NCBI GenBank assembly: GCA_041917295.1
Contig: JAYRXX010000025.1
Location: 51,275-115,274, forward strand
Source of the DNA: Elusimicrobiota bacterium
GTDB taxonomy: Bacteria; Elusimicrobiota; Elusimicrobia; FEN-1173
Direction: 5' to 3'
Length of the DNA: 64,000 bases
Each line of letters starts with the position of its first letter. Positions within the stretch are counted from its first letter, which is position 1. The notes beneath the pieces were generated by a model, which worked only from the letters and a program-made list of their open reading frames with translations, was not told where the DNA came from and did not search any database. Shown here piece after piece: positions 1-64,000 of the stretch. Position numbers and translations under genes: made by a program.

Positions 1-3
1 CCC

Positions 4-321
4 ATGGAACTGCAGTTGACCGATTCGAGTTTTGAAAAAGAAGTGTTGAAGTCCCCTCTTCCTGTGCTCGTTGATTTTTGGGCGCCCTGGTGCGGTCCGT
101 GCCGGATGTTGGGCCCGATCGTGGAAGAAATCGCCAAGGAATACAACGGGAAAGCCGTCATCGGAAAAATGAACACCGACGAAAATCCTGAGGTGGCCTC
201 GAAATTCAATATCTCGGCCATCCCGTCCATGTTGTTTTTCAAAGGCGGGAAAGTGGTCGAACAGATGGTCGGGGTCCACTCCAAAAAAGACATCAAAACC
301 AAGCTCGACGCCCTGCTGTAA
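4..321 (+). CDS. trxA: Thioredoxin
   Basis: 105 aa; WCGPC active-site motif (FWAPWCGPCRM) and thioredoxin length. Confidence 0.9.
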   Translation: MELQLTDSSFEKEVLKSPLPVLVDFWAPWCGPCRMLGPIVEEIAKEYNGKAVIGKMNTDENPEVASKFNISAIPSMLFFKGGKVVEQMVGVHSKKDIKTKLDALL

Positions 322-331
322 ACGGTCTCCC

Positions 332-886
332 TTGACCTCCCTTCGCGCTCCGCGTCTGTTGTGGCTTTTGCCGGTCTTGGCCGTGGCCTGGACCGCGTGC
401 GGATCCAATTCGGGAGGGGGCTCTACCGCTCCGTCCGCCGAAATGCCGTCGCCCGCGTCGCCTGGGAACCAAGCGGCACCGGGCTTTTCGTTGTTGGACA
501 CGCAAGGCAAGACTGTGGCGTTGGCGGACTTTAAGGGTCGGGTGGTGTTTATCGATTTTTGGGCGTCTTGGTGCCCCCCGTGCCGCATTTCCATGCCGGA
601 AGTGGAAAAGTTGTCGGCGGAATACCAAGGCAAACCGGTTCAAGTCCTGGGCTTGAATCTGGACGACGACCCTGACGCGGCCCGTCGGTTCGCGGACCGG
701 AAAAAAATTCCTTACCCTGTCCTGTTGGCCGGCGGGTCTGACGCGGCCGCCGCCTACGGCGTGGAAGGCATTCCCCACTTTGCGTTGGTGGACGCCCAGG
801 GTCGACTGGTCCAAATTTGGTCGGGGTTCGCGCCCGGGATGGGACGCGAATGGCGCGCCGCCATCAACACGTTGTTGGAGTCTTGA
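332..886 (+). CDS. TlpA/ResA-like thiol-disulfide oxidoreductase, probably a lipoprotein
   Basis: Signal peptide with lipobox-like LAVAWTAC; WCPPC motif (FWASWCPPCR); thioredoxin-fold length. Confidence 0.8.
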   Translation: MTSLRAPRLLWLLPVLAVAWTACGSNSGGGSTAPSAEMPSPASPGNQAAPGFSLLDTQGKTVALADFKGRVVFIDFWASWCPPCRISMPEVEKLSAEYQGKPVQVLGLNLDDDPDAARRFADRKKIPYPVLLAGGSDAAAAYGVEGIPHFALVDAQGRLVQIWSGFAPGMGREWRAAINTLLES

Positions 887-3642
887 CCGTTACAAAAACC
901 CTCTTTCTGGTTGACGCCCATGGTTACCTTCATCGGGCGTACCACGCTCTTCCCCCGTTAACCAATTCCAAGGGGGAACCCGTGGGCGCGTTGTTCGGGT
1001 TTGCCCGGATGTTGACCAAAATTCTTCGTCGGCACCGGCCGGACCGGTTGGTGGTGTGTTTCGACGATGCCGCGCCCACGTTTCGGCACAAAGCCTACGG
1101 GGACTACAAAGCCCACCGCAAAGAAATCGATGACGCTTTAAAATTTCAACTGCCCCTGGCCCGCTCCCTGGTGGACGCCTGGGGACTTCCGTCGGCCGTG
1201 TTGCCCGGTTACGAAGCCGACGACGTGATCGCCACCTTGGCGGAACGCGGCAAGCAAGCGGGTTATGAGGTGGTCGTGGTAACCGCCGACAAAGACGCGC
1301 TCCAACTGGTGGGCGGGCCCGTTTCGGTTCTCAACGAACAACGGGGCGTTCGATATGACGCCGCCGAAGTGGAAAAAAAATACGGCCTTCGGCCGGACCA
1401 GATGGTGGACTATTTCGCTCTGGTGGGCGACAGTTCCGATAACGTGCCCGGCGTGCCCGGTGTGGGGGACAAAACCGCGACAACGTTGTTGCAAAAGTTT
1501 GGGACCTTGGACATTCTGTTCGAACAGTTGGACCAGGTTAAAAGCGCACTGAAAGAAAAACTGCGGGCCCACGAAAAAGAAGCCCGACTCAGTCGGTCGT
1601 TGGTCATCTTGGAACGAGACGTGCCCCTGCCATTGGATGTGGACACCTGCCGCATCCCCGACCGTCCGTCAGAAGATCTTCTCCGTTTTGTGGGTCGGCT
1701 GGAATTCAACAGCCTTCTTCCGGAACTCAAAGGGACGGCCGAGCCGGATTCGACGATCTCCGCGGGCCCTCCGGCGTCTTCCCCGGACCAAACCGACCCG
1801 CCCGCACCAATTCAACCGGTGAACCGAACCGTTCACACCGTTTTGTCCGAACGGGATCTGGATCGGCTCGTCGGCGAATTGAAGGGGGCCCCTGTTCTGT
1901 CGGTGGATGTGGAAACGACGGGTTTGGACCCGTTTTCCTGTTCGTTGGTGGGCCTTTCTTTGTCGACAAAAGCCGGTTCGGCCTGGTATGTGCCGGTGGG
2001 CCACGCTTACCTGGGAGCGCCCGCCCAGGTGCCGATGGAAAAAGTGCGACGGGCGTTGGCTACCATTTTGGCCGACCCGGCTTTGCCGAAGGTGGGCCAC
2101 AATTTGAAATTTGACAGCCAGGTGCTGGCCCGGGCGGGGATGCCGGTTGTTCCGCTTGCGTTCGACACCATGGTGGCGTCCTACTGTCTGAATCCGGGCC
2201 GCCAGACCCATGGTCTGAAAGCCCTGGCGTTGGATCTGTTGGGCGAACCCATGGCCGCCATCGAATCGTTGATCGGCAAAGGCGCCAAACAAATTACCAT
2301 GGACCAGGTCAAAATCGAAGACGCCGCTCCCTACGCCGGGGCCGACGCCGAGGTCTCCCTCCGACTAAAAGAATGGATGGAACCTCTCCTGAAAGAAAAA
2401 GAGTTGGACCCCCTTTTCCGGAACGTGGAAATGCCGTTGGTCCCGATTTTGTCGGCCATGGAAGAGTCGGGCGTGGCGTTGGATGTGCCCTATCTCAACG
2501 ATTTGGCCCAGTCGTTCGGCCGCGACATCGCCCAGACCCAGGCCGAGATCCACGCGTTGGCGGGGGAACCGGTGAACGTGAATTCCCCGAAACAGCTGGC
2601 GGTGATTTTGTTTGAGAAACTTAAACTGCCGGTGGTGCGAAAAACAAAAACCGGGTTTTCCACTGACGAAGATGTTCTTCAGAAGTTGTCCCATCAGCAT
2701 CCGTTGCCGGCGCGCATTTTGGCATACCGCGAACTGGCCAAACTGAAGAGCACTTACATCGACGCCCTGTTGGCGCTGGTGCGGGAGTCGGGCCGGGTCC
2801 ACACGAGTTTCAACCAGGCGGTGGCGGCCACGGGCCGGTTGTCGTCGTCTGACCCGAACCTTCAAAACATTCCCATTCGTACGGATTACGGCCGAAAAAT
2901 CCGGCGGGCGTTTGTGGCCAAGGAAGGCTGGACATTTTTGTCGGCGGACTATTCGCAAATTGATCTGCGGGTGTTGGCCCACGTGACGGGCGACCCCGCG
3001 TTGGTGGCGGCGTTTCGGCGGGGGGACGACATCCATTCGGCCACGGCCCGGGACATTTTTTCATTGGAGCCCCAGGCTCCCGTGAGCGACGATCAGCGCC
3101 GTGTGGCCAAAACCGTCAACTTCGGCATCGTCTACGGTCAAACGGGGTTTGGGCTCTCTCAACAGTTGGGAATCCCCCTGGGACAAGCCCAATCGTATAT
3201 CAACGCGTACCTGGAAAAATACGCCGGGGTGAAAGCCTGGATGGCCCGCATCATTGAGGAAGCCCGCCGCAACGGCTATGTGACCACCCTTCTCAATCGC
3301 CGGCGTTATTTGCCCGAGATCAAGGCGCCGAACACCGCCGTCCGGGGCTTCGCCGAGCGAACCGCCATGAACACCCCCATCCAAGGGACCAGCGCGGACA
3401 TTATTAAGTTGGCCATGATCCAACTGGCCCGGTTGTTCAAAGAAAAGAGTTGGAAAACCCGGATGCTTCTGCAAGTGCACGACGATTTGTTGTTCGAGGT
3501 GCCGGAGAAAGAGTTGGATCGCGTGGCGAAACCCATTCAACACGTCATGGAAAACGCCCTGTCTTTGTCGGTCCCCCTCGTCGTGGACCTAAAAAAGGGC
3601 CCCAACTGGGCGGACATGAAACGGTTCGTTGCCCATGCCTGA
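883..3642 (+). CDS. polA: DNA polymerase I with 5'-3' exonuclease, 3'-5' exonuclease and polymerase domains
   Basis: Family-A polymerase motifs: DYSQIELR-like (DYSQIDLRVLAH), RRxAKxxNFGxxYG (QRRVAKTVNFGIVYG) and QVHDE-like (QVHDDLLFE). The ORF track starts at 817, but a TTG at 883, in frame and just overlapping the upstream stop, gives the canonical N-terminus (TLFLVDAHGY), so the start is taken as about 883. Confidence 0.88.
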   Translation: MTVTKTLFLVDAHGYLHRAYHALPPLTNSKGEPVGALFGFARMLTKILRRHRPDRLVVCFDDAAPTFRHKAYGDYKAHRKEIDDALKFQLPLARSLVDAWGLPSAVLPGYEADDVIATLAERGKQAGYEVVVVTADKDALQLVGGPVSVLNEQRGVRYDAAEVEKKYGLRPDQMVDYFALVGDSSDNVPGVPGVGDKTATTLLQKFGTLDILFEQLDQVKSALKEKLRAHEKEARLSRSLVILERDVPLPLDVDTCRIPDRPSEDLLRFVGRLEFNSLLPELKGTAEPDSTISAGPPASSPDQTDPPAPIQPVNRTVHTVLSERDLDRLVGELKGAPVLSVDVETTGLDPFSCSLVGLSLSTKAGSAWYVPVGHAYLGAPAQVPMEKVRRALATILADPALPKVGHNLKFDSQVLARAGMPVVPLAFDTMVASYCLNPGRQTHGLKALALDLLGEPMAAIESLIGKGAKQITMDQVKIEDAAPYAGADAEVSLRLKEWMEPLLKEKELDPLFRNVEMPLVPILSAMEESGVALDVPYLNDLAQSFGRDIAQTQAEIHALAGEPVNVNSPKQLAVILFEKLKLPVVRKTKTGFSTDEDVLQKLSHQHPLPARILAYRELAKLKSTYIDALLALVRESGRVHTSFNQAVAATGRLSSSDPNLQNIPIRTDYGRKIRRAFVAKEGWTFLSADYSQIDLRVLAHVTGDPALVAAFRRGDDIHSATARDIFSLEPQAPVSDDQRRVAKTVNFGIVYGQTGFGLSQQLGIPLGQAQSYINAYLEKYAGVKAWMARIIEEARRNGYVTTLLNRRRYLPEIKAPNTAVRGFAERTAMNTPIQGTSADIIKLAMIQLARLFKEKSWKTRMLLQVHDDLLFEVPEKELDRVAKPIQHVMENALSLSVPLVVDLKKGPNWADMKRFVAHA

Positions 3643-4468
3643 ACTGCCGGAAGTGGAAACCATCCGGCGGGACCTGGAAAAGTTGGTGGGGGGGCTGACG
3701 ATCGATCGGGTTCAGGTTCGGGACCGACGGGTCCTGGAAGGGTTTGGGCCGGACGGCCGCCCACGGCGGAAAGTGGATCCGGAACAATTTTCTCAGGCTG
3801 TGGCGGGGCGGACCGTGGCGGGGGTGATCCGACGGGGAAAATACCTCGTTTTTGATTTGGGGTCCGTGTCCCTTTTGGCCCATTTGCGGATGACCGGGCG
3901 GCTTGTGGTCGGCCCGCCCGACCAAAAGGCCCGGGCGGTCCTCTCCTTTCGACAGACAACCGCGGTTTTAAACGTGATCGACACCCGCCGGTTTGGCGAA
4001 GTCTGGTTGGCGCCGGATTGGCGGCGGGACCCTTCCATCGCGGCGTTGGGACCCGAACCCCTTGAACCAATGGATGAGGCGGCCTGGGGTCGATCGTTGC
4101 GGCGGTCGGGAGCGGCGTTGCATTCGGCGCTCCTGGACCAAAAACGCATGGCCGGATTGGGAAACATTTATGTGACGGAAGCCCTTCACTTGTCGGGTCT
4201 GCGGCCCACGCGGAAAGCGCGGGCCGTGCCGGAAAAGGCACTGCCCGTTTTGCTCAAAAATATTCGCGGGGTGTTGGAACGGGGGTTGGCCGATCGGGGC
4301 GTTTCGTTCCGGGATTACCGGGACGCTCAGGGCCAAAAGGGGTTGGCCCAAAAAGGCCTGTTCGTCTATGGGAAGGGAGGGCTTCCTTGTTCCGGGTGCG
4401 GGAGTGTTCTTGTCTCGGTCAAAGTAGGGGGGCGGGGAACCGTCTACTGTCGAAAATGCCAAAAGTGA
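3629..4468 (+). CDS. mutM: Formamidopyrimidine-DNA glycosylase
   Basis: N-terminal MPELPEVE with catalytic Pro2 and Glu3; C-terminal zinc finger CSGCGSV...CRKCQK; overlaps the polA stop by 14 nt. Confidence 0.9.
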   Translation: MPMPELPEVETIRRDLEKLVGGLTIDRVQVRDRRVLEGFGPDGRPRRKVDPEQFSQAVAGRTVAGVIRRGKYLVFDLGSVSLLAHLRMTGRLVVGPPDQKARAVLSFRQTTAVLNVIDTRRFGEVWLAPDWRRDPSIAALGPEPLEPMDEAAWGRSLRRSGAALHSALLDQKRMAGLGNIYVTEALHLSGLRPTRKARAVPEKALPVLLKNIRGVLERGLADRGVSFRDYRDAQGQKGLAQKGLFVYGKGGLPCSGCGSVLVSVKVGGRGTVYCRKCQK

Positions 4469-4485
4469 GAGGGAGCGCGAACTCG

Positions 4486-5136
4486 ATGGTCTCAAAAAAT
4501 AGGCGCCGTGGAAAGCCGCTCGCCCTGCCAAGAAAGGGGAAACCCCCATGCGTCGTGGGTCTCACCGGCGGGATGGGCGCTGGGAAGTCCACCGTGTCGG
4601 CCTATTTGCGCAACCAAGCCATCCCGGTGGTGGACGCCGATCAAATTGTTCACCGGGCCCTGGCAAAGGGGGGCGCCGCTTATCGGCGGGTGGTTCGTCT
4701 GTTTGGACAATCCTGTGTGGGACCCGACGGAGAATTAAACCGGGGCGCGCTGGCCCAGGCGGTGTTTTCAAACCGGCGCCTGCGCAAACAGCTCGAATCG
4801 ATCTTGCATCCCCTTGTGTTTAAGGAAATCAAACGGCGGGTGGCGGCCCATCGACGGGGTTTGTTGGTTTTGGACGTGCCGCTATTGTTTGAAACGGGCC
4901 TCGACCGCTGGGTGGACCACACGGTCACCGTGTGGGCCCCGCGGTCCGTTTGTTTGGCCCGGATGACCGCGTCCAAACGATGGACCCGACCCGACGCCGT
5001 CCGACGGTTGAAGGCCCAGATGTCCCCCCGGGAAAAACGCCGTCGATCGGATTTCTTGTTAGACAACAGCGGATCCCGCCGGGACCTGTATCGCCAAATC
5101 GATCGGTTGTTGGCTGCTCTTCCTTTTTCCCCCTGA
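4486..5136 (+). CDS. coaE: Dephospho-CoA kinase
   Basis: P-loop VVGLTGGMGAGKST near the N-terminus; typical CoaE length. Start chosen as the first in-frame ATG after the mutM stop; the ORF track extends to 4387. Confidence 0.8.
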   Translation: MVSKNRRRGKPLALPRKGKPPCVVGLTGGMGAGKSTVSAYLRNQAIPVVDADQIVHRALAKGGAAYRRVVRLFGQSCVGPDGELNRGALAQAVFSNRRLRKQLESILHPLVFKEIKRRVAAHRRGLLVLDVPLLFETGLDRWVDHTVTVWAPRSVCLARMTASKRWTRPDAVRRLKAQMSPREKRRRSDFLLDNSGSRRDLYRQIDRLLAALPFSP

Positions 5137-5253
5137 AAAGATCGTCTTGAGCGGTTCGTTTGGAGGGTGTGTGTGGGGGGGGGGGGGCCGAGTTTACAGG
5201 ATTGTTACAATTTTTTCTCTGTTTCTTTCGAACGGAATCTCTATAATCTAGGT

Positions 5254-8200
5254 ATGGAAGACAGTGCGCCTATCTTGAGGGGCTCGGCTCCCCTGGGGGG
5301 GCTCCTCGGAAGAGGGGTTCGGCTGTTGTTGGCTGCCCTCCTTTTTTCGGGAGACATGGGGGCGTGGGCCGCCCGAGACCTCTGGACAGAACGTCGAAAA
5401 GCGGCTTTTTCCGTTCGTGGCGGGTTGCGTTCCCCCGCCGCGGACCGGTTGGCGGCCTCGTTTCCGTCCGTCGATCCGGGGTTTGTCCCGGCGGAGGCGT
5501 CGGGCATGCCCGCCTGGTTGGCGAACACGGTGGGGCTTTATGCCGATGTGGGAACCTATGTTCCTCCCCCGCCGGGCCAACGGCGCGTGTTGATTCATGT
5601 TCAGGACCTTCACGCGGTGGAGGAGGCCCAACGCAACATCGCCTCTCTCCTGGACCAACTGGCGGGATCGGTCGGAGGAACCGACGGTCTGTACGTGGGG
5701 TTGGAAGGAGCGGCCGGACCATTTCGGACCGACGATTTTCGCGCGTTGGCGGCGCCGTCGGTGATCCGGCGGGTTTCGGACCGGTTTTTGCGGGCCGGAC
5801 TGATTTCGGGGCCCGAATTTTTTAGTTTGACCACCGAACGCCCGTTTCGTCTGTGGGGCACGGAAGATCCCGCCGCCTACGAAGCCAACGTCCGCGCGTT
5901 GACCCAAACCTTCGCCACCCAACCCCAAGACGACGCCCGCTTGGCCCACGCCCGCCGTCGGATGGACAAGTTAAAAAAGGCCCTCTACCCCCCCGCCCTG
6001 CTTGCCCTGGACGAGGCCCAAACCGCCTACGAATCCGGCCAACTCCCGTTGACGGGGTACGTCCAAAAGATTTCTGAAAATGTTTCGGACCGGGAGATGG
6101 GCCCTTCCCTGGTCCGGTATCGGGAAGCGTTGCGGTTGGAATCGGACCTCTCTCTCAAAAGCGTCGAGGCGGACCAACAACGGCTTCTGGAACATCTTGC
6201 GCCTCTCTTGACCGATCTTGAACGCCGCCGTTTAACCGAGGCCGGGTTGGCTTGCCGGTTGGGCCGGGCACGGCACGGTTCCTTTTTGACCGTCCTAAAA
6301 GAAATATGTCGACAACGCCGGGTCGACCTGGCCGGGTATCCCCACTTTTTGGCTCACAACGCCTATGTTGAAAAGGTGCAAGGATTGAGGGGGGAAGAGT
6401 TGATGGGGGATGTGGAACGTTTGGCTGATCGTCAAATGCAAGTTTTGGCGGGGGACGCCGCCGTTGTTAAAGCCATCGAGCTGGATCGTGACCTAAAACG
6501 GATCGAAAAACTGAACCGCTTTTCGATGGTCCCGGACGAATTTGGGAGGTGGACCCAACGTCGGTCAGAGGTGGCCCGATGGTCTCAACGGGGGGCCGAT
6601 TTGGCCCGGTATGCGGAAAGGTCTGTCCGGGTTCCCGGTTCTGAAGGTGTTCAACGGGCCAAGGGGAAGGAACCCAAGGGGGCCGACCCTTGGCCGGACC
6701 TCTTGGACGTGGCCGACCGGCACGCCGGTTTTCACCGGTGGGCCGAAACGCGCAATCGTTCGCTGGTTAAAAACCTGTTGGCCCGTTGGACCGACGACCG
6801 TCCGGCGGTGTTGGTGGCGGGCGGGTTCCAAGCAGAGGGTCTTCGCGCCGTCGCCCGGTCCGAAGGGGTGGGTTACATCTCCCTTGTCCCACGGGTGATC
6901 CACACCAAACAGTTTCCGCCGCCCCTGGAATCCTTTCGATCTAAAGGAAAAACAATCAAGTGGCGGTTGCCCGGCCCTTCCTCTCTCCAAAACCGCCTTC
7001 GAACCGCGGGTTCGGAGATTGGTTCACGAGAGGTTGTTTCAGTGGATAATGGGGAAGTTCCCTTTCCCACCGCGTTTATTGCCACGGTGTATGCCACGCT
7101 GGTCATGGATCCGGAATATCAAACTCCCTTGTCCCCGGGGGCCGTTGAGAAATTGCGGGAGGTGGCACTTACCCGGTTTGGGGTCGACTTGGAGCAAGTC
7201 GGTTCGGCCAACGAGAAAGGGGGCTTGGTGTTGACGGTCCGATTTCCGTCGGTACCCGAAGTCCCCGCCTACACCGTGACGATAAGTCGGGGTGGGCCCA
7301 ACGGGGAGGCCGGCGATTTCTGGGTGGGGATTGAATCGGTTTCTTCCTGGCGGCAAGCGGTCGAATTTATTCGCCAGGCGGACAATTTGATTGCATCCCT
7401 GGGCCCCGCGATTCGGTTGTGGGCCACTCGGGTTTTGCCCCACGCGATCGATCAAACGGGTTTGGCGTTTCGAAAAACGGCCGTATTTCTTATTCCGACG
7501 GTTCGTTCAGCCGGTGGATCGGGCCTCTTGAATTATTTCGGGGGACTGAAGGATCGGTGGACCCAATCGATCCTCTTGGCCCGGGAACGGGAAGACGTGC
7601 TCAAGGCGCTCGCCCAACCGCTTGACGATCGCAACGCCCGGTTGGCCGCGTTGGCCGCAAACCACACCAGGGTCATGCCCTCGGCATGGGTTCAATCTTT
7701 ATCCGAAGCGATCAATGGCCACAAGATCGGGACTCTAGAGATTGGGGTGGACAAAAAGAGCCTTCTGGTTTCCTTGGGTCAGGGTCAGTCCACCACCCGA
7801 TTGCGGTTGCATGTGACGTCGGCCAGGGCCCTCTACGAGCGACCCGCCGACTATTCTCCATACCAACTCGCCCGACGTTCAGACGGGACCATCGACGTGT
7901 ATTTGGCGGAACCGGTGGTCTCCAGCCCGGAACGGTTGTTGCCCTTGGTGATCGGTCGTTTGTTGCGTGAAATCAACGGCCAACCGTCGGGGAACCACCG
8001 CCTGGAAGAACTTCAGATTTTGTTGGGGATGTGGGAATCGTTGGCCCAGTACTCCATCAACAGCTGGGCCAGTTATGTTTTGGGAATGAAATTGGAACCG
8101 GCAATCGGGGTTCCTTCTGCGGTTCAACGCCAGGCCTGGCAACCCGGCGCTGTCCTTGATTTTGTTAACAATACGGAAGAGCAACTGGGTGGGGCCAACA

Positions 8201-9255
8201 CCGGCTTGTTTGTTTTGACCGGGGCTTCCCCAAATTCGGAAGCGGATTCTTTGGCTTCAACGGTAACCATGGACGCAGTGGTCAACGTACTTGCGGGTCT
8301 TGGTTGGGACACTGAGAGGGCCGGGGCCACGGCCAAGGGGTTGGTCGAAAATCGGCTGAATCAACGTATTCAGCTGATTGAACAGTTTCAAACCTTGGCG
8401 GATCAACGGGGTTTATTGACGCGCCTTTCCTGGCGGGTGAACCGTCAAGAATTGTCCGCCAGCGGAGCGAACCTGGTGATCGATTTGCTCAAGCACGTGG
8501 GTACGTCCCAAGGGCAAATCATGGCGCTGAACGGGACCCCTTACGAGACGGGACTCCAAACTCAAATGACGGACCAGTTTCCCTATCTGGCGCAAACCTT
8601 GCTGGGAATCATGAAAATGGCCGGGCAACCCCTGGACCGGGCGAGCGTGGAAAATCAGCGCGCTCGGTTGGCGGACATGTGGACTGTTTACGCGGAACAT
8701 TTTTCCATCGGATACGGCCAACTGTCTTCGGTTTACTCCCCTCCGGCGGCCTCCGCCACGGTGGCCCAAGCCGAGGGAGTCCTCGTCGGAGTGTTCCACC
8801 TGGCCCCCCTTGGCGATGAGAAAGCCCTCGACCGGGTTCTCGATGTGTTGTTGAGCCGTGACTTGAGCCGGTTTAAAGCAACGCTGTTGGTCCCGGAAAA
8901 TGGAGACGATTTGAAGGATTCTCTCGTCAAGGCGCTTGAAAATCGCTTGCGGGTACGGGAAATGACCGACTCTCAAACGGCGGGCGTCACAACATTTCTG
9001 GCCGGAGAAAATTTGTTGGTTCTCCCCGCGGGGGCTGAAAGGATTCAGTTGGATCTGGTGTTTCAGCAAATTACCCAACGCTGGGGAAACGTCACCCATG
9101 CGGACGTTTACACCGTCAACGCGGCTGTTTTTGATATGACCGTGGCGACCCTGCTCTCTTGGAATATCTACGAAAACGGCGTTCTGGTTTCCAATTCCGT
9201 CAAATCGGCTTTGGCGGAACAGCGGATCCGCGCTTTCATACAGCAACAAGCTTAA
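5254..9255 (+). CDS. Large (1334 aa) hypothetical secreted or membrane-anchored protein of unknown function
   Basis: Long uninterrupted ORF in a 62% GC genome with a hydrophobic N-terminal segment (VRLLLAALLFSG). The ATG at 5254 lies directly after a TATAAT hexamer, whereas the track ORF starts at 5167 inside a poly-G tract. No Walker, HExxH or other catalytic motif was recognised. Confidence 0.6.
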   Translation: MEDSAPILRGSAPLGGLLGRGVRLLLAALLFSGDMGAWAARDLWTERRKAAFSVRGGLRSPAADRLAASFPSVDPGFVPAEASGMPAWLANTVGLYADVGTYVPPPPGQRRVLIHVQDLHAVEEAQRNIASLLDQLAGSVGGTDGLYVGLEGAAGPFRTDDFRALAAPSVIRRVSDRFLRAGLISGPEFFSLTTERPFRLWGTEDPAAYEANVRALTQTFATQPQDDARLAHARRRMDKLKKALYPPALLALDEAQTAYESGQLPLTGYVQKISENVSDREMGPSLVRYREALRLESDLSLKSVEADQQRLLEHLAPLLTDLERRRLTEAGLACRLGRARHGSFLTVLKEICRQRRVDLAGYPHFLAHNAYVEKVQGLRGEELMGDVERLADRQMQVLAGDAAVVKAIELDRDLKRIEKLNRFSMVPDEFGRWTQRRSEVARWSQRGADLARYAERSVRVPGSEGVQRAKGKEPKGADPWPDLLDVADRHAGFHRWAETRNRSLVKNLLARWTDDRPAVLVAGGFQAEGLRAVARSEGVGYISLVPRVIHTKQFPPPLESFRSKGKTIKWRLPGPSSLQNRLRTAGSEIGSREVVSVDNGEVPFPTAFIATVYATLVMDPEYQTPLSPGAVEKLREVALTRFGVDLEQVGSANEKGGLVLTVRFPSVPEVPAYTVTISRGGPNGEAGDFWVGIESVSSWRQAVEFIRQADNLIASLGPAIRLWATRVLPHAIDQTGLAFRKTAVFLIPTVRSAGGSGLLNYFGGLKDRWTQSILLAREREDVLKALAQPLDDRNARLAALAANHTRVMPSAWVQSLSEAINGHKIGTLEIGVDKKSLLVSLGQGQSTTRLRLHVTSARALYERPADYSPYQLARRSDGTIDVYLAEPVVSSPERLLPLVIGRLLREINGQPSGNHRLEELQILLGMWESLAQYSINSWASYVLGMKLEPAIGVPSAVQRQAWQPGAVLDFVNNTEEQLGGANTGLFVLTGASPNSEADSLASTVTMDAVVNVLAGLGWDTERAGATAKGLVENRLNQRIQLIEQFQTLADQRGLLTRLSWRVNRQELSASGANLVIDLLKHVGTSQGQIMALNGTPYETGLQTQMTDQFPYLAQTLLGIMKMAGQPLDRASVENQRARLADMWTVYAEHFSIGYGQLSSVYSPPAASATVAQAEGVLVGVFHLAPLGDEKALDRVLDVLLSRDLSRFKATLLVPENGDDLKDSLVKALENRLRVREMTDSQTAGVTTFLAGENLLVLPAGAERIQLDLVFQQITQRWGNVTHADVYTVNAAVFDMTVATLLSWNIYENGVLVSNSVKSALAEQRIRAFIQQQA

Positions 9256-9420
9256 CCCGAAATTCCCAGTTGGATCGCGGGATTCGACGGAAAATTCGGG
9301 CCTTTTTTCTTCACAAAAAAGTTTGTCCGTAGTCCCTGCTACGGCCTGCACTTTTTTGTTCGTAAAAAGGCCCGCCTTTTCCTTCTCGGTCCTCGCGCCC
9401 AACTGGGAATTCCGGGTTAA
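9254..9420. repeat. MITE-like palindromic repeat, copy A (~167 bp)
   Basis: The element termini AACCCGAAATTCCCAGTTGG and CCAACTGGGAATTCCGGGTT form ~20-bp terminal inverted repeats. The whole element is about 95% identical to the reverse complement of 20953-21120. Confidence 0.8.
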
Positions 9421-9456
9421 AAAAACTACAATGCCGCAAAAACAGGGGGAACCAAC

Positions 9457-10536
9457 ATGACCACGCACGCCATCAGTTTGATCCCGGGAGACGGAACCGG
9501 ACCGGAAATTTCCGCGACGGTCCAAAAGGTTTTGGAGGCCACCGGCGTTAAAATTGCCTGGGATGTGGTGGAGGCGGGCGCCGACGTGGTGGAAAAATAC
9601 GGGACGCCTCTGCCCGACAACGTTTTGGCCTCGATTCGAAAAAACCGCGTCGCCTTGAAAGGTCCTCTGACCACGCCCATCGGCACCGGGTTTCGATCGG
9701 TCAACGTGGCCCTTCGTAAAGAGCTGGATTTGTATGCCTGTTTGCGGCCGTGCAAGTCGTATGCGGGTGTTCGGTCCCGGTATTCAAACATCGATTTGGT
9801 GGTGGTGCGGGAAAACACCGAAGATTTGTATGCGGGCGTGGAATACGCCCCCGACTCGAAAGAGGCCGACGAAATCATCGGCTGGTCAAAGGGGAAAATT
9901 GTGCCCCACGCGGCCATTTCCATTAAACCCATTTCCCGCGCCGGAACCGAGCGGATCATGACCTACGCCTTTGATTACGCGGTCCAGCACAAACGGCGCA
10001 AGGTTACCGCGGTGACCAAAGCCAATATCATGAAATTTACCGACGGCCTGTTTTTTGACACAGCCCGCGAGGTGGCCAAACGCTACGCCGGAAAAGTGGA
10101 ATACGAAGAACGGTTGATCGACAATATGTGCATGCAGTTGGTGCAAAAGCCCGAGCTTTACGACGTGATCGCGTTGCCGAACCTGTACGGCGACATTTTG
10201 TCGGACTTGTGCGCCGGGCTGATCGGGGGGTTGGGCATTGCGCCGGGGGCCAACATCGGCCAGGGGATTTCGCTGTTCGAGCCCGTCCACGGGTCGGCCC
10301 CGAAATACAAAGGGATGAACAAGGTGAACCCCACGGCGATGCTGTTGTCGTCGGTTTTGATGCTGGAACACATCGGCGAAAGAGCCGCCGCGGTGAAATT
10401 GGAATCCGCCATCGCCGCCGTGATGGCCGAAGGCAAAAACGTGACTTACGATTTGAAACCCCGCCCCGACGATCCCACCGCCGTGGGAACCCGCGAGATG
10501 GGCGAGGCGATTGTTCAAAAAATGAGGAGTCTGTGA
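9457..10536 (+). CDS. Isocitrate/isopropylmalate dehydrogenase family protein, probably NAD-dependent isocitrate dehydrogenase
   Basis: 359 aa; N-terminal [11 protein letters not shown]; [27 protein letters not shown] metal- and substrate-binding signature of beta-decarboxylating dehydrogenases. Confidence 0.8.
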
Positions 10537-11027
10537 TGACCGACGAACTGTCGTGCGTGATCGTGAAACCCGACGGGGTCGGGAAAGCCGTGGTGGGGAA
10601 AATTTTCGCGCGCCTGGAAGCCGAGGGGTTTCGGTTGACCGCGGCGCGGATGGTGCGTCCCACCCCGGACCTGTTGGGCGGTTTTTACGCGGAACACAAA
10701 GGCAAACCGTTTTACGAAGGGTTGTTGAAATTTATTTCGTCGGGGCCCATCGTGGTGACGGCGTGGCGGGGGGCGGAGGTGGTTCGAAAAATCCGGGCGT
10801 TGATCGGGTCCACCAACCCGGCCGAGGCCGCCGCCGGAACGTTCCGTGCCCAATGGGGCACCGACAACCGGCGCAACCTGATCCACGCTTCGGATTCTCC
10901 CGCGTCGGGATTGCGGGAGACCGCTTTCTTCTTTACGCCGGAGGAACTGGCGCCGTACGATCCGATGCTCTGGTCCCGCCCCGAATACGCCCCGCCCGCA
11001 CCGGTTCTTACTCAGAAGATCACGTAA
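10536..11027 (+). CDS. ndk: Nucleoside diphosphate kinase
   Basis: [16 protein letters not shown]-terminus and NLIHASDS active-site His motif. The ATG overlaps the stop of the upstream dehydrogenase gene (ATGA). The longer track ORF from 10128 is a frame artefact. There is a ~30-aa C-terminal extension. Confidence 0.88.
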   Translation: MTDELSCVIVKPDGVGKAVVGKIFARLEAEGFRLTAARMVRPTPDLLGGFYAEHKGKPFYEGLLKFISSGPIVVTAWRGAEVVRKIRALIGSTNPAEAAAGTFRAQWGTDNRRNLIHASDSPASGLRETAFFFTPEELAPYDPMLWSRPEYAPPAPVLTQKIT

Positions 11028-11120
11028 ACCCCGGCGGTAGCGCGGTCAGCTTTCGCCGGGATGACGGAATTGTTGAAAAAGACACCGTGGAACCCTGGGA
11101 CTTATTGGAGCTTCGTGGGT

Positions 11121-11411
11121 CTACGCGCTTTCTTGCATGTAGTCAACAACAATGCCGATGATCTTTCGAACCGCTTCGTTGCAGGATTTGAATTCGATTC
11201 GGTCCAAAACGGCGGATCCGTGTTTTCGAAGAAGGTCACTGATGAGGGCGTGAATAAAGGATTGGGTGGCCGCCTCCACGCCCGCGAAGTCCAACACGAC
11301 GGTGTCCCCGGATTCCAGGGCGGGAAGAATTTCACCCAGACGCAGGGCTCTGGCCGCGTCCTTGTTTTCGGCGAAACTTCCCGCGTGGGCGAGCAGGCGG
11401 ATCTGTTTCAT
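11121..11411 (-). CDS. STAS-like small protein (anti-sigma-antagonist-like or DUF4325-like fold)
   Basis: 96 aa with a VVLDFAGVEAATQSFIHALI core typical of STAS or anti-anti-sigma-like domains. Its start overlaps the stop of the upstream HATPase gene (ATGA at 11408-11411). Confidence 0.55.
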   Translation of the reverse strand: MKQIRLLAHAGSFAENKDAARALRLGEILPALESGDTVVLDFAGVEAATQSFIHALISDLLRKHGSAVLDRIEFKSCNEAVRKIIGIVVDYMQESA

Positions 11412-12370
11412 GTGAACCGGGGTTGTTTAAACCGTTCCCGTCTTCGTTCGCGTATGGCGGATGAGTATGTGTCTCGTATCGCGTCCAGAAGTTTGGAGAA
11501 CGCCTCGGTTTGACCAAGCGATATATCGACCCCGACGACGGTCCCCGGCCAATAGGGCATGTCGGATTCGGTGGAATGCCGGTCTTTGAACGGATCGGCG
11601 CGAAGCGAGGGGTTGCGGCCGGTCCTTTTTTTTAAAAGTTTGTAAAACCCATTTCCGCTGTAGATCACGAAAAAATCCCGATTCACGCTCGCGATGGATT
11701 TGACGAAAAACAATCCCGCGCCGGCATTTTGATCGGTGCCTCCTTCCCGCGCGGTGGCGCCCGTAATTCCCGGGGTTAAGGCCAAGCGAATGGCCTCCAA
11801 ATCCGATGGGGCCCTGTGGGAGCGGTTGATGGTGGTTTTGATGCCAACGCCCGTGTCGGCAATCCCGATGCGAAGGGTGTGGCTTTTCTTGTAGTACTGG
11901 GCGCAGAGAAACGCGCCGTGGGGAGATTCGGCATGCTCGATCACGTTTCGCACAAGTTCGCTGACAATGTATCCCAGGGTTTTCGAGGGATCGGGGTCGA
12001 GGTGCAGCAACGGGATCATCTCTGTAATGAAAGCGCTCAGCTCATTGGAAGTCCGAATTTGCGTCAGGGGGATGAACCGCCCCGCTGGTTCATGTTCCTG
12101 CAAGACGATGTCCGAGTCGATCCCAAGAGTTCGCATGAGGCCCATGCGCACAAAATAGCCTGATGACGCCGCCTCAAATTTCCCACAAAAGATATTTTCG
12201 GGTTTAACGCGTTGTCCAAGGGCGGCCAACATGGATAGAACCATCGGATGAACGGACATCCATCGGTCGTTTGCCGTGATTTCCAGGATGTCTGGTTGTG
12301 AAGGATCAAAACCGCGTAAAAAGGGATCAATGTTCCCAAGGAATGCGCTGTTTGGGATGTGTATTTTCAT
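11408..12370 (-). CDS. Histidine-kinase-like ATPase (HATPase_c, GHKL) protein with an unrecognised ~145-aa N-terminal domain
   Basis: N-box ELVRNVIEHAE, G1 box IGIADTGVGI and G2-like GATAREGG...GAGLFF in the central region, like RsbW/SpoIIAB-type Ser kinases but with extra N- and C-terminal regions. GC content is visibly lower than in the neighbouring genes. Confidence 0.65.
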   Translation of the reverse strand: MKIHIPNSAFLGNIDPFLRGFDPSQPDILEITANDRWMSVHPMVLSMLAALGQRVKPENIFCGKFEAASSGYFVRMGLMRTLGIDSDIVLQEHEPAGRFIPLTQIRTSNELSAFITEMIPLLHLDPDPSKTLGYIVSELVRNVIEHAESPHGAFLCAQYYKKSHTLRIGIADTGVGIKTTINRSHRAPSDLEAIRLALTPGITGATAREGGTDQNAGAGLFFVKSIASVNRDFFVIYSGNGFYKLLKKRTGRNPSLRADPFKDRHSTESDMPYWPGTVVGVDISLGQTEAFSKLLDAIRDTYSSAIRERRRERFKQPRFT

Positions 12371-12437
12371 TATAACGAATTATACCGGGATTCCTGGGTA
12401 TTGTCAATACACCTAAATTCCCGGTATTTATTTGTTA

Positions 12438-12460
12438 ATTATCGGTCTTGGCCGAGACCG
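12438..12460 (-). terminator. Hairpin downstream of nfu (minus strand)
   Basis: CGGTCT-TGGCCGA-GACCG inverted repeat just 3' of the nfu stop in an AT-rich spacer. It has no clear U-tract, so it is only a putative terminator. Confidence 0.3.
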
Positions 12461-12485
12461 GTAAAATGGATGGATTCTCCCCGCG

Positions 12486-13025
12486 TTAAACCGTAACCAC
12501 CCGGATGTTGGGATCCAGCATCCGCTGAAGCAGGTTTTGGATGGCGAACAAGGTCCCCGCGGACGCGCTGGGACAACTGCCGCAGGCGCCTTGGTAATGA
12601 ACCGTTAACAGCCCGTCTTGATAATCCAATATTTCCAGTCCGCCGCCGTCGCCGGCCAAGGCGGGGCGAATGTTTTCATCAATGATTTGTTCGATGCGGG
12701 CGCGGATGTCGTCATTGGAGGCGGCGCCGGTCGAGGCGGGGGCGGAGGGTTTGACCGCTTCGCCGCGCGTTTCGATGGCGGATTTAAGCCGCGGTTCGAG
12801 TTGGTCCCAATCGGCCTCGGGCCGTTTGGTGACCGTCACGAACCGGTCGAGGATGAACACCGAGGCCACGGGGCCCGCGGCGAACAGGGCTTCGCTCAGA
12901 GCGTGGGTTTTGGCGTCGGCGGCGTTTTCAAAAGACAGGGCCCCCCTCTCCACCAACCGATTGTCCGTAATAAATTTAAGCGCATCCGGGTTGGGCGTTC
13001 CTTGAACCTCGACAACTTTGACCAT
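12486..13025 (-). CDS. NFU1/NfuA-type Fe-S cluster assembly protein with Nfu_N and NifU C-terminal domains
   Basis: C-terminal CGSCPSASAGTL (CxxC NifU motif) and an N-terminal Nfu_N-like domain (MVKVVEVQGTPNPDALKF). Confidence 0.8.
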   Translation of the reverse strand: MVKVVEVQGTPNPDALKFITDNRLVERGALSFENAADAKTHALSEALFAAGPVASVFILDRFVTVTKRPEADWDQLEPRLKSAIETRGEAVKPSAPASTGAASNDDIRARIEQIIDENIRPALAGDGGGLEILDYQDGLLTVHYQGACGSCPSASAGTLFAIQNLLQRMLDPNIRVVTV

Positions 13026-13302
13026 GGGGGGCCTCCTTTCGACGAAGATACATTATACCAAGCGCGGGAGGGGGTGTCCACGGTGCGCGTTTGGACGGAC
13101 CCGGAAAAAATGGCCTTGACAGAATGGCGGGGGCGGGTATAATAACGCGCGCCAGAACTTGGATGGGGCCGAGGATCGGTCCCGATGGCCAGAAAACGAT
13201 TGATTCGAAAAATCATCCACACACGACCGTTCGGCATGATACCCTGGGGTCCCGTCGGGAATCCAGGAATAATGCCCGGCCGGAACCTCTAAGGAGTCCT
13301 CC

Positions 13303-14682
13303 ATGGACCAGCATTCCCACACCTCGCAACCCACTTCTTCCGCCTCGCCGGCCCCCGTGCCGCCCGCGGCGCCGGCGACGTTGCCCGCCGCCAATGGGTC
13401 GCCGTCGTCCAGTCCCAAAATTTTGAAAGCCGCCATGCTTTCCCGCGCGCCCATGGGTGAACTGATGAAATTGGCGTCGGATTTGAAAGTGTCCATCGCT
13501 GGCATGCGCCGCCAGGAAATCATCGCCCGGTTGCTGGAAGCCCACGCCCGGGAATCGGGTGAACTGGTGCGCCAAGGGGTTTTGGAAATTCTGCAGGACG
13601 GGTTTGGGTTCCTGCGCAGTCCGGACTACAACTATCTGTCGGGCCCCGACGACATTTACATCAGCCCGTCCCAAATCAAACGCTTTTCGTTGCGCAAAGG
13701 CGACACCGTTGCCGGCCAGGTCCGGCCGCCCAAAGATCAAGAGCGGTTTTTCGCGCTTCTTCAGGTCCACACCATCAACGGCGATCCCGTGGACAAGGCC
13801 CTTCGGCGGCCGTTGTTCGACAACCTCACGCCGCTGTATCCCCAGAACCGCCTGAACCTTGAAACCAAAAAAGACGAAATCAACACCCGCGTCTTGAACT
13901 TGGTGGCGCCCATCGGCAAAGGCCAGCGCGGGTTGATCGTGGCCGCGCCGCGTACCGGCAAAACCATTTTCCTTCAAAAAATCGCCAACGCCATTTCGGA
14001 AAACCATCCGGAAGTGGACATGATCGTTCTTCTGATTGACGAACGGCCGGAAGAAGTGACCGACATGCAACGGTCCGTGAAAGGGGAAGTCATTAGTTCC
14101 ACGTTCGATGAGCCCGCCGACCGGCACGTGCAGGTGGCCGAAATGGTTATCGAAAAGGCCAAGCGCCAAACCGAGTGCGGCAAAGACGTGGTCATCTTAT
14201 TGGACTCGATCACGCGGTTGGCCCGGGCTTACAACACGGTTACCCCGTCCTCGGGACGGGTGTTGTCGGGCGGGTTGGATTCGAACGCCCTCCAGCGGCC
14301 CAAACGGTTTTTCGGCGCCGCCCGCAACATCGAAGAGGGAGGCAGTTTGACCATCGTGGCCACGGCCCTGGTCGAAACGGGCAGTCGCATGGACGACGTG
14401 ATCTTTGAAGAATTCAAGGGCACCGGCAATATGGAAGTTTATTTGGACCGGAAATTGGCCGATCGGCGTGTGTTCCCGGCCATCGACATGCACCGCTCGG
14501 GGACCCGCAAAGAAGAGCTGTTGCTGACCCAAGACGAGCTGAACAAGGTGTGGGTGTTGCGCAAAGTGCTGTCGTCCATGACCCCGGTGGACGCCATGGA
14601 ACTGTTGATTGAAAAAGTATCGGCCACGAAATCGAACAAAGATTTTTTGCGGTCCATGGAAGTGTCCAGCATCAATAAATAG
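13303..14682 (+). CDS. rho: Transcription termination factor Rho with an S/P/A-rich N-terminal extension
   Basis: [12 protein letters not shown] and SPSQIRRF-like RNA-binding motifs; P-loop APPKAGKT-like ([11 protein letters not shown]); 459 aa including a ~50-aa low-complexity N-terminus. Confidence 0.92.
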
Positions 14683-14696
14683 CGGCAGGGGGGCGA

Positions 14697-15725
14697 ATGG
14701 GCAAACGCAAGTCGGTTTTGCCGCAAACAGCGGTGCCGTCCACGGAGGGGGGGGAAACCCGCCCGAACCGCCGGGCCGGCCTGTTTCGGCCCAAACGGCC
14801 GACGGATGTGTTGACGGCCGGAATTGTCGCGGCTGTGGTGGTGTCGGTGGCCGCGTTGGGGGGCGCGTCGTTTCAATTGCCTTCCGGCGGGGCGGCGTTT
14901 TCGGAGTCGTTTTTGCTTTCGGTTGGTTATCCCGCCCCGGGTCCAACCCCGGACCTTTTTCAAACCCTCGGTAAACTCCAGCGGGTTATCGTTGGTCAAT
15001 ACGAAGTCCGTCCCAAAGACACCCTGGCGTCTTTGTCCAAAACCTTTGGGTCCGGGCCAGACTTTTTGCGCAGTACCAACCGGCTCCATTCGGCCCAGTT
15101 AAGTCCCGGAAAAACCATCCTTGTCCACAATGGGCTGGGAATGTTGTATCAGGTTCGGGAAAACAAAGGCCGCTCTGAAACCCTCCACGACATCGCCAAA
15201 CGTTACAACCTGTCTCCGGTCCAATTGGCCCGGGCGAACCAATTGCCGGGCGTCTCTCTTCTCTCCGACCAGGGGCTGGAACCGGGTCGGGTTTTGTTTT
15301 TGCCATCGGTGCGGTTGCGGTTTACCGATTATTTGATGCCGGTGGCCTGGTCGCGCGGACAGCGGATGACCTCGTCGGGGTTCGGATACCGCCGCCATCC
15401 CGTCTTGAAAACCCGCCGTTTTCACCAGGGAGTGGATTTTCCCCGTCCCCCGGGATCGCCTGTCCGCTCGGTCCGGGAAGGGGTGGTCATTTTTGCCGGC
15501 TGGCGGGGTTCCTACGGCCGTTTGGTCATTCTGAAACATCCCGGCGGAATGCGGACATGGTACGGACATCTTTCCGCTATTACCGTTGAACCAGGCCAAC
15601 GGGTGGCCGCCGGCGTTTTGATCGGCCGCGTGGGCAGTTCCGGATTAACCACCGGGCCGCACCTCCATTTTGAGGTCCGCGACCGCTACGGCCGCGCCTT
15701 AAATCCCAAAAAGTTCTTATTTTAA
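14697..15725 (+). CDS. LysM-domain M23 family metallopeptidase (murein endopeptidase-like)
   Basis: Two LysM repeats (YEVRPKDTLASLSKTF; YQVRENKGRSETLHDIAKRYNL) and the M23 catalytic motifs HQGVDF and GPHLHFEV. Confidence 0.85.
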   Translation: MGKRKSVLPQTAVPSTEGGETRPNRRAGLFRPKRPTDVLTAGIVAAVVVSVAALGGASFQLPSGGAAFSESFLLSVGYPAPGPTPDLFQTLGKLQRVIVGQYEVRPKDTLASLSKTFGSGPDFLRSTNRLHSAQLSPGKTILVHNGLGMLYQVRENKGRSETLHDIAKRYNLSPVQLARANQLPGVSLLSDQGLEPGRVLFLPSVRLRFTDYLMPVAWSRGQRMTSSGFGYRRHPVLKTRRFHQGVDFPRPPGSPVRSVREGVVIFAGWRGSYGRLVILKHPGGMRTWYGHLSAITVEPGQRVAAGVLIGRVGSSGLTTGPHLHFEVRDRYGRALNPKKFLF

Positions 15726-15809
15726 GATAGAATATCAAGAACCATCAGGCCGCGGTTGCGGCTATTCACGTCAGTTGGATCCATTTAAAAATAAAAGAGA
15801 GAGGGTGTC

Positions 15810-16196
15810 ATGAAAGAAGGGATTCATCCCACATATCAACAGATCACCGTGACCTGCGCTTGCGGAAAATCGTGGATCACCGGATCGACAGCCAAACAGA
15901 TTCGTTTGGAAATTTGTTCCAATTGCCATCCGTTTTACACCGGACGCCAAAAGTTGATGGACACGGCGGGTCGTGTGGAACGGTTTGAAAAGAGATACGC
16001 CTCCACCGGCGGAAAAACCGTTGAGCGCAAACCGGTCGTCAAAAAAGCTGCCCCCGCGCCCAAACCCGCCGCCAAAAAGGCCGTGAAGGTGCTCACCAGC
16101 ACCCCGAAACCGGGCACCAAAGAAAAACCGGGCAAATCCCCCAAATCGGCTAAACCGGCCAAGACCGGAAAACCCGAAAAAGCGCCTGCGAAGTAA
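15810..16196 (+). CDS. rpmE: 50S ribosomal protein L31 (zinc-binding type) with a Lys/Pro/Ala-rich C-terminal tail
   Basis: [10 protein letters not shown]-terminus; CxC...CxxC zinc ligands; ~60-aa KPAAKK-type extension. Confidence 0.85.
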
Positions 16197-16274
16197 CCCC
16201 CTCCTTCATTCCCGACTTCCTTTGAGCCGGCTCGTCCGTAAAGACGTGCCGGCCAAAGGCGGATCGGTGACTCC

Positions 16275-17345
16275 ATGAATCCCAAATTAGAACAGTTGGA
16301 AAGCCGGTTGACCGTTCTCAACGAACGGTTAGCGGATCCGTCTGTTCAGAGGTCCCCCGAATCTCATGAGCTGGCTCGGGAATTTAAACGGTTGGATCCC
16401 ATCGTCCAAAAAATCCGCGTTCTTCGCCGGGTGGAATCCGAAATTCATCAGGCCGAAAGCCTGCTTTCCTCCTCCGAACCGGACTTGAAAGCGCTGGCGG
16501 AAGAAGAACTGAAAAATTTACGGAGCCAATCGGTCGGTCTGGCGGCGGAGTTGGACGAATTTTTGATTCCCCGCGATCCCCGGGACGGGCGGGACGTGAT
16601 CATCGAAATACGCGCCGGAACCGGCGGCGACGAAGCGGCCCTGTTCGGAGGGGACCTTTACCGGATGTATTCCCGCTACGCCGCTGAGCTGGGGTTCGCG
16701 GTGGAACCCTACGACTCGTCCCCGTCCGGGATGGGCGGGTTTAAAGAAATTGTTTTCGGGGTTCGGGGAAACGGGGCCTATTCCCGGTTTAAGTATGAAA
16801 GCGGCGTTCACCGCGTTCAACGGGTTCCGGACACGGAGGCGTCGGGCCGCATCCACACCTCCACGGCCACCGTGGCGGTGTTGCCGGAAGCCGACGAGGT
16901 GGAAGTGTCCATCAACCCCGCGGACCTGCGTATTGACACCTACCGGGCCTCCGGCGCCGGGGGCCAGCACGTGAACAAAACCGAGTCCGCCATTCGGATC
17001 ACCCATCTTCCCTCGGGCATTGTGGTGGCCTGCCAAGAAGAACGCAGTCAAATGAAAAACCGCGCCCGGGCCTTTTCGATGCTCCGCGCCAAACTGCACC
17101 AGGCCGAACAGGAACGCCTGGAGTCCGAACGGCGGGACCTGCGCCGAAGCCAGGTGGGAACCGGCGAACGCACTGAAAAAATCCGCACCTACAATTTTCC
17201 CCAAGACCGCGTGACCGATCACCGCATCAACCAAAACTTCCATAATTTGCCGGGCATATTGGAGGGCCGTCTGGGCCCACTTCACGCCGCGCTGTGGCAA
17301 GCGGAAAAGGCCGAACGCATGGCTCAGGCCGCGTCGGTTTCGTGA
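16275..17345 (+). CDS. prfA: Peptide chain release factor 1
   Basis: GGQ motif (SGAGGQHVNKTESA) and a PxT-context RF1 domain; 356 aa. Confidence 0.95.
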   Translation: MNPKLEQLESRLTVLNERLADPSVQRSPESHELAREFKRLDPIVQKIRVLRRVESEIHQAESLLSSSEPDLKALAEEELKNLRSQSVGLAAELDEFLIPRDPRDGRDVIIEIRAGTGGDEAALFGGDLYRMYSRYAAELGFAVEPYDSSPSGMGGFKEIVFGVRGNGAYSRFKYESGVHRVQRVPDTEASGRIHTSTATVAVLPEADEVEVSINPADLRIDTYRASGAGGQHVNKTESAIRITHLPSGIVVACQEERSQMKNRARAFSMLRAKLHQAEQERLESERRDLRRSQVGTGERTEKIRTYNFPQDRVTDHRINQNFHNLPGILEGRLGPLHAALWQAEKAERMAQAASVS

Positions 17346-18196
17346 CCACGGTCGCGGCGCCCCCGGCCACGGCGGCGGAGGCGATGGCGTTGGCGGCGGA
17401 GCGCCTCAAAGGGGCGGGTCTGCCGAACGCGCAGTTTGAGGCCAAGCAGTTGGTGGCCCGGTGTTTGGGCCTGGCGCCGGCCCGGCTCGATTTTCAGAGC
17501 CATCGGCCGTGGACGCCCGCCGACGACGCTCTTTTGAACGTGTGGCTTGGCCGGCGGGAAAACCGGGTTCCGTTGGCGTATGTGTTGGGCGAATGGGATT
17601 TTATGGATTTCACATTAACGGTGACACCTGACGTGTTGATCCCCCGGCCGGAAACGGAAGAGCTGTTTGCCGCGGCGGCCTCCGCCGTCGGAGACAAGGC
17701 AGTCGCCGTGGCCGATGTGGGCACCGGCGCGGGCGGACTGGCGTTGGCGGCGGCGCGGCGCTGGCCGTCGGCGAAGGTCACGGCCGTGGACGTTTCGGCC
17801 GCCGCCCTGGCGGTGGCCCGTTGGAACGCCCGCCGTTGGGGATTGGAAAATCAAATTCGCTTTGAGCAACATGATTTAATTTCTGGAGAGGCCGAATACG
17901 ATTTGGTGTTAGCCAATCTTCCTTACGTGGCGACATTCGAGTTGAATGGACTGGAACCGGAGTTGGCGTGGGAACCCCGGTTGGCTCTCGACGGCGGCGG
18001 GGACGGGTTGGATGTGGTGCGGCGGTGTGTTCCGTTGGCGCGGCGCGCGTTGCGTCCGGGGGGACAACTGTGGCTTGAGGTGGGGCACGCCCACGGGAGC
18101 CGGACCGAGGCCCTGTTGGCTCACGCGGGCTTTCAGTCGGTTCAAGCGCATCCCGATTTTGCGGGAATTCGGCGGTTTGTTGGAGGAACCCGATGA
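17342..18196 (+). CDS. prmC: Release-factor glutamine N5-methyltransferase
   Basis: Class I MTase motif DVGTGAGGLALA and NLPY (NPPY variant) substrate motif. A GTG start overlaps the prfA stop (GTGA); the track ORF begins earlier, at 17294. Confidence 0.8.
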   Translation: MTTVAAPPATAAEAMALAAERLKGAGLPNAQFEAKQLVARCLGLAPARLDFQSHRPWTPADDALLNVWLGRRENRVPLAYVLGEWDFMDFTLTVTPDVLIPRPETEELFAAAASAVGDKAVAVADVGTGAGGLALAAARRWPSAKVTAVDVSAAALAVARWNARRWGLENQIRFEQHDLISGEAEYDLVLANLPYVATFELNGLEPELAWEPRLALDGGGDGLDVVRRCVPLARRALRPGGQLWLEVGHAHGSRTEALLAHAGFQSVQAHPDFAGIRRFVGGTR

Positions 18197-19452
18197 TTCA
18201 ATTGGACAGTTTTGTGATCAAAGGCGGAAAACGGTTGACGGGGTCTGTTCGCGTGTCTGGGTCCAAAAACGCCGCCCTCCCCTGTTTGTTCGCCACGTTG
18301 TTAACAGATCACGAGGTGGTCCTCGACAATGTGCCCGATTTGCAGGACATTCGGACGGCGGTCCGGTTGTTGGAACGGTTGGGCAAACGCGTCACCGTCC
18401 AGTCGGGCCGGGTAACCGTTCGCAAGAAAGGGGTTTTGAGAGAACGGGCGCCCTACGATTTGGTTCGACGGATGCGGGCCAGCGCGGTGGTGATGGGGCC
18501 GCTTTTGGCCCGGTTGGGGAAAGCGGATGTGTCCCTTCCCGGCGGATGCGCCATCGGGGCACGGCCCATCAACTTCCATCTGAAAGCGTTCGAGGCCATG
18601 GGCGCGAAAATCACCGTTCACGAAGGCTACATTCTGGCCCAGGGACGAATGAAAGGGTGCCGTGTGAAACTGCCGTTTGCCAGCGTGGGCGCCACGGAAA
18701 ATATTTTGATGGCGGCGTCGTTGGCCCAGGGTCGAACTGTTTTGGACAACGCGGCCCGCGAACCCGAAATCACCGATCTGGCCAACCTGTTGACGGCCAT
18801 GGGCGCGCGCATCAAGGGCGCGGGGACCACGCGGATCGTCATTGACGGGGTGCCGTCTTTGGGCGGGGCCCATCACCGGGTTATTCCGGACCGCATCGAA
18901 GCGGGCACGTTGCTGATCGCGGCCGCCATGACGCGCGGACGGATCAAATTGATCGACGCGGATCCATCCCATTTGGGGGCCGTCATCGAGGCTCTTCGTC
19001 GGGCTGGACTCGCCGTTTCCCAAACGGCCAACACCTTGGAAGCGGCTTGGGTGCGCCCTTTAAAGCCGGTCGCTGTTAAAACGCGCGTGTACCCGGGGTT
19101 CCCGACGGACATGCAGGCTCAATGGATGGCGTTGATGTCGGTGACCCGGGGCCGCAGCGTGATCCAAGAAGATATTTTTGAAAACCGGTTTCTGCATGCC
19201 CAGGAATTGGTGCGGATGGGGGCGCGTATCGACGTGCGGGGAGCCCGGGCGGCCATTGAAGGCGTTCCCCGGTTGTCCGGCTGTCCGTTGATGGTGTCGG
19301 ACCTGCGGGCGGGGGCGGCTCTGGTTTTGGCCGGGCTGGTGGCCCGGGGGCGGACACGGGTTCTTCGCGTTTATCACTTGGACCGGGGCTACGAGCGGTT
19401 GGAAAAAAAATTGCGTCTCCTGGGAGCCGACATCCGGCGGGTTCCCCAATGA
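18193..19452 (+). CDS. murA: UDP-N-acetylglucosamine 1-carboxyvinyltransferase
   Basis: N-terminus MIQLDSFVIKGGKRLTGSVRVSGSKNAALP is diagnostic of MurA; 419 aa; ATGA overlap with prmC. Confidence 0.95.
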   Translation: MIQLDSFVIKGGKRLTGSVRVSGSKNAALPCLFATLLTDHEVVLDNVPDLQDIRTAVRLLERLGKRVTVQSGRVTVRKKGVLRERAPYDLVRRMRASAVVMGPLLARLGKADVSLPGGCAIGARPINFHLKAFEAMGAKITVHEGYILAQGRMKGCRVKLPFASVGATENILMAASLAQGRTVLDNAAREPEITDLANLLTAMGARIKGAGTTRIVIDGVPSLGGAHHRVIPDRIEAGTLLIAAAMTRGRIKLIDADPSHLGAVIEALRRAGLAVSQTANTLEAAWVRPLKPVAVKTRVYPGFPTDMQAQWMALMSVTRGRSVIQEDIFENRFLHAQELVRMGARIDVRGARAAIEGVPRLSGCPLMVSDLRAGAALVLAGLVARGRTRVLRVYHLDRGYERLEKKLRLLGADIRRVPQ

Positions 19453-20936
19453 CCCGAGGTCGGGTTTTTGTAAGCGCCGTTGGCATAGTCCTGGTGTCGG
19501 CGGGCTTGATGGCGGGAGAAGCCGTTGGTCCGGAATCCGACCCCGCTTCTTTGACGGCGGGGGTGGAACCGGTGTTGATTTCCACCTCACCGACGGAGAT
19601 GGAATCGGCGGGGTTACCCCCCGCGGGGCTGGACGGGGAAACGGCCGACCGGTCGGAACCTCTTGCCCCCTGGCTGGCCAAATCCGAAAAATATTTTGAG
19701 CGGGGTCTGGCGGCGGAATCGGCCGGAGACCTTCGCGCCGCTCGCCGCCACTACGCCCGCGCACTGAAAGTGTATTTGGATAACGCCGACGATGTCGCGG
19801 TGATGGACATGAAAACCACCATCGCCACCGTTTTGAATGGGGCCGAAACCCAGCGGTTCTCAGAATCGGATTCCCAGAAAAAAGAAGTCGGCGGTTTAGA
19901 CGCGATGACGGGGCCCCAACTCAAAAAGGTGGACGCCGCGGGGGTTCATCCGGTGGGATCGACGCGGTCTTACGTGATCCACATCGACGCCAACGACCCG
20001 CTGGTGAAAAAATACGTGGCGCTGTACACCGGCTCACTGAGAGATCGAACCCAGGCGGCGTTCGACCGCATGGGAAAATACATGGACATGGTGTCTCGGA
20101 CCATCGAGGAAGAACGGATGCCCCGGGAACTTATCTATTTGCCGGTTGTGGAAAGCGAGTATCACCTTTTCGCGGTGTCCAAGGCGGGCGCGGTGGGCCT
20201 GTGGCAATTTATGCCGACGACGGCCAAATACGCCGGCCTGAAAGTGAATTACTGGGTGGACGAACGGCGGGACCCCGACAAATCCACGCGCGCGGCCATG
20301 AAAACGTTGAAATCGCTTTACGACTGGTTTGACGATTGGCATTTGGCGTTGGCGGCGTACAACCGGGGAATGTACGGCATCCAGCGGGACTTGGAATTTA
20401 CCCGATCGACGGATTTCACGCTGTTGTCCAAACGCCAGGGAATTCCCCTGGAAACCGAGCAGTACGTGCCGAAGCTGATGGCCCTGGTTCTGATTGGGGA
20501 CAACGCGGCGGAATACGGGTTTCGGCCGCCGCGGGCATCGACCGCTTCCGCACCGGACACGGTGGTCCTTAACCGGCCGTTGGATCTTAAAGTGGCGGCC
20601 GCGTGCGCGGGTGTGTCTGAAACGGTGATCCGGGAACTGAACCCGTCCGTTCGGTTATGGGTGACGCCTTCCAATGAACCCCACTTTGCGTTCAAAGTTC
20701 CGGCGGGATCCAAGGATCGGTTCCAAGCGGCCCTGGCCCAGGTGAAAGATTGGAACCCGTCACCGGGATTTGTTCGCTATACGGTCCAAAAAGGCGATAT
20801 TTTGGGCCGCATCGCTGCGCGGTTTCGCACCACCCCGGCGGCGATCCAGCGTGAAAATAACCTGGCCAGCGCCCATCGCTTGCGGCCCGGACAGGTTCTG
20901 GTGGTTCGGCCCGGCCGGGGGTTCAAAGGGGAATAG
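19449..20936 (+). CDS. Membrane-bound lytic murein transglycosylase (SLT domain) with a C-terminal LysM domain, MltD-like
   Basis: SLT motifs ESEYHLFAVSKAGAVGLWQFMPTTA and AYNRG; C-terminal LysM (YTVQKGDILGRIAARF); ATGA overlap with murA. Confidence 0.8.
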   Translation: MTRGRVFVSAVGIVLVSAGLMAGEAVGPESDPASLTAGVEPVLISTSPTEMESAGLPPAGLDGETADRSEPLAPWLAKSEKYFERGLAAESAGDLRAARRHYARALKVYLDNADDVAVMDMKTTIATVLNGAETQRFSESDSQKKEVGGLDAMTGPQLKKVDAAGVHPVGSTRSYVIHIDANDPLVKKYVALYTGSLRDRTQAAFDRMGKYMDMVSRTIEEERMPRELIYLPVVESEYHLFAVSKAGAVGLWQFMPTTAKYAGLKVNYWVDERRDPDKSTRAAMKTLKSLYDWFDDWHLALAAYNRGMYGIQRDLEFTRSTDFTLLSKRQGIPLETEQYVPKLMALVLIGDNAAEYGFRPPRASTASAPDTVVLNRPLDLKVAAACAGVSETVIRELNPSVRLWVTPSNEPHFAFKVPAGSKDRFQAALAQVKDWNPSPGFVRYTVQKGDILGRIAARFRTTPAAIQRENNLASAHRLRPGQVLVVRPGRGFKGE

Positions 20937-20952
20937 CCGGGTTTATTCTTGT

Positions 20953-21120
20953 TAACCCGGATTCCCCAGTTGGGCGCGAGGACCGAGACGGAAAAGGCGG
21001 GCCTTTTTACGAACAAAAAAGTGCAGGCCGTAGCGGGGACTACGGGCAAACTTTTTTGTGAAGAAAAAAGACCCGAATTTTCCGTCGAATCCCGCGATCC
21101 AACTGGGGAATTCGGGTTAA
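20953..21120. repeat. MITE-like palindromic repeat, copy B (inverted relative to copy A)
   Basis: Reverse complement matches 9254-9420 over about 165 bp with a handful of mismatches; same ~20-bp terminal inverted repeats. Confidence 0.8.
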
Positions 21121-21280
21121 TACATTTCGTCATGGGTCCGGTCGTAAAATAACTCTTGAAATATTATTGTTTCTGCTTATACTATAACGGAGACACCATG
21201 GCGAGCTCGTTCCTTGAACGGTTTCCTTTCCGGCCCCTTCTCCATGGAAGGGGGGGCCCTTCCCTTGCCCGGGGACACCC

Positions 21281-22681
21281 GTGGCCTTGATCGATCCACC
21301 CCCGTTGGTTCTCTTTTCTCCTCGGATGAAATCCGCCCGGGCCCATTTGATTTCTGTTTTGTTGGGTCCCTTGGGACTGCCCGTGCTGAGTGGAATCACC
21401 CTTTGGGCCATGATTCGAGCGCCGGCCCCGGCCACCGACATTTTTCCTGTTTTTATCGCCCTGCAACTGTTGATCTACGTGGGGGCGGGTTTGAGCTGGG
21501 CGTTTGGGTTATCCCTGTTGGCCACGGCCGTGGCGTTGGCTGGGTTTTTCTTTTCGCCGGCGCCCTGGGCGCGGGCGCTGTTTTCCCTTTACGGGGTGTT
21601 GGTGTGGGTCCTGTTCGCTATTCTCAACGCGTTCGACCATCGGCGCGACTCAACCTGGAACCGGTTTCAGGAGGAATGGGACGGTTTGGAACTGGATCTG
21701 TCGCGGCTTCAGGCGGACGTGGAAAACGCGCGCACCATCGTGGAAGACAGCCAAACCCGCATCAACGCCTTCGATCGGCTTCAACTGTTTACGGACGACT
21801 TGGTGGGTCCTTATCACCGTGATGAACTGTTGCAACGGGCCCTGTCCGGGTTGGGGACCATGTTCCCCAAGTCGCGCGTGAGCCTGCATCTATTCCCCAA
21901 ACCCGACGTTCCGGACCCCAACGACGAGGTGGGCCTCAAAATGCTTCAATGGGGCCAGCCCCGTCTTCTGCCCAATCGGGGGTCGACGACCCCCACGTGG
22001 GAACCGGGCCTGTTGATTTGCCTCCCGGTGAAAGGCCGTGAAAGCTTTTTGGGTTGGATTTCTCTGGAAGCCAAACAGACGTCGCATCCGTTTCAAATCC
22101 ACGATTTGCGGCTGGCGTCCATCGCGTCCGACCTGGTGTCGTTGGCGTTGGGAAACACGGAACGCTACAGCCAAACCGAGGCGCTGGCCATTTCCGACGA
22201 ATTGACCGGCGTTTACACCCGGGGCTATTTCAACGAGCGGCTGTTGGAAGAATTCCGTAAGGCCCGCCACAACGGACGGCCGTTTTCGTTGGTGTTGCTC
22301 GACATCGATCACTTCAAAAAAATCAACGACGCCCACGGCCATCACATCGGCGATGAAGTGCTGCGCTGGCTGTCCCGCCTGGTGATGGCCCAAGCTCGGG
22401 AAACAGATTTTGTGGCGCGCTACGGGGGAGAAGAATTTGTGGTGATCATGCCCTCCACCCGGGGCGACGACGCGTTTCGGTTCACCCAGCGGTTGGTGAA
22501 AACAGTGGGGGGCACTCCGTTTCGATGGGGCCAGAAAAGCATTAAGGTGACTGTGTCCGCCGGGGTGGCCACCTTGTCCCACGACGTCCCCAACGAGGAG
22601 GAAATGATCCGCCGGTCGGACGAGGCGCTGTACGCCGCCAAAAAAGGGGGACGCAACCGCGTGAGAGCCTATGAGCGTTGA
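21281..22681 (+). CDS. Membrane-anchored diguanylate cyclase with GAF-like and GGDEF domains
   Basis: Multiple N-terminal TM helices; GGEEF active-site motif (RYGGEEFVVIMP) and an RxxD-like I-site context. The start codon is uncertain because the ORF track uses a non-ATG start. Confidence 0.8.
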   Translation: MALIDPPPLVLFSPRMKSARAHLISVLLGPLGLPVLSGITLWAMIRAPAPATDIFPVFIALQLLIYVGAGLSWAFGLSLLATAVALAGFFFSPAPWARALFSLYGVLVWVLFAILNAFDHRRDSTWNRFQEEWDGLELDLSRLQADVENARTIVEDSQTRINAFDRLQLFTDDLVGPYHRDELLQRALSGLGTMFPKSRVSLHLFPKPDVPDPNDEVGLKMLQWGQPRLLPNRGSTTPTWEPGLLICLPVKGRESFLGWISLEAKQTSHPFQIHDLRLASIASDLVSLALGNTERYSQTEALAISDELTGVYTRGYFNERLLEEFRKARHNGRPFSLVLLDIDHFKKINDAHGHHIGDEVLRWLSRLVMAQARETDFVARYGGEEFVVIMPSTRGDDAFRFTQRLVKTVGGTPFRWGQKSIKVTVSAGVATLSHDVPNEEEMIRRSDEALYAAKKGGRNRVRAYER

Positions 22682-24011
22682 GGGCGGTCTGGTGCACGCG
22701 GTCTTAACGTGGGGGGTGGTGCCTGTGTTGTGGGGGTGCCTGTACCTTAAACCGGCTCGCTGTTTGTGGGTGGTGTTTGTGTTTGCGGGAGCGGCGTCGG
22801 TCCACTCGTTTTCTTACCCGTCTGGTCCCTGGGCGGATTTGCTCTTGCATTGGGGCACGTATGCACTGGCGGTGTTGGTCCCGTTTTTCTATGTCCGGGC
22901 CCAAAAAGCCTTGGCCCGCGAATTCGCCAAAAAACAGGCGGCTCTGCACGATCAACGGACAAAAATTCAACTGGCCCACGACGCGGTTCACCGGGAAAAA
23001 AGCGACCGCCAGGAACAACTGGAACGACTGCAAAATCGCTTTGCTTTGGTGCAGGTGATGGCCACAAAACTGGAAGCGGGCGAAATCCTTCAAACCCTGG
23101 GCCACATGTGGCGCAAACGGCCGGGCGTAAAAGGGTGCTTGATCTTGCGGCGGCAACTCAACGGCAGTTGGGGAACCTCTTTTACCGATGGCCATTTTAA
23201 TGTTCAAGACTGGTTGCGGGTTTTGGCGTCGCACCCGTCCATGGCCCGGTCTCGCAACATTCGCCGTTACGCCACGCCGACCAAACAGCTCACGTTGCCC
23301 GGCCAGCCGTTTGGGTCCACCTGTTTGTTGGTCCCGTTTACCTGGGACAAAGACATTTTGGCTCTGGGCATTTTGGAGGTGGATTCCCCGCACACCGAGG
23401 AAAGCACCGACGGGTTCAACATCGAGCGTAAAATCGTTTCCATCGGATTGCGCCGGGCGGACCTCTACGACTTGATGACCGAACGCAGCCGGTACGACGC
23501 CTTGACCGGTGCGTTTTTGCGCCGCAGTTTAATGGAGCGCTTGGAAGACGCCCTGCGCAAGTCCCACCGGTACAACACGCCCTTGTTTTTTGCGTTGTTG
23601 GACATTGACCATTTCAAAGAACTCAACGATCGCTGGGGCCATTTGGCGGGCGATCGGGCGCTGGTGGGGTTGGCCAACGCCGTGCGCAAAATGGCCCATC
23701 CCGGCATTTCGTTGGGACGGTTGGGCGGCGACGAGTTCGCCCTCATTTTTGAACTGGATTCGGTGAAAGAGGTGATGGCCTGGTTCGACAAGCTTCGGGC
23801 GTATGTTCATGAAAATCCATTGCGCGAGCGCGACACGGCGGTTCGGTATACGTTGAGCGCGGGAATCAGTGCCTACCTCCCGGGCCGGCCGCCGGTCTCG
23901 GAATTGATGGCCCAAGCCGATCACGCGTTGTATCAAGCCAAACGGGCCGGTCGCGACCGGGTCGTGGCGTGGCAAGGGCCGAACACGGCGGTTCCGGCGG
24001 GGAAAAAATAA
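22671..24011 (+). CDS. Second diguanylate cyclase with N-terminal TM and GAF-like domains
   Basis: GGDEF motif (RLGGDEFALIF); start overlaps the upstream GGDEF gene by 11 nt. Confidence 0.8.
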   Translation: MSVEGGLVHAVLTWGVVPVLWGCLYLKPARCLWVVFVFAGAASVHSFSYPSGPWADLLLHWGTYALAVLVPFFYVRAQKALAREFAKKQAALHDQRTKIQLAHDAVHREKSDRQEQLERLQNRFALVQVMATKLEAGEILQTLGHMWRKRPGVKGCLILRRQLNGSWGTSFTDGHFNVQDWLRVLASHPSMARSRNIRRYATPTKQLTLPGQPFGSTCLLVPFTWDKDILALGILEVDSPHTEESTDGFNIERKIVSIGLRRADLYDLMTERSRYDALTGAFLRRSLMERLEDALRKSHRYNTPLFFALLDIDHFKELNDRWGHLAGDRALVGLANAVRKMAHPGISLGRLGGDEFALIFELDSVKEVMAWFDKLRAYVHENPLRERDTAVRYTLSAGISAYLPGRPPVSELMAQADHALYQAKRAGRDRVVAWQGPNTAVPAGKK

Positions 24012-24012
24012 A

Positions 24013-25146
24013 ATGGCCCGACTGTCCCTTCAAAATGTGTCCAAGTGGTACGGCTTGGTGCCCGCGTTGCAAAACGTATCGTTTGACGTGGGCGACCGGG
24101 AACTGTTCGTGTTGGTGGGTCCCTCCGGGTGCGGGAAAACGACGCTTCTTCGGCTCATCGCGGGATTGGAGGATGTTTCCGACGGGAAAATTCTGATCGA
24201 TCAGCGGTTGGTCAACCACGACAAACCCAAAACCCGAAACATCGCCATGGTGTTCCAAAATTTTGCTCTGTACCCGCACATGACGGTGATGGAAAACATG
24301 TCGTTTGGGTTGCGCATGCGGGGATACTCGCCGGAAGAAATTGACCAGCGGGTCCGCCACGCCGCCGACATGCTGGACCTGACGGGATTGCTCCATCGCA
24401 AACCCGGCGAAATTTCCGGCGGCCAACGCCAACGGGTGGCCGTCGGGCGAGCCATCGTGCGCAAACCCAAAGTGTTTTTGTTCGATGAGCCGTTTTCAAA
24501 TCTGGACGCGAAAATGCGGGGCGAAACCCGGGCCGAACTGTTGCGCCTGCATGAACGGCTTCAAACCACCATGGTCTACGTGACCCACGACCAGGTGGAA
24601 GCCATGACGCTGGGTGACCGCATTGCCGTGCTTAAAGACGGCGCCATTCAACAAATCGGCAAACCTATTGATCTTTATCGTCGGCCGAAAAACCGGTTCG
24701 TGGCCGAGTTCATCGGAACGCCGCCCATGAACATTTTTAATGTCACGGTGTTGGATCGGGGCGACAGCGTGTGGTTGGATCAAGGCCATTTCCAACTGAA
24801 ATTGCCGGGGCGGTATCACCGAGCAGGGTTTTTGCGCGATGGACTTGAAATTCTGTTGGGCATTCGGCCGGAGGATATCCACGATCGCTTGTTTGAGACC
24901 GCCGCGGTGTCCGACGGAAACACGGTGATCGCCATGGTCCAGCTGGTGGAACCAGTGGGCGCCGAAACCCACGTGCACTTGGAAGCGGGGGGAACCCGGT
25001 TCATTGCGCGGGTTCGTCCCGACAACCCGCTGGAAATGAATCAGCCAATGGAAATGGTGTTTGATTTGGAAAAAATCAATCTCTTTTCCAAGGATGGAAA
25101 AGAGCGCTTTTCATTGGAAGGCGAAGCCCCTTTTAACGCAGGTTAA
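24013..25146 (+). CDS. ABC transporter ATP-binding protein (MalK/UgpC-like sugar-import ATPase with a C-terminal TOBE-like regulatory domain)
   Basis: Walker A GPSGCGKTT, signature LSGGQRQRVAVGRA, Walker B FLFDEP; 377 aa. Confidence 0.85.
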   Translation: MARLSLQNVSKWYGLVPALQNVSFDVGDRELFVLVGPSGCGKTTLLRLIAGLEDVSDGKILIDQRLVNHDKPKTRNIAMVFQNFALYPHMTVMENMSFGLRMRGYSPEEIDQRVRHAADMLDLTGLLHRKPGEISGGQRQRVAVGRAIVRKPKVFLFDEPFSNLDAKMRGETRAELLRLHERLQTTMVYVTHDQVEAMTLGDRIAVLKDGAIQQIGKPIDLYRRPKNRFVAEFIGTPPMNIFNVTVLDRGDSVWLDQGHFQLKLPGRYHRAGFLRDGLEILLGIRPEDIHDRLFETAAVSDGNTVIAMVQLVEPVGAETHVHLEAGGTRFIARVRPDNPLEMNQPMEMVFDLEKINLFSKDGKERFSLEGEAPFNAG

Positions 25147-25149
25147 AAG

Positions 25150-25211
25150 GGTTCAAGTCCCCCTCCTTAGACTGGAGGTAAGACCATCAAATCTGCCGGA
25201 GGGGGGACTTG
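25150..25211. repeat. Hairpin plus a 27-bp direct-repeat copy of the tRNA-Leu 3' end
   Basis: Arms GTTCAAGTCCCCCTCC and GGAGGGGGGACTTG. The segment CATCAAATCTGCCGGAGGGGGGACTTG recurs at about 25361-25387 inside and flanking tRNA-Leu. Confidence 0.6.
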
Positions 25212-25369
25212 CCTTCCAGGATCGCGGCTTTCCTACCCCCGCCGCGACCCTTCCAGGCCGGCCCGATCACTGACGGGCCCTCTCGGCGGGCCCTTTTCCT
25301 CCCATAAGGTCGGCGTGATCGGGCGTTCAAGCCCCTCCTCCGGAATTAGAGGGGAAAGAACATCAAATC

Positions 25370-25455
25370 TGCCGGAGGGGGGACTTGAACCCCCACGCCG
25401 CCTAAGCGGCTTGAGATTTTGAGTCTCACGCGTCTGCCAATTTCGCCACCCCGGC
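25370..25455 (-). tRNA. tRNA-Leu(CAA), class II with a long variable arm
   Basis: Minus-strand sequence GCCGGGGTGGCG...TGAGA-CTCAAAA-TCTCA...GGGGGTTCAAGTCCCCCCTCCGGCA. Acceptor stem 7 bp with one G-U pair, anticodon loop CUCAAAA, T-loop TTCAAGT; 86 nt. Confidence 0.85.
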
Positions 25456-25518
25456 TTGAGGTCGTATTATCGCTTTTTCTTCGTTCCTTCGTCAATAACT
25501 GTTAAAATCAGTTTGCCC

Positions 25519-25935
25519 ATGAGAAAAACGTATTCGTTTTCCAATCTTGTTTCCTTGATGGCTCGACTGCGCGGGCCCCGCGGTTGCCCGTGGGACCGGA
25601 AACAAACCCATCAAACCCTTTTAAAATATCTGAAGGAAGAGTCCGCCGAAGTGGTGGACGCGGTGCGCAAGGGAAATCCGGACCACTTGTGCGAAGAGTT
25701 GGGGGACTTGCTCCTCCAAATCCTGTTTCATTCCCAGATCGCCGCCGAGAAAAAGCGGTTCACTGTCCACGATGTGGTGGACGGCTTGGCGAAAAAACTG
25801 GTTCGGCGCCATCCCCACGTGTTCGGCGCCATGAAATTAACAACCGCCGCCCAAGTCGCCGCCCGGTGGGACGAGATCAAAAAAATGGAACGGGCCCTCA
25901 AAAAACAAGACCGTCCGCAGTCCCGACGCCCATGA
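25519..25935 (+). CDS. mazG: MazG-family nucleoside triphosphate pyrophosphohydrolase
   Basis: EExxE/ExxD-type MazG motifs (KEESAEVVDAVRKG; CEELGDLLLQI). Start placed at the ATG giving MRKTYSF, after the tRNA. Confidence 0.8.
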   Translation: MRKTYSFSNLVSLMARLRGPRGCPWDRKQTHQTLLKYLKEESAEVVDAVRKGNPDHLCEELGDLLLQILFHSQIAAEKKRFTVHDVVDGLAKKLVRRHPHVFGAMKLTTAAQVAARWDEIKKMERALKKQDRPQSRRP

Positions 25936-26717
25936 ACCGGCGGTCCCGCCGCGCGCCGTCCGTTAAAAAAAATAGTTTCCGGGCGGTGTTTTTTGACGCG
26001 GGCAATACCTTGGTTCGGGCGCACCCCTCCGTGGGCCACATCTATGCCCACACCGCGCGCCGTCACGGGGTGAGGGTTCCTGTTGATCAGGTGGATCATC
26101 GATTCAAAGAGGTTTGGAAAAACCGACACGGCGTGGTGCATCTGAAAACCGACCGCGCCGAAAAAGAATGGTGGCGGAAGATGGTTCGGCAGGTGATGGG
26201 AGCCCACTTTTCGCCGTCGGGGTTCCGCACCTATTTTGAAGACCTTTACGGGCTGTTCGCCCACCCGCGCCATTGGCGTTTGTTCGATGACGCCTTGCCC
26301 ACCTTGAGAACGTTGCGGGCGCGGGGGCTGAAAGTGGGAATTATTTCCAATTGGGACTCCCGATTGGTTACGTTGGCCAAACGAATCGGGCTCGATAAAG
26401 AAGTCGAGTTCCTTTTGGTCTCGGCGGTGGAAGGGTTGGTGAAACCCGACCGTCGCTTGTTTGAACGCGCCCTTGACCGCGCCCAGGTCAAACCCCACGA
26501 AGCCGTGCATGTGGGCGACAGCTTGCACGAGGATTATCACGGCGCCCAGGGCGCGGGCCTGGCCGCTCTTCTGTTGGATCGCCATCACCCCGGTCCCCCC
26601 GGCATCAAAACCATCCGTTCATTAACGGAAATAATTTCTTTTACAAATGGTGGTATGATTCATCCGCCTCATTCTCCATTGACAAGAAGTCGTTTCGGAG
26701 TCACAATAAGTTCATGA
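25932..26717 (+). CDS. HAD-superfamily hydrolase
   Basis: HAD motif I FFDAGNTL, motif III K in VKPD, motif IV VGDSLHED. The ATG overlaps the mazG stop (ATGA). The longer track ORF from 25584 is an alternate-frame artefact. Confidence 0.75.
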   Translation: MNRRSRRAPSVKKNSFRAVFFDAGNTLVRAHPSVGHIYAHTARRHGVRVPVDQVDHRFKEVWKNRHGVVHLKTDRAEKEWWRKMVRQVMGAHFSPSGFRTYFEDLYGLFAHPRHWRLFDDALPTLRTLRARGLKVGIISNWDSRLVTLAKRIGLDKEVEFLLVSAVEGLVKPDRRLFERALDRAQVKPHEAVHVGDSLHEDYHGAQGAGLAALLLDRHHPGPPGIKTIRSLTEIISFTNGGMIHPPHSPLTRSRFGVTISS

Positions 26718-27118
26718 GCAATCGGGCTCTCTTGTTGGTTGGGTTGTTCCTCTTCGGGGTGTATGCGCTTCCGGGGAAGGTTTGTCCGACGTCGGAAGGG
26801 ACACGGACGTCCCCGATGGTCGACGCGTCTGCGGGGGCGGTTCCTCCGTGCCATCGTCGGGCTGAAACCAACACCTCCCCCAGCGTCCCCTGCGAAAAAA
26901 TGGTTTGTTGTTTGGTTCCGGAGGCCGCTCGGGGGTTTGCTTATCCTATCCTGGTTCCCCGATCAGAAAACGTTTCATTCCTTTCTTATCTAATTGAGGC
27001 ACCCCGTTCTTTTGGGGAGTCGCTACTCCGATCTGTTCCTTTTTCGGCCCAGGCCCCTCCGGGGGAAATTGGGTTCCTTTCTCTTAGTTCCTCTCCTCGC
27101 GGTCCCCCCGTCGCCTGA
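26714..27118 (+). CDS. Hypothetical small Cys-containing secreted protein
   Basis: Signal-peptide-like N-terminus and ATGA coupling to the HAD gene. No recognisable domain, and composition is GC-biased, so it may be spurious. Confidence 0.3.
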   Translation: MSNRALLLVGLFLFGVYALPGKVCPTSEGTRTSPMVDASAGAVPPCHRRAETNTSPSVPCEKMVCCLVPEAARGFAYPILVPRSENVSFLSYLIEAPRSFGESLLRSVPFSAQAPPGEIGFLSLSSSPRGPPVA

Positions 27119-27166
27119 CGGGGCGTAATCAATCATTCAATCTGTGTGAGGGCTTAGGCCCCGTCT

Positions 27167-27223
27167 ATTTCGTAAGAAGACGAAATTTTTACAACTGGAT
27201 TCCCGATAAAACCATTCGGGAAT
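27167..27223. promoter_or_regulatory. Two palindromic operator-like sites upstream of the cus-type efflux operon
   Basis: ATTTCGT-aagaag-ACGAAAT at about 27167-27186 and ATTCCCGA-n9-TCGGGAAT at about 27199-27223, in the 120-bp AT-richer spacer upstream of the OMF gene. Confidence 0.5.
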
Positions 27224-27241
27224 GAGAATGACGGGGAAAGA

Positions 27242-28543
27242 GTGGAAGGAGGACAAATGAGGTTCCTATTTGTTATTGGCGTTATTGCGGTTTTAATTGG
27301 ACCGGCGCGGGCAACCGAATCGGACGGATCGATGGAATCGTTTTTGGACCTGGTTCAACAGCGCAATCCGGACCTTCGCGCGATGAGGGCGTCGCTGGAC
27401 GCCCTTCGGGCTCGACGAAAATCAGCCCGCGTGTGGGACAATCCCATTTTGGGTTATTCCAAAGAAGACGAGCCGGGCGGCGGCGAGGTGACCCACTGGC
27501 GAGGTGAGCAGGACATTCCGTTCCCCGGCAAGCGGACCCTGGAAGGAGACATGGCCGCTTACGAAGCCGAAGCGATGGAGGCGGAGACCTTAGCGAAATC
27601 CCTTGCGGTTCGGGCCCAGGCGCGGTCCCTTTTGTTTCGGTTCAACCGGACTCAAAAAATGTCCCGTCTTCTTTCCGAGCAGATCGCCCTTGTCGACACG
27701 TTAACCGGGTCGATTCGCGGGCGGATAGCGCGGGTTCAAGGCGGCGGCTCTTCGACAGGGTCGATGAATCCGCCGGGCATGGCCGGGTCGCCCGCCGGCG
27801 ACGGAGGGTCGGCTTATTTTGCCCTGGAATCCGAGCGGACCCGTCTGGCCAATGCGTTACTGCAGGAAAATCTGGAAAACCGTTCCACCGTCCGGGAACT
27901 GAACGCGTTGCTGGATCGGCCAGTACTGACTCCCTTTGAAACGGTTCTCGTGCCGTCCCTTCACCTTCCGAATGAAACGGCGGACGAATTGGTTCAACGG
28001 TCCGTACAGTCGAGTCCGGCCCGTCTGCGCGCGCTTAAAGATCAGCGGGCCGCCCAGGCGCGGTTGAGCCGGGCGCGCCTTGAGTTCGCGCCGGATTTTT
28101 CTGTCATGTATGACTGGATGAAAGACAAAGAGGGGATGACCGGATCGGAAAAGGGGATTTCCGCATCTCTTCCGTTGTGGTGGAACCGTCCCCGGGGGGA
28201 ATTGGCTCAAGCGCGGGCGGCGTTGGTCTCGGTGGACCATTCGGCGCGTGCGGTGAACCGGGACGCCGAGCGGGCCGTGTGGACTCGTTACGATGAAGTG
28301 GAAACGGGGTTTAAGGTGTTGCGCAACATTGAAACTGGCCTCCTTCCGTCGGCACGGAGCGCTTTCAATATAGAGCGGGCGCGGTTTGAATCCGGCCGCG
28401 GCGAGGTGACCCTGTTTTTAGAAACCTTTCGCGGTGTTTTAATGGCCGAAATGGACCGCCAGCGTGCCATTGAAGAATTCGCCGCTCGCTGGGGTGCGTT
28501 GGAACAGGAAGTGGGCGGGCCCGTCATTCTTAAGGAGAAATAA
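27242..28543 (+). CDS. Outer-membrane efflux protein (TolC/OMF family, CusC/CzcC-like)
   Basis: 433 aa with a signal peptide and two OEP-repeat-like coiled regions, located upstream of the adaptor and RND pump genes. Confidence 0.8.
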   Translation: MEGGQMRFLFVIGVIAVLIGPARATESDGSMESFLDLVQQRNPDLRAMRASLDALRARRKSARVWDNPILGYSKEDEPGGGEVTHWRGEQDIPFPGKRTLEGDMAAYEAEAMEAETLAKSLAVRAQARSLLFRFNRTQKMSRLLSEQIALVDTLTGSIRGRIARVQGGGSSTGSMNPPGMAGSPAGDGGSAYFALESERTRLANALLQENLENRSTVRELNALLDRPVLTPFETVLVPSLHLPNETADELVQRSVQSSPARLRALKDQRAAQARLSRARLEFAPDFSVMYDWMKDKEGMTGSEKGISASLPLWWNRPRGELAQARAALVSVDHSARAVNRDAERAVWTRYDEVETGFKVLRNIETGLLPSARSAFNIERARFESGRGEVTLFLETFRGVLMAEMDRQRAIEEFAARWGALEQEVGGPVILKEK

Positions 28544-28544
28544 A

Positions 28545-29576
28545 ATGACCTTTAAAAATAAAATCGTTGTGTCCATGATTTGCTTGGCCTTGGGTGGGAT
28601 GTTCCTGGCCTGCGGAAAGGATGTCTCTGTCGTTGAAGCCAAGCAGGTGCTTTACCACTGCCCCATGCATCCCCGCTACACGTCCGATAAGCCCGGGGAA
28701 TGTCCCATTTGCCATATGGATCTGGTGTTGGTGGAAACCGGCCCGAAAACGGTCGACGAACCGTCCGGGGATCGGGTGATGGTGAACGTCCCCGCGGACA
28801 AGGAACAATGGATCGGTGTTCGGACCGCCGTTGTTGTTTCAAAGAACCTCGAAAAAAAGGTCCGTGCCGCCGCCACGGTGGCGTATGATCCGGACCTAAA
28901 CACCGTGTTCGCGGAACACCGGGAACTGTTGGCCGCCCGGGACCGGGCCGCCAAAATCGGCGACGCCGAGGCGTTGGCCCGGGCCAACGCCATGGTCAAG
29001 GCCTCGCAAATTCGGTTGGCTCAGCAGGGGCTGTCCGACGATCAAATCAACCGATCTTTGCTCCAGGGGGGCGGGATTGTAAAGGCCAAAGGAAAGGGCA
29101 CCGGGCAGTGGGTTTATGTTCAGGTGTATGAAAACGAAGCGGATTTAATTCAGCCTGGCCAGAAAGTAGAACTCACTTCGCCCGCCTTGGCGGCGCCGCT
29201 GGAAGCAACGGTGGAATCGGTGGATCGGATCGTGGACGCCGAAAGTAGGACCGTGCGGGTCCGTGTGTCTGTTCCAGGGGAGGCCCGGTGGGCCCGCATG
29301 TATTTGGAAGCGGCGATTCGGGTTCCCTTGGGCGACCTGCTGGCGGTGCCCAAGGAGGCGGTGATCGACACGGGGTTAAGACGGCTGGTATACGTTCAAA
29401 CCCAGCCAGGCCACTACGCCCCGCAAGAGGTCGTGGTGGGCCGGGAAACCGACGAGGATTACGAGGTCCTGGACGGCCTCATGGAAGACGACGTGGTGGC
29501 GGCGTCAGGGCAATTTCTGATTGATTCGGAATCCCGTTTGCGGGCGGTGGTTGCGGAGGCCGGCCATGCTCACTGA
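28545..29576 (+). CDS. Efflux RND periplasmic adaptor (CusB-like) with an N-terminal heavy-metal-binding domain
   Basis: YHCPMHP...CPICHMDL metal-binding motif; HlyD-like barrel-sandwich regions; an AGGAG RBS lies upstream of the ATG giving MTFKNK. Confidence 0.85.
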   Translation: MTFKNKIVVSMICLALGGMFLACGKDVSVVEAKQVLYHCPMHPRYTSDKPGECPICHMDLVLVETGPKTVDEPSGDRVMVNVPADKEQWIGVRTAVVVSKNLEKKVRAAATVAYDPDLNTVFAEHRELLAARDRAAKIGDAEALARANAMVKASQIRLAQQGLSDDQINRSLLQGGGIVKAKGKGTGQWVYVQVYENEADLIQPGQKVELTSPALAAPLEATVESVDRIVDAESRTVRVRVSVPGEARWARMYLEAAIRVPLGDLLAVPKEAVIDTGLRRLVYVQTQPGHYAPQEVVVGRETDEDYEVLDGLMEDDVVAASGQFLIDSESRLRAVVAEAGHAH

Positions 29577-32500
29577 AAAAAAATCGGACCGCGAGGGCGT
29601 CGTCAGCCGAATCATCGGGTTCAGCGCCCACAACAAGTTTCTTGTTTTGTTCTTCACTTTTTTGGCGTGCGGCGCCGCCCTGTGGTGCATGAAACGGATC
29701 CCCCTCGACGCGTTGCCGGACCTATCGGAGACCCAGGTCATTGTCTATTCCAAATGGGATCGCAGTCCGGACATTATCGAAGACCAGGTCACGTATCCCA
29801 TTGTGTCGGCTCTCTTGGGATCGCCGAAGGTCAAGGCGGTTCGGGGTTTTTCGGACTTTGGTTTTTCGTATGTGTATGTGGTTTTCCAAGACGGAACGGA
29901 TTTGTATTGGGCCCGCAGTCGGGTGTTGGAATCCCTCTCCAAAATTCAGACCCAACTGCCTGCCGGAGTCAAAACCGAGTTGGGTCCCGACGCAACGGGG
30001 TTGGGGTGGGTGTTCCAATACGCCCTGGTGGACAAAACGGGCCGGCACGATTTGGCCCAGTTGCGATCGTTTCAGGATTGGACCCTTCGCTACTGGCTGC
30101 AATCGGTTCCTGGCGTGGCGGAGGTGGCGTCGGTGGGGGGATTTCAAAAACAGTATCAAGTAAACGTGAACCCCCACTCCCTGTCCGCCTACCGCGTGCC
30201 CTTGATGGACGTGGTTGAGGCTGTGCGCAAAGGCAACAACGACGTGGGTGCCCGGTTGGTGGAGTTGGCCGGAGCGGAATACATGGTCCGAGGCCGCGGA
30301 TACGCCAAGACGATTCAGGACATTGAAAACATCGCCGTCGGCCGCGCCCCCGATGGGACGCCCCTCCTGGTGAAAAACGTGGCCCGGGTTGTGGCGGGTC
30401 CCGACATCCGGCGCGGCGTGGCCGATTTGGACGGGTTGGGCGAAACCGTGGGCGGCATCGTGGTGATGCGCCAGGGTGAAAACGCCTTGAACGTGATCGA
30501 CCGGATCAAAGCGAAATTGGACGACCTTCGCCCGTCGTTGCCCGAGGGAATGGAGGTCGTGGTCACCTACGACCGGTCGGGCTTGATTCATCGGGCCATT
30601 CAGACCTTGACCCACGAACTGGTCGGCGCGTTGGTGGTGGTCAGCGCGGTCATCCTTCTTTTTATGTGGCACATCCCTTCGGCGTTGGTTCCCATCGTGA
30701 CGATTCCCGTCAGCGTTTTGCTGGCGTTTATCCCGCTCTATTTCTTTGGCGTTCCGATTAACTTGATGTCGTTGTCGGGGATCGCCATATCTATCGGGGT
30801 GTTGGTGGACGGAGCCATTGTGGAGGTGGAAAACGCCTACAAGCGATTGGAAGAGTGGCTGGCCGGCGGCCGGCAAGGCGATTTCCACGAAGTGCGACTG
30901 CGCGCCTTGAAAGAAGTGGGTCCGTCGGTGTTCTTCTCTTTGTTGGTGATCGCGGTGGCGTTTTTGCCCATTTTCACGTTGGTGGACCAAGAGGGGCGGC
31001 TGTTTAAACCCCTGGCCTATACGAAAAATCTTACGATGGTGTTGGCCGCCCTGTTGGCGATCACGTTGGACCCGGCCCTGCGGTTGCTGTTCGCCCGGAT
31101 GGACCCCTGGCGGTTTCGGCCGGCGGTCATCGCGCGGGTGTGGAACGCGTTCACGGTGGGGTCGTATTATTCCGAGGAAAAACATCCGGTGAGCCGTCGG
31201 CTGTTTGCGCTCTACGAGCCGGTGTGCCGCTGGACCTTGCGACACCCTAAAAAAATCGTCGCCGGGGCCGCTCTGATCCTGGCGGTGACGGTGCCCGTGT
31301 ATTTTCGGCTGGGCTCGGAGTTCATGCCGCCCTTAAATGAGGAAGCGTTGCTCTATATGCCCACCACCATGCCGGGCATTTCCGTGGGCGAGGCCCAACG
31401 TTTGTTGCAGGCCCAAGACAAAGTATTAAAACGGTTTCCCGAAGTGGACCGGGTGTTCGGCAAAGCGGGCCGGGCCGACACGGCCACGGACCCGGCCCCG
31501 TTTTCCATGATGGAAACAACCATCCTGTTGAAACCCCGGCATGAATGGAGAAGCCGCGAGCGGTTCTATTCGTCGTGGCCCAAAATGATGCAAGCGCCAC
31601 TAAGGTCCCTTTGGCCCGACCGGATCACGTCGGAAGAACTGGTGGCGAAACTGGACCAGGCGTTAAAATGGCCCGGCGTGGTGAACGCCTGGACCATGCC
31701 CATCAAGGCCCGCATCGATATGATGACCACGGGCGTACGCACGCCGGTGGGAATCAAAATATACGGGTCCGACTTGGCGGTGATTGAAAAGGTGGGTCTG
31801 GATCTGGAAAAAGCGCTGACCGCCGTGCCGGGAACCCGCAGTGTTTACGCCGAACGAACGGCGGGGGGCTATTTTCTGGACGTTACCCTCCGCCGTGACC
31901 GGTTGGCGCGCTATGGACTCTCTGTGGAAGAAGCCCAAATGGTTTTAATGAGCGCCGTGGGGGGAGAAAACGTGACCACCACCATCGAGGGTCGCGAACG
32001 CTATGGCGTGAACGTCCGATACGCCCGGGAGTTTCGAGACGATATTCCGAAACTTCAACGTGTGCTGGTCCCAACCATGACCGGCGCCCAGGTGCCCTTG
32101 GGACACCTGGCGGAATTTAAAACGGTGTCGGGCCCGTCCATGATTCGGGACGAAGACGGGCGGTTGGCCGGCTACGTGTTCGTGGACATTGACCACCGGG
32201 ACGTGGGCGGCTATGTGACCCAGGCGAAACGGTTGGTGGGCGAACAGGTCGTTCTTCCTCCGGGCGTGGCGTTGGTCTGGAGCGGTCAATACGAAAACAT
32301 GATTCGGGTTCGGGAACGCTTGAAAATAGTCGTGCCCGTTACGCTCGTTCTAATCTTTGTGCTCCTTTACATGAACACCGGGTCGGCCATGAAAACCTGG
32401 ATCGTTCTGTTGTCGGTACCGTTTTCCCTTGTGGGGGCGGTGTGGTTGCTGTGGGTGTTGGATTACAATATTTCCATTGCGGTCTGGGTGGGCATGATCG

Positions 32501-32835
32501 CTCTGTTGGGGTTGGACGCGGAAATGGGTGTTTTTATGCTGATGTACTTGGACCTTGCCACCGAGGACGCCAAACGGTCCGGCGTGTTAACGTGGGCGCG
32601 GTTGCAAGAGGCTGTCGTTCACGGCGCGGTTAAACGAATAAGGCCCAAATTGATGACCGTGTTGACGTCGATGATCGGCCTGTTGCCGATTTTGTGGTCG
32701 ACGGGGACCGGCGCCGATATGATGAAACGGGTGGCGGCGCCGTTGGTGGGCGGGTTGACGACCAGCTTTATTTTGGAGTTGTTGGTCTACCCCCCCCTCT
32801 ATCTGCTTTGGAAAAAGAAAGAAACGGAGGTGTAA
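29566..32835 (+). CDS. Heavy-metal efflux RND transporter (CusA/CzcA family)
   Basis: About 1090 aa with 12 TM helices and the RND signature regions, including the methionine-rich CusA-like region near TM4. Start MLTEKK overlaps the adaptor gene's stop. Confidence 0.9.
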   Translation: MLTEKKSDREGVVSRIIGFSAHNKFLVLFFTFLACGAALWCMKRIPLDALPDLSETQVIVYSKWDRSPDIIEDQVTYPIVSALLGSPKVKAVRGFSDFGFSYVYVVFQDGTDLYWARSRVLESLSKIQTQLPAGVKTELGPDATGLGWVFQYALVDKTGRHDLAQLRSFQDWTLRYWLQSVPGVAEVASVGGFQKQYQVNVNPHSLSAYRVPLMDVVEAVRKGNNDVGARLVELAGAEYMVRGRGYAKTIQDIENIAVGRAPDGTPLLVKNVARVVAGPDIRRGVADLDGLGETVGGIVVMRQGENALNVIDRIKAKLDDLRPSLPEGMEVVVTYDRSGLIHRAIQTLTHELVGALVVVSAVILLFMWHIPSALVPIVTIPVSVLLAFIPLYFFGVPINLMSLSGIAISIGVLVDGAIVEVENAYKRLEEWLAGGRQGDFHEVRLRALKEVGPSVFFSLLVIAVAFLPIFTLVDQEGRLFKPLAYTKNLTMVLAALLAITLDPALRLLFARMDPWRFRPAVIARVWNAFTVGSYYSEEKHPVSRRLFALYEPVCRWTLRHPKKIVAGAALILAVTVPVYFRLGSEFMPPLNEEALLYMPTTMPGISVGEAQRLLQAQDKVLKRFPEVDRVFGKAGRADTATDPAPFSMMETTILLKPRHEWRSRERFYSSWPKMMQAPLRSLWPDRITSEELVAKLDQALKWPGVVNAWTMPIKARIDMMTTGVRTPVGIKIYGSDLAVIEKVGLDLEKALTAVPGTRSVYAERTAGGYFLDVTLRRDRLARYGLSVEEAQMVLMSAVGGENVTTTIEGRERYGVNVRYAREFRDDIPKLQRVLVPTMTGAQVPLGHLAEFKTVSGPSMIRDEDGRLAGYVFVDIDHRDVGGYVTQAKRLVGEQVVLPPGVALVWSGQYENMIRVRERLKIVVPVTLVLIFVLLYMNTGSAMKTWIVLLSVPFSLVGAVWLLWVLDYNISIAVWVGMIALLGLDAEMGVFMLMYLDLATEDAKRSGVLTWARLQEAVVHGAVKRIRPKLMTVLTSMIGLLPILWSTGTGADMMKRVAAPLVGGLTTSFILELLVYPPLYLLWKKKETEV

Positions 32836-32836
32836 A

Positions 32837-33178
32837 ATGAAAAAATGGATGAGCGTCGGATGTCTTCTGTTGTTAGGCGGTTGGGCGCTGGCTTCCACCA
32901 CGAAACCGAATAAAGACGGAGACCCACTGTTGGTCCCCGGCTCCTATACGGCCACGGTCCCGGCGTTTGTGTGCGGAGGATGTCCCGAGTGGATCCAGAC
33001 AAAGCTGGGCGCGGTAAAATCCCTGAAAAACGTGACGGTCTATCCAGAAACCCGTCGGGTGACGTTTACGGTAAAAAAGGGCGCGAAGGTGAAACGTTCA
33101 GACATCCAGAACGTGCTGGACGCCGCTGCCCGAGAGATGGGCATGGGCGCTGATTACACGTTGCGAAATTTTAGATAG
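32837..33178 (+). CDS. Small periplasmic HMA-like metal-binding protein (copper-chaperone-like)
   Basis: Signal peptide and a CGGC motif in an HMA-like beta-alpha-beta context (VPAFVCGGCPEWIQTKL); immediately follows the RND pump gene. Confidence 0.55.
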   Translation: MKKWMSVGCLLLLGGWALASTTKPNKDGDPLLVPGSYTATVPAFVCGGCPEWIQTKLGAVKSLKNVTVYPETRRVTFTVKKGAKVKRSDIQNVLDAAAREMGMGADYTLRNFR

Positions 33179-33265
33179 GGGGGACTTGCGCAAAAGAGGT
33201 TCTGGGGTTAGGCTTGGGACGCGGGGGGGCACCCCCCTGCGATAACACCATGAGGAAGGTGGCCT

Positions 33266-34021
33266 TTGCCGACAAAAAACAAGAACCCTCTTCTGCGTTG
33301 GGGAAAAAATAAGGCGCTGTTCGGCGTGGCGTTATTTATTGGAACGTCTTACGCCCGGGCGGTGGATCGTTATGTTCTGGATGTGCCCGCGTTTGTTATG
33401 GCGGGGGATCCAGACGTTTCGTTTTCGGTGACACCTCTGTCGGACGGTGTCGAAGACCCATCGTCTCACACCGTTCGCTTTGTCGATTTGCCCGCTGGAG
33501 TGAGCGTGGAGGCAACGGGTCCTTCGGCTCAGTCCTCGGTTCCCCAAACTCGGTATGTCGTTCAAGGGCGCCAGGATTTTAAGCTGGCCATACCCCCGTC
33601 TGTCGTTGAACGACGGATCTGGATCAAGGTTCAAAACACCGCCAAGGCCCGAATTCAAGGGGCGGGTGTTGTGAACGTTGAACGGCCTGTGCATCGATTT
33701 TCCATCACCCCATTGGGCAACAGCGCGCCCCGGGCGGGCGTTCCGTATCCGTTTCAGATCATGGCTTTCGACGAGGCGGGCGCGGTGGTGAGGTCCTTTC
33801 GGGGACCTGTTTCCTTCGCTGTGGCCCGGGGACAAGTGAGTCCGGCCGACTTGGCGGGGGATGCGTTTAAGAACGGCGCCGCCTCTGTTTCCGTCGAAAT
33901 TAGTGACGGGAACCCTTATGAAGCCAACCGGTTTTCCGTGTCGGCCCAGGAATCCTACGGTTCTCCGTCTCCTGCCCAAGGGACGGTGGACGTCTTGGTT
34001 CTTCCCAAGGAAAGCCCGTGA
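33266..34021 (+). CDS. Hypothetical secreted protein whose N-terminal module is paralogous to the N-terminus of the downstream giant protein
   Basis: Signal peptide; AVDRYVLDVPAFVMAGDPDVSFSVTPL aligns with AFDSYRITVPTDVMKGDPDVVFQVTPL of the next gene. Confidence 0.5.
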   Translation: MPTKNKNPLLRWGKNKALFGVALFIGTSYARAVDRYVLDVPAFVMAGDPDVSFSVTPLSDGVEDPSSHTVRFVDLPAGVSVEATGPSAQSSVPQTRYVVQGRQDFKLAIPPSVVERRIWIKVQNTAKARIQGAGVVNVERPVHRFSITPLGNSAPRAGVPYPFQIMAFDEAGAVVRSFRGPVSFAVARGQVSPADLAGDAFKNGAASVSVEISDGNPYEANRFSVSAQESYGSPSPAQGTVDVLVLPKESP

Positions 34022-37000
34022 GGGGCCTAACGTTTATGGGGCGGATTGGCTTGGCGACGTTCTCTTTGTTCGCGGGAACGGTGTCGGCCCTGGCTTTTGA
34101 CTCGTACCGAATAACGGTGCCCACGGACGTCATGAAGGGCGACCCCGACGTTGTTTTTCAGGTCACACCTCTTCAGGGCGCTTTGCCCCAATATTCGCCC
34201 CATAATATTTACATTTCACTTCCGAGCGGAATATTGGAAAACCCCTTGGCCGATCCGCCGAACGGATTGGATAACACCTCCATTGTTAACTGGGGTTTGT
34301 TTGCCAACAACAGCTCCGTGGCGGGGAACACGCCTCTGACCGTGACGGAAGCGTTGGCCGCTTCCCCTGTCACGACCACGAAATATTTTAATCTTCAAAA
34401 TGTCGTGCGAAGTTTTGAAATCGTGCCTCCGGCATCTTTTACGGGGACGACGGGCACGCCGTTCCAAATCACCGTTCGGGCCAAAGATGGCTTGGCCGGC
34501 GCCGGCGCGGTGGTGACCGGATTTAATGATGATGTTCTTGTTTCCGCCTTAATCGGCGATGTGGTGGTTAACGGCGCCGGCAACCTTGTCAGTGGTTCGG
34601 ATTTTGTCAACGGCGAAGCGGTGGTTTCGGTGATGTTGCGGGGCACGGACCCTTCCACCCGGACCAACCGGATCACGGTGTCGGCCAGCAACAATTATTT
34701 TAGTCTGGGGGTCGCTACCGGCTATGTGGACGTGAACGTGAACCCGGGATCCTACGACCATTTGGTCATGCTTTTTCCGGGAGAAACGTTGGTCCCGGGC
34801 AACATTCTGATCACCAACGGAAAAACCGGTACCGCCACGGCGGCCACGGCGAACGTGGCGGTCAGTCAGGTGTCGGTGTATTTGGTGGACGCGTTTAACA
34901 ACCCCGTGTTGTCGGCGCCGGGGGGAGGTGTAACACTCGATTATTCCTCGCTCAGTCACCCAGCCACCGATACGGTGCCGGGGCCCCGGACCATTTCGGT
35001 GGGAAACAACGTGGATATCGTTAGCGGTGGATTCAGCTTTCAGGTGGGCAACGTGTCCCACCAGATTCGGGTGGCCGACCAGGCCGATGCCACCAAAAAC
35101 AGTGTCACCTCGATTTCCGTCAACAGCGGTGCCGCCAACTTGATTTCCGTCGGCACCGTGTCCACCCCACAGACGGCGGGGCAAACCTTTACCATCACCG
35201 CCCGGGTTGTGGACGGAACACCTTCCGCCAATACCGTTGTCAGTTATCCCAGTGGGCGGGCCGTCAACGTCACCTTGACCAATTGCGCTGGAAATGGACT
35301 GGGCGGGGGGTCGCTGGATACCAATCCGTCCTTGGCGGGGGTTCAAACCACGGTGAATTTTACCAACGGCGTTTTTACCGGCCCCATTGTTCTGTACCCT
35401 CGGGCGGTCACGGCTTGCGTCAAATTTGACGACGGTCTTGGGAATTTCGGGGAGTCCAACGGATTTGTTATCCAAAATGGCGACCAGTTTCGTCTTCACA
35501 TTGTCATGCCCGGTCAAGCGTTTACCCCGGGCCAGGCTCCCGGTAACGCACCCTCGTTACCCACCACCCAAACGGCGGGGGACATCATTACCGCAACCGT
35601 TTACGTTGTGGACCAAGCCTGGAATGTGGTGAACGTTACCGATGGCGGGTGGACGCCGGGCGCTGTTGTGATTAGTTTGGAAAACAGCGTGGGAACGCCC
35701 GGTTACGTGGATCTCACTGTGGCCAGTCCGGATATGCCGGCGTCGGGCAACAACGCGTCCGCCACGGGTGTGCGATTAAGAACGGCGTACCCCGCGGGGG
35801 ACGCCCGGTTGGTGGCCCGCATGTCTGGTTTGGAAGGGCGCAGTGATCCGTTCACCATCAATCCCTCCGCCTACACCCAATTGGTGTTTGTCGCACCCGG
35901 TGAAACGTTGGCCAGCGGTATTCAGTCCAGCGTCCAACCGGATGGAAAAACGGGATCGCCCACTGATCAGGCCGTGAACGCGAACATACCTGTGGCCGTC
36001 CATCTGACCGACGCTTATTTTAACACCATCATCAACCCGCCTTTGGCGGGGGGGACCTGGCCCTCTTTGACGTTTTCAACCACGGCGCCGGCAGGAGCCA
36101 CCGTGACGTATTCGTTCTCAAATCCGTTTCTCATGACGGATGGTTCTTTTGATAACCAGCTGGTGTTGGGGACCATTGGGGCCAACACGCTCCGCGTGGT
36201 GGATACGAGCCCCACGCCCAAATCCATCAATCAAACCATCAACGTGACCGCCGGAGAGGTCACTCGGTTTTTGGTGACGCCCAACGCGGCGTCCTCAACG
36301 CCGGATGCCATCGCCATTCAAACCGCGGGGGTACCGTTTAATCTGACCTTTAAGGCTTTTGACCAATACGACAACGAGGCGAAAAATTTTTCCGGCGACG
36401 TTTATTTGGAACTGTGGGATAATGGCGTTCCCTTGTCCTACGGAGGCACCATTTCGCCCAGTACGGTGACCTTTGTGGCCCATCCGGTAACCGGCGGCGT
36501 CGTGGCCAATGTCCCGGTGACAATCACCTACGCGGGACAGGCGTTGGGCAGTGGAGCCGACTTTCTCCGCGTGAGGGCCTACGTGAACACGCCCACCATG
36601 CGTGAAGGGTTTAGCGCGTTTTTTAATGTTCAGGAATTATTAACTTGGTCGGACATCGTCATCACTCGGCCCGGCGAAAGCCTTCGCCCGGGGTTGGGAC
36701 CTCCTTATAAAACAGGCACACCCACCTCTGTCCCCGCGGGGGACTCGTTCGAGGTCACGGTGACAGCCGTGGATAGTTACGGAAACAAAGTGAATCAAAG
36801 CGGCGTGGCCGAGCTCAGCATGGTAACCCCCGGCGTGTTTGCCAATTTGGGTACGCCCCCCCGATTAACGTTCACCGCTGGGACAGAATCGGGTTATGTC
36901 CAAGTGTATACGGCCGGATCCTCGGTGATCCAGTCTTCCGTGGCCGCCAACGGGTTTACCGATCGGTCCACCGGGACCATCACCGCCGGATCCTACGCCG

Positions 37001-39918
37001 CGTCAACGGGCCGGTTGTTGTTGCTGGCGCCGGGCGAAACGCCTCTTGCCGGCTCCCCCTCGGCTCCGGGGAAAGATTCGTCCGGGATTTCGTCGGTGGT
37101 GGCCAACACCGCCATGTCCTATACCCTGTTGGCCTGCGACCGTTTTTACAACCGCGATCTCACTTACACGGGGAATCCCTTTGCCCTTTCGTCCGACGAC
37201 GGCGCTATTGCCTTATCCAGCCTGGCCGTGACCGCCGGGTCCGGCACCGTGAGCGGGGTGTATTTAAACGGCAATGTTCCTAACCCGTCCACGGTGAGGG
37301 TGACCGCGGTGGATCAGGGGAACTCCAGCAAAACGTCTTATTCCGATGTCCCTGTGTTGGCGGGGGCCCATTACACGGTCACCGTACCCACGGCGGCCAC
37401 GGTTGGATCCCCTTTTTCCATGACGGTTGAACTGATCGATCCCAGCACCGGTTTGCCCATGGCGGGGGCCAGCAACTCCATTGCGCTGGAGGCCTTGACC
37501 TCTTCCGGGACCGCCACCACCACCCCCATTGGCGTGGCCGTGGCCACCCTAAACAACGGATCGGTGACTTTTCAACAGTCCTATGGAAACGTGGAAGTGA
37601 TTAAGATTCGCGTCACCGACAGTTTTAACCGCGCGGCGGATTCCGGCAATATCGTGGTGGACCCCAACGGGCTTATCTACAAATTTACCTTGCCCTCAAC
37701 CACCGTTACCGCCGACGACGTGTTCCCCATCACCGTGGGGTTGTATGATTCGGTCCAACAAAGCGTTTTGATTCAAAACGCCGCTTATCAACACAGCTTT
37801 AATCTCCATGTGTCCACAACCGCACCGGGACCTCAAGCGCAGGGAACCTACCCGGTCAATGCCGCCACGTTGTCCAACGGAGTGGCCAACTTTTCGTTCA
37901 GTTACACCAAAGCCGAGACCATCGTGATCGCCGCGTCCGGAACCGTGGCGGGGTTCCCGACCGTCAGCGGGTCGGCCGCCATCACTATTCATCCCGGGGC
38001 CTATGTTCGACTCCAAGTTGTCCCCCCCGGCGAAACGGCGGTTCCCGGAATTCCTTCGACCACGGGGAAGGTGACCACGGGCGACAAAACCCAAGTGGCC
38101 AAACAAGGTTTTTCTGTGATCGTTAACGCGGTGGATCGGAACTGGAATGTTGTGACGTCGATCAATACGCCCAGCAATCCGACGGTGCGTTTGTCAGGTT
38201 CGGACGGGTCTCTTGCGGGACGGCCTTTGCAATCGTTTATGAACGGACAAAGCCTGTTTACGAATGTGGCCCTCAACACCCCACCGTTGGTCACGATTAC
38301 GGCCGATGATACGTCGAACACCAATTTGTTCCCTCAATCGGTGGCCATTCCTTTAAACGGGCCGTCCTACGTGGTTACACTTCCCCCGGGCGGTCCATTT
38401 TACAGCGGGGACGAACTGAATTATGTGGTGACCTTGGCGTCCGGGAGTGTTTCGACCCCCTATACCGTGTCTATTCAGCCCTTGAACGCGGCCACCTACG
38501 AACCCTTGGATCTGTCCGACCTTGTTGTGGTCAGCCCAGCCACCGCGTCGGCCCGCAACGTGGTGGACTTTGTCAACCCGTTGAACCTGCGAATGAAATA
38601 CAACGTGGCCCGGGATGTGGTATTTAAAATTTCGGACGCGGATGGGTGGCAGGGTTACTCGTCTACCGTTTCGTTCATTCCCAACGGGGTGGATTACGAG
38701 TTGTCGTTCCCCGCTGAAACCCAGGTGGGGCCGCCCACCACGTTCCCCATGATTCTCACCCCCCTGGACAAAGTGACGGGCACCACGGCCATTAATTTTT
38801 CAACGTCCGTGACCATCACGCCCGTGAGTCCCATCGGAACGCCGATCACGGGCACCCTGCAAAAAACCACGGCACTCATCGACAGGGGCGCTCAAACATT
38901 TCAACAGGCGTTTTCCCAATCGGGTGTGTTTTATTTCACGGTTTCCGATGGTGTCAACACCACCACCAGCACCACCATGAACTTTTTGCCGGGTCCACTG
39001 GCGTCCATGAGTTCGAGTCTTTCCCCGGTGTTGGAGGCGGGGAACACCGAGGTTGTGAGAGTGACTCTTCTGGACGCATTTAACAATCCCATCCCCGTTA
39101 CGGCCGTCACTTTGTCGCTGGCCGATTCGTCGTTTGGGAACTTGTCCCCTCTCAGTGGGATCACGAACGAGTATGGCTGGGTGTCTTCCACGTTCACCAC
39201 CTCTTCCCAAAAATCCGGGCGCGGCGAATTTCGCGCCGCGTCAGGAACCACGCGGTTGGCCCAGACGTTTCGTTTATTGGGACCGCCCACCACCACGCTT
39301 CGCCCGGCAGGAATGGGAGTTGAAGACGCGTCCAGTTACGCTGTTAAACCCGGGGACGATTTGTATTTTGATTTGAGCGTCGATACCGGCCTGGATCCCG
39401 TGGGCGTCACCTACAGCATTGATGGGGATCCGCCCATCACCACGACGGCCTACACCCATCTGGTGACGGGTATTTACTCGTTTGGGCCCATCAATTTTAG
39501 TGTCCCCGGTCGCCACACCGTTGAATACTACGGTGTGACTCAATCCACCGCTTCGCTCATGCTCCACACGGAAACGACCCGGACGAGCAAAACCATTTAT
39601 GTGTCCGCGGTCACCACACCGGAAGAAGGGATGGTGAATTATCCAAACCCCTTCCGGGCTGGTCGGGACTTGGCCTTTTTGGAATACCATCTTTCGGCCG
39701 ACGCGGGGGTTACCCTGACCATTTACGATTTATTGGGCCAAAAAGTATGGGAGCGGTCCTATTCCCAGGGTGAAAACGGGGGACAGTCCGGACTGAACCG
39801 CGTTTCCTGGGACGGTAAATCCAGCGACGGCGTGGTGGTGGGCAACGGCGGCTATGTGGCCGTGTTGGAAGCGGCGGATGGAACCAAACTAAAACGAAAA
39901 ATAGCGGTGAAAAAATGA
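34018..39918 (+). CDS. Giant (1966 aa) Ig/beta-repeat surface protein with a C-terminal FlgD-Ig-like / T9SS-type sorting domain
   Basis: Signal peptide; T/S/G/V-rich beta-strand repeats throughout; the C-terminal ~90 aa (NYPNPFRAG...LTIYDLLGQKV...WDGKSSDG...GGYVAV) matches the Por/T9SS C-terminal sorting-domain and FlgD-Ig pattern. Confidence 0.8.
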   Translation: MRGLTFMGRIGLATFSLFAGTVSALAFDSYRITVPTDVMKGDPDVVFQVTPLQGALPQYSPHNIYISLPSGILENPLADPPNGLDNTSIVNWGLFANNSSVAGNTPLTVTEALAASPVTTTKYFNLQNVVRSFEIVPPASFTGTTGTPFQITVRAKDGLAGAGAVVTGFNDDVLVSALIGDVVVNGAGNLVSGSDFVNGEAVVSVMLRGTDPSTRTNRITVSASNNYFSLGVATGYVDVNVNPGSYDHLVMLFPGETLVPGNILITNGKTGTATAATANVAVSQVSVYLVDAFNNPVLSAPGGGVTLDYSSLSHPATDTVPGPRTISVGNNVDIVSGGFSFQVGNVSHQIRVADQADATKNSVTSISVNSGAANLISVGTVSTPQTAGQTFTITARVVDGTPSANTVVSYPSGRAVNVTLTNCAGNGLGGGSLDTNPSLAGVQTTVNFTNGVFTGPIVLYPRAVTACVKFDDGLGNFGESNGFVIQNGDQFRLHIVMPGQAFTPGQAPGNAPSLPTTQTAGDIITATVYVVDQAWNVVNVTDGGWTPGAVVISLENSVGTPGYVDLTVASPDMPASGNNASATGVRLRTAYPAGDARLVARMSGLEGRSDPFTINPSAYTQLVFVAPGETLASGIQSSVQPDGKTGSPTDQAVNANIPVAVHLTDAYFNTIINPPLAGGTWPSLTFSTTAPAGATVTYSFSNPFLMTDGSFDNQLVLGTIGANTLRVVDTSPTPKSINQTINVTAGEVTRFLVTPNAASSTPDAIAIQTAGVPFNLTFKAFDQYDNEAKNFSGDVYLELWDNGVPLSYGGTISPSTVTFVAHPVTGGVVANVPVTITYAGQALGSGADFLRVRAYVNTPTMREGFSAFFNVQELLTWSDIVITRPGESLRPGLGPPYKTGTPTSVPAGDSFEVTVTAVDSYGNKVNQSGVAELSMVTPGVFANLGTPPRLTFTAGTESGYVQVYTAGSSVIQSSVAANGFTDRSTGTITAGSYAASTGRLLLLAPGETPLAGSPSAPGKDSSGISSVVANTAMSYTLLACDRFYNRDLTYTGNPFALSSDDGAIALSSLAVTAGSGTVSGVYLNGNVPNPSTVRVTAVDQGNSSKTSYSDVPVLAGAHYTVTVPTAATVGSPFSMTVELIDPSTGLPMAGASNSIALEALTSSGTATTTPIGVAVATLNNGSVTFQQSYGNVEVIKIRVTDSFNRAADSGNIVVDPNGLIYKFTLPSTTVTADDVFPITVGLYDSVQQSVLIQNAAYQHSFNLHVSTTAPGPQAQGTYPVNAATLSNGVANFSFSYTKAETIVIAASGTVAGFPTVSGSAAITIHPGAYVRLQVVPPGETAVPGIPSTTGKVTTGDKTQVAKQGFSVIVNAVDRNWNVVTSINTPSNPTVRLSGSDGSLAGRPLQSFMNGQSLFTNVALNTPPLVTITADDTSNTNLFPQSVAIPLNGPSYVVTLPPGGPFYSGDELNYVVTLASGSVSTPYTVSIQPLNAATYEPLDLSDLVVVSPATASARNVVDFVNPLNLRMKYNVARDVVFKISDADGWQGYSSTVSFIPNGVDYELSFPAETQVGPPTTFPMILTPLDKVTGTTAINFSTSVTITPVSPIGTPITGTLQKTTALIDRGAQTFQQAFSQSGVFYFTVSDGVNTTTSTTMNFLPGPLASMSSSLSPVLEAGNTEVVRVTLLDAFNNPIPVTAVTLSLADSSFGNLSPLSGITNEYGWVSSTFTTSSQKSGRGEFRAASGTTRLAQTFRLLGPPTTTLRPAGMGVEDASSYAVKPGDDLYFDLSVDTGLDPVGVTYSIDGDPPITTTAYTHLVTGIYSFGPINFSVPGRHTVEYYGVTQSTASLMLHTETTRTSKTIYVSAVTTPEEGMVNYPNPFRAGRDLAFLEYHLSADAGVTLTIYDLLGQKVWERSYSQGENGGQSGLNRVSWDGKSSDGVVVGNGGYVAVLEAADGTKLKRKIAVKK

Positions 39919-41300
39919 GCCGACAACATGGATTGAGTTTTCAAGTGGGGTTTGTATTTGCGTTGACGGGACTGGTATTGACCAGTTCGGTTCAAGCCGA
40001 CACGTCGTTTGGAAAACCCGGGGACTATTTGAGGTATGGGGCCGGCGCCCGGGCGTTGGCCATGGGCGGCGCCTTTACCGCGGTGGCCGACGATGTGTCC
40101 GCCGATTACTGGAACCCCGCCGCCCTGGCGTTTATGGACGAATATCAGTTTCAAACCATGTACGCGCCGTTTCATTTGGACAGCGACCTTTATTACCTGG
40201 CGTTTGGCGCGCCCTTGGGGCCCACGTGGGGAACCGTTGCGGTATCGGACACGATGCTCCGATCCACGGGATTCCAAAGCCGGGACAATTTGAATTTTGT
40301 TTCAGGTGGGGACGGCACCGTGTCGGACAACGCCCTCTCGGTTTCGTACGGTCGTTCGTTTCAGGAGTTTTGGTCGGCGGGAGCCCGGTTGCGGTTTTTG
40401 CAACAAAACGTCGTAAACGATTCCGGGAACGCCATGGCCATGGATTTGTCGGGGTACACGCGACCTTTTCACGGCGTGAGCGCAGGGTTGACGATCAACA
40501 ATTTAAACCGGCCGGAAATTAATTTGGACTCGGATCCCGATGTCTATCGACCTTTCTATCGAATGGGATTGGCTTACCGGGCGCCGCGGGACCTGTTCAT
40601 CGTGGGTTTGGACGCCAATAAAGTCGAAAATCAGAGCGCATACTACACGATGGGCGTTGAATACAATCCCACGCCGGTCCTGAGCCTGAGGGCGGGATGG
40701 GACCAGAACCAAGAAATCACCGCTGGGGTCGGATTGGCCATGCGCTACGCCCGGTTCGACTATGCTTTTGCCAACCAGGACGATTTGGGCGCGACCAACC
40801 GGGTCTCCCTCACGTTGCGGTGGGGCAATATTTATCAGGCCCGCATCGCGCCGGAAGGCCTTGCGCCGAAGTCGGACGCGATATATATAGAAGGGATTCG
40901 AAACGAAGTAAAGTTTAAAGTGGACGTCCCGCCGTTCAAGCTTGTGAGGTGGACGTTGATCCTGACCGACGAGGATGGCCGAACTGTGCGCACGTTGACG
41001 CAACAGTACCATCCCGGCACGGCGATTTTGTGGGACATGACCGACGAGAACGGCCGGCCGGTGAAACGCGGCGCTTACAAATATCGGTTCGCCGTGGAAT
41101 ACAAAACCGGGCGGTTCTGGGAAGAGCGGGGGCGATTCCGATTGGATTACAAAACCAACGCCGTGCCGGAAATCGATCTGCGCATGCGCACGCCCGAGGG
41201 GTTGGAAGGCGCCCAACCCGATCCCGCGCCGGCGCCCGCCACGGCGCCGGTTCCGTCAGAGAATAAAGAAACACAAACAGATAAACAGGCACAGCCTTAA
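39915..41300 (+). CDS. FadL/PorV-like outer-membrane beta-barrel protein with a C-terminal FlgD-Ig-like domain
   Basis: Signal peptide. GAGARALAMGGAFTAVADDVSADYWNPAALAF matches the FadL/TodX/PorV N-terminal signature. The C-terminal ~80 aa (WTLILTDEDGRTVRTL...WDMTDENGRPVKRGAYKYRF) is FlgD-Ig-like. Translationally coupled to the giant protein gene (ATGA overlap). Confidence 0.65.
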   Translation: MSRQHGLSFQVGFVFALTGLVLTSSVQADTSFGKPGDYLRYGAGARALAMGGAFTAVADDVSADYWNPAALAFMDEYQFQTMYAPFHLDSDLYYLAFGAPLGPTWGTVAVSDTMLRSTGFQSRDNLNFVSGGDGTVSDNALSVSYGRSFQEFWSAGARLRFLQQNVVNDSGNAMAMDLSGYTRPFHGVSAGLTINNLNRPEINLDSDPDVYRPFYRMGLAYRAPRDLFIVGLDANKVENQSAYYTMGVEYNPTPVLSLRAGWDQNQEITAGVGLAMRYARFDYAFANQDDLGATNRVSLTLRWGNIYQARIAPEGLAPKSDAIYIEGIRNEVKFKVDVPPFKLVRWTLILTDEDGRTVRTLTQQYHPGTAILWDMTDENGRPVKRGAYKYRFAVEYKTGRFWEERGRFRLDYKTNAVPEIDLRMRTPEGLEGAQPDPAPAPATAPVPSENKETQTDKQAQP

Positions 41301-41313
41301 GGGGACGGACACC

Positions 41314-44300
41314 ATGACGAAACTCATGTGGAAACGCGGTGCGGCGGTTTTGTTGGCGGCATGGGGGCTTTCGGGGCTCGGCCAGGCGGCGTTTGTGAAC
41401 CCAGACGCGGATCGGCTGTTTACGGTGCTGTCGGGGGCGTTTCAATCGGGCAAACACGAATCGTCCATTGCCGAATGCCGCAATTTCCTGCGTCAATTTC
41501 CGCGCCATCCCAAGGCGCCATCGGTTCAATACATCAAGGCCGAGGCCTTCTTCCTTCAAAAGCGTTGGCCGGAAGCCGCCGCCGAATACAAAGAATTTAT
41601 CGACAACAACCGCGGCCCCGACAGCGCCAATCTGGCGGTGTCGGCTCGGTTCCGGTTGGGCGAATGCCACCTCCACTTGAAAAAGTATTTGACCGCCCTG
41701 GACCATTTTGCCTGGGTTGAAAAATCCAAAAACGACGTGTTGCGTGCGGAGGCGTTGTTGGGATCCGCGTATTGCTATTTGGGACGGCGGGAAAGCCCCC
41801 GGGCGGAAGGGTATTTTGTGAAACTGCTGGAATCCCACGCGGGGTACGCTTCTCTGCCGCGGGTGGTGGTGCCCTTGGCGTTGATTTACATGGAACGGGG
41901 AGAATACAAAAGCGCCTTGGATTTGCTGGAACGGGCCCCGGATGATCCCGCCTGTTTGTATTACCGAGGGGTGTGCCAACGGCTGTCCAACCGTGTGATC
42001 GCTTCCGCTCAGCTTTTGAAAGAAACCTTGGACAACGATTCCGAAAAAGATTGGACCGACAAAGCCCTGTATGAAATGGGGGAATCGTATTTTCAATCGA
42101 AGGAATACCCGTTGGCTTACGACTCCTTTCGCCGGCTTTACAAAAACGAACTCGCCAGCCCTCTTCGGCCCTTCGCCCTGTTTCGCATGGGGTGCGTGGA
42201 TTTCCAGAACGGCAATTTCGAACAGGCCGGTTTGAACTGGGGCCAGTTGGTCAAAGAATTTCCCCAAACCCTGTCGGGGCCCGCCAGCCAATATTTGCTG
42301 GCGGAAATATCGCTTCGCCAAGGGGAACTGGCCAAAGCGATCCCCGGCTTTTCGGCCTTGATGACGAACGACGACTACACCATGGACGCCCAGTTTAAAG
42401 TGATTTGGAGTTTGGCTGTCCAAGGCCAATACGATTTGGCCATCACCAAAGCCGACCATTTCATTAAAGATTTCGAGTGGGGCGAACTGCACGCCAAAGT
42501 GAGCCTGATTAAAGGCCTTTGTCAAATGCTGATGAAAAAAACCGACGAATCCCTGGTGACGTTTCAATTCATCATCGATCGCTATCCGAACACATCCTAC
42601 TTTGACAAAGCCTTGTATCTGATGGCGGTCACGATGATCCAGGAACGGCGATACGCCGAGGTGGTGACCCACGTGTACGGGTTGCTCAAACGCGCTCCCG
42701 CCACGCCCACGCCGTGGCAGGCGGAAACCTATTATTGGGTGGCCGAAGCCTATTACAACATCGAGCAGTTTGAATTGGCCCGTCAAACATACGAATTGGT
42801 CACCAAAAATTATCGTTCGTCCCCGTGGGTTCCGGGAGCGATGCTGGGCATGGCCGCCAGCCTGTCGCGGTTAGGCGAATACGACGCGGCCGCCGACATG
42901 CAAGCCCGCGCCCGGGAGCTGTCCCAGGAAATCGGATCGGCCGACACCAAAAAAGCCGGCGTGTTGGATTCCGCCGACGTGTTCTTCAACAAACGGGAGT
43001 ATGCCCGGGCGTCGGCCTTTTACGAGGAATTTATCACCAAATACCCGGACGACAGCCGAATTGAACGGGCCCTGTACCAAGCCGGGTTGGCGTTGTATCG
43101 CCAAGAATACTTCACCGACGCCATCGCCAAGTGGAGCCTGTTGTCGACCAAATACAAAAATTCCCGCCACGCCCCCGACGCGTTGTTTCAAACCGCTCGA
43201 ACCTATTTCGGGTTGGGCCAATACAACCCGGCTTACCAATCGTTTCGCAAGTTAACCGAGATGTATCCCGATTCGCCCCTGGCCAAAGAGGCGCTCCTTC
43301 AAATGGGCCAGTGTTTCTACAACGCGGGCGACATTCCCCGGGCCATCGAACAGTACAACGCCTACCTGCAAAAATACCCTTCGGACGAAAAAACAACCGA
43401 AGTCCAGGAACTGTTGCAAATGGCCTATTACAAGCAGGGCAAATCGGCTGGAGACATGAAAGCCCTGGTTTCGGCGTTTCCCAAAAGCAAGTTTACTGCC
43501 GATATTTATTGGGAACTGGGCGCCGAAGCCTACAACCGCAAAGACTACGACAGGGCCTTGGACTATTTTGAACGGTTGGTTCTGGATTTTCCCGACACCA
43601 CCCAGGCCACGCAAGCGTTTTATTACAAAGCGGACTCTTACTTCTTGAAAGGGGATTTCACGGCGTCTGCGAACGCGTTCAAGAATTTCATAACGAATTT
43701 TCCCCAAGAAGCCTTAACGCGCGACGCGCGGTTTAAATTGGCGGTGTGCTTTTTTAGCCTGAAAGATTACGGCCAGGCGGCGGTGGCGTTCAATGATTTC
43801 CAAGAAGCCCACCCGTCGGACCCGAAAGCACGGGACGCGGCGCTCAACATCCCCGTGTGTTACACCAAGGCCGGCCAGCCCTACCAGGCCATCGACGCCT
43901 ATGGGAACTTTATCCGCCGTTACCCCAACGACGAAAAAACCGCCTACGTGACCATGCAGGTCGCCCAGCTGTATGAAGATGCCGAGGATTATTTGAAGGC
44001 GGTGGAAACCTACAAGAACGTGCCGCTGAACGATCCCGACGTTTTTGAGGCGACGTTTAACATGGCCCGGTGTTACGAAAAACTGAAGGCCCCCACGGAA
44101 CAGAAGAAGGCTTATGAGACCCTGCGGACCCTGTCGCCCAAAGACAACACGTTCCGGTTGGCCGGACTGGCGTTGTTGGGGGAAATGTATGAACGGGAAG
44201 GGGCCGCGGGGGCCGCGGCGGCGGTGTATGCGGACATCGCGTCGTTCAGCACCAACGCGGAGTGGCGTTCCATCGCCCAGCAAAAAGTGAAAGAATTGGG

Positions 44301-44337
44301 CGGGGTCGTCCAAGAAGAGAAAAGACGGAAAAAATAA
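41314..44337 (+). CDS. Large TPR-repeat protein (1007 aa), secreted or periplasmic
   Basis: Signal peptide and more than 15 TPR-like 34-aa repeats (W/LG/Y/A/F/A/P patterns, e.g. AEAYYNIEQFELARQTYELV); resembles a CpoB/YbgF-like protein on a much larger scale. Confidence 0.8.
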   Translation: MTKLMWKRGAAVLLAAWGLSGLGQAAFVNPDADRLFTVLSGAFQSGKHESSIAECRNFLRQFPRHPKAPSVQYIKAEAFFLQKRWPEAAAEYKEFIDNNRGPDSANLAVSARFRLGECHLHLKKYLTALDHFAWVEKSKNDVLRAEALLGSAYCYLGRRESPRAEGYFVKLLESHAGYASLPRVVVPLALIYMERGEYKSALDLLERAPDDPACLYYRGVCQRLSNRVIASAQLLKETLDNDSEKDWTDKALYEMGESYFQSKEYPLAYDSFRRLYKNELASPLRPFALFRMGCVDFQNGNFEQAGLNWGQLVKEFPQTLSGPASQYLLAEISLRQGELAKAIPGFSALMTNDDYTMDAQFKVIWSLAVQGQYDLAITKADHFIKDFEWGELHAKVSLIKGLCQMLMKKTDESLVTFQFIIDRYPNTSYFDKALYLMAVTMIQERRYAEVVTHVYGLLKRAPATPTPWQAETYYWVAEAYYNIEQFELARQTYELVTKNYRSSPWVPGAMLGMAASLSRLGEYDAAADMQARARELSQEIGSADTKKAGVLDSADVFFNKREYARASAFYEEFITKYPDDSRIERALYQAGLALYRQEYFTDAIAKWSLLSTKYKNSRHAPDALFQTARTYFGLGQYNPAYQSFRKLTEMYPDSPLAKEALLQMGQCFYNAGDIPRAIEQYNAYLQKYPSDEKTTEVQELLQMAYYKQGKSAGDMKALVSAFPKSKFTADIYWELGAEAYNRKDYDRALDYFERLVLDFPDTTQATQAFYYKADSYFLKGDFTASANAFKNFITNFPQEALTRDARFKLAVCFFSLKDYGQAAVAFNDFQEAHPSDPKARDAALNIPVCYTKAGQPYQAIDAYGNFIRRYPNDEKTAYVTMQVAQLYEDAEDYLKAVETYKNVPLNDPDVFEATFNMARCYEKLKAPTEQKKAYETLRTLSPKDNTFRLAGLALLGEMYEREGAAGAAAAVYADIASFSTNAEWRSIAQQKVKELGGVVQEEKRRKK

Positions 44338-44371
44338 AACGATTTAAACAACGTCCTCTAAGGAGCGCGAT

Positions 44372-44995
44372 ATGATGCAGATGGGTTTCAAAGAGTGGTT
44401 CATGGTCAATCCACCCATCATCAGCACGATTTTGGTGTTTTCCGTGCTGTTGGTGGCGTTCACGTTTGAGCGCATGTGGGTTTTTCGCCAGGAAGCGAAG
44501 TTTCCCAAAGAGCTCTGGGACCGGATCGTCGGACTTGTGCGGGAACGTAAACTGCGCGACGCGATCGCTCTGTGCGAAGGCACGCCGGGGGTGTTCGCCC
44601 GGGTGTTCCGGTCCGGCTTGGAAGGAGCGCTGGTGTCCCGGCTGGACGCGGAAGACGGCATGGTGATCGAAAAAGAAGAGGGCCAGGAAATTTTGCGCAA
44701 GCGGGTCGGTATGTTCGGCACCATTTCTTTCATTTCGCCTCTCATTGGGTTGTTGGGTACCGTGTTGGGCGTGTTGCGCGCCTTCCACGATTTGGCCAAA
44801 TCGGGGTCCGGCGGACCCTCGGTGGTCGCGGCCGGTATTTCGGAAGCGTTGATCACAACGGTGGCCGGGTTGGTGGTGGCGGTTCCGGCGGCCATGATAT
44901 ACAACTACTTCAATTTTCGTCTGCGCGCCATCCTGGTGGAGATGAACACCTACGGCCAGCGATTGCTGTTGACCGTGTTCGGAGAAAAGCGATAG
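44372..44995 (+). CDS. MotA/TolQ/ExbB proton-channel protein
   Basis: 207 aa with three TM helices and a conserved C-terminal TM2-TM3 region (GLLGTVLGVLRAF...AGISEALITTVAGLVVAVPA). Confidence 0.85.
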   Translation: MMQMGFKEWFMVNPPIISTILVFSVLLVAFTFERMWVFRQEAKFPKELWDRIVGLVRERKLRDAIALCEGTPGVFARVFRSGLEGALVSRLDAEDGMVIEKEEGQEILRKRVGMFGTISFISPLIGLLGTVLGVLRAFHDLAKSGSGGPSVVAAGISEALITTVAGLVVAVPAAMIYNYFNFRLRAILVEMNTYGQRLLLTVFGEKR

Positions 44996-45001
44996 GGTTC
45001 C

Positions 45002-45427
45002 ATGAAACGAGCCAGCATTGAGAAAGGGGAAAACGAGGAAGCGTCGGAAATCAACGTGGTGCCGTTGGCGGACATCTCGTTGGTGCTCCTGATTATCCTC
45101 ATGCTCATCACGCCCATGGTGATGCAGTCCATGATTAAAATCGCCTCTTCCGGCGCCGCGACCGCGGTTGCGGTCAATGAGGCCGAAAAAGAAAAGCCCC
45201 TGATCGTCGAAGTTCGCCCGGAAGGATTTTGGTTGAATAAAAACAAAATGGAGTCGGCCGTTGACCTTCAGCGCTATTTGGCCGGGGAACTGTCGCGGAA
45301 AAACGACCGAACCGTGATTATCACCGCCACCAAAGGGGTCCGCCACGGAATGGTCGTGGCCGCGTTGGATATGTCCAAACAGGCCGGCGCCGAAAAATTA
45401 TCGTTGGTTAAGAGAGCCAAAAAATGA
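45002..45427 (+). CDS. ExbD/TolR family protein (first copy)
   Basis: Single N-terminal TM helix (INVVPLADISLVLLIILMLITP) and an ExbD periplasmic domain; 141 aa. Confidence 0.85.
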   Translation: MKRASIEKGENEEASEINVVPLADISLVLLIILMLITPMVMQSMIKIASSGAATAVAVNEAEKEKPLIVEVRPEGFWLNKNKMESAVDLQRYLAGELSRKNDRTVIITATKGVRHGMVVAALDMSKQAGAEKLSLVKRAKK

Positions 45428-45846
45428 AACGCGTCAAAGAGCAAGGCAACTCTATTTCCGGGATCAACATCACCCCGATCATTGATATTACGCTGGTGTT
45501 GCTCATCATTATGTTGGTGGCGGCGCCGGTGTTGAATATTCCCAACATGAACGTGGAACTGCCCGAAGCCTACACCTCGGAAACCAAACAGCAGAACGTG
45601 TCGGTCTCCTTGGGCACGGATCTGCGGGTGGCCATCGATGAAAACATCGTGCCCATTGAAAACCTGCCCCGGCTGTTGGACGCCGTCTTAAAAAAGAAAC
45701 CGTCTTCGATCGTTATCATCCGGGCCGATAAAGACGTGGACTATGAAAACGTCGAAAATTTGATTGAAACGATCAAAACAAAAACCCGCGCCAAAAAAAT
45801 TGCCGTGGCCACAAAACAAAAAACCGTGACCCCGGGAGCCCCCTGA
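45424..45846 (+). CDS. ExbD/TolR family protein (second copy)
   Basis: INITPIIDITLVLLIIMLVAAP TM helix; 140 aa; ATGA-coupled to the first copy. Confidence 0.85.
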   Translation: MKRVKEQGNSISGINITPIIDITLVLLIIMLVAAPVLNIPNMNVELPEAYTSETKQQNVSVSLGTDLRVAIDENIVPIENLPRLLDAVLKKKPSSIVIIRADKDVDYENVENLIETIKTKTRAKKIAVATKQKTVTPGAP

Positions 45847-47018
45847 TGTTGACGGTCAACGACCATATATTTGGGAGTCCCCGGGAGATGTTGTGTGTGG
45901 CCGTGGCGTTGGCCCTTCATGTTCCGCTCTATTTCTGGCAGGCGCGCCCGGACACGGGCGTGGCCGCCGATCCCATAACGGAAATTGATTTTATGGTCGA
46001 AGAGGAAGAACGGGAAAAACCGCCTCCGCCTCCGGAAGAAAAAAAAGAAACCACCAGTTTTTTCAAGAAAATCCAAGAAGCCGTGGGTTTGGCCACCCCC
46101 AAACCGTTGCCCAAATTGGTGATTGAAACAAAGCCCAAAACCGAATTGGCGGGGTTGGCCGACACCAATAAAATTCAGGCCCCCGCCAAAATGGCCGAGT
46201 CCATGCAACAGCAGGCCCGGCTGGTGGAGAAAGACCGCACCGTGGCCGGGGCTTTTGATGTGGGAAAAATTGAAACCAAGGGGCCCGGTTTGGCGGGTGT
46301 CGGGATGGGGCCCGGGGACAAGCTGGGGGGCGGGACGTTAAAAGAAAAATCGTCGGCGTTTAAAATTGCCCAAGGGGATCTGCCCTTTGCGGTTAAGAAA
46401 AGCGCCGGTGGGTTGGCGGATTCCGATGCCGATGCGCCGCGGATTGCCCTTTCAAACAAAACCGATAAGCGGGTGACGTCGGTGTCCACGGCGTTTTTTG
46501 GGACCGGTGGCGGCACCGGTGGCGGCGACGGGGCCGGGGAAGGCGGCGGAGGCGCTCTCAAAGACAAAAGCGGGGGGAAAGGGTTGGTTGGCGTGTCGGG
46601 CGGTTTTTCCAGAATGGGTGCCCCAGGAACGGTTTCGGGGTCCGGCGGCGGCGGGCTGGTGGGCGTCCCCTCCGGGAAACCCGGCGCCGGCGGAGCCGGC
46701 GCGGGCGGTGGCAAAGTTCCCTACGAAATTTCCGGGTCGGTGTTTGGCCGGGGTATTTTGTATCAGGTGCTTCCCAAACTTCCGGATTGGGCGAAAGAAA
46801 AAGGTCTTTTTGCCATTGTTCGCATCGATTTTTTTGTGCGCCATACCGGTGAAGTGAACGTCAATAAAACCATCGTGAGGCAGAGTTCGGGATACCCCAA
46901 TTTGGACACGACAGCCATGGAGGCGTTAAACCAATGGCGGTTCGCCCCGTTGGACGATCCCGCCCAGAAAGGCAAAGAACAGACGGGAACCATTTCCTTT
47001 ACATTCAAGGCCTTGTAA
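45846..47018 (+). CDS. TonB-family energy transducer
   Basis: N-terminal TM helix, a Pro/Glu/Lys-rich spacer (EEEREKPPPPPEEKKE), a Gly-rich region, and a C-terminal TonB domain (ALNQWRFAP). Confidence 0.75.
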   Translation: MLTVNDHIFGSPREMLCVAVALALHVPLYFWQARPDTGVAADPITEIDFMVEEEEREKPPPPPEEKKETTSFFKKIQEAVGLATPKPLPKLVIETKPKTELAGLADTNKIQAPAKMAESMQQQARLVEKDRTVAGAFDVGKIETKGPGLAGVGMGPGDKLGGGTLKEKSSAFKIAQGDLPFAVKKSAGGLADSDADAPRIALSNKTDKRVTSVSTAFFGTGGGTGGGDGAGEGGGGALKDKSGGKGLVGVSGGFSRMGAPGTVSGSGGGGLVGVPSGKPGAGGAGAGGGKVPYEISGSVFGRGILYQVLPKLPDWAKEKGLFAIVRIDFFVRHTGEVNVNKTIVRQSSGYPNLDTTAMEALNQWRFAPLDDPAQKGKEQTGTISFTFKAL

Positions 47019-47029
47019 CGGAGGACACA

Positions 47030-48100
47030 ATGAGACAGCGTGCTTGGGCGTTGATTTTAGCGGGATGCGTGGCGGTCGCCTATTCCGCCGTGGCTGAGGA
47101 AGCCCCATCCTTAAAGAAGTCTTCTCGATCAAAGAAACCCGCGCCCTCCACCCGTGCATCGACGCCGGTCCCGGATAACGTCCCGGCTCCCGTTGTTGTT
47201 CGGGAACCCCAAAAGCCCGTGGTTCCGCCGCCGCCTCCCAAACAAACTGCCCGTCCGGCGGCTTCTGTGCCGCCCGTTTCGGAACCGGCCGGCGGCGACA
47301 GCCTGGGATCATTGGACGTGGTCGGCCAGGCCAAAGACAAAGTGAATATCGAAAAAGTCACGCCCGAAATAAAAGTCGACATGAAAGAGCTGGTGGATTC
47401 GGTTACTGACAAAACGGAAAAATTGCTGGATCAGACCCGAACCATTCCTTCCGATGAGGATTTTCGCCGTTTCGACAGCGTTCAGACCCAACAAACCGCC
47501 CGGCCCTGGTTGCCGGATTTGGTGGAGCCGCCGCTCATCAGCTTTCAACCATCGCCTGCGGAAACCGCCGTGGTGGCCTGGCGTTTGGAAGTCACCGACG
47601 ACAAGGGGGACGTGATTCACACCATCACCGGCAAGGGCAACCCGGTTAAGGAAATTGTCTGGGACGGGTTTAATCGCAAAGGGGACATGATCCGGGTCGC
47701 GTCGGCCTATTCGTTTCGATTTATAACGGTGGACGAGTTGAAAGGCACACACACCACCTTGGGAAAAGCGTTCACGCTCCGGCACTTAAAATACAAAGAC
47801 AAGAAAAACATGATTGTTGAAATTTCGTCCAATTATTTGTTCGAGGAGGAGCGGTTCAATCCGGAGGCTTTGCCAATTTTTGAACGGGTCATCGATGTGT
47901 TGCGGGAGTATTCCGGTTACCCCTTTGTGGTGGAGTTTCAAACCCGGGACCACGCCGGCGAAACCGTCAAAGCCCGCCAAAAACGCGTCACCGAGAAAAT
48001 TGCCGCCGATTTGTTGTTGGCCCCCGACAGCGTTCGGTTCACTTACGGGCCCATCCAAGACCGCGGCGACGTGGTGCGATTCGTTATTAAACTCCGCTAA
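47030..48100 (+). CDS. Periplasmic protein with a degenerate OmpA/Pal-like C-terminal domain
   Basis: Signal peptide and a Pro-rich linker. The C-terminal VVEFQTRDHAGETVKARQKRVTEKIAADL loosely parallels the OmpA-like VEGHTD...N..LS.RRA motif; GGAGGA RBS. Confidence 0.45.
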   Translation: MRQRAWALILAGCVAVAYSAVAEEAPSLKKSSRSKKPAPSTRASTPVPDNVPAPVVVREPQKPVVPPPPPKQTARPAASVPPVSEPAGGDSLGSLDVVGQAKDKVNIEKVTPEIKVDMKELVDSVTDKTEKLLDQTRTIPSDEDFRRFDSVQTQQTARPWLPDLVEPPLISFQPSPAETAVVAWRLEVTDDKGDVIHTITGKGNPVKEIVWDGFNRKGDMIRVASAYSFRFITVDELKGTHTTLGKAFTLRHLKYKDKKNMIVEISSNYLFEEERFNPEALPIFERVIDVLREYSGYPFVVEFQTRDHAGETVKARQKRVTEKIAADLLLAPDSVRFTYGPIQDRGDVVRFVIKLR

Positions 48101-48177
48101 GACATGACGGGCAACATGGAATTGTATTCCTCAATATAGTACGGTGATTTCCATTCCAGATTGAGGAGGATTTTCTT

Positions 48178-48747
48178 ATGCAAAGGATTCGATTGGTTTT
48201 GGCGGCGGTGGTTCTTTCGACGGGGTTGGGGGGCGTTGAGGCCCGGGCGGCGAAGCCGTCTCTTTCACTTGACGATTTGGGGTTTTCCGCCGAGCAAGTG
48301 CGGGGCGATTCCGCCGCGCAGGCCACTCTTCACAAACGATCCAAGATGTTAAAAACCCACCAGATTTTGGGTCTCATCACGGCGGTGCCCATGGCGGCTA
48401 CGGTATTCACCGCCTCCGGCGCGGAGGGAGGCTCGGACGCAAAACGGGATTTGCACAAAAACATGGCCATCACCACCGGGGCCCTCTACTTCACCACGGC
48501 GTCGTTTTCCTTGTTCGCCCCGGAGGTGGAAGAAAAGAAAGCCACGGGCGCAACAAAATTCCACAAGGCGTTGGCCTGGATTCATTTCCCGGCCATGGTT
48601 ATTGCGCCCATTTTGGGGTACGAAGCGTATAAACAAAAGGAGCGGGGCGAGGAAGTGCACGGCATGGCCAAACAGCATTCCACCGTGGCGGGCGTGGGCG
48701 CGGCGGCTTACTTTCTTTCCATGGCCGTGATGGTCATCAATTTCTAA
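48178..48747 (+). CDS. Hypothetical membrane protein
   Basis: 189 aa with a signal peptide and 3-4 hydrophobic helices; no motif recognised. Confidence 0.5.
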   Translation: MQRIRLVLAAVVLSTGLGGVEARAAKPSLSLDDLGFSAEQVRGDSAAQATLHKRSKMLKTHQILGLITAVPMAATVFTASGAEGGSDAKRDLHKNMAITTGALYFTTASFSLFAPEVEEKKATGATKFHKALAWIHFPAMVIAPILGYEAYKQKERGEEVHGMAKQHSTVAGVGAAAYFLSMAVMVINF

Positions 48748-48760
48748 GGGGGATCGTTTG

Positions 48761-49297
48761 ATGAAATCCATGCTTTTGCTTTTGGTGGCCGTGTTTGCTT
48801 TGGCTCTGACGGCCCAGGCCGAATCCTGGGTTTTGGATAAATCCAAACTGACGTATCATGTGACGCACACTCTTCACAAAGTCGAAGGGACCAACACCGG
48901 GGCTCGGGGTAAAGGCGTCTGTGATAAGGACGGGTGTCATTTTTTGGTGGCGGCCACCGTCGGCGGGTTTGTTTCGGGGGACACCAATCGGGATTTGCAT
49001 ATGCAGGAAACCACCCGGGGGGCGACGTTTCCCATGGTGGCGGTTTCCGTGTCTTTGCCCGCGGTTCCGGCGGGACAAACATTTACGGCGGATTTGGATA
49101 TTGAATTTGCTGGGGAAAAATCCTCCTACAAAGCCGTCCCCTTTACCGTGGTGGATCGGTCGGAAGGGGCCCTTCATTTTAAAGGCGTCGTTCCGCTGAA
49201 CATTGATGATTTTAAGATCCCGGCTCCGTCTCTTCTCGGCATGGCCATCAAAAGCCAGGTGCCGGTCGACGCGGAAATGACCTGGAAAAAACAATAA
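48761..49297 (+). CDS. YceI-like periplasmic protein
   Basis: About 178 aa with a signal peptide; the size and beta-rich sequence pattern are consistent with the YceI lipid/polyisoprenoid-binding family; weak call. Confidence 0.5.
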   Translation: MKSMLLLLVAVFALALTAQAESWVLDKSKLTYHVTHTLHKVEGTNTGARGKGVCDKDGCHFLVAATVGGFVSGDTNRDLHMQETTRGATFPMVAVSVSLPAVPAGQTFTADLDIEFAGEKSSYKAVPFTVVDRSEGALHFKGVVPLNIDDFKIPAPSLLGMAIKSQVPVDAEMTWKKQ

Positions 49298-49396
49298 GGG
49301 TAGCGCAACGCCGTCTCGCCATCACTCCCGGAATTACTCTTCCATAAACGTCGGCCCCGTTTGATAGACGGCTGACGAAAAAACCTTTCTCTGCCC

Positions 49397-51958
49397 ATGG
49401 CTTCCGTTCTATTTCCACCTCCTTCGGTCCACGATCCCGCTGTGTGGGCCACCCAACCTTTGGATGGTCTTGTGCGGGACCTGGGAACATCTTTCCAAGG
49501 CATTTCGGAAAAAGAAGCCAAACTTCGGTTGGAAAAATCGGGTCCCAACGAGCCCGCGCGCCGCCGAAAGAGAGGGCTCGTTTTTGGATTTTTGATTCGG
49601 TTTCTTGATCCCCTCGTCGTTGTTCTTTTGGTCATCGGCGGATTTTCCCTGTTCTTCGGCGAAAACGTGAGCGCGGCCCTGGTGGGCGGCATGGCCATGA
49701 TCAGCGTCGGGCTGAGTTTCGCCCAAGAGTTTCGGGCGGACCGCGCCGCCGAAAAACTGAGCGCCATGGTCCGCGTGCGCGCCACCGCTCTGCGCGACGG
49801 CGTGCCCCAAGAGGTGGATCTTCGCACTCTTGTTCCGGGCGATGTGGTGGTTCTGGCCGCGGGGGACATGATCCCCGCCGACATCCGGGTTCTGGAAGCC
49901 AAGGACCTGTTCGTTAACCAGTCCGCCCTCACGGGGGAATCTCTGCCTTTGGAAAAACAGGCCGGCTCACCGGCGGTCGGGGCACGGGGGCTTTCGGACT
50001 TGGCGAACGCGGCGTTCATGGGGACGAGCGTGGTGAGCGGCCGGGGGCTGGGTCTTGTCGTTAAAACGGGCCCCACCACTCAATTCGGCGCCATTTCCAA
50101 GCGTATGGCCCGGCGACGGGCGGAAACCTCATTCGAAAAGGGACTTCAACAGTTCGTTTGGCTCATGCTTCGGTTGATGTTGGTGTTGGTTGTGGTGATC
50201 TTCGCCGCCAATCTGCTGACCAAGACCGGTTGGGTCGAATCGCTTCTTTTCGCCTTGGCCGTGGCCGTGGGGTTGACGCCGGAAATGTTGCCCATGATCA
50301 TAACCTTAAACCTGTCGCGCGGGGCATTGCGAATGTCGCGACGGGAAGTGATCGTCAAACGGTTGTCTTCGATCCAAAACCTCGGGGCCATGGACGTATT
50401 GTGCACCGACAAAACCGGCACGCTCACCCTGGACGACGTGGTTTTGGAGCGGCATTGCGACGTGATCCTTCAGGAAGACGAGGCGGTCTTATCCCTCGCC
50501 TATCTGAACAGCATTCATCAAACCGGGTTGAAAAATCTGCTTGACCGGGCGATCCTGAAACATCACGACGAAATGAAGGTGGTCGGGGAAAAGGTCGACG
50601 AGATCCCGTTTGATTTTTCGCGGAGGATTCTTTCCGTGGTGGTCTCTCACGAAGGGCGCCACCGGTTGATTGCCAAAGGGGCCCCCGAGGAGATCTTCAA
50701 GCGGTGCGCGCGCTACGAGTTGGACGGTGAAATCTTTCCCATGGAAGACCTTATTCTCCAGGACTTGCGGGAGGAATACGACGCGTTGAGCCGGGAGGGT
50801 TACCGCGTTTTGGCGGTCGCCTACCGGGATATGACGGAGACAAAGGCGGCTTACAGCAAAGCGGACGAATCCGATTTGGTGCTTCGCGGCTATCTGGCCT
50901 TTCTCGACCCCCCCAAACCGTCCGCGCGGGAAGCGCTGGCGGCCCTTCGTCAGCGGGGTGTTTCGTGCAAGGTGTTGACGGGGGACAACGCTCTTGTGGC
51001 CCAGAAGATCGCGCGGGAGGTGGGTCTTCCTGTCGACGGCATGCTGACGGGGGAAGAATTGGACCTTTTGACCGATGAGGCGTTGGCCCCCCGGTTGGCT
51101 TCTTGCACGATTCTTGCTCGGCTCGCTCCCCTCCAAAAAGAGCGCGTGATCCGACTGCTTCAAAAAGAAGGGCGAACGGTGGGGTTTCTCGGGGACGGGA
51201 TCAACGACGCGCCGGCTCTCAAGGCCGCGGACGTCGGTTTGTCGGTGGAAAACGCCGTGGACGTGGCCCGGGATGCCGCCGATATGATTTTGCTCCGTAA
51301 GAACTTGAACGTGTTGGCCGCCGGCATCGATGAAGGCCGCCGCACGTTCGCCAATATTGTCAAATACGTTCGCATGGGATCCAGCTCTAATTTTGGGAAC
51401 ATGATCAGCATGACGGGCGCGAGTCTCCTGTTGCCTTTCTTGCCGATGCTTCCCATTCAGGTTTTGCTCAACAACTTTCTTTACGACCTTTCCCAAGTCG
51501 CTCTTCCCACCGACAACGCGGACCCGCAAGCCCTGGACCATCCTCGCCCGTGGGACGTGAACTCGATTCGCCGATTTATGTTTGTATTCGGCCCCTTGAG
51601 CTCGCTCTTCGATTTCATCACGTTCGGGTTTTTGTGGGTGTTGTTTGGCCGAAACGTGGAACTGTTTCACACAGGGTGGTTTTTGGAATCGTTCATCAGC
51701 CAATCACTTGTGATCTATGTGATCCGAACCCGAAAACGGCCTTGGGACGGAGTTCGACCCAGCGCGGTCTTGATTGTATCCACTGCCATTTTGTGCGGCG
51801 TGGTATTGTGGATCCCCTTTTCCGACTTCGGCAAACACTTTGGTTTTGCAACACCTCCCGCGCCCTTTTACGCGGGCCTCTTCATAATCGTGGGGGCCTA
51901 CCTGGGCCTTGCCCAATGGCTCAAAGGACGATTTATTCGCCGTTACGGCTACGATTGA
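49397..51958 (+). CDS. mgtA: Mg2+-importing P-type ATPase (MgtA/MgtB family)
   Basis: DKTGTLT phosphorylation motif (CTDKTGTLT), TGES actuator motif (LTGESLP), GDGINDAPAL hinge, and 10-TM topology; 853 aa. Confidence 0.9.
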   Translation: MASVLFPPPSVHDPAVWATQPLDGLVRDLGTSFQGISEKEAKLRLEKSGPNEPARRRKRGLVFGFLIRFLDPLVVVLLVIGGFSLFFGENVSAALVGGMAMISVGLSFAQEFRADRAAEKLSAMVRVRATALRDGVPQEVDLRTLVPGDVVVLAAGDMIPADIRVLEAKDLFVNQSALTGESLPLEKQAGSPAVGARGLSDLANAAFMGTSVVSGRGLGLVVKTGPTTQFGAISKRMARRRAETSFEKGLQQFVWLMLRLMLVLVVVIFAANLLTKTGWVESLLFALAVAVGLTPEMLPMIITLNLSRGALRMSRREVIVKRLSSIQNLGAMDVLCTDKTGTLTLDDVVLERHCDVILQEDEAVLSLAYLNSIHQTGLKNLLDRAILKHHDEMKVVGEKVDEIPFDFSRRILSVVVSHEGRHRLIAKGAPEEIFKRCARYELDGEIFPMEDLILQDLREEYDALSREGYRVLAVAYRDMTETKAAYSKADESDLVLRGYLAFLDPPKPSAREALAALRQRGVSCKVLTGDNALVAQKIAREVGLPVDGMLTGEELDLLTDEALAPRLASCTILARLAPLQKERVIRLLQKEGRTVGFLGDGINDAPALKAADVGLSVENAVDVARDAADMILLRKNLNVLAAGIDEGRRTFANIVKYVRMGSSSNFGNMISMTGASLLLPFLPMLPIQVLLNNFLYDLSQVALPTDNADPQALDHPRPWDVNSIRRFMFVFGPLSSLFDFITFGFLWVLFGRNVELFHTGWFLESFISQSLVIYVIRTRKRPWDGVRPSAVLIVSTAILCGVVLWIPFSDFGKHFGFATPPAPFYAGLFIIVGAYLGLAQWLKGRFIRRYGYD

Positions 51959-52047
51959 CCGGCTCCCCACGCGTCGGGTATAATGATCCGGACGCAAGTT
52001 GACCCGCGGAATTTTTTCCCTTTCTGGTTTCCGGATTTAATTGTTTT

Positions 52048-52343
52048 CGGGGCGTAGCGCAGTTGGGTCCCGTTTGCCGTGAAGGGCAAACGCTTGGGAC
52101 GCCCCGCTTTAGCGGGGCCGGCCTGGAGCCCCGAGGTGTGGGGCGCAAGGCGCGCTTGGTTTGGAAACATTCGGCGGGCGGAGAGTTTGAAGTTACGGGG
52201 CGTAGCGCAGTTGGGTCCCGTTTGCCGTGAAGGGCAAACGTTTGGGACGCCCCGCTTTAGCGGGGCCGGCCTGGAGCCCCGACGTGTGGGGCGCAAGGCG
52301 CGCTTGGTTTGGAAACATTCGGCGGGCGGAGAGTTTGAAGTTA
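52048..52343 (+). repeat. Two tandem 148-bp direct repeats, each carrying tRNA-Pro 5' fragments plus three hairpins
   Basis: Each unit starts CGGGGCGTAGCGCAGTTGG (tRNA-Pro nt 1-19) and then has hairpins GTCCCGTTTGCC-GTGAA-GGGCAAACGCTTGGGAC, GCCCCGC-TTTA-GCGGGGC and GCCCC-GAGGTGT-GGGGC, followed by GCGCGCTTGGTTTGG (tRNA nt ~22-36). The units are nearly identical (1-2 mismatches) and lie directly upstream of the intact tRNA-Pro. Confidence 0.8.
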
Positions 52344-52416
52344 CGGGGCGTAGCGCAGTTGGTAGCGCGCTTGGTTTGGGACCAAGAGGTCGGGAGTTCA
52401 AATCTCCCCGCCCCGA
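52344..52416 (+). tRNA. tRNA-Pro(TGG)
   Basis: CGGGGCG-T-AGCGCAGTTGGTAGCGCG-CTTGG-TTTGGGA-CCAAG-AGGTC-GGGAG-TTCAAAT-CTCCC-CGCCCCG-A. C1:G72 is typical of bacterial tRNA-Pro; anticodon UGG; followed by a T-run. Confidence 0.9.
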
Positions 52417-52437
52417 TTTTTTTCGGATTTCGGTCGA

Positions 52438-52929
52438 CTACGGAACAAGGTCGGCTTTTTGGTTGAGCTCGGTGAGCGCCTCGGGGCTTAAAAGTTCTTG
52501 GGCCAGGGGAAAGATTTCATTTTCTTCCCGCTCCATGTGGCGGCGCAAGCCGTCGGCAAATTGTTCCAACGCCGCCCGCCAGGGCGCCGCGATCGTGCCT
52601 GACGAGGATGAGTGCAGTTCCGCTTGCCGTTTGGCCACGGAATGGTGTTCGTCGTTGCCGTGTTGAATGTAATGTTGAACTGTTTTGTGGCGAACGTCAT
52701 CGGACCCGGCCCGTTGCATGGCTGGGAACAACAGCTCGGCTTCCATCCGTGCATGACGTCGCAACTTTTGGGCGAAGGCCCTGTCGTTGTCGGTTACCGC
52801 GGGAGCCGGCGATTGGTCCGGAAGGTCCCGGGCCAGGGCCAAGGTGTCCGCCAGGTGTTTTCGAAAAACCGCGTGGTCCTGAAGAAACCGCTCGATAATT
52901 GTCATAAGAATATATAGACCAAAAACCAT
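52438..52929 (-). CDS. Hemerythrin-like (HHE cation-binding) domain protein
   Basis: Two H...E..E.LFP motifs (HARMEAELLFPA; HMEREENEIFPL) plus additional His ligands (HYIQHGNDEHH); start may be the internal ATG at about 52905. Confidence 0.7.
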   Translation of the reverse strand: MVFGLYILMTIIERFLQDHAVFRKHLADTLALARDLPDQSPAPAVTDNDRAFAQKLRRHARMEAELLFPAMQRAGSDDVRHKTVQHYIQHGNDEHHSVAKRQAELHSSSSGTIAAPWRAALEQFADGLRRHMEREENEIFPLAQELLSPEALTELNQKADLVP

Positions 52930-52950
52930 TTTTTTTCAAGGGGAATTTTC

Positions 52951-54750
52951 GTGCTATCCGTCCAAAACCTTCACAAAGCGTTCGGCCAGCAGGTTATTTT
53001 TGATGGAGTGAACCTTCAACTGAATGCCGGCGACCGTTACGCCCTGATGGGCCCCAACGGAGCGGGCAAATCATCCCTGTTTAAAATTTTGCGCGGGTTG
53101 GATTTCCCCGACGAAGGGGTGGTGTCGTTCCCCCGGGGCGTGCGGATCGGTTATCTTCCCCAGGAAACCGCCGACATCGGCGAAGGCACCGTGCTTCACG
53201 AAACCCTGGCCGGCGAGGGGGACGCGGAGATCCACGCGGAAAAACGCGCCGCCGACGCCAAAAAGATATTGATGGGTCTTGGGTTTCGCGTATCCGATTT
53301 TGACCGGCTCGCGTCGGCCATGTCCGGAGGGTGGCGCATGAGGATTGCCATCGCCCGACTGCTTTTGCAAGAACCCGATCTCCTGCTCCTCGATGAGCCC
53401 ACCAACCATTTGGACCTGGCCTCGTTGTTGTGGTTTCAAGACTATCTTCAGCACTCGAAAAGTTCAATTTTGTTGATTTCCCACGACCGGGCGTTCGTGA
53501 ACGCCATCGCCCACGGCATTTGGGATTTGCGCGACCACAAGATTTATAAATACGCGGGCGACTACGAGAAGTTCTTGTCGGTCCGAGCCATGGAACAAGA
53601 ACAGGTGCTCGCCGCGTACAAAAAGCAACAGCGGGAAATCGCCGACGCCCAAGAGTTCATTAACCGGTTCCGCGCCCAGGCCGCCAAAGCCCCCCAGGTT
53701 CAAAGCCGTATTAAAATGTTGGAGAAAATGGAGCTGATTGAAATTCCTCCGGAAGTGAAGAAAATTAAAATAAATTTTCCCCAACCCAGCAAAACCGGGG
53801 TCAAGATATTGTCCCTCAACGGCATTGTTAAATCCTACGGAGACACGAAAGTGTACGACGGTTTGGATTTTGAATTGGAACGGGGCCAGAAAGTGGCCCT
53901 GGTGGGCCCCAACGGCGCGGGGAAATCCACGTTGTTGAAAATGTTGGCCGGGGTTTTGCCCTTTGAGCAGGGCCGGCGGGTGTTGGGGCTGAACGTGGAA
54001 TCGGGATACTTTTCCCAGCATCGGTGGGAAACCTTGACCCCGGGCCGGACCGTGATTCAAGAGGCCATGGCCACCCGGCGAATGAATCCGGACCTTCTGG
54101 TTCGCACCATTTTGGGCACCTTTCTTTTTCGCGACAACGCGGTTTTTAAAAAGGTGGACGTGTTGAGCGGAGGGGAAAAAAGCCGGTTGGCCTTGGCCAA
54201 GCTGTTGTTGGACCCCCCAAACGTCTTATTATTAGATGAGCCCACCACTCACCTGGACATGGCCAGCGTGGACGCGCTGATTGAGGCGTTGAAGGATTTT
54301 GAGGGGACGATTTGCTTTATCAGCCACGATCTCTATTTTGTCAACGCCCTGGCCAACCACGTGGCCCATGTGGACCAGGGGCGGGCGAAGCTTTACACGG
54401 GCAACCACGATGATTTCCTTCGCCTGTCCCAACGGTTGTCGGCGGCGGGACCAAGTCATCCCGTTGAAAAACCGGTGGTCCGCCCTGTTCAGTCGGGCGG
54501 GCCGGCGTGGATGAAAACCGGGTCCGACGATTTGAAACGGTTGCGGGAAGCCGAACGGGCCCGTTCCAAACGCCGCAAAAAGTTAAACGAGCGGTTGCGG
54601 GAACTGGAAAGCGAAATCGAGGATTTGAACGGACAAATGGGATCGGTCTTCATTCAAAGCGATTACCAAAAGCTGATGGAATTGGATGCGGGCCTTAAAA
54701 AGTGCCAAAAAGAGCGGGACGAGGTTTTGGCCGCCCTTCAACAATCGTGA
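52951..54750 (+). CDS. ABC-F family ATPase (two tandem ABC domains; translation/ribosome-associated type) with a C-terminal coiled-coil tail
   Basis: Two Walker A motifs (GPNGAGKSS; GPNGAGKST), two LSGG signatures (MSGGWRMR; LSGGEKSRLALA), no TM domain and an Arg/Lys-rich C-terminus; GTG start with an AAGGGG RBS. Confidence 0.9.
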   Translation: MLSVQNLHKAFGQQVIFDGVNLQLNAGDRYALMGPNGAGKSSLFKILRGLDFPDEGVVSFPRGVRIGYLPQETADIGEGTVLHETLAGEGDAEIHAEKRAADAKKILMGLGFRVSDFDRLASAMSGGWRMRIAIARLLLQEPDLLLLDEPTNHLDLASLLWFQDYLQHSKSSILLISHDRAFVNAIAHGIWDLRDHKIYKYAGDYEKFLSVRAMEQEQVLAAYKKQQREIADAQEFINRFRAQAAKAPQVQSRIKMLEKMELIEIPPEVKKIKINFPQPSKTGVKILSLNGIVKSYGDTKVYDGLDFELERGQKVALVGPNGAGKSTLLKMLAGVLPFEQGRRVLGLNVESGYFSQHRWETLTPGRTVIQEAMATRRMNPDLLVRTILGTFLFRDNAVFKKVDVLSGGEKSRLALAKLLLDPPNVLLLDEPTTHLDMASVDALIEALKDFEGTICFISHDLYFVNALANHVAHVDQGRAKLYTGNHDDFLRLSQRLSAAGPSHPVEKPVVRPVQSGGPAWMKTGSDDLKRLREAERARSKRRKKLNERLRELESEIEDLNGQMGSVFIQSDYQKLMELDAGLKKCQKERDEVLAALQQS

Positions 54751-54802
54751 TTTAAAAATGGGATGCGATGTGGTAGAATGCGGGCCAAGGAAGGGATCTC
54801 AT

Positions 54803-55495
54803 TTGAAAAAATCGATCGCGTTTATTGCTATATTGGTGGGGGGGCTGGGGTTGGCCCGGGCCGGTGCGCCGGTGGTGGAGCTGATCGACGTTCCCACGGC
54901 CGAGGTGTTGGACCGGTACGGATATAACGCCTCTTTCCGGTTTTATACCGGGGGGGGGATGTTGGCCAAAACGTATTTTGGGGTGTTCCCGCGCCTCAAC
55001 GTGGGGTTTGGGTTGGACGCGGAAGGGTTTGTGGGCAACGACGCGGTGGACGTTAACAAACCCACGTTGAATGTTCGGTTTCGTTTTTACGACGGGCAAC
55101 GGAACTTGCCCGCCCTGGCTTTGGGCTACGACGGTCAAGGATTGTTTTACAACGATGAAACCGACAAATACAACCAGCGGGAAAAGGGGTTGTATCTGGT
55201 GGGAAGCGGGGAAGTGTTTGTTCCGGATCTCAGCCTTCACGCCGGGGCCAACGTGTATGATTTTTCAAACGATCACCTGTACGGATTTATGGGATTGCGC
55301 TACGTTTACAAAGATCTCTGGGGTTTAACAGGCGAATGGGACAACATTCGCAATGGCCGTGACAGCCGCCTCAACTTGGGCGGAACGTGGTGGATGACGC
55401 CCAGCTTTGCCCTGGAACTGGCCGGTCGGGATTTGGGCGCGGCAGGCCGACGGGCAGAACGGATTGTTCGGCTATCCTACACGGGGGGGTTTTGA
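54803..55495 (+). CDS. Hypothetical outer-membrane or periplasmic protein
   Basis: TTG start after an AGGAAGG RBS; lipoprotein/signal-like KKSIAFIAILVGGLGLARA; alternating hydrophobic beta-strand-like pattern; no recognised family. Confidence 0.4.
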   Translation: MKKSIAFIAILVGGLGLARAGAPVVELIDVPTAEVLDRYGYNASFRFYTGGGMLAKTYFGVFPRLNVGFGLDAEGFVGNDAVDVNKPTLNVRFRFYDGQRNLPALALGYDGQGLFYNDETDKYNQREKGLYLVGSGEVFVPDLSLHAGANVYDFSNDHLYGFMGLRYVYKDLWGLTGEWDNIRNGRDSRLNLGGTWWMTPSFALELAGRDLGAAGRRAERIVRLSYTGGF

Positions 55496-55504
55496 AAAAG
55501 GAGG

Positions 55505-56530
55505 ATGACAACCGCCTTGGCTGATTTACCCACCACATTTCGCGGGTTTGATTTTGAAAAACCCATTTTGGATCTGGAAGAACAGATTCAAGCGTTGGAG
55601 AGGACCGCCCAGGAAAACCCGGCCGTGGAAATGGCCGAGGAGATTAAGGGCCTTCGTCAACGCCTGGAAGAATTGCGTCGGGATACGTATGGAAAGTTGA
55701 CCCCCTGGCAACGGGTTCAGATTGCGCGCCATCCCCGCCGTCCTTACACACTGGATTTTCTTGAACGGGTGTTCACAGGGTTTATCGAGATGCACGGCGA
55801 CCGGCATTTTGCCGATGACAAGGCGATTGTGGGGGGGGGCGCCTATTTGGACGGTCGCCCGGTGATGGTCATGGGCCACCAGAAAGGCCGAACGCTTCAA
55901 GATTCCATGGCCCGCAACTTCGGGATGCCCCATCCGGAAGGGTATCGCAAAGCCTTGCGCCTGATGCGGATGGCCGACAAGTATAAAATGCCGATTATTA
56001 CGTTTATCGACACAGCGGGGGCTTACCCGGGGATCGGGGCGGAAGAGCGGGGCCAAGCCACGGCCATTGCGGAAAATTTGCGGGAAATGTCCCAGTTCAC
56101 GGTTCCCATTGTGTGTTGCGTGATCGGAGAGGGCGGATCCGGGGGGGCGTTGGCGTTGGGTGTGGCGGACAAAATTTTGATGTTGGAGAACGCTTACTAT
56201 TCGGTGATTTCTCCCGAAGGGTGCGCCTCAATTTTGTATCACGACGCGGCCCAGGCGCCGGAAGCGGCTCGGGCCTTGAAAATCACCGCGCCCGATCTGA
56301 AAGAGTTGGGCGTGATCGACGACATTTTGCCGGAACCGTTGGGCGGCGCCCATCACGACCAGGACGCCTGCGCGGCCACTGTTAAAGCGGCTTTGCTGGG
56401 CGCGTTGGATTCCTTGAAAGGGGTTGCCGGCGAGGCGCTGTTGGCCCAACGCTACGAGAAGTTCCGTCGGATCGGGCGCTTTTCGTCACCGGACAAACCC
56501 CGCGCCGCGTCGCCCCGAAAGAAAAAGTAG
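55505..56530 (+). CDS. accA: Acetyl-CoA carboxylase carboxyltransferase alpha subunit
   Basis: Conserved AccA core (FGMPHPEGYRKALRLMRMADKYKMPIITFIDTAGAYPGIGAEERGQA); 341 aa. Confidence 0.92.
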   Translation: MTTALADLPTTFRGFDFEKPILDLEEQIQALERTAQENPAVEMAEEIKGLRQRLEELRRDTYGKLTPWQRVQIARHPRRPYTLDFLERVFTGFIEMHGDRHFADDKAIVGGGAYLDGRPVMVMGHQKGRTLQDSMARNFGMPHPEGYRKALRLMRMADKYKMPIITFIDTAGAYPGIGAEERGQATAIAENLREMSQFTVPIVCCVIGEGGSGGALALGVADKILMLENAYYSVISPEGCASILYHDAAQAPEAARALKITAPDLKELGVIDDILPEPLGGAHHDQDACAATVKAALLGALDSLKGVAGEALLAQRYEKFRRIGRFSSPDKPRAASPRKKK

Positions 56531-56586
56531 ATTTCCCGCGGGGCGGTCTTTAAACCCTTTTTTTCATCCCGAGGAGGATTGAAACC

Positions 56587-57663
56587 ATGAGTGGATCAGA
56601 AAGCGGAATTAAGAAAGTCTCTGTTGCGGAACTGCTCGGCAAAGACGCCGAAAACCTATTGACGTACAAGGCCAAAGTGCCCGCGTCGCGGTTGCATTTG
56701 CCCGGCGCGGACCATGTGGACCGCGTGTGGCTCTATTCCGACCGGAAAGCCCCGGTCCTTCGCAACCTTCAAAACTTGATTGAAAACGGGCGGATGAAGG
56801 GGACCGGTTACGTGTCGATTCTTCCCGTGGACCAGGGCATCGAACATTCCGGTGGCGCGTCGTTTGCGCCGAACCCGGACTATTTCGATCCGGAAAACAT
56901 CATTAAGCTCGCCATCGAGGGCGGATGCAACGCGGTGGCGTCCACCTACGGGGTGTTGGGCGCGGTGGCTCGAAAATACGCCCACAAAATTCCTTTCATG
57001 CTGAAAATCAACCACAACGAGTTGATGTCGTTGCCCCAGGTGCCGGACCAGACCATGTTCACGAAAGTCAAACAGGCCTTCGACATGGGGTGCACGTCCA
57101 TCGGCGCCACCATTTACTGGGGATCCGTGGAAAGCCGCCGCCAATTGCAAGAGGTGTCTGAAGCGTTTGCCCAGGCCCATGAGCTGGGGATGTTCACGGT
57201 GTTGTGGTGCTACGCCCGCAACAACGCCTTTAAGACCGCGGAAAAAGACTATCACGTCTCGGCGGACATCACCGGTCAAGCCAACCACTTGGGTGTGACC
57301 ATTGAAGCCGACATCATCAAACAAAAACTTCCGGAAAACAACGGCGGTTACAACGCCGTGAAGTTCGGCAAAACCAGCCCGAAAGTTTATTCCGATCTGA
57401 CCACCGATCATCCCATCGACTTGTGCCGGTACCAGGTTCTCAACTGTTACGCGGGCCGGGCGGGACTGATCAACTCGGGGGGCGAATCCAAGGGCGCGTC
57501 GGATTTGGCGGACGCCGTTCGCACGGCCGTCATCAACAAACGGGCCGGCGGCATGGGCCTCATTTCCGGCCGCAAAGCGTTCCAACGTCCATTGAAAGAA
57601 GGCGTGGCGCTCTTGAACGCCATTCAGGACGTGTACCTGGATAAATCGGTCACGATCGCGTAA
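56587..57663 (+). CDS. Class I fructose-bisphosphate aldolase (FbaB/DhnA type)
   Basis: 358 aa; ILPVDQG...K at about residue 240 in a TIM-barrel pattern similar to E. coli FbaB (about 350 aa); adjacent to PPi-PFK. Confidence 0.7.
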
Positions 57664-57751
57664 ATAACATCTTGTCAGACCCCCGCGCGTCGACGGTCAA
57701 CGCCGGCGCGCGGGGGGATTTTTTCCCAATCTCTTGTTGAGGTCCTTTCCC

Positions 57752-59434
57752 ATGGCAACCATCAAATCCGAACTTCAGTTGGAACGATCCAAATTCAAGC
57801 CGACGCTTCCGTCGGTTCTCCGGTCGGGCCCGGCGGGGGTTGTGCCGCGTCTGGGCAAACCCACCCAGAGTGTCTCGGATCAAGAGACCCTACGGGGTAT
57901 TTTTCCCAATACCTACGGTTTGCCGTTGGCGTTGCTGACCAAGGGCCGAAACCCGGCGGTGGGAAAAAAGCCGTTTCGGCTGGGGATCGTTTTTTCGGGG
58001 GGGCAGGCGCCGGGGGGGCACAACGTTTTGGCGGGACTGTTCGACGCGCTCAAAAAAGCGAACCCCAAGAACAAGCTCATCGGATTTATCGGCGGGCCCT
58101 CGGGGATTTTGGACAACAAACAAATGGAGATCACCGCGGCGGTGGTGGACAATTACCGCAACACCGGCGGGTTCGATATGATCCAGTCCGGCCGGACAAA
58201 GATCGAAACACCCGAACAGTTGGCGACAGCGAAAAAAACCATCGAACAAACAACGGAAGCCAATCGGCTCGACGGCTTGGCGGTGGTGGGGGGCGACGAT
58301 TCCAACACCAACGCGGCGCTTCTGAGCGAATATTTTAAAAAAGAAGGGGTGAAGGTCAGCGTGATCGGCGTGCCCAAAACCATCGACGGGGATTTGAAAA
58401 ACAGCGAAATCGAAGCGTCGTTTGGGTTCGACACGGCAACAAAAATTTATTCGGAACTGGTGGGGAATATTTGCCGCGACGTCTTGTCCGCGCGGAAATA
58501 TTGGCACTTCGTGCGGTTGATGGGTCGAAGCGCCTCCCACATCACGCTGGAAGTCGCGTTGAAAACCCGTCCCAATCTGGCGTTGATCGGCGAGGAAGTT
58601 CTGGCGCAAAAAATGACGCTGGCTCAGGTGGTGGATCAAATTGCGCAGGCGGTGGCCCGTCGAGCGGAAGCGAAAAAGAATTACGGTGTTGTCCTTATTC
58701 CGGAAGGCCTCATTGAGTTCATCCCTGAAATGAAAGAGCTGATTTCCGGCTTGAACGACACCTTGGCCGCCCACGAACCCCGGCTGGCCGCGGTGAACAG
58801 CTTTGAGGAAAAACGCGACATCGTGGCGGGGGCCCTCCCCGCTCCGTTGGCCGCTCTGCTTCAATCGTTGCCGCAAAGTTTCCAGGCCCAGTTGATGTTG
58901 GACCGGGACCCTCACGGGAATGTGCAGGTGTCCCAAATTGAAACGGAAAAATTGCTGGTGGAAATGGTGAAGGCCCGCCTGGCCGCGTTGGCGGTGAAAG
59001 GGAACTACAGCGGAAAATTCGCCGCCATCACGCACTTCTTCGGTTACGAGGGCCGGTGCGGCGCGCCATCGAACTTTGACGCCACCTACTGTTACGCCCT
59101 CGGCTACAACGCGGCGGTGTTGGCGTTGAACGGGCTGTCGGGATATTTGTCGTCGATCAAGAACCTCATTAAGCCCGCGGCCCAGTGGGTTCCCGGCGGC
59201 GTTCCGCTCACCGCCATGATGAACGTGGAACGCCGGAAAGGCAAAGACAAGCCGGTCATTCAAAAGGCGTTGGTTCTGTTGGACGGCGGCCCGTTTAAGG
59301 CCCTGGCCAAAATTCGGGAGTCCCTGGTGTTGGAAGACGGTTACGTCTATCCGGGTCCCATCCAATACTTCGGCCCGTCCGTGGTCACGGACATGACCAC
59401 AAAAACCCTTCAGTTGGAGTCGTCCAAGCGATAA
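57752..59434 (+). CDS. pfp: Pyrophosphate--fructose-6-phosphate 1-phosphotransferase (long-form PPi-PFK)
   Basis: PFK motifs GIVFSGGQAPGGHNV and GGDDSNTNAALL (Asp in place of the ATP-PFK Gly, indicating PPi dependence); MGR motif; 560 aa. Confidence 0.88.
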   Translation: MATIKSELQLERSKFKPTLPSVLRSGPAGVVPRLGKPTQSVSDQETLRGIFPNTYGLPLALLTKGRNPAVGKKPFRLGIVFSGGQAPGGHNVLAGLFDALKKANPKNKLIGFIGGPSGILDNKQMEITAAVVDNYRNTGGFDMIQSGRTKIETPEQLATAKKTIEQTTEANRLDGLAVVGGDDSNTNAALLSEYFKKEGVKVSVIGVPKTIDGDLKNSEIEASFGFDTATKIYSELVGNICRDVLSARKYWHFVRLMGRSASHITLEVALKTRPNLALIGEEVLAQKMTLAQVVDQIAQAVARRAEAKKNYGVVLIPEGLIEFIPEMKELISGLNDTLAAHEPRLAAVNSFEEKRDIVAGALPAPLAALLQSLPQSFQAQLMLDRDPHGNVQVSQIETEKLLVEMVKARLAALAVKGNYSGKFAAITHFFGYEGRCGAPSNFDATYCYALGYNAAVLALNGLSGYLSSIKNLIKPAAQWVPGGVPLTAMMNVERRKGKDKPVIQKALVLLDGGPFKALAKIRESLVLEDGYVYPGPIQYFGPSVVTDMTTKTLQLESSKR

Positions 59435-59454
59435 CGTCGCGCGGGGAGGCGGGT

Positions 59455-59874
59455 TTGATTCACGAATTGGACTTTCGGGTTTCCTACGCGGACACGGACA
59501 AAATGGGCGTGGTGTATTACGCCAACTATTTGGTCCTGTTCGAGCGGGGACGAACGGAAATGATGCGGGAGTTGGGGCTTCGCTACCGGGATCTGGAGGA
59601 GAAAAACATTTTTCTTCCGGTGATGGACGCGCGGGTAACCTACTTGGCTCCGGCCCATTACGACGATCTTCTTAAAATCCGAACGTCTATTTCGGAACTG
59701 GGCCGGGCTTCCATGACGTTTGTTTATGAACTGGTGAACGCGGAAACCGGAAAAGTCATGGCCCGGGGCTACACGAAACATCCTTTCGTCAGCCAGGCGT
59801 GGAAGCCGGTGGCGGTCCCTCCTGAGGTAAAATCGATTCTGCTCCCGGCGGTTCGGCCTTCCCACGCCCAATGA
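59455..59874 (+). CDS. YbgC/4HBT-family acyl-CoA thioesterase
   Basis: HELDFRVSYADTDKMGVVYYANYLVLFERGR hot-dog-fold signature with catalytic Asp; TTG start after a GGGAGG RBS. Confidence 0.8.
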   Translation: MIHELDFRVSYADTDKMGVVYYANYLVLFERGRTEMMRELGLRYRDLEEKNIFLPVMDARVTYLAPAHYDDLLKIRTSISELGRASMTFVYELVNAETGKVMARGYTKHPFVSQAWKPVAVPPEVKSILLPAVRPSHAQ

Positions 59875-60689
59875 AACGGCGCGTTCGAACCAGGGAAACC
59901 GGCGACGCGCCTGCGGCAACCGTTTCATCCCCGCACGAAAACGTGCCCATTGACCTACTTCCTTCCGTTGCCAATCCAGAGAACGCAATCCCGACGGTTG
60001 GGCCCGGCGCGGATGTGGAACCCGACTATGTGGGTCACCGCAAACGGCTTCGCCAACGCTGGGAAACGGTCGGCGCCAAGGGGTTTCCCGACTACGAATT
60101 GCTGGAACTGTTGTTGACCTACGTTTTTGCCCGTTGCGACACGAAACCGTTGGCGAAAAAACTGTTGGAGAAATTTGGATCGTTCAAGGGGGTTTTGGAT
60201 GCGTCCCCCGAGGCTTTGGGGCAAGTCGAAGGCGCCGGGCAGGGAACCGGAACGTTTGTTTCCTTGATTCGCGGCGCCATGGAACGGTATTTTGAGACGG
60301 AAGCGCGCCGGACGGATTTGCTCAACTCTCCGGAAGCGGTGATCGCCTATTGCCGCGCTTCGTTGGAAGGCTTGGCCAACGAAGTGTTCGATGTGGTGTA
60401 TGTGTCCACCAAAAACCGCGTGATTCGCAAAGAGCGGTTGTCGGAGGGAACCATCGACCAGGCGGCCGTGTACCCGCGCCGGGTGGTGGCGGGGGCGTTG
60501 GCGGCCAACGCGGCGGGATTGGTGTTTGTGCACAACCACCCGTCGGGAGACCCCACGCCGTCCTTGGACGACAAGCGGTTGACCGCCCTTCTTTTGCAAG
60601 CGGCCAAAACGGTCAATATCGCCGTGTTGGATCACATCATTGTGGGCAACGGCCGCCACTACAGTTTTAGGGAGAAGGGTCTGTTGTGA
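59871..60689 (+). CDS. radC: RadC/JAB-domain (UPF0758) protein with an N-terminal extension
   Basis: HhH region (ELLELLLTYVFARCDTKPLAKKLLEKFGS) and JAMM-like HNHPSG(D) motif; ATGA-coupled to ybgC. Confidence 0.85.
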   Translation: MKRRVRTRETGDAPAATVSSPHENVPIDLLPSVANPENAIPTVGPGADVEPDYVGHRKRLRQRWETVGAKGFPDYELLELLLTYVFARCDTKPLAKKLLEKFGSFKGVLDASPEALGQVEGAGQGTGTFVSLIRGAMERYFETEARRTDLLNSPEAVIAYCRASLEGLANEVFDVVYVSTKNRVIRKERLSEGTIDQAAVYPRRVVAGALAANAAGLVFVHNHPSGDPTPSLDDKRLTALLLQAAKTVNIAVLDHIIVGNGRHYSFREKGLL

Positions 60690-61054
60690 GGGGAATAAGA
60701 TTTCTTTCTTTGTGGGCGCCCGTGGTTGTGTGGGCGGGGCTGATTTTTTTTGTTTCCTCCATACCGGATCACCGTCCGGCCGGATCAACGGGCCTTCCCG
60801 AATTGATGTCGCGCAAACTGGCCCATTTGCTGGAATACGGGGTCCTGGCCTATTTTGTGGCCCGGGCGTTATCCGGGATGGGGTGGGCGATTCGGCGCGT
60901 GTGGGCGGTGGGGCTCCTGCTCTGCGTTCTGTACGCGATTTCTGACGAAGTCCACCAGTCGTTCGTGCCCGGCCGGTTTGGAAAAGTGAGGGACGTGGCC
61001 TTGGATTCGTTGGGAGCGGCCTTGGTCATTTCCCTGTATGCCCGCCGAACCTAA
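60686..61054 (+). CDS. VanZ-like family membrane protein
   Basis: 122 aa with 3-4 TM helices and a SDEVHQSFVPGR motif typical of VanZ-like proteins; GTG start overlapping the radC stop. Confidence 0.7.
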   Translation: MRGIRFLSLWAPVVVWAGLIFFVSSIPDHRPAGSTGLPELMSRKLAHLLEYGVLAYFVARALSGMGWAIRRVWAVGLLLCVLYAISDEVHQSFVPGRFGKVRDVALDSLGAALVISLYARRT

Positions 61055-62219
61055 TTCCCTTTGCCCCCATTTTGGTGTGTGCGGCGGTTGTTCCACCCAA
61101 GATCTCCCCTATCCCGACCAGTTGGCCGAAAAAGAAGAAATTGTCCAGAGGGGCATCCGCCCCTTTTTCCCAAAAGCGATTCAGTCCATTGTGGCATCCC
61201 CGGACATTATTTATTACCGCAACAAAATGGAGTTTGCTTTTGGCGGGCTAAAAGATCAGCCTCCGCTTTTGGGCCTTCGGCAAAAAGGAAAATTTGACCG
61301 GATTGTGGACCTGACGGAATGCCGCCTTCAGTCCCCCGACGTGGGGCGGCTGCTGGCCGCTGTTCGGGCCTGGGCGGTGAAAGAGAACTTGCCTACCTAC
61401 CATTTGAGGTCCCACCGGGGATTTTTACGGTATCTGGTTGTGCGGGAAGGCAAAAACACGGGCCAACGGATGGTGTGTCTCGTGACGGCCGAAGGGGCGC
61501 TCCCGACAGAATCGTTTGTGGCCGCCCTTCAAGAAAGCGGGGTTCGCGTGGACACGGCTGTCTGGAGCGTGAACGCCGGTCTATCGGACGTGGCCTGGGG
61601 GGAAGAACGCGCGGTGCTTTTCGGGTCGGGACACATCGAGGACCGGCTGGGCCGGCTTTCGTTTCGAATTTCCCCTCGGACCTTTTTTCAAACAAACACC
61701 CGCGGGGCGGAACGGCTCTACCAAATCATTAAGGACGCACTTCCGGAATCCTGCCCCACACTCTTTGATGTTTATTGCGGGTCGGGATCCATCGGGCTGT
61801 TTTGCGCTGAGCGGGTAAAGAAATTGGTGGGAATTGAATTAAACGAGGTTGCGGTGACCGACGCCCGGTCCAACGCTGTATCTTTTGGGATCAACCACGC
61901 GGGCTTTCATGTCCTGGACGCGTCTGTTTTTGCAAAATCCCCCGAATTTTTGGAAGCCTGGAAATCTCCGGGCGCTGTGGCCGTGATGGACCCGCCCCGG
62001 CCCGGGTTGTCGGCCGACGTCCGAAAACTGTTATTGGATCATCCCATCGAATCGTGGGTGTATGTGTCTTGCAACCCCGAAGCCCTGGCCCGGGACCTGG
62101 CGGTTTTGTGTCCCACGTATCGCGTCGAATCGGTTCAACCGGTGGACCTGTTCCCTCACACGCCCCACGTGGAAACGGTGGTCCAACTGCGAACCAAAGA
62201 GTACAAAGTCAAGACTTGA
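61038..62219 (+). CDS. 23S rRNA (uracil-5)-methyltransferase RlmD/RumA-like (TrmA family) with an Fe-S cluster
   Basis: CPHFGVCGGCSTQ 4Fe-4S Cys cluster; SAM-binding DVYCGSGSIGL; catalytic region near the C-terminus (VYVSCNPEALARD). Confidence 0.85.
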   Translation: MPAEPNSLCPHFGVCGGCSTQDLPYPDQLAEKEEIVQRGIRPFFPKAIQSIVASPDIIYYRNKMEFAFGGLKDQPPLLGLRQKGKFDRIVDLTECRLQSPDVGRLLAAVRAWAVKENLPTYHLRSHRGFLRYLVVREGKNTGQRMVCLVTAEGALPTESFVAALQESGVRVDTAVWSVNAGLSDVAWGEERAVLFGSGHIEDRLGRLSFRISPRTFFQTNTRGAERLYQIIKDALPESCPTLFDVYCGSGSIGLFCAERVKKLVGIELNEVAVTDARSNAVSFGINHAGFHVLDASVFAKSPEFLEAWKSPGAVAVMDPPRPGLSADVRKLLLDHPIESWVYVSCNPEALARDLAVLCPTYRVESVQPVDLFPHTPHVETVVQLRTKEYKVKT

Positions 62220-62240
62220 CCCCTTTGACCTCTGCTGGGG

Positions 62241-64000
62241 CTACTCGCCCAATTGGTTAAGGGCTTCTTTGAGGTCGGCGTCGTGGGTGTGGCTTTCCAG
62301 CCGGGCACTGAGGCTGTAGGCGCAGGGAACCACGAACAACGTCAGCAGGGCGGACACCGAGACGCCCCCGATAATCACCAAGGCCATGGGCACCCGGGTT
62401 TCGGCGCCGGGGCCCAACGCCAACGCCGGGGGAATCGCCGCCGCTACCGTGGAAACCGTGGTCATCAAAATCGGCCGCAGTCGGATCGGGCAGGCGTCCA
62501 TCAGGGCCGTTCGAACGTCCATCCCCTGTTTGGTCCGTCGTTCGTTGGTGAAGTCCACCAACATAATCGAATTTTTTTTCACAATCCCCATCAGCAGAAC
62601 GATCCCGATCATGCTGAACATGTTGAGCGATTGATCGCCGATCCAGAGCGCCAGCACCGCCCCCGTGACGCTGAACGGCAGGGCGACCAGCACCAGGATC
62701 GGATGGATGAAACTGTTGAACTGCGACCCCAGAACCATGTAGGCGATCACCACACCCAGTACCAGCGCCACCGCCAAGCCCAGGAAAGCTTCTTGGAACG
62801 TTTCCGACGCGCCGGAAAAGACCATTTTGACCCCTTCCGGCAATACCTCTTTTTCTATTTTCCGAACCGCGGCCAACGCGTCGGCCTGGGATTTGCCGGT
62901 GGCCACGTTGGCGAACAGGCGGATCGCGCGGGAGCGATTTTCACGGGTGATGGAGAGCAGTGTTTTTTTCTCTTGCACCGTGACCACGTCGGCCAAGGGG
63001 ACCACTTGGCCGCGGTTGTTGCGCACGCGGATTTTGTTGATGTCCGTCGGGTTGTTTCGATCGATTTCCGAGAAACGCACGCGCACGTCGTAGCGCCGGC
63101 CGCCCCGGGAAAATTTGCCCACCCGTTGTCCGCCCAAAGTGGCGTTGACGGTTTCGCCGATGGCCGACACGCTCACGCCTCGTTCGGCGGCGGCCGCCCG
63201 GTTGGGAAATATTTGAACCTCCGGCATGCCCAGTTCGTAGTTGGAGTCCACGTCCACCATCAGGCCGGTTTCTTTCATTTTGGTTTTAACGATTTCGCTT
63301 ACCCGGGCCAGCTCGTCCCAATCGCGGCCGCGGAGGGAAAGGTCCACGGGAAACCCCGGTTCGGCTCCCCCGCCCGCAACGGACAAATCCTGCAAGAGCG
63401 CTTTTTGGACACCCGGGATTTGGTTGAGCGCGTCACGGAAAATGTCCATTAATTCCTGCTGGGAAAACGGTTTTTTCCGGCCTGGCTCTACGGGTCGTCG
63501 GGAAGGATCTTTGAGCGTGATGAACATGAACGCCGAATTGATTTCGCCTCCTTCAAAGCCGCCCACGGCGGCGTAGTATCGTTCCACCTCGCCTCGGGCC
63601 AGGGTGTAGGCCTCCGCCTTTTTCAAGGTGTCGTCGGTAAAGGCCAGGGAAGAACCTACCGGCGTTTGAAGCCGGACGAACAGCATGCTTTGGTCCTGGG
63701 GCGGCATCAGCTCTTTTTTGATCGGCTTAAAGAGGAAGAGGGAGGCCACGAAAATGAGCAAGGAGACGCCCACCACCTTCCAGCGGTTGTTGAGGCATCG
63801 GTTCAAGGCTGTCTTATACCACCGTGTGAGAACGGCCATGAGTTTGTCCATGGATCGGGATACAATTCCGCCGTGGCCGACCGCTAAAAATTGGGAACAG
63901 CGCATGGGCGCCAACGTCAGGGCTTCCAATAAAGAAAGCATCACCGCGGCGGAAATAGTCATGCCAAACTGGAAAAAGTATTTGCCGATCACCCCTTTAA
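62241..64000 (-). CDS. RND (AcrB/HAE1-type) efflux transporter, C-terminal about 585 aa; the gene continues beyond the window end
   Basis: Multiple TM helices and an RND periplasmic-loop pattern; stop at 62241; no in-window start codon is consistent with full length (about 1030 aa). Confidence 0.85.
   Translation of the reverse strand, partial: KGVIGKYFFQFGMTISAAVMLSLLEALTLAPMRCSQFLAVGHGGIVSRSMDKLMAVLTRWYKTALNRCLNNRWKVVGVSLLIFVASLFLFKPIKKELMPPQDQSMLFVRLQTPVGSSLAFTDDTLKKAEAYTLARGEVERYYAAVGGFEGGEINSAFMFITLKDPSRRPVEPGRKKPFSQQELMDIFRDALNQIPGVQKALLQDLSVAGGGAEPGFPVDLSLRGRDWDELARVSEIVKTKMKETGLMVDVDSNYELGMPEVQIFPNRAAAAERGVSVSAIGETVNATLGGQRVGKFSRGGRRYDVRVRFSEIDRNNPTDINKIRVRNNRGQVVPLADVVTVQEKKTLLSITRENRSRAIRLFANVATGKSQADALAAVRKIEKEVLPEGVKMVFSGASETFQEAFLGLAVALVLGVVIAYMVLGSQFNSFIHPILVLVALPFSVTGAVLALWIGDQSLNMFSMIGIVLLMGIVKKNSIMLVDFTNERRTKQGMDVRTALMDACPIRLRPILMTTVSTVAAAIPPALALGPGAETRVPMALVIIGGVSVSALLTLFVVPCAYSLSARLESHTHDADLKEALNQLGE

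Follow-up and report, generated by a model that had tools for sequence, protein, structure and literature searches.

Bacterial MITEs such as Correia/NEMIS of Neisseria, ERIC of enterobacteria and RUP of Streptococcus are non-coding units of 100-300 bp with terminal inverted repeats (TIRs) and a short target duplication. They exist as many dispersed intergenic copies, often just downstream of genes, and their transcripts can fold into long hairpins. The element described here, present twice in the window (the whole 64-kb stretch of DNA analysed), is like these repeats in its size, non-coding nature, TIRs, short target-site duplication (TSD) and intergenic position. It has no sequence similarity to any of them (Rfam and plasmid searches were negative) and differs from them in its host phylum, Elusimicrobiota, and in being palindromic over its full length with co-varying arms; its TSD is 4 bp (YTAA/TTAA), as opposed to the TA of Correia and RUP.

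Among insertion sequences (IS), ends that begin with GG or GA are usual in the IS5 family, and IS1380 members have CC ends and 4-5-bp duplications (ISfinder). The IS5 group generates a 4-bp target duplication with the consensus 5'-YTAR-3', that is CTAA, TTAA, TTAG or CTAG (PMC5009759). The flanks of the present element (CTAA, TTAA and occasionally CTAG or TTAG) fit this consensus, whereas its ends read CCCG, not GG or GA, and the window and the loci examined yielded neither an IS5-type transposase nor a full-length IS with these TIRs. The eukaryotic transposon piggyBac has TIRs beginning with CCC and duplicates TTAA, with CTAA, TTAG and TCAA as rare variants (PMC10813416); IS1380 is a related bacterial family, the prokaryotic counterpart of piggyBac (PMC5718144). 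The arrangement TTAA-CCCG...CGGG-TTAA and the existence of empty sites with exactly one TTAA are reminiscent of this group, a link drawn from end and target signatures only; no TTAA specificity of IS1380 members is documented in the literature consulted. Target duplications of exactly 4 bp are also made by the IS701 family (PMC2266710), whose terminal consensus, ---YACT-Y--YR, is unlike CCCGAATTCCCCAGTTGG. Lastly, REP/BIME with RAYT and the IS200/IS605-derived palindromic elements are likewise hairpin-forming intergenic repeats with a mobility dependent on DNA secondary structure. They differ in having no long TIRs or target duplications, and REPs are 20-40 nt long with a GTAG head. A REP/BIME (RAYT-associated) assignment was rejected, the unit being 161 bp long, carrying TIRs and a TSD, and occurring in single copies rather than arrays.

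The two copies and their hairpin

A repeat search of the window returned a single inverted pair (9252-9428 / 20944-21120, 94% complementary), which BLAST and MAFFT narrowed to the true repeat unit: 9252-9420 (copy A) and 20952-21120 (copy B). Copy A and the reverse complement of copy B are 95.3% identical over 169 bp, and the homology stops at the outer TTAA on both sides. When compared on the same strand, the copies are only 71-74% identical; hence they are truly in opposite orientation, as the initial annotation had proposed from an identity of about 95%. A profile search with nhmmer revealed no third copy in the 64-kb window.

Both copies consist of a 161-bp core, CCCG...CGGG, between two TTAA. 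The core of copy A (9256-9416, + strand, left arm first) has its TIRs at 9256-9273 and 9399-9416 and is flanked by TTAA at 9252-9255 and 9417-9420 (both +). The core of copy B (20956-21116, - strand) lies between TTAA at 20952-20955 and TTAA at 21117-21120 (both +). The terminus CCCGRAWTYCCCAGTTGG is present at either end of both copies, and the pattern TTAACCCGRAWTYCCCAGTTGG has exactly four matches, namely both ends of each copy (0 expected in 100 shuffles); the TIRs of about 20 bp quoted in the initial annotation are thus found at all four ends. The same annotation placed the copies in spacers after the stops of the preceding ORFs. Both are indeed intergenic, copy B beginning 15 nt past the stop of the SLT/LysM gene (20936); in copy A, however, the left TTAA contains the stop codon itself (TAA, 9253-9255, + strand) of the giant 1362-aa ORF (5167-9255).

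The small non-coding core is hairpin throughout. Both copies fold into one long hairpin apiece, with energies of -92 and -100 kcal/mol and z-scores of -13.6 and -12.0; none of 200 shuffled sequences folds as well as either. This agrees with the quasi-palindromic body initially described. Compensatory double changes occur at 14 of 59 pairs of the arms; shuffles give 4.3 ± 1.5, and sliding the pairing out of register gives 0-4. Two compensated substitutions in the terminal stem distinguish copy B from copy A. The two arms co-evolve, keeping the whole element a near-perfect hairpin. In 146-bp relatives, the conserved terminus alone makes a perfect stem-loop, GAATTCCCC-AGTT-GGGGAATTC. G-T versus A-C counts (28 versus 6) were considered as a sign of strand-specific structure and set aside, because three invariant pairs supply 21 of the 28 and that strand was the one used to predict the fold. 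The covariation of the arms over their whole length exceeds the needs of a simple DDE MITE model, and counts against the explanation that we favor below.

Filled and empty insertion sites

At site B, the window reads ATTCTTG-TTAA-(161 bp)-TTAA-TACATTTCG, whereas two strains of the same species (L054, Logan SRR14932559, and L055, Logan SRR14932523) read ATTCTTG-TTAA-TACATTTCG, with a single TTAA and the element missing. The flanks of these strains are 99.2% and 98.9% identical to the window, respectively, and their GGDEF protein is identical to the window's. At site A, the window reads caagcT-TAA-(CCCG..CGGG-TTAA)-AAAAACTACAAT, whereas L059-L061 read caagcC-TAA-AAAACTATAAT; the core of copy A is likewise absent from L045, L052 and L053. 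In these relatives, at 85-93% identity, the upstream stop TAA runs straight into the icd leader, and BLAST of the window against the empty-site sequences places the breakpoints exactly at 9255|9420. The comparisons support a TSD at both sites, from a single TTAA at site B (L054, L055) and a single (Y)TAA at site A (L045, L052, L059-L061), and about 17 other copies have matching flanks. The insertion target is a YTAA/TTAA tetranucleotide, and its 4 bp are duplicated. TTAA being palindromic, the window sites taken alone fit a 4-bp duplication or an insertion 3' of a fixed tetranucleotide equally.

The element is present or absent between conspecific strains. Empty sites are compatible both with a site that was never inserted and with one from which the element was precisely excised. 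Copy A, common to several strains, is for this reason the older of the two; copy B, missing from strains 99% identical to the window, is younger. The copies are independent insertions of different ages. L051 has a decayed remnant at the position of site A, which may represent an older or independent insertion.

The sequence 6 nt downstream of copy A includes a TACAAT/TATAAT box (9427-9432, + strand), a putative -10 element of icd conserved in L045, L051, L052, L053 and L059-L061, although not called by the promoter scan. Its position indicates that copy A lies between the upstream stop codon, which the duplication re-creates, and the icd leader. A promoter-like site for the GGDEF gene (TTGAAA, 16 nt, TATACT; 21156-21185, + strand), conserved in L057, is found 36 nt downstream of copy B. 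Both copies landed in neutral positions, between an upstream stop and a downstream promoter or leader.

The DNA bracketed by the copies, itself outside the element (9457-20936, + strand), has the same orientation as in relatives. It carries icd, ndk, DUF4325(-), HATPase-like(-), nfu(-), rho, an M23/LysM peptidase gene, rpmE (L31), prfA, prmC, murA and the SLT-LysM transglycosylase gene, which is broadly the icd-ndk-...-murA-mltD content initially assigned to it. Recombination between the copies was suggested to allow inversion of this segment. Such a flip is possible only in principle: the order and orientation of the 11.5-kb block relative to polA-fpg-coaE are unchanged in every relative examined, and therefore no inversion is seen. 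Copy B was suspected of marking a rearrangement breakpoint, as glmM follows SLT in L045 and L048, and this idea was dropped since the SLT-GGDEF junction exists in the closer L057 and L058 and in strains L054 and L055. An integron attC site (RYYYAAC ... GTTRRRY) was also rejected: only the left end of copy A fits RYYYAAC, by chance, and CTAA-flanked relatives do not fit; the attC reading fails also because what lies between the copies is an 11.5-kb stretch of syntenic housekeeping genes. The two insertions happened separately, and it is by coincidence that they lie inverted to each other on either side of the housekeeping genes; the arrangement makes no functional unit.

Short reads of the same sample, assembled independently, give the block as a separate 11,591-bp contig ending inside both repeats, as might happen if the repeats had arisen by local inverted duplication, or as an artefact of assembly with the contig misjoined at the repeat and the block orientation arbitrary. 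We regard this reading as refuted and give it almost no credence. Empty-site contigs from relatives and conspecific strains cross the giant-ORF/icd and SLT/GGDEF junctions in the window orientation, each copy has its own TSD, and copy A is closer to a repeat from another locus (L041, 98%) than to copy B (95%). The breaks of the same-organism assembly, 30 nt inside both copies, and that of another strain's assembly, inside copy A, are as expected for multi-copy repeats.

Dispersed relatives and shared termini

The search for further copies identified members of the same subfamily in unrelated contexts: L041 (98% identical to copy A), L040 (94%, flanked by TTAA/TTAA), L032 (two copies), L026, L001, L009 and L042. 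In a scan of representative genomes, a set to which the source genome does not belong, the 20-mer terminus CCCGRAWTYCCCAGTTGG was found at 29 loci, distributed over 7 Elusimicrobia MAGs; the elements that carry it have several different bodies. The TIRs are conserved in other genomes. Related subfamilies account for 13 and 8 loci in two MAGs; the window itself has two copies in 64 kb. Eight matches to the 20-mer lay outside Elusimicrobia, about the chance expectation, except for L018, which has both TIRs. No match to the element was found in viral contigs or plasmids. The solo terminus of L031 was considered as part of an IS and reinterpreted as a truncated end beside a Fic/Doc-like pseudogene. 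Several species carry the element, in many genomic contexts that are unrelated to one another.

The left and right flanking 4-mers match in these elements, being CTAA/CTAA in 12 and TTAA/TTAA in at least 5. Within one MAG, locus L007 has TTAA/TTAA and the other copies have CTAA/CTAA. CTAG and TTAG flanks were seen once each, versus the dominant CTAA and TTAA, and these counts sample the R position of YTAR poorly, as the pattern used for the scan started with AA, which fixed AA at one flank. An orientation-specific CTAA target was considered and dropped on this account: ...TAG flanks seem to be missing at that terminus through ascertainment bias, the pattern having excluded them.

Location just past stop codons, an extremely stable hairpin and co-varying pairs are also what one would expect of a host-encoded structured RNA or DNA signal (a terminator, an mRNA-stabilising hairpin or a small RNA) placed after two genes. 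Such a signal appears very improbable, as the element is absent from the orthologous spacers of close relatives (copy B even from conspecific strains) and found in unrelated contexts in both orientations relative to flanking genes. Moreover, Rfam returned no match at gathering thresholds except two tRNAs, and at E <= 1 only MIR6027 (33.6 bits versus 95) and 6S (16.3 bits versus 46.4), both sub-threshold and generic long hairpins, so that no known structured RNA family is represented. The intrinsic-terminator pattern (GC-rich stem followed by a T run) has no site at copy A and two at copy B, one of them within the element, a number that does not exceed what shuffling predicts. The element may still have a secondary, exapted effect on transcripts.

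Local duplication and a conserved regulatory structure of orthologous spacers are both excluded. The mobile element that the initial annotation had in mind, a non-autonomous miniature transposon, is supported by extra copies, conserved TIRs and filled and empty sites. The TSDs, the copies in unrelated contexts, the shared terminus and the covarying arms identify a new MITE family, common in Elusimicrobiota genomes and an ordinary kind of bacterial repeat. Each repeat in the window is very probably an independent insertion of a 161-bp non-autonomous element, belonging to a superfamily of small Elusimicrobiota elements that share CCCGRAWTYCCCAGTTGG.

The enzyme and the mode of movement

No transposase domain was detected by Pfam in about 46 reading frames of the window, consistent with the initial report of no cognate transposase there. 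A search of the window and the first 37 loci for TIR pairs at a spacing of 40-600 bp returned only the MITEs themselves, and no inverted pair at IS distance is present among the listed terminus positions. All-against-all BLASTP of the ORFs of L001-L042 revealed no multi-copy ORF, and a Pfam scan of 100 locus ORFs was uninformative among the 25 most frequent families listed. MAGs commonly come without assembled IS copies, which makes the missing autonomous IS weak evidence.

In the MITE model, a DDE-type transposase would act in trans, binding the conserved TIRs of about 18 bp and making 4-bp staggered cuts; it would be encoded elsewhere in the genome, or have been lost. The 4-bp YTAR/TTAA duplication and the CCC termini point to an IS5 or an IS1380/piggyBac-type enzyme. 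The whole-element hairpin with its compensated pairing, and the stem-loop terminus of the 146-bp relatives, would alternatively suit an HUH/Y1 enzyme moving single-stranded hairpins, as for IS200/IS605-derived palindrome-associated or REP/RAYT-like elements. Insertion would then occur 3' of YTAA without duplication, the right YTAA being part of the element, and the filled and empty TTAA sites would fit equally. This alternative appears improbable in view of the clear 18-20-bp TIRs, conserved across subfamilies with unrelated bodies, and of the covariation of left and right 4-mers within one genome (L007 among CTAA/CTAA copies), which a duplication explains directly; furthermore, there is no GTAG-type REP motif and no BIME-like clustering in arrays, and no Y1 transposase was noticed close to the copies.

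Returning to a DDE enzyme, a more specific version, which we consider unlikely, is that the elements are non-autonomous partners of a bacterial piggyBac-like (IS1380-family) transposase, TTAA/YTAA-specific and capable of seamless excision, with the whole-length hairpin needed for the reaction. If so, this would be a prokaryotic version of the eukaryotic TTAA/CCC...GGG system, and the compensatorily kept hairpin would be, for example, a hairpin or cruciform substrate rather than a by-product.

These findings introduce no new biological principle, and an invertible housekeeping segment is unsupported by any observed inversion. They add a new, well-documented MITE family from Elusimicrobiota, a phylum with almost no cultivated members, with ends, TSD and strain-level presence or absence defined. 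Short-read assemblies break at such repeats, and in the Logan assemblies contigs are delimited exactly by them; the repeats can also be misread as regulatory RNAs or as scars of rearrangement. The family gives a starting point in the search for its transposase, its TTAA/CCC signature making an IS1380/piggyBac-type enzyme worth seeking.

The two copies and their palindromic body

A single long inverted repeat pair was found in the window (9252-9428 and 20944-21120; 94% complementary, 11.5 kb apart). Alignment showed that the true homology runs from outer TTAA to outer TTAA, matching 9252-9420 (copy A) to the reverse complement of 20952-21120 (copy B) over 169 bp with 95.3% identity. On the same strand the copies are only 71-74% identical, hence they are oppositely oriented, as the initial annotation had proposed. 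An nhmmer profile of the family identified no third copy in the window. The view that both copies lie precisely in intergenic spacers stands with two adjustments: the left TTAA of copy A contains the stop codon (TAA, 9253-9255) of a 1362-aa open reading frame, and copy B starts 15 nt past the stop of a gene for an SLT-LysM transglycosylase.

The host is an Elusimicrobiota bacterium, and its closest proteins and every syntenic contig come from Elusimicrobia metagenome-assembled genomes (MAGs). Copy A is preceded by polA, fpg, coaE and the 1362-aa ORF, which has no Pfam domain. The block between the copies comprises icd, ndk, a DUF4325 gene, a HATPase-like gene and nfu (these three on the minus strand), followed by rho, an M23/LysM peptidase gene, rpmE, prfA, prmC, murA and the SLT-LysM transglycosylase gene; two GGDEF genes lie downstream from copy B. 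As anticipated from the sequence alone, no transposase domain turned up in any of the approximately 46 reading frames of the window that were scanned. The 1362-aa ORF (5167-9255) and a 1998-aa ORF (33922-39918) are two very large frames lacking Pfam domains. Orthologues of the former measure 1217-1403 aa in relatives; the L048 lineage lacks it and has coaE immediately next to icd.

The element core is 161 bp long, starting with CCCG and finishing with CGGG. Its terminal inverted repeats (TIRs; terminus sequence CCCGRAWTYCCCAGTTGG) span about 18-20 bp and are kept across subfamilies with differing bodies. The TIR pattern TTAACCCGRAWTYCCCAGTTGG has four matches in the window, one per end of each copy, and none in 100 shuffles. 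Each copy is predicted to fold into one long hairpin along its whole length, as first suspected; for copy A the predicted energy is -92.1 kcal/mol on one strand and -100 kcal/mol on the other (z-scores -13.6 and -12.0). When the 59 predicted pairs were followed through seven copies, 96% of the cells were paired. Both-sided changes occur in 14 of the 59 pairs; shuffling the columns gives 4.3 +/- 1.5 such pairs, and sliding the partner by 1-3 columns gives 0-4. Two compensated changes distinguish copies A and B (AAATTCCCAG/CTGGGAATT versus AATTCCCCAG/CTGGGGAAT). This arm covariation could stem from selection acting on a hairpin of RNA or single-stranded DNA, or from correction of mismatches inside the palindrome. 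G-T mismatches outnumber A-C mismatches by 28 to 6; 21 of the 28 stem from three invariant pairs, and the fold prediction used the strand concerned. The element matches no Rfam family.

Filled and empty sites

Site B could be compared with two contigs of Logan assemblies of other samples (L054, SRR14932559; L055, SRR14932523) that have the same SLT gene, a GGDEF protein identical to that of the window, and flanks 99.2% and 98.9% identical. Both are empty, reading ...GGGATTATTCTTG TTAA TACATTTCGTCATGG..., versus ...GGGTTTATTCTTG TTAA [CCCGG...161 bp...TTCGGG] TTAA TACATTTCGTCATGG... in the window, which thus has precisely one TTAA and the 161-bp core in addition. Site A is empty in contigs L059-L061, which have the same gene content at 85-93% nucleotide identity: they read ...caacaagcC TAA AAAACTATAAT..., versus ...caacaagcT TAA [CCCG...CGGG TTAA] AAAAACTACAAT... 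in the window, with BLAST breakpoints at 9255|9420. The site also lacks the element in the more distant relatives L045, L052, L053 and L048. The emptiness of both sites in relatives excludes a conserved regulatory structure shared by orthologous spacers. In L051, from a genome with an 88% identical Icd, a decayed relative of about 85 nt (TAACCCAG...TTCCGGGTTAA; 8678-8770) occupies the site of copy A; either the insertion is old and shared, or the site is a hot spot that was used again.

Flanking 4-mers agree on the left and right across the family (CTAA/CTAA in 12 elements, TTAA/TTAA in at least five); the search pattern forces the left-hand flank to end in AA, so that the last two target positions and any orientation preference cannot be inferred from these counts. 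The right-hand flank is free of this constraint, which makes the matching flanks real evidence for a 4-bp duplication. Locus L007 has TTAA/TTAA, and the other copies in the same MAG have CTAA/CTAA.

Could the pair have arisen by local duplication? A right-arm scan of metagenomes returned nearly identical elements located in different contexts: L041 (98% identical to copy A), L040 (94%) and L042, which has two elements within 650 bp. Copy A being nearer to the L041 copy than to copy B (95.3%), local duplication is excluded. The case of only two copies devoid of a target duplication is excluded as well. Contig L062, from another strain (98.5-99.2% identical), stops 30 nt within copy A, indicating that this strain has the copy too. 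Copy A is thus common to several strains; the presence of copy B varies between strains that are 99% identical. The two copies are independent insertions of different ages.

Orientation of the block and possible effects of the insertions

The initial annotation had raised the possibility that recombination between the copies inverts the block. This was not borne out: order and orientation relative to polA-fpg-coaE are the same in L045-L053, L057 and L059-L061. Copy B was also suspected of marking a rearrangement, since glmM comes next after SLT in L045 and L048. This idea was rejected, the SLT-GGDEF junction being present in L057, L058, L054 and L055; L057 and L058 have it without the element, as do L054 and L055, so the junction is older than the insertion of copy B. 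When the sample of the window itself was assembled from short reads, the block came out as a contig of 11,591 bp with each end 30 nt within a copy, which is expected repeat behavior and uninformative on inversion. In principle, two inverted repeats of 169 bp with 95% identity could recombine.

Copy A falls between the upstream stop codon, preserved by the target duplication, and a TACAAT/TATAAT box kept in all relatives. Copy B lies 36 nt upstream from a conserved promoter-like site of the GGDEF gene. No canonical terminator or promoter was found inside the element beyond chance. Both insertions appear neutral; read-through transcripts may be affected.

The region varies in other ways. The DUF4325/HATPase-like pair (11010-12486, between ndk and nfu) is a cassette of two genes that varies between strains: it is present in L059-L061 and absent from L062 (98.5-99% identical to the window) and from relatives further away. 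L059-L061 have an extra gene for a 152-aa prepilin-type (N_methyl) protein between nfu and rho, which the window lacks. In L057, the tRNA-Leu region (window 25258-25474) leads directly to an AcrB-type gene located at 62241-63998 in the window, implying that about 37 kb (~25500-62240) were inserted or rearranged beside tRNA-Leu in the window lineage. This stretch includes an RND efflux system, the 1998-aa ORF, a TPR protein, a P-type ATPase and accA, among others. Immediately upstream from tRNA-Pro(tgg) (52344-52416; whole region 52045-52416) is a tandem pair of 148-nt units with 98% identity. Each starts with the first ~19 nt of tRNA-Pro (CGGGGCGTAGCGCAGTTGG) and has the anticodon-arm segment of that tRNA (GCGCGCTTGGTTTGG) after a ~90-nt insert; their appearance suggests partial duplication of the tRNA or tRNA copies that have been disrupted.

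Relatives of the element and candidate enzymes

Scanning one genome per species for the terminus pattern AACCCGRAWTYCCCAGTTGG yielded 37 loci, 29 of which are in seven Elusimicrobia MAGs (13 in RIFCSPLOWO2_12_FULL_59_9 and 8 in NC_groundwater_1363). By our own estimate the remaining eight approximate chance expectation, except L018, a 421-bp element (6837-7257) in a MAG of the Thermoanaerobaculales (Acidobacteriota) whose two ends both have the family's 18-bp TIR (CCCGGAATCCCCAGTTGG). L018 suggests that the transposase family cognate to the TIR crosses phyla. Full-length relatives of the window subfamily occur in L032 (3035-3203 and 181-341; 86% and 80% identical), L026 (1685-1850; 166 bp), L001 (5226-5471; 246 bp, with additional GC-rich hairpin modules) and L009 (3142-3352; 211 bp). 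The L001 and L009 elements and one in L042 (404-660) are longer variants (211-246 bp) with GC-rich stem-loop modules added in each arm. Elements of 146 bp and 301 bp in other MAGs share the left terminus and have unrelated bodies. In L031 (7463-7800), a solo left terminus adjoins a Fic/Doc-like pseudogene, recognized by the motif HPFVDGNKR.

The element duplicates a 4-bp target, YTAA; its transposase would bind the TIRs and cut YTAR-like sites with a 4-bp stagger. Duplications of 4 bp are made by three bacterial IS groups, IS1380, IS5 and IS701. IS1380 elements make duplications of 4-5 bp and have CC ends (ISfinder). IS1380 is the prokaryotic relative of piggyBac (PMC5718144), whose target duplication is TTAA, with CTAA and TTAG as rare variants, and whose termini are CCC (PMC10813416). 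PiggyBac offers the closest likeness to the TTAA-CCCG...CGGG-TTAA layout, in ends and target only. IS5 makes a 4-bp duplication at YTAR targets (PMC5009759); IS701 also duplicates 4 bp (PMC2266710), but its ends are unlike those of the element. A bacterial TTAA-specific system of the piggyBac/IS1380 type, with the hairpin mattering for transposition, seems rather unlikely. The parent transposase was not found in the window or the element loci examined, which is weak evidence, as MAGs often lose IS copies.

The initial reading of the pair as a non-autonomous miniature transposable element (MITE) is upheld by the TIRs, the hairpin, the 4-bp target duplication, the copies in other contexts and MAGs and the empty sites in relatives and strains (L054/L055 and L059-L061). 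Elements of this kind are already well known; the family itself is new. As a family of palindromic MITEs from Elusimicrobiota, represented here by two independent insertions, it is real and well supported.

Follow-up and report, generated by a model that had tools for sequence, protein, structure and literature searches.

The K-S gene pair and its proteins

Two overlapping minus-strand genes, here called K and S, lie between ndk and nfu in the window (the whole 64-kb stretch of Elusimicrobiota DNA that was analysed). K (11408..12370, minus strand, stop codon included) encodes a STAS-like plus GHKL Ser/Thr-kinase-like protein of 320 aa, and S (11121..11411, minus strand) a 96-aa DUF4325 protein, that is, a STAS protein of the VapS type. 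The stop codon of K and the start codon of S share a 4-nt ATGA overlap, which implies translational coupling within a two-gene operon. The gene upstream of K, nfu, is read from the same strand, while ndk, on the plus strand, converges with S; the original prediction of a 320-aa GHKL ATPase and a 96-aa STAS-like protein between these two genes therefore described the open reading frames and their position exactly. The order nfu-K-S-ndk is retained in sister strains, and S stands directly behind K in 87 of 88 loci. A CGGTCT/AGACCG stem-loop noted upstream of the pair is present (12443..12460, minus strand) and is kept in sister strains, but its predicted stability does not exceed that of shuffled sequence (z -0.3); as this inverted repeat starts about 25 nt past the nfu stop codon, it is probably part of nfu rather than of the K-S module. 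An Rfam scan of the K-S region gave no match.

The lower GC content claimed for the pair proved real but modest in a windowed comparison. The pair stands at 0.545, ndk and nfu at 0.60-0.61, and the window outside the pair at 0.579; among 1250-nt segments of the stretch the pair falls at the 6th percentile. The upstream spacer (12371-12485), held to be the most AT-rich part of the window, has a GC content of 0.426; the lowest-GC 115-nt stretch in the 64 kb is 12326-12440 (0.357), which overlaps the spacer and also covers the first codons of K.

An AF2 model of K reached a pLDDT of 90 once relatives of 27-48% identity had joined the alignment, compared with 44 for 32 close homologues alone. In this model an N-terminal α/β domain with STAS-like strand/helix order (residues 1-105; 12056..12370, minus strand) precedes a GHKL (Bergerat-fold) kinase domain (residues 108-285; 11516..12049, minus strand), and a C-terminal helix with the basic tail RERRRERFKQPRF completes the protein (residues 288-320; 11411..11509, minus strand). 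These boundaries depart from those first proposed, since the N-terminal domain spans about 105 rather than about 145 aa and, because the kinase fold reaches residue ~285, the supposed C-terminal region of about 85 aa reduces to a helix (288-314) and the basic tail. The tail is conserved both in the tight K-S family and in a subfamily of 43% identity, and is a candidate operator-binding or partner-binding element.

Sequence databases identified K sparingly: Pfam HATPase_c_2 matched residues 110-227 under its gathering score (E 2e-5), the Pfam scan gave no match in the N-terminal domain, the K profile found no useful match among PDB sequences, and an NCBIfam scan stayed at noise level, with spIIAB as a weak match (E 0.02). 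The predicted kinase boxes are nonetheless intact (N box E138/N142, G1 D172xGxG176, G2 G217xG219), and N142, D172/G174/G176 and G217/G219 are invariant across an alignment at 27-78% identity. Among known structures the K model matches SpoIIAB best, with RsbW and SiaB next, which agrees with the partner-switching logic originally ascribed to the pair. A further Foldseek match, 6m36_C, was left out of the fold assignment because the chain is ambiguous between RsbV and RsbW. Sequence and model together show an anti-sigma-type Ser/Thr kinase fold with intact catalytic boxes behind a STAS-like domain. Within the tight family the N-terminal domain holds invariant F10, W37, H41-P42, R75-M-G-L and G97-R-F-I-P. 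Its comparison with the S/DUF4325 alignment by hhalign was not significant (Prob 0.8%), so that 'STAS-like' refers here to strand/helix order and to alignment with the STAS domains of VapK and CapK only.

S was recognised more readily, as DUF4325 (E 4e-15, above the gathering score), in keeping with the suggestion of a DUF4325/STAS protein; STAS_2 scored under its cut-off (E 0.012), and the sole PDB sequence match was VapS (9z7o_A). Its length is 94-107 aa across the family, excepting one copy cut by a contig end. A TQS motif (T49-Q50-S51; codons at 11259..11267, minus strand) is nearly invariant among 81 sequences, with T49 in 79 and Q50 and S51 in all, and occupies the phospho-acceptor place of SpoIIAA (S58), CapS (S54) and VapS (S48). 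VapS S48 aligns with Q50, one residue from both T49 and S51, whereas S51 appears to lie in the SpoIIAA register; by analogy, S51 or T49 is the presumed phospho-acceptor. No DNA-binding domain was recognisable in K or S.

A paired operator over the K promoter

The near-palindromes reported from the spacer are real and far from chance; both belong to a motif that precedes K in nearly every related locus. The distal copy, O1 (TACCGGGAATTTAGGTG; 12410..12426, minus strand), and the proximal copy, O2 (ACCCAGGAATCCCGGTA; 12383..12399, minus strand), are versions of a family-wide 17-bp palindrome with the consensus TACCGGGAWTCCCGGTA, which stands 5' of K in 66 of 67 bacterial and all 15 archaeal loci. 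Over 1.24 Mb of loci, 141 of 145 palindrome matches fall within 100 nt upstream of K, and just two lie beyond the pair on its downstream side (+2.7 kb and +5.3 kb). O1 and O2 start 27 nt apart in the window, a spacing of 27-28 nt being found in 53 of 55 bacterial loci. A promoter scan placed a -35 hexamer TTGACA (12402..12407, minus strand) and a -10 hexamer TATAAT (12379..12384, minus strand) in the window, a sigma-70 promoter that matches the consensus at 12 of 12 positions with a 17-nt spacer. Here, as in bacterial loci at large, the operator copies bracket the -35 and overlap the -10 hexamer, which O2 covers in part; in 49 of 55 bacterial loci the interval between the copies contains TTGACA with at most one mismatch.

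The left half-site of O1 and the right half-site of O2 are intact, and a repeat search in the window returned exactly these two outer half-sites as a paired repeat. As each copy has one decayed half-site (O2 reads TACCAGGAATCCCGGTA in sister strains), control of the pair may be weaker in this genome. The -10 hexamer ends 8 nt before the ATG of K, and 41 of 55 loci have a comparable distance of 6-8 nt. A Shine-Dalgarno-like motif precedes K in just 4 of 67 loci and is lacking in the window, so that the K-S mRNA is predicted to be leaderless or nearly so, and appears leaderless from its promoter layout. This is of practical consequence: among the relatives checked, gene callers start K at M47 in sister strains, yielding 274 aa rather than 320 aa, a truncation that likely stems from an mRNA without leader or ribosome-binding site.

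In archaea the same operator accompanies the genes, and in all 15 loci its copies flank a TATA box located at -30; the diverged subfamily of 43% identity retains the layout with a correspondingly different inverted repeat. Operator and both proteins are fixed while the core promoter is swapped between sigma-70 and TATA types, an argument for a module that recognises its own site on the DNA. We also considered the palindromes as mobile-element ends or attC-like sites, and rejected this because they are confined to the region upstream of K at fixed distances from the -35/-10 hexamers or the TATA box. Among the 120 exact-motif matches listed from metagenomes, 58 were directly upstream of K; three inspected matches away from K comprised two collagen-like GNPGNPG coding repeats and one orphan promoter. 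Beyond the K promoter the paired operator was found at that orphan promoter and on three viral contigs, the other matches being single copies.

Relatives among kinase-STAS systems

DNA-damage-sensing kinase-substrate pairs of two kinds, CapK/CapS and VapK/VapS, were described in 2026 (Chambers et al., EMBO J 2026, PMC13373217; PDB 9Z7O). In that report, VapKSC joins a VapK kinase, a VapS STAS antitoxin and a VapC PIN toxin in a toxin-antitoxin-like anti-phage system whose toxin is VapC and not the kinase; CapK (HTH-STAS-GHKL) and CapS (STAS plus a wHTH DNA-binding repressor) control adjacent immune operons, and CapK is activated by ssDNA bound between its STAS and GHKL domains, with W68, K237 and K239 involved. 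The K family aligned with VapK over 239 columns (hhalign Prob 98.5%, E 2.7e-15; K 23-287 with VapK 39-292), and under permissive settings (-mact 0.05) from K 1-299 to VapK 11-302; against CapK (Prob 98.0%, E 2.3e-13) both STAS and GHKL domains aligned. The N-terminal domain of K shares a YLxR(M/L)G(L/F)F motif with the STAS domains of VapK and CapK, and the K161-K162 turn aligns with CapK K237/K239, predicted ssDNA contacts. For the aromatic residue that stacks on ssDNA, K offers no clean equivalent: VapK F54 falls on S39 of K, two residues from the invariant W37, and the pairing of CapK W68 with the invariant F10 is confined to a part of the alignment with low confidence. S matched VapS by BLASTP (E 2e-6), VapS itself being DUF4325 (E 2.7e-17), and gave no BLASTP alignment with CapS. 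The N-terminal domain, formerly taken for a novel sensor, aligns with the STAS domain of described ssDNA-sensing kinases, an outcome that the original prediction had itself named as counting against it, and the pair, once held to be of an unnamed kind, has its kin in VapK and CapK over both N-terminal and kinase domains. Judged by these comparisons, K-S is a minimal, effector-less relative of the CapK/CapS and VapK/VapS pairs.

With VapKSC, K-S has in common the STAS-GHKL build of a kinase lacking an HTH, the order of K before S, and a conserved Ser/Thr at the start of helix 2 in S and VapS. It differs in having no VapC or other third gene, the next gene in the window being the convergent ndk, and in an S protein that stops at residue 96, where the STAS core of VapS ends (offset +2), without the C-terminal helix by which VapS blocks VapC (residues 94-116). 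VapK and CapK end after the last kinase strand, whereas K continues into its C-terminal helix and basic tail. The palindromic operator, extreme conservation and archaeal members of the K-S family likewise have no counterpart in the available part of PMC13373217. As regards CapK/CapS, the likeness lies in the matched YLxRxGxF motif and KxK turn, in a logic whereby a kinase phosphorylates a STAS protein (for K by analogy), and in autoregulation through promoter-overlapping palindromes, which for K-S is predicted from sequence. The differences are that K begins at its STAS-like domain, with no counterpart to CapK 1-58 (the HTH), that S is a bare 96-aa DUF4325 protein without the wHTH of CapS, that the K-S operator is TACCGGGAWTCCCGGTA upstream of K, and that no immune operon follows the pair.

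The last of these differences bears on whether K-S might, in the manner of CapKS, repress an operon downstream of S and induce it upon DNA damage. Homology of K to CapK, and a next gene on the same strand in 42 of 75 loci, at times overlapping, would suit such a local regulator. However, 33 of the 75 loci have a convergent gene after S, as does the window, S lacks the wHTH that serves CapS, and only the two aforementioned motif matches of 145 (+2.7 kb and +5.3 kb) lie downstream. Moreover, the downstream products scanned (Xth-like, AI-2E transporter, radical-SAM, ABC, HisRS, DUF6036, RuvA and EndoIII) are unrelated housekeeping proteins. We consider local regulation very improbable, and largely refuted by gene order. 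At one of the 42 same-strand loci (L023), an ORF 463 nt after S resembles a PIN-domain protein by eye.

In neighbour clustering no family exceeded 7 of about 82 loci. In the loci examined the pair lies outside defence islands, among unrelated housekeeping genes. As the original prediction had it, no sigma factor lies nearby: neither a sigma factor nor a PP2C phosphatase was present in the sister contig or in six other annotated loci. This weighs upon a classical anti-sigma/anti-anti-sigma pair of the RsbW/RsbV or SpoIIAB/SpoIIAA type, with its sigma factor encoded elsewhere, which would account for the anti-sigma-type GHKL Ser kinase fold of K, for SpoIIAB as best structural match and weak NCBIfam match (E 0.02), and for the label 'anti-sigma regulatory factor' given to homologues in source databases. 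Such a pair is hardly credible here, and we take it as refuted, given annotated neighbourhoods without sigma factor, phosphatase or any recurring neighbour, a K protein twice the size of RsbW with added N- and C-terminal parts, including a STAS-like domain shared with VapK and CapK, and an S protein in DUF4325, outside STAS and STAS_2. Furthermore, the K-S family occurs in archaea behind archaeal promoters, and archaea are not known to have sigma factors.

The suspected likeness to the cores of conflict systems was supported by models that K and S match in order. The PADLOC DrmA model PDLC02567 (DISARM-like helicase), 1750 positions long, is matched by K at 75-249 and S at 325-390 and nowhere outside 75-390, and consecutive parts of PHROG 5816 (phrog_5816) are matched by K, then S. 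The N-terminus of the DrmA model is consistent with a K-S fusion, and the ordered matches in both models suggest that a kinase plus STAS unit appears as a head domain in conflict proteins; in the locus, by contrast, K and S are separate, with no helicase or other effector attached. Membership of DISARM was excluded, as no helicase is present in the locus and the DrmA match is limited to 75-390. Since the only PADLOC match is this fused head, the K-S pair is not a PADLOC v2 system.

Conservation, proposed mechanism and significance

Of about 186,000 species genomes, 511 carried relatives of K-S. The best 80 loci come from a wide range of bacterial phyla and from several groups of archaea; their K proteins are 63-77% identical to that of the window, with a pairwise minimum of 56% across domains. 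Hosts include CPR bacteria, DPANN and methanogen-related archaea, and CP064976.1, OY969767.1 and JADKHR010000001.1 are examples of complete genomes with the pair; the family is the most conserved and most widespread form of the kinase-STAS core found in the searches run. dN/dS is 0.045-0.09 with saturated synonymous sites. The GC content of the pair follows that of the host (r 0.89), as does its GC3, which varies between 0.17 and 0.86. Recent transfer as the main cause of the high identity was therefore rejected. In a neighbour-joining tree all archaeal copies fall together and those of different bacterial phyla are interleaved, a pattern implying transfer; the window's copy, however, groups with other Elusimicrobia copies, and together with the conserved nfu-K-S-ndk order and host-tracking GC this leaves little to support the horizontal acquisition proposed for it. 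The tight family was absent from plasmid, phage and IMG/VR collections, which held relatives of 22-43% identity only. These distant homologues, on plasmids and temperate phages, add to the resemblance to conflict systems; those on small plasmids adjoin other toxin-antitoxin genes, and some lie near prophage integrases.

Such associations invite the view of K-S as a two-gene toxin-antitoxin or abortive-infection module, in which K would be a toxin that phosphorylates a universal component, S a pseudo-substrate antitoxin and co-repressor, and addiction and transfer the means of spread. The pair is a compact, self-contained unit of coupled genes whose operators overlap their promoter, a layout that would suit a type II toxin-antitoxin module; its genomic sites vary without a recurring partner gene, the tree implies transfer, distant relatives keep the company described above, and the sister system VapKSC is toxin-antitoxin-like and anti-phage (PMC13373217). 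Yet the toxin of VapKSC is VapC, not the kinase, and low dN/dS, at least 63% identity, saturated synonymous sites and host-adapted GC suggest a useful gene long settled in its hosts, and not a selfish element with rapid turnover. We regard this account as unlikely; it is a sub-hypothesis on output, and as such compatible with the explanation preferred below.

A further alternative is a partner switch acting in trans, whereby unphosphorylated S, or K, would control a host protein encoded elsewhere, as in SiaB/SiaC or RsbW/RsbV, making the pair a housekeeping regulator of stress or DNA damage and not a conflict system. Conservation of nearly every residue of K and S suggests several simultaneous interaction surfaces, the pair is kept in reduced genomes, and three of ten scanned downstream genes belong to DNA repair (Xth-like, RuvA, EndoIII). 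On the other hand, no protein suggests itself as a target and a regulon cannot be defined. Apart from the K promoter, the paired operator occurred just at one orphan promoter and on three viral contigs, and any target would need to be common to bacteria and archaea. This proposal strikes us as decidedly doubtful.

We favour, as the probable explanation, that K-S is a stand-alone, self-repressed member of the superfamily of CapK/VapK kinases and their CapS/VapS STAS substrates. Slow evolution and presence in tiny CPR and DPANN genomes are untypical of defence genes, and count against it. The mechanism of the CapK/CapS and VapK/VapS pairs is taken from PMC13373217, and kinase activity, phospho-site and ssDNA trigger are carried over to K-S by analogy. 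At rest, the module's own protein would occupy the operators and keep the K-S promoter shut. As S lacks a DNA-binding domain, and the basic helix of K is the sole family-specific addition, our best guess is that dimeric K, or K in complex with S, acts as the repressor. A signal, most likely ssDNA from damage or infection, would bind in the groove between the STAS-like and kinase domains of K, where the lysine pair is conserved, and K would then phosphorylate S at S51 or T49, dissolving the repressor and releasing a burst of K and S. By this analogy K-S is probably a phospho-switch triggered by ssDNA or DNA damage. As no output gene stands beside the pair, output would be in trans or within the kinase itself.

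CapK/CapS and VapK/VapS are wired to an adjacent immune operon or toxin, whereas the K-S core has neither a visible effector nor a recognisable DNA-binding domain, and raises the questions of what role a kinase-STAS pair has with nothing attached, and why it is so tightly constrained. A more speculative reading, to which we give limited credence, is that K-S constitutes a self-sufficient cross-domain alarm, in which K reads the operator through its C-terminal basic helix and senses ssDNA in the STAS-kinase groove, S is the sole dedicated substrate and co-repressor, and the module functions without change in bacteria and archaea because trigger (ssDNA) and target (a universal component or DNA) are common to the two domains. 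If true, this would account for K proteins that keep at least 63% identity to that of the window in both domains, and for an exchange limited to the core promoter. With operator and proteins held constant and the core promoter of sigma-70 or TATA-box type, the K-S family amounts to a natural experiment.

Homology of the kinase-STAS pair to CapK and VapK

Between nfu, upstream on the same strand, and ndk, convergent on the opposite strand, two minus-strand open reading frames encode K, a GHKL kinase-like protein of 320 aa (12370..11408), and S, a DUF4325/STAS-like protein of 96 aa (11411..11121), whose start codon overlaps the stop codon of K (ATGA). The original prediction of an HATPase plus STAS-like pair at this position was right overall, as was its claim of a GC content below that of the neighbours: windowed GC places the pair (0.545, vs 0.579 in the rest of the window and ~0.60-0.61 in nfu and ndk) at the 6th percentile among equally long windows of the 64 kb. 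The spacer before K had been called the most AT-rich region; the lowest-GC 115-nt stretch in the whole 64 kb (12326-12440) does cover it, but also takes in the start of K. The CGGTCT/AGACCG hairpin noted in the spacer exists as an inverted repeat after nfu, but its stem is no more stable than shuffled sequence; an Rfam search of the K-S region returned no match. In the adjoining nfu-rho gap, two sigma-70 promoter matches pointing apart (13116-13143, plus strand, 12/12; 13080-13052, minus strand, 11/12 with extended TG) are probably those of rho and nfu. Elsewhere in the window, a 1362-aa ORF (5167-9255) lies directly upstream of the isocitrate dehydrogenase gene, and its 1331-aa counterpart called in L096, a sister-strain contig, has no Pfam match.

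Residues 110-228 of K match Pfam HATPase_c_2 and HATPase_c, both under the gathering score, and S matches DUF4325 ("STAS-like", E 4e-15). AlphaFold2, given a diverse alignment, modelled K with confidence (pLDDT 90.1, pTM 0.90). The model comprises an α/β domain with the strand and helix order of a STAS fold (residues 1-105), a GHKL fold (108-285), and a long helix (288-314) with a basic tail at its end (RERRRERFKQPRF). S is an acidic STAS core alone, with invariant positions among 81 copies that include F13, E15, K17, D18, R24, F42, Q50-S51-F52, H54, S58, R62 and C77, and with T49 conserved in 79/81.

Almost nothing on DUF4325 was found in the literature; a full-text search combining STAS, GHKL and defense retrieved a study of kinase-STAS systems (Chambers et al., EMBO J 2026; PMC13373217). 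According to that paper, CapK (HTH-STAS-GHKL), triggered by single-stranded DNA bound between its STAS and kinase domains, phosphorylates Ser54 of the STAS-wHTH repressor CapS, and the adjacent immune operon is de-repressed. For VapK (STAS-GHKL), the authors propose phosphorylation of VapS, a STAS domain followed by a C-terminal helix, which would free the PIN toxin VapC; the phosphomimic VapS S48E frees VapC, direct VapK activity was not assayable, and VapK/VapS/VapC protects against phage Bas42. Using sequences from its supplementary files, the K-family profile matched both domains of VapK (Prob 98.5%, E 2.7e-15), and CapK (Prob 98.0%, E 2.3e-13), with the motif YLxR(M/L)G(L/F)F common to profile and CapK. 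VapS itself matches DUF4325 (E 2.7e-17) and was the sole match of S among PDB sequences; in the S-VapS alignment (E 2e-6) S48 falls on Q50 of S, flanked by invariant T49 and S51. CapS and S showed no similarity. The pair, originally taken for no recognised named system, is of a kind named since 2026, and the supposedly novel N-terminal domain of K is the counterpart of the STAS domain found in the sensors CapK and VapK. The sequence shows K to be an anti-sigma-type kinase, intact and with a STAS-like domain in front, and S a bare STAS partner with TQS invariant at the putative acceptor position.

The predicted ssDNA contacts K237 and K239 of CapK align with an invariant K161-K162 turn of K. 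VapK F54, the aromatic ssDNA-stacking residue, aligns with S39, two residues from invariant W37, and CapK W68 aligns with F10 only in a low-confidence stretch; the stacking aromatic is not cleanly matched in K. Both CapK and VapK stop where their last kinase strand ends, which makes the helix and basic tail at the C-terminus of K an addition. S lacks the wHTH of CapS and the VapC-blocking helix of VapS, and a third gene, such as the VapC toxin gene of VapKSC, is absent. The portions of PMC13373217 that were searched contain neither an effector-less two-gene form nor a K-type C-terminal addition, and neither a K-S operator with domain-specific promoters nor cross-domain spread under very strong constraint.

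Promoter and putative operators

A perfect sigma-70 promoter (TTGACA-17-TATAAT; 12407..12379, minus strand) precedes K, its -10 hexamer ending 8 nt before the ATG, and a Shine-Dalgarno sequence is absent; K and S, whose stop and start codons overlap, form a two-gene operon that is apparently leaderless. When the 160-nt stretches preceding K were aligned, the loci showed a 17-bp family palindrome, TACCGGGAWTCCCGGTA. The near-palindromes originally noticed in the spacer lie on either side of the -35 and extend over the -10: in the distal copy, O1 (12410-12426, minus strand), only the left half is intact, and in the proximal copy, O2 (12383-12399, minus strand), only the right, O2 being near consensus in the 97% identical sister strains. 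When 1.24 Mb of loci were scanned with the 13-nt core, allowing one mismatch, 141/145 matches fell within 100 nt upstream of K. At least one copy is present in 66/67 bacterial loci and two in 55/67; the two lie 27-28 nt apart in 53/55, with TTGACA between them in 49/55, TATAAT overlapping the proximal copy, and 6-8 nt from -10 to ATG in 41/55. SD-like motifs precede K in merely 4/67. All 15 archaeal loci carry a palindrome ending near -41 and TTTATAAA at -30 ± 2 (CTTATATA in one), and 9/15 also have, at -11 to -14, a half-site that fits TTCCCGGTA with no more than one mismatch. Since the palindromes are kept in both layouts, the predicted operators, which cover the promoter and are private to the module, move with the K-S genes, the core promoter being swapped for the type that the host domain uses. 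In L089-L091, a subfamily at 43% identity, the layout is the same and the inverted repeat is another (ATACCCGTAGATCGTAT / ATACGACCTACGGGTAT), a pattern to be anticipated if the predicted site is read by a protein of the module.

Among the metagenome matches listed for the exact 17-mer, 58/120 lay directly upstream of K and the remainder were nearly all single copies; three of the latter, when inspected, comprised two collagen-like coding repeats and one orphan full promoter (L195:462-506; two operators plus TTGACA, no K behind). A solo exact copy also lies 2.7 kb downstream of the K-S pair of an archaeal locus (L058:6945-6965). Both may be remnants of lost cassettes or additional regulated sites. 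Three IMG/VR contigs without K and S genes (L104:1988-2035, L120:1734-1781, L127:10953-11000) each bear two palindromes at 28-nt spacing with a T-run in place of the -35; in L120 and L127, for which ORFs were listed, these lie just past the stop codon of a gene. Tandem terminators are one possibility, another being operator decoys or sensors employed by phages whose hosts carry K-S.

In the sister strains (L095-L098), K has been called automatically from Met47 (274 aa), although both the first ATG and the full 320-aa frame are intact (window 12370 vs 12232). Such a mis-start is expected of an mRNA lacking leader and ribosome-binding site, which is its likely cause, and database entries for the K family may be shortened likewise.

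Distribution, constraint and neighbours

The protein database holds 3052 K homologues, the best 120 being 70-97% identical and nearly all 319-322 aa. Relatives are encoded in 511 genomes (one searched per species), the best 80 loci of which show 63-77% identity over the whole length and span Elusimicrobiota, Omnitrophota, Saganbacteria, Patescibacteria, Planctomycetota, Chlamydiota, Deltaproteobacteria, Bdellovibrionales, Spirochaetia, Nitrospira and one record labelled Gammaproteobacteria, as well as archaeal records labelled Methanosarcinales, Nano-, Woese-, Aenigm- and Micrarchaeota, and Thermoplasmatota. Between loci S is 45-78% identical; it follows K in 87/88, the remaining one being a contig end. 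A neighbour-joining tree places the archaeal copies in one cluster that also includes a lone unclassified-bacterium MAG; bacterial phyla are partly mixed, and the window's copy falls among Elusimicrobia. The order nfu-K-S-ndk is retained in the sister strains at 97% identity. For most pairs of loci dS is saturated, and dN/dS is 0.045-0.09 where measurable; pair GC tracks flank GC (r 0.89; GC3 0.17 to 0.86). Relative to L001, another Elusimicrobia locus, K and S are 78% and 71% identical, and Nfu 26% (window 12486-13025 vs L001:11333-11929); either the Nfu genes are paralogues, or the constraint on K-S far exceeds that on this housekeeping gene. By dS, dN/dS, GC and the L001 comparison, recent transfer is not the sole cause of the high K-S identity.

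Clustering of all ORFs within 6 kb either side of ~82 non-redundant loci revealed no neighbour family in more than 7, and in 33/75 S is followed, like the window's copy, by a convergent gene. Ten same-strand products downstream of S, scanned with Pfam, bore no relation to one another and were for the most part housekeeping proteins: an Xth-like nuclease, an AI-2E transporter, a radical-SAM enzyme, an ABC ATPase, HisRS, RuvA, EndoIII, one without a Pfam match, and DUF6036 nucleotidyltransferases in two of the ten. Three of these ten are DNA-repair genes (exonuclease III-like, RuvA and endonuclease III, in L001, L075 and L081), which fits a DNA-damage theme in a sample too small for enrichment. 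Annotated neighbourhoods contain no sigma factor or PP2C phosphatase. The original proposal of partner-switching or conflict logic lacking a sigma factor is sound. Further afield, K then S match, in order, the head of one PADLOC DrmA model, consistent with a K-S fusion at that head, and consecutively PHROG 5816. Relatives at 22-30% identity sit on plasmids and temperate phages; distant K-like and DUF4325/STAS pairs lie beside the integrase of Marinitoga phage MPV1 (L094:2770-4123) and next to the integrase or repressor region of a Francisella prophage (PMC7924643), positions typical of accessory or defence cargo.

Proposed mechanism and output

By analogy with the experimentally studied relatives, K would phosphorylate S, the trigger probably being ssDNA in the inter-domain groove of K. 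The anatomy of the module suggests that it encodes its own repressor; a DNA-binding domain is missing from S, so that the best candidate to read the operators is the basic helix peculiar to this K family, either by itself or in a K·S complex, and S phosphorylation would then open the K-S promoter. Gene order and the occurrence in archaea all but exclude that the pair controls adjacent genes or serves as a sigma-factor switch. Two live options are left for the output: the kinase K may itself be the effector, in a toxin-antitoxin-like manner, or the pair may act as a partner switch in trans.

Follow-up and report, generated by a model that had tools for sequence, protein, structure and literature searches.

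The 64,000-nt window analysed here carries nine co-directional open reading frames on the + strand, g1 to g9, that make up a combination of known parts both conserved and undescribed: a giant protein with a PorV-like barrel, and an ExbB-ExbD-ExbD-TonB set with a TPR and an OmpA/MotB-like protein. Sequence comparisons and structure models suggest that the cluster encodes an undescribed envelope machine. Our preferred reading, tentatively held at a probability of about 0.45, is a two-module envelope operon in which a cargo/anchor pair and a proton-motive-force (PMF) transducer would form one trans-envelope assembly. The cluster may serve export or motility; all physical contacts among the parts, as well as their functional coupling, are what we infer from these data.

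Gene organization and host

In line with the first-pass annotation, the nine genes are tightly packed, and some starts overlap the preceding stop as ATGA or GTGA. The GTGA shared by g1 and g2 (34018-34021) and the ATGA shared by g2 and the barrel gene g3 (39915-39918), the latter already noted as a coupling site, point to translational coupling. g6 and g7 overlap by 4 nt and g7 and g8 by 1 nt, while the remaining gaps within g1-g9 measure 6-34 nt, an apparently operon-like spacing. The host belongs to the Elusimicrobiota and not to the Bacteroidota. Almost all source-named homologues of the barrel and of g9 carry an Elusimicrobia label, and therefore the earlier placement of the cluster in an FCB/Bacteroidetes framework is wrong.

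The giant protein and the PorV-like barrel

The second gene, g2 (34018..39918, +), encodes a repetitive, beta-rich protein of 1966 aa, a putative surface protein and cargo as judged from its translation and synteny. The translation shows a signal peptide and a recurring 'PGE..PG...GKTG...D..N' module; no sequence relative was found in the PDB, and the orthologue in locus L089 gives a weak Big_1 match. Orthologues of 1000-1900 aa adjoin the barrel gene in all syntenic loci. The last ~90 aa (aa ~1875-1965; 39640..39915, +) match the Por_Secre_tail model TIGR04183 with 24.1 bits at a cut-off of 23, a margin of only ~1 bit, and additionally the CTD region of PorU, while FlgD_ig stays below its cut-off (22.5 versus 27 bits). 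The C-terminal sorting-type domain (CTD) proposed at first pass holds up on these scores, and its assignment to the type-A T9SS sorting domains is marginal. When a profile built from 28 homologous CTDs was run over the window, the g2 CTD was the sole match.

The preceding gene, g1 (33266..34021, +), encodes a secreted protein of 251 aa with a signal-peptide-like N-terminus. It is paralogous to g2 over the N-terminal ~245 aa of the latter (BLASTP, 32% identity across 234 aa, E 2e-19), which bears out the N-terminal module that the two proteins were said to share. g1 has no Pfam or NCBIfam match, and among the loci examined a homologue was found in L001 only.

The barrel gene g3 (39915..41300, +) encodes 461 aa: a barrel of the PorV/PorQ family to which an Ig domain is appended C-terminally, and a tail rich in Pro. 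The barrel had been described as FadL/PorV-like, and of this description the PorV part stands: the PorV/PorQ model NF033709 scores 121.8 bits (cut-off 90), whereas PF03349 reaches only 25.2 bits (cut-off 29.7) and covers just 35 residues, so that membership in the FadL family was rejected. The AlphaFold2 (AF2) model shows 14 strands within aa 77-301, followed by a beta-sandwich at aa 310-411, and its top Foldseek matches are the PorV chains 8gl6_F (E 1e-10) and 6h3i_F (E 1.7e-9). Among PDB sequences, the g3 family profile matches PorV only. Profile and predicted fold agree in marking g3 as PorV-like.

The sandwich (aa ~310-411; 40842..41147, +) is modelled with a pLDDT of ~80-90 and gives a sub-threshold FlgD_ig match (22.3 bits). 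It shares 33% identity with the g9 Ig domain (E 9e-8), of which it is a paralogue. It is kept in 19/19 aligned family members with W373, D377, P382, R385, G386 and Y388 conserved, corroborating the barrel-Ig fusion noticed before. Because the barrel has an even number of strands, the Ig domain is predicted to be periplasmic.

The TPR protein and the transducer set

g4 (41314..44337, +) encodes a secreted TPR protein of 1007 aa with YbgF/BamD-type repeats. The repeats extend over the whole length, with profile matches to TPR_6, TPR_16 and YfiO, and to TIGR02795 in 10 separate stretches. A Sec-type signal peptide is present, with no lipobox at it. Orthologues were recovered in syntenic loci by phmmer with E-values of 1e-59 to 0; the L010 interval gave no phmmer match to g4.

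The ExbB/ExbD/ExbD/TonB set is likewise confirmed by profile matches. g5 (44372..44995, +) is an ExbB/TolQ-type proton channel (PF01618, 94.5 bits) that scores under the equivalog cut-offs of both tolQ and exbB. g6 (45002..45427, +) and g7 (45424..45846, +) are ExbD/TolR paralogues (PF02472, 72.2 and 77.3 bits), both with the transmembrane Asp, and the g6 and g7 types remain distinct in all loci. g8 (45846..47018, +) encodes a TonB/TolA-like transducer of 390 aa with a TonB_C domain (PF03544, 33.2 bits, cut-off 24.6; TIGR01352, 35.3 bits), a His within the N-terminal transmembrane segment, a short run of prolines (PPPPP), and a long linker rich in Gly. Domain searches found no TonB-dependent receptor in the window, and none is present in those syntenic loci having Pfam gene tables. 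The first-pass annotation had named a FadL transporter and a transducer set serving a nearby TonB-dependent receptor as counter-readings; since g3 fails the FadL model and no such receptor lies nearby, neither applies.

The Ig-OmpA/MotB-like protein

The last gene, g9 (47030..48100, +), encodes a secreted protein of 356 aa. Its start is most likely the ATG at 47030, which follows a GGAGGA; a start at 46934 would overlap tonB. A disordered Pro-rich linker and a conserved segment (aa ~93-170) precede a FlgD-type Ig domain (aa ~170-245; 47537-47764, +) and an OmpA/MotB-like domain (aa ~250-356; 47777-48097, +). AF2 predicts aa 160-356 with a pLDDT of ~90, and Foldseek matches the model to MotB-C, PA0833, OprF-PGB and FlgD. 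The C-terminal domain is classed as OmpA/MotB-like by its predicted fold alone; sequence models miss it and there is no PF00691 match, in keeping with the degenerate OmpA-like protein annotated earlier. No conserved lipobox was found. The source-named ones among the 46 homologues of g9 are labelled Elusimicrobia, Elusimicrobiota or plain 'bacterium'. A 1082-aa relative at the same position in locus L087 combines FlgD-Ig repeats with a canonical OmpA domain.

Conservation of the linkage

The order giant protein, barrel-Ig, ~1000-aa TPR, ExbB, ExbD, ExbD, TonB, Ig-OmpA recurs with differing flanks and is kept as a whole in L001, L002/L003, L004, L009, L010, L011, L088, L092 and L093. Barrel identity across the syntenic loci falls from 89% to 28%, the latter in a Krumholzibacteriia MAG (L021), a second phylum in which the order is kept; in L089 it is permuted to barrel, giant protein, TPR. 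The linkage picked out by the first-pass annotation is therefore retained, and gene order supports its conservation between the cargo/barrel pair and the motor block. ExbB lies beside the barrel in 11/11 scorable loci of the g3 barrel-Ig clade (the window and 10 loci fetched with enough flank), near 0/2 FCPU426 barrel-Ig loci, that is 11/13 barrel-Ig loci overall, and near only ~3/65 other PorV-like barrels. Each module is also found without the other. In L090 the TPR-Exb-TonB-Ig/OmpA block stands alone, adjoining polysaccharide genes, and in L091 (Desantisbacteria) ExbB-ExbD-ExbD-TonB stands by itself. Barrel-Ig and CTD cargo occur without the motor module in FCPU426 loci L013 and L026 and also in L099, and more than 25 loci hold a CTD cargo with a PorV-like barrel and no Exb/TonB genes.

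A possible trans-envelope assembly

In the two-module reading, the first module would consist of the giant Ig-repeat surface protein with its T9SS-type CTD and a dedicated, 14-stranded barrel of the PorV/PorQ family, following the logic of T9SS cargo with PorV or of SprB with SprF. The second would be a Ton/Tol-type PMF transducer made of the ExbB channel, two distinct ExbD proteins and the TonB-like protein, together with a ~1000-aa periplasmic TPR scaffold and the periplasmic FlgD-type Ig-OmpA/MotB-like protein. The Ig domain of the barrel, predicted to be periplasmic and paralogous to that of the OmpA-like protein, may provide the link, joining the motor in the inner membrane, the TPR scaffold, the cell-wall-associated protein and the barrel into a single assembly. 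Such an assembly would work on the barrel-cargo complex to deploy, retain or displace the surface protein, and not to import a nutrient. Overall, the observation behind the first-pass annotation is confirmed and its interpretation partly supported.

We consider it somewhat unlikely that the modules are unrelated neighbours, with a cargo/PorV-like pair upstream of a general-purpose Ton system (TPR-ExbB-ExbD-ExbD-TonB and an OmpA-like accessory) serving receptors encoded elsewhere, and a synteny that reflects shared descent in one clade. The separate occurrence of the modules (L090, L091, L013, L026 and many cargo-barrel pairs) and the generic ExbB-ExbD-ExbD-TonB core fit such an arrangement, but the linkage survives 28% barrel identity, a second phylum and gene-order permutation, and ExbB is rare beside other PorV-like barrels. 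Furthermore, the first and last proteins of the block, g3 and g9, have the Ig module in common, the intergenic gaps across g3-g4-g5 are just 13-34 nt, and the neighbourhoods seen contain no TonB-dependent receptor.

A Tol-Pal-like system for outer-membrane tethering or envelope integrity is improbable. Here g5 would be TolQ, g6 and g7 TolR, g8 TolA-like, g9 Pal-like and g4 a giant CpoB-like TPR protein, with the barrel as the outer-membrane anchor replacing lipoprotein Pal and TolB, and the giant protein as a passenger. Indeed, tolQ and tolR are the best equivalog-type matches of g5 and g6, and g4 matches YbgF/CpoB repeats 10 times; however, the tolQ, tolR and CpoB scores all lie under equivalog cut-offs or are due to repeat summation. 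The OmpA/MotB fold of g9 and the canonical OmpA domain at its position in L087 agree with a Pal-like role, which the missing lipobox of g9 opposes. TolB is absent from the cluster, the obligatory giant CTD protein is left unexplained, and a separate canonical Tol-Pal system with TolB and lipidated CpoB has been reported in Elusimicrobia (PMC12204202).

An ordinary FadL-type importer of hydrophobic compounds beside a Ton system is hardly credible: a weak Toluene_X match at the g3 N-terminus and the presence of FadL and TodX among the structural matches are outweighed by the sub-threshold, 35-residue PF03349 match, the passing PorV/PorQ model, a Foldseek E-value lead of PorV over FadL of ~4 orders of magnitude, and the giant CTD protein that always accompanies the barrel.

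Comparison with known systems

In the Bacteroidota T9SS, the shuttle protein PorV and the attachment-complex barrels PorQ/PorV (F. johnsoniae SprA-PorV, 6H3I/8GL6) have 14 strands and belong to the same NCBIfam family as g3; PorV is its best structural and PDB-sequence match, and each of these barrels has a partner protein whose C-terminus is an Ig-fold sorting domain resembling type A. Unlike them, g3 scores far under the equivalog cut-offs (PorV 43 versus 250, PorQ 58 versus 220), has the extra, probably periplasmic Ig domain and Pro-rich tail, and has as gene neighbours a cargo of its own and a motor of the Ton type, not porU. The literature searched holds no report of a T9SS in Elusimicrobiota. 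As in g2-g3, the giant repetitive adhesin gene of SprB-SprF, or of type-B CTD cargo with PorP-like barrels, in Bacteroidota gliding/T9SS adjoins and is translationally coupled to a dedicated barrel gene. In those systems a PMF motor is what finally moves the adhesin, as may hold for g2, but g3 is of the PorV/PorQ and not the PorP/SprF family, the g2 CTD is type-A-like, and the motor is of the ExbBD/TonB type and not GldLM. In the Agl-Glt gliding machine of Myxococcus, a motor of the TolQR type, periplasmic TonB-like proteins, TPR scaffolds, barrels in the outer membrane and an adhesin at the surface work as one trans-envelope unit. The similarity lies in the list of parts, and the g1-g9 cluster is much smaller; the sole GltE match is a generic TPR similarity (42.8 bits, cut-off 225).

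ExbB-ExbD-TonB and TPR/tolQ/two-tolR/transducer clusters (PMC12204202) share the channel, two heterologous ExbD/TolR proteins and a transducer that has a His in its transmembrane segment and a TonB_C domain, and the upstream TPR gene g4 has its counterpart in that described for the PVC-group vWA-transducer clusters (PMC12204202). In contrast to these clusters, g4-g8 have no nearby TonB-dependent receptor, a Gly-rich transducer linker, and a linked Ig-OmpA-like protein and PorV-like barrel. The FadL-like/UPF0164 barrels of Treponema pallidum, with their periplasmic C-terminal TPR helices, set a precedent for barrels of this kind having partners in the periplasm (PMC8407342). These and the barrel-TPR fusions that we found in Elusimicrobia belong to the superfamily of g3 and carry, as predicted for g3, a periplasmic C-terminal protein-interaction domain, but there the TPR is fused, whereas g3 is extended by an Ig sandwich and has its TPR counterpart in a separate protein, the 1007-aa g4. 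No specific similarity links g4 to the TPR portion that is fused to the barrel in P0050. Leptospira Lsa66-type proteins have the FlgD-Ig plus OmpA architecture of g9 and the 1082-aa protein of L087, but g9 reaches only 19.5 bits with the Lsa66-type model (cut-off 700), its OmpA domain being degenerate in sequence.

Downstream of g9, g10 and g11 (189 and 179 aa; 48178..49297, +) have no family matches. They follow g9 in close relatives only (L001, L092, L093 and L094), are absent there in L002, L088, L089 and L021, and probably lie outside the system.

Gene order and surroundings of the cluster

The nine ORFs at 33266-48100 run in one direction with near-continuous coding, as the first-pass annotation had described for a cluster of co-directional, tightly packed or overlapping genes. 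They encode a secreted protein (g1), a giant surface protein and putative cargo (g2), a PorV-like barrel with an Ig domain (g3), a TPR protein (g4), ExbB (g5), two ExbD proteins (g6, g7), a TonB-like protein (g8) and a protein with an Ig and an OmpA/MotB-like domain (g9). The overlap of g1 and g2 is GTGA (34018-34021) and that of g2 and g3 ATGA (39915-39918), g6 and g7 overlap by 4 nt and g7 and g8 by 1 nt, and the other intergenic gaps measure 6-34 nt. The length of g9, called earlier as 388 aa, was corrected to 356 aa, with the ATG at 47030, 4 nt past GGAGGA, as the best start. A promoter and terminator scan of the cluster gave no signal beyond shuffled expectation. The parts are of known kinds, combined in an undescribed arrangement; a literature search returned no description of this cluster.

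The flanking genes in the window are unrelated to the cluster. Upstream, at 27242-33178, lies an RND set for heavy-metal efflux, made up of OEP, an HlyD-type protein that carries a heavy-metal-binding domain, AcrB and HMA. In the distant locus L002 (L002:1-4157), RND efflux genes for OEP, a membrane-fusion protein and AcrB likewise adjoin the cluster, on the opposite strand; this could be a coincidence or a neighbourhood that recurs. Downstream, g9 is followed by two small ORFs at 48178-49297, encoding a 189-aa predicted membrane protein (g10) and a 179-aa secreted protein (g11), and then by a P-type ATPase. As g10 and g11 have no family matches and are kept behind g9 only in close relatives (L001, L092, L093, L094), they are probably not members of the cluster. 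The remaining window genes are housekeeping genes (PolA, Fpg, CoaE, Rho, RF1, PrmC, MurA-like, PFK). A 1362-aa ORF on the forward strand (5167-9255), between coaE and an isocitrate/isopropylmalate dehydrogenase gene, has no Pfam match at E 1e-4 or better. Two adjoining GGDEF diguanylate cyclase genes are located at 21281-24011, and a GGDEF gene is also found 3' of the cluster in L001 and L088.

Recurrence and separability of the two modules

In agreement with the first-pass view that these parts recur together, the order giant protein with C-terminal sorting-type domain (CTD), barrel-Ig, ~1000-aa TPR protein, ExbB, ExbD, ExbD, TonB and Ig/OmpA-like protein is found with unrelated flanks in other genomes, down to a barrel identity of 28%. 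The barrel identity is 58% in L001 (Elusimicrobia GCA_016722575.1), about 39% in L002, L003 and L088, 35% in L004, 34-37% in L009, L010 and L011, and 28% in L021, a Candidatus Krumholzibacteriia MAG; L009 is cut by a contig edge and lacks the giant gene, and L011, which ends inside the TPR gene, holds part of the cluster. L092 and L093 show the same order, again with unrelated flanks. L089 has the barrel ahead of the giant gene, and both still adjoin the TPR-Exb-TonB block. Behind the g9-like gene of L021, a small outer-membrane beta-barrel gene of the TDE1717 family is observed (L021:11804-12574; 67 bits, below the cut-off of 135).

Among barrel-Ig genes followed by 5 kb of sequence or more, ExbB was found nearby in 11/11 cases of the g3 clade (10 fetched loci and the window). 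It is absent at two barrel-Ig loci of another lineage, FCPU426 (L013, L026), giving 11/13 barrel-Ig loci overall, and for the other PorV-like barrels an ExbB lies within 10 kb in about 3/65. Across the fetched loci, the association of ExbB with barrel-Ig genes is specific.

The cargo/barrel pair and the motor block are nevertheless separable modules. In L090 (Elusimicrobiota), TPR-ExbB-ExbD-ExbD-TonB-g9-like genes lie beside polysaccharide genes, without giant protein and barrel, and L091 (Desantisbacteria) has ExbB-ExbD-ExbD-TonB only. L087:11510-18623 (minus strand) encodes a 1033-aa TPR protein, a 1082-aa FlgD-Ig-repeat protein with a canonical, Lsa66-like OmpA/MotB domain (250 bits) and a g9-like protein of 298 aa, with no ExbB or other Exb genes in range. 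Motorless pairs, with a PorV-like barrel behind a giant CTD protein, are common, and many of their barrels carry a TPR as a C-terminal fusion; the pairs were seen in Elusimicrobia, Fibrobacteraceae, Ignavibacteriales, Cytophagia and FCPU426. A distant barrel-Ig gene in L099 has a CTD-like C-terminus ahead of it and no TPR gene behind. A distant barrel-Ig representative, P0297, is on a 1.8-kb contig.

Taken together, we propose that the cargo/anchor pair formed by g2 and g3, to which g1 adds a short paralogue, is functionally coupled to the Ton/Tol-type transducer, the two having been joined within one clade. We give this reading a probability of roughly 45%.

The Exb-TonB block and g9

The secreted protein g4 consists entirely of TPRs (1007 aa). 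g5-g8 score above the Pfam gathering thresholds (ExbB 94.5, ExbD 72.2 and 77.3, TonB_C 33.2 bits), while g5-g7 do not reach the ExbB/TolQ and ExbD/TolR equivalog cut-offs. The two ExbD proteins are distinct, and both retain the transmembrane Asp. The TonB-like g8 combines a His in its transmembrane segment with TonB_C. Its linker (g8 at 45846-47018, aa ~215-300) is long and Gly-rich where a Pro-rich one is usual, and the equivalent region of L001 (L001:15933-17110) is split into two gene calls (115 and 277 aa).

No TonB-dependent receptor (Plug and TonB_dep_Rec) was found among the window ORFs scanned or in the gene tables of L001, L002, L003, L088, L089 and L090. This bears on the best-placed alternative, in which the cargo/barrel pair merely adjoins a housekeeping Ton system. 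The separability of the modules is compatible with such a chance neighbourhood, the specific association of ExbB with barrel-Ig genes speaks for coupling, and on balance we consider the alternative less likely than coupling. If the motor were a housekeeping Ton system, the finding would shrink to a widespread pair of cargo plus dedicated PorV-like anchor, of value for annotation and without surprise.

The protein g9 is composed of a signal peptide, a disordered Pro-rich stretch, a highly conserved segment (aa ~93-170), an Ig sandwich and an OmpA/MotB-like domain. The C-terminus of the model adopts an OmpA-like alpha/beta fold, with Foldseek matches to MotB-C (3s06_B, E 2.7e-4, TMt 0.51), PA0833 (6jfw, TMt 0.59) and OprF (5u1h). 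With no PF00691 match, this domain is recognised by its fold only, and the description of g9 as a degenerate OmpA-like protein was apt. In the g9 alignment R316 is invariant and the position of the peptidoglycan-binding Asp is variable. A metagenome scan with g9 as query gave at least seven loci.

The OmpA-like fold would suit a Tol-Pal-like tether, with the barrel as outer-membrane anchor. The cluster, however, holds no TolB-like gene, and g9 has neither the PF00691 match nor a conserved lipobox, which makes this explanation distinctly improbable. A canonical Tol-Pal system was rejected, as a Pal lipoprotein is missing from the cluster as well and a separate Tol-Pal has been reported for Elusimicrobia (PMC12204202).

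The barrel, the shared Ig module and the cargo

g3 passes the curated PorV/PorQ family model NF033709 with 121.8 bits over aa 38-302 (cut-off 90), and its L021 orthologue scores 124.3 bits. It remains below the equivalog cut-offs for PorV (NF033710, 43.2 vs 250 bits) and PorQ (NF033711, 58.3 vs 220 bits). An AlphaFold2 model built with a 19-sequence alignment predicts helices at the N-terminus, a barrel of 14 strands (aa 77-301), a sandwich of seven strands (aa 310-411) and a disordered Pro-rich tail, in line with the barrel-Ig fusion suggested previously. The best Foldseek matches of the model are PorV chains of F. johnsoniae SprA-PorV complexes (8gl6_F, E 1e-10; 6h3i_F, E 1.7e-9; TMt 0.60-0.63), FadL and TodX ranking after PorV with E 2.5e-6 or weaker, and PorV was the sole match of the g3 family profile to PDB sequences. 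Judged by the curated model and the predicted fold, g3 is a member of the PorV/PorQ family, but no equivalog of PorV or PorQ. Of the original label, FadL/PorV-like, only the second half is kept: the PF03349 score of 25.2 bits, confined to aa 47-81, misses the gathering threshold of 29.7 and PorV is the better match, so that a FadL/TodX transporter was rejected and FadL-type uptake is highly improbable as the function of the cluster.

Because the number of barrel strands is even, the C-terminal sandwich of the model should be periplasmic. A comparable periplasmic C-terminal extension has been modelled on T. pallidum FadL-like barrels (PMC8407342). Among the best 150 representatives of clusters formed at 50% identity, roughly 40 show the architecture of barrel plus Ig; for the wider PorV-like superfamily the number of representatives is about 27,000. 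The Ig domain of g3 is a paralogue of that of g9 (33% identity, E 9e-8), the only demonstrable paralogy among the Ig-type domains of the cluster; BLAST detected no significant similarity between either of the two and the CTD of g2.

The giant protein g2, 1966 aa long, carries a signal peptide and repeats of the module PGE..PG..GKTG..D..N. Outside the last ~90 residues it has no Pfam match, and no PDB sequence relative was found. Its CTD (aa 1875-1965) passes TIGR04183, the T9SS type A sorting domain, marginally (24.1 bits vs a cut-off of 23), and to this extent the T9SS-type assignment holds. The Pfam FlgD_ig score is below threshold (22.5 bits, cut-off 27), and no match to the Pfam model Por_Secre_tail was reported at E 0.01 or better. 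The last residues are likewise similar to the CTDs of PorU and FlgD-Ig. The N-terminal module which g1 had been said to have in common with g2 is borne out, g1 being paralogous to the N-terminal ~245 residues of g2 (32% identity, E 2e-19).

ORFs of 7 to almost 10 kb that end in a g2-like CTD were also seen directly 5' of ~540-aa PorV-like barrel-TPR fusions in L012, L018, L020, L022, L025, L027, L030, L050 and L055 (upstream 1-9900), in many Elusimicrobia MAGs. These loci are motorless, and most of the ORFs run off the locus edge.

Proposed coupling and comparison with known systems

In the proposed coupling, ExbB and the two ExbD proteins would form the inner-membrane motor, g8 would span the periplasm, g4 could serve as scaffold and g9 would be associated with the cell wall. 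The Ig domain of g3 may be the periplasmic handle of the barrel, and the Ig module common to g3 and g9 a docking element, every contact in this chain from motor to barrel being putative. The output would be a surface protein that is deployed, retained or displaced in a PMF-dependent manner. Of the delivery or gliding module put forward in the first-pass annotation, two elements are real, the fusion of barrel and Ig and the conservation of the linkage; export or motility is conjecture.

The arrangement of the cargo/barrel pair is similar to SprB-SprF and cargo-PorV pairs, and the overall logic of the cluster is reminiscent of Agl-Glt, without orthology: the GltE model gave 42.8 bits against a cut-off of 225, a similarity of TPRs only. 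The arrangement of the motor block is similar to TPR/tolQ/two-tolR/transducer clusters (PMC12204202). Within the 64-kb window, no sprA/sov, porK/L/M/N (gldK-N) or porU/porZ was found, and a literature search returned no report of a T9SS in Elusimicrobia. A stronger version of the proposal would be a self-contained machine of the envelope that works independently of the canonical T9SS. In it, the motor would act through the TPR scaffold and the Ig/OmpA-like connector on the CTD-tagged giant adhesin held by the barrel, to drive either its translocation or its surface deployment or lateral movement (gliding). We regard this version as improbable; if true, it would be a third solution beside GldLM/T9SS and Agl-Glt.

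To our knowledge, what is understood of PorV-type barrels and CTD sorting signals comes only from the Bacteroidota T9SS, and TonB-type motors are known mainly for energising import receptors or Tol-Pal. A conserved operon of a PorV-family barrel, its cargo and a Ton-type motor in Elusimicrobiota may be an unrecognised outer-membrane use of 5:2 PMF motors, or may reflect an ancestral or alternative handling of CTD cargo. With its eight or nine proteins, it is a small and concrete target for multimer modelling or cryo-ET.

Host lineage and related loci

The named-source homologues of g3 and g9 are almost all from Elusimicrobia/Elusimicrobiota MAGs, the rest being labelled plain 'bacterium', and the closest have 89-99% identity. 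An ExbB identical to g5 was found on a contig of 205 kb. The initial Bacteroidota/FCB framing of the host was therefore abandoned.

The Elusimicrobia barrel-TPR fusions (P0050 and others) were considered as a Rosetta-stone link between barrel and g4. As the TPR of the fusions does not specifically resemble g4, the link was rejected as generic precedent only. In L005:10001-18288 (Elusimicrobia RIFOXYA2_FULL_53_38, GCA_001800375.1), a PorV-like barrel-TPR fusion adjoins stator-type motor genes, in the order barrel-TPR, a 654-aa FliG_M/FliG_C and TPR protein, a 766-aa unknown protein, FlbD, MotA and MotB. Four MAGs named 'Clostridia bacterium' (L009, L011, L017, L046) carry PorV-like outer-membrane barrels, L009 and L011 with at least part of the cluster, and the labels of these bins are probably wrong.
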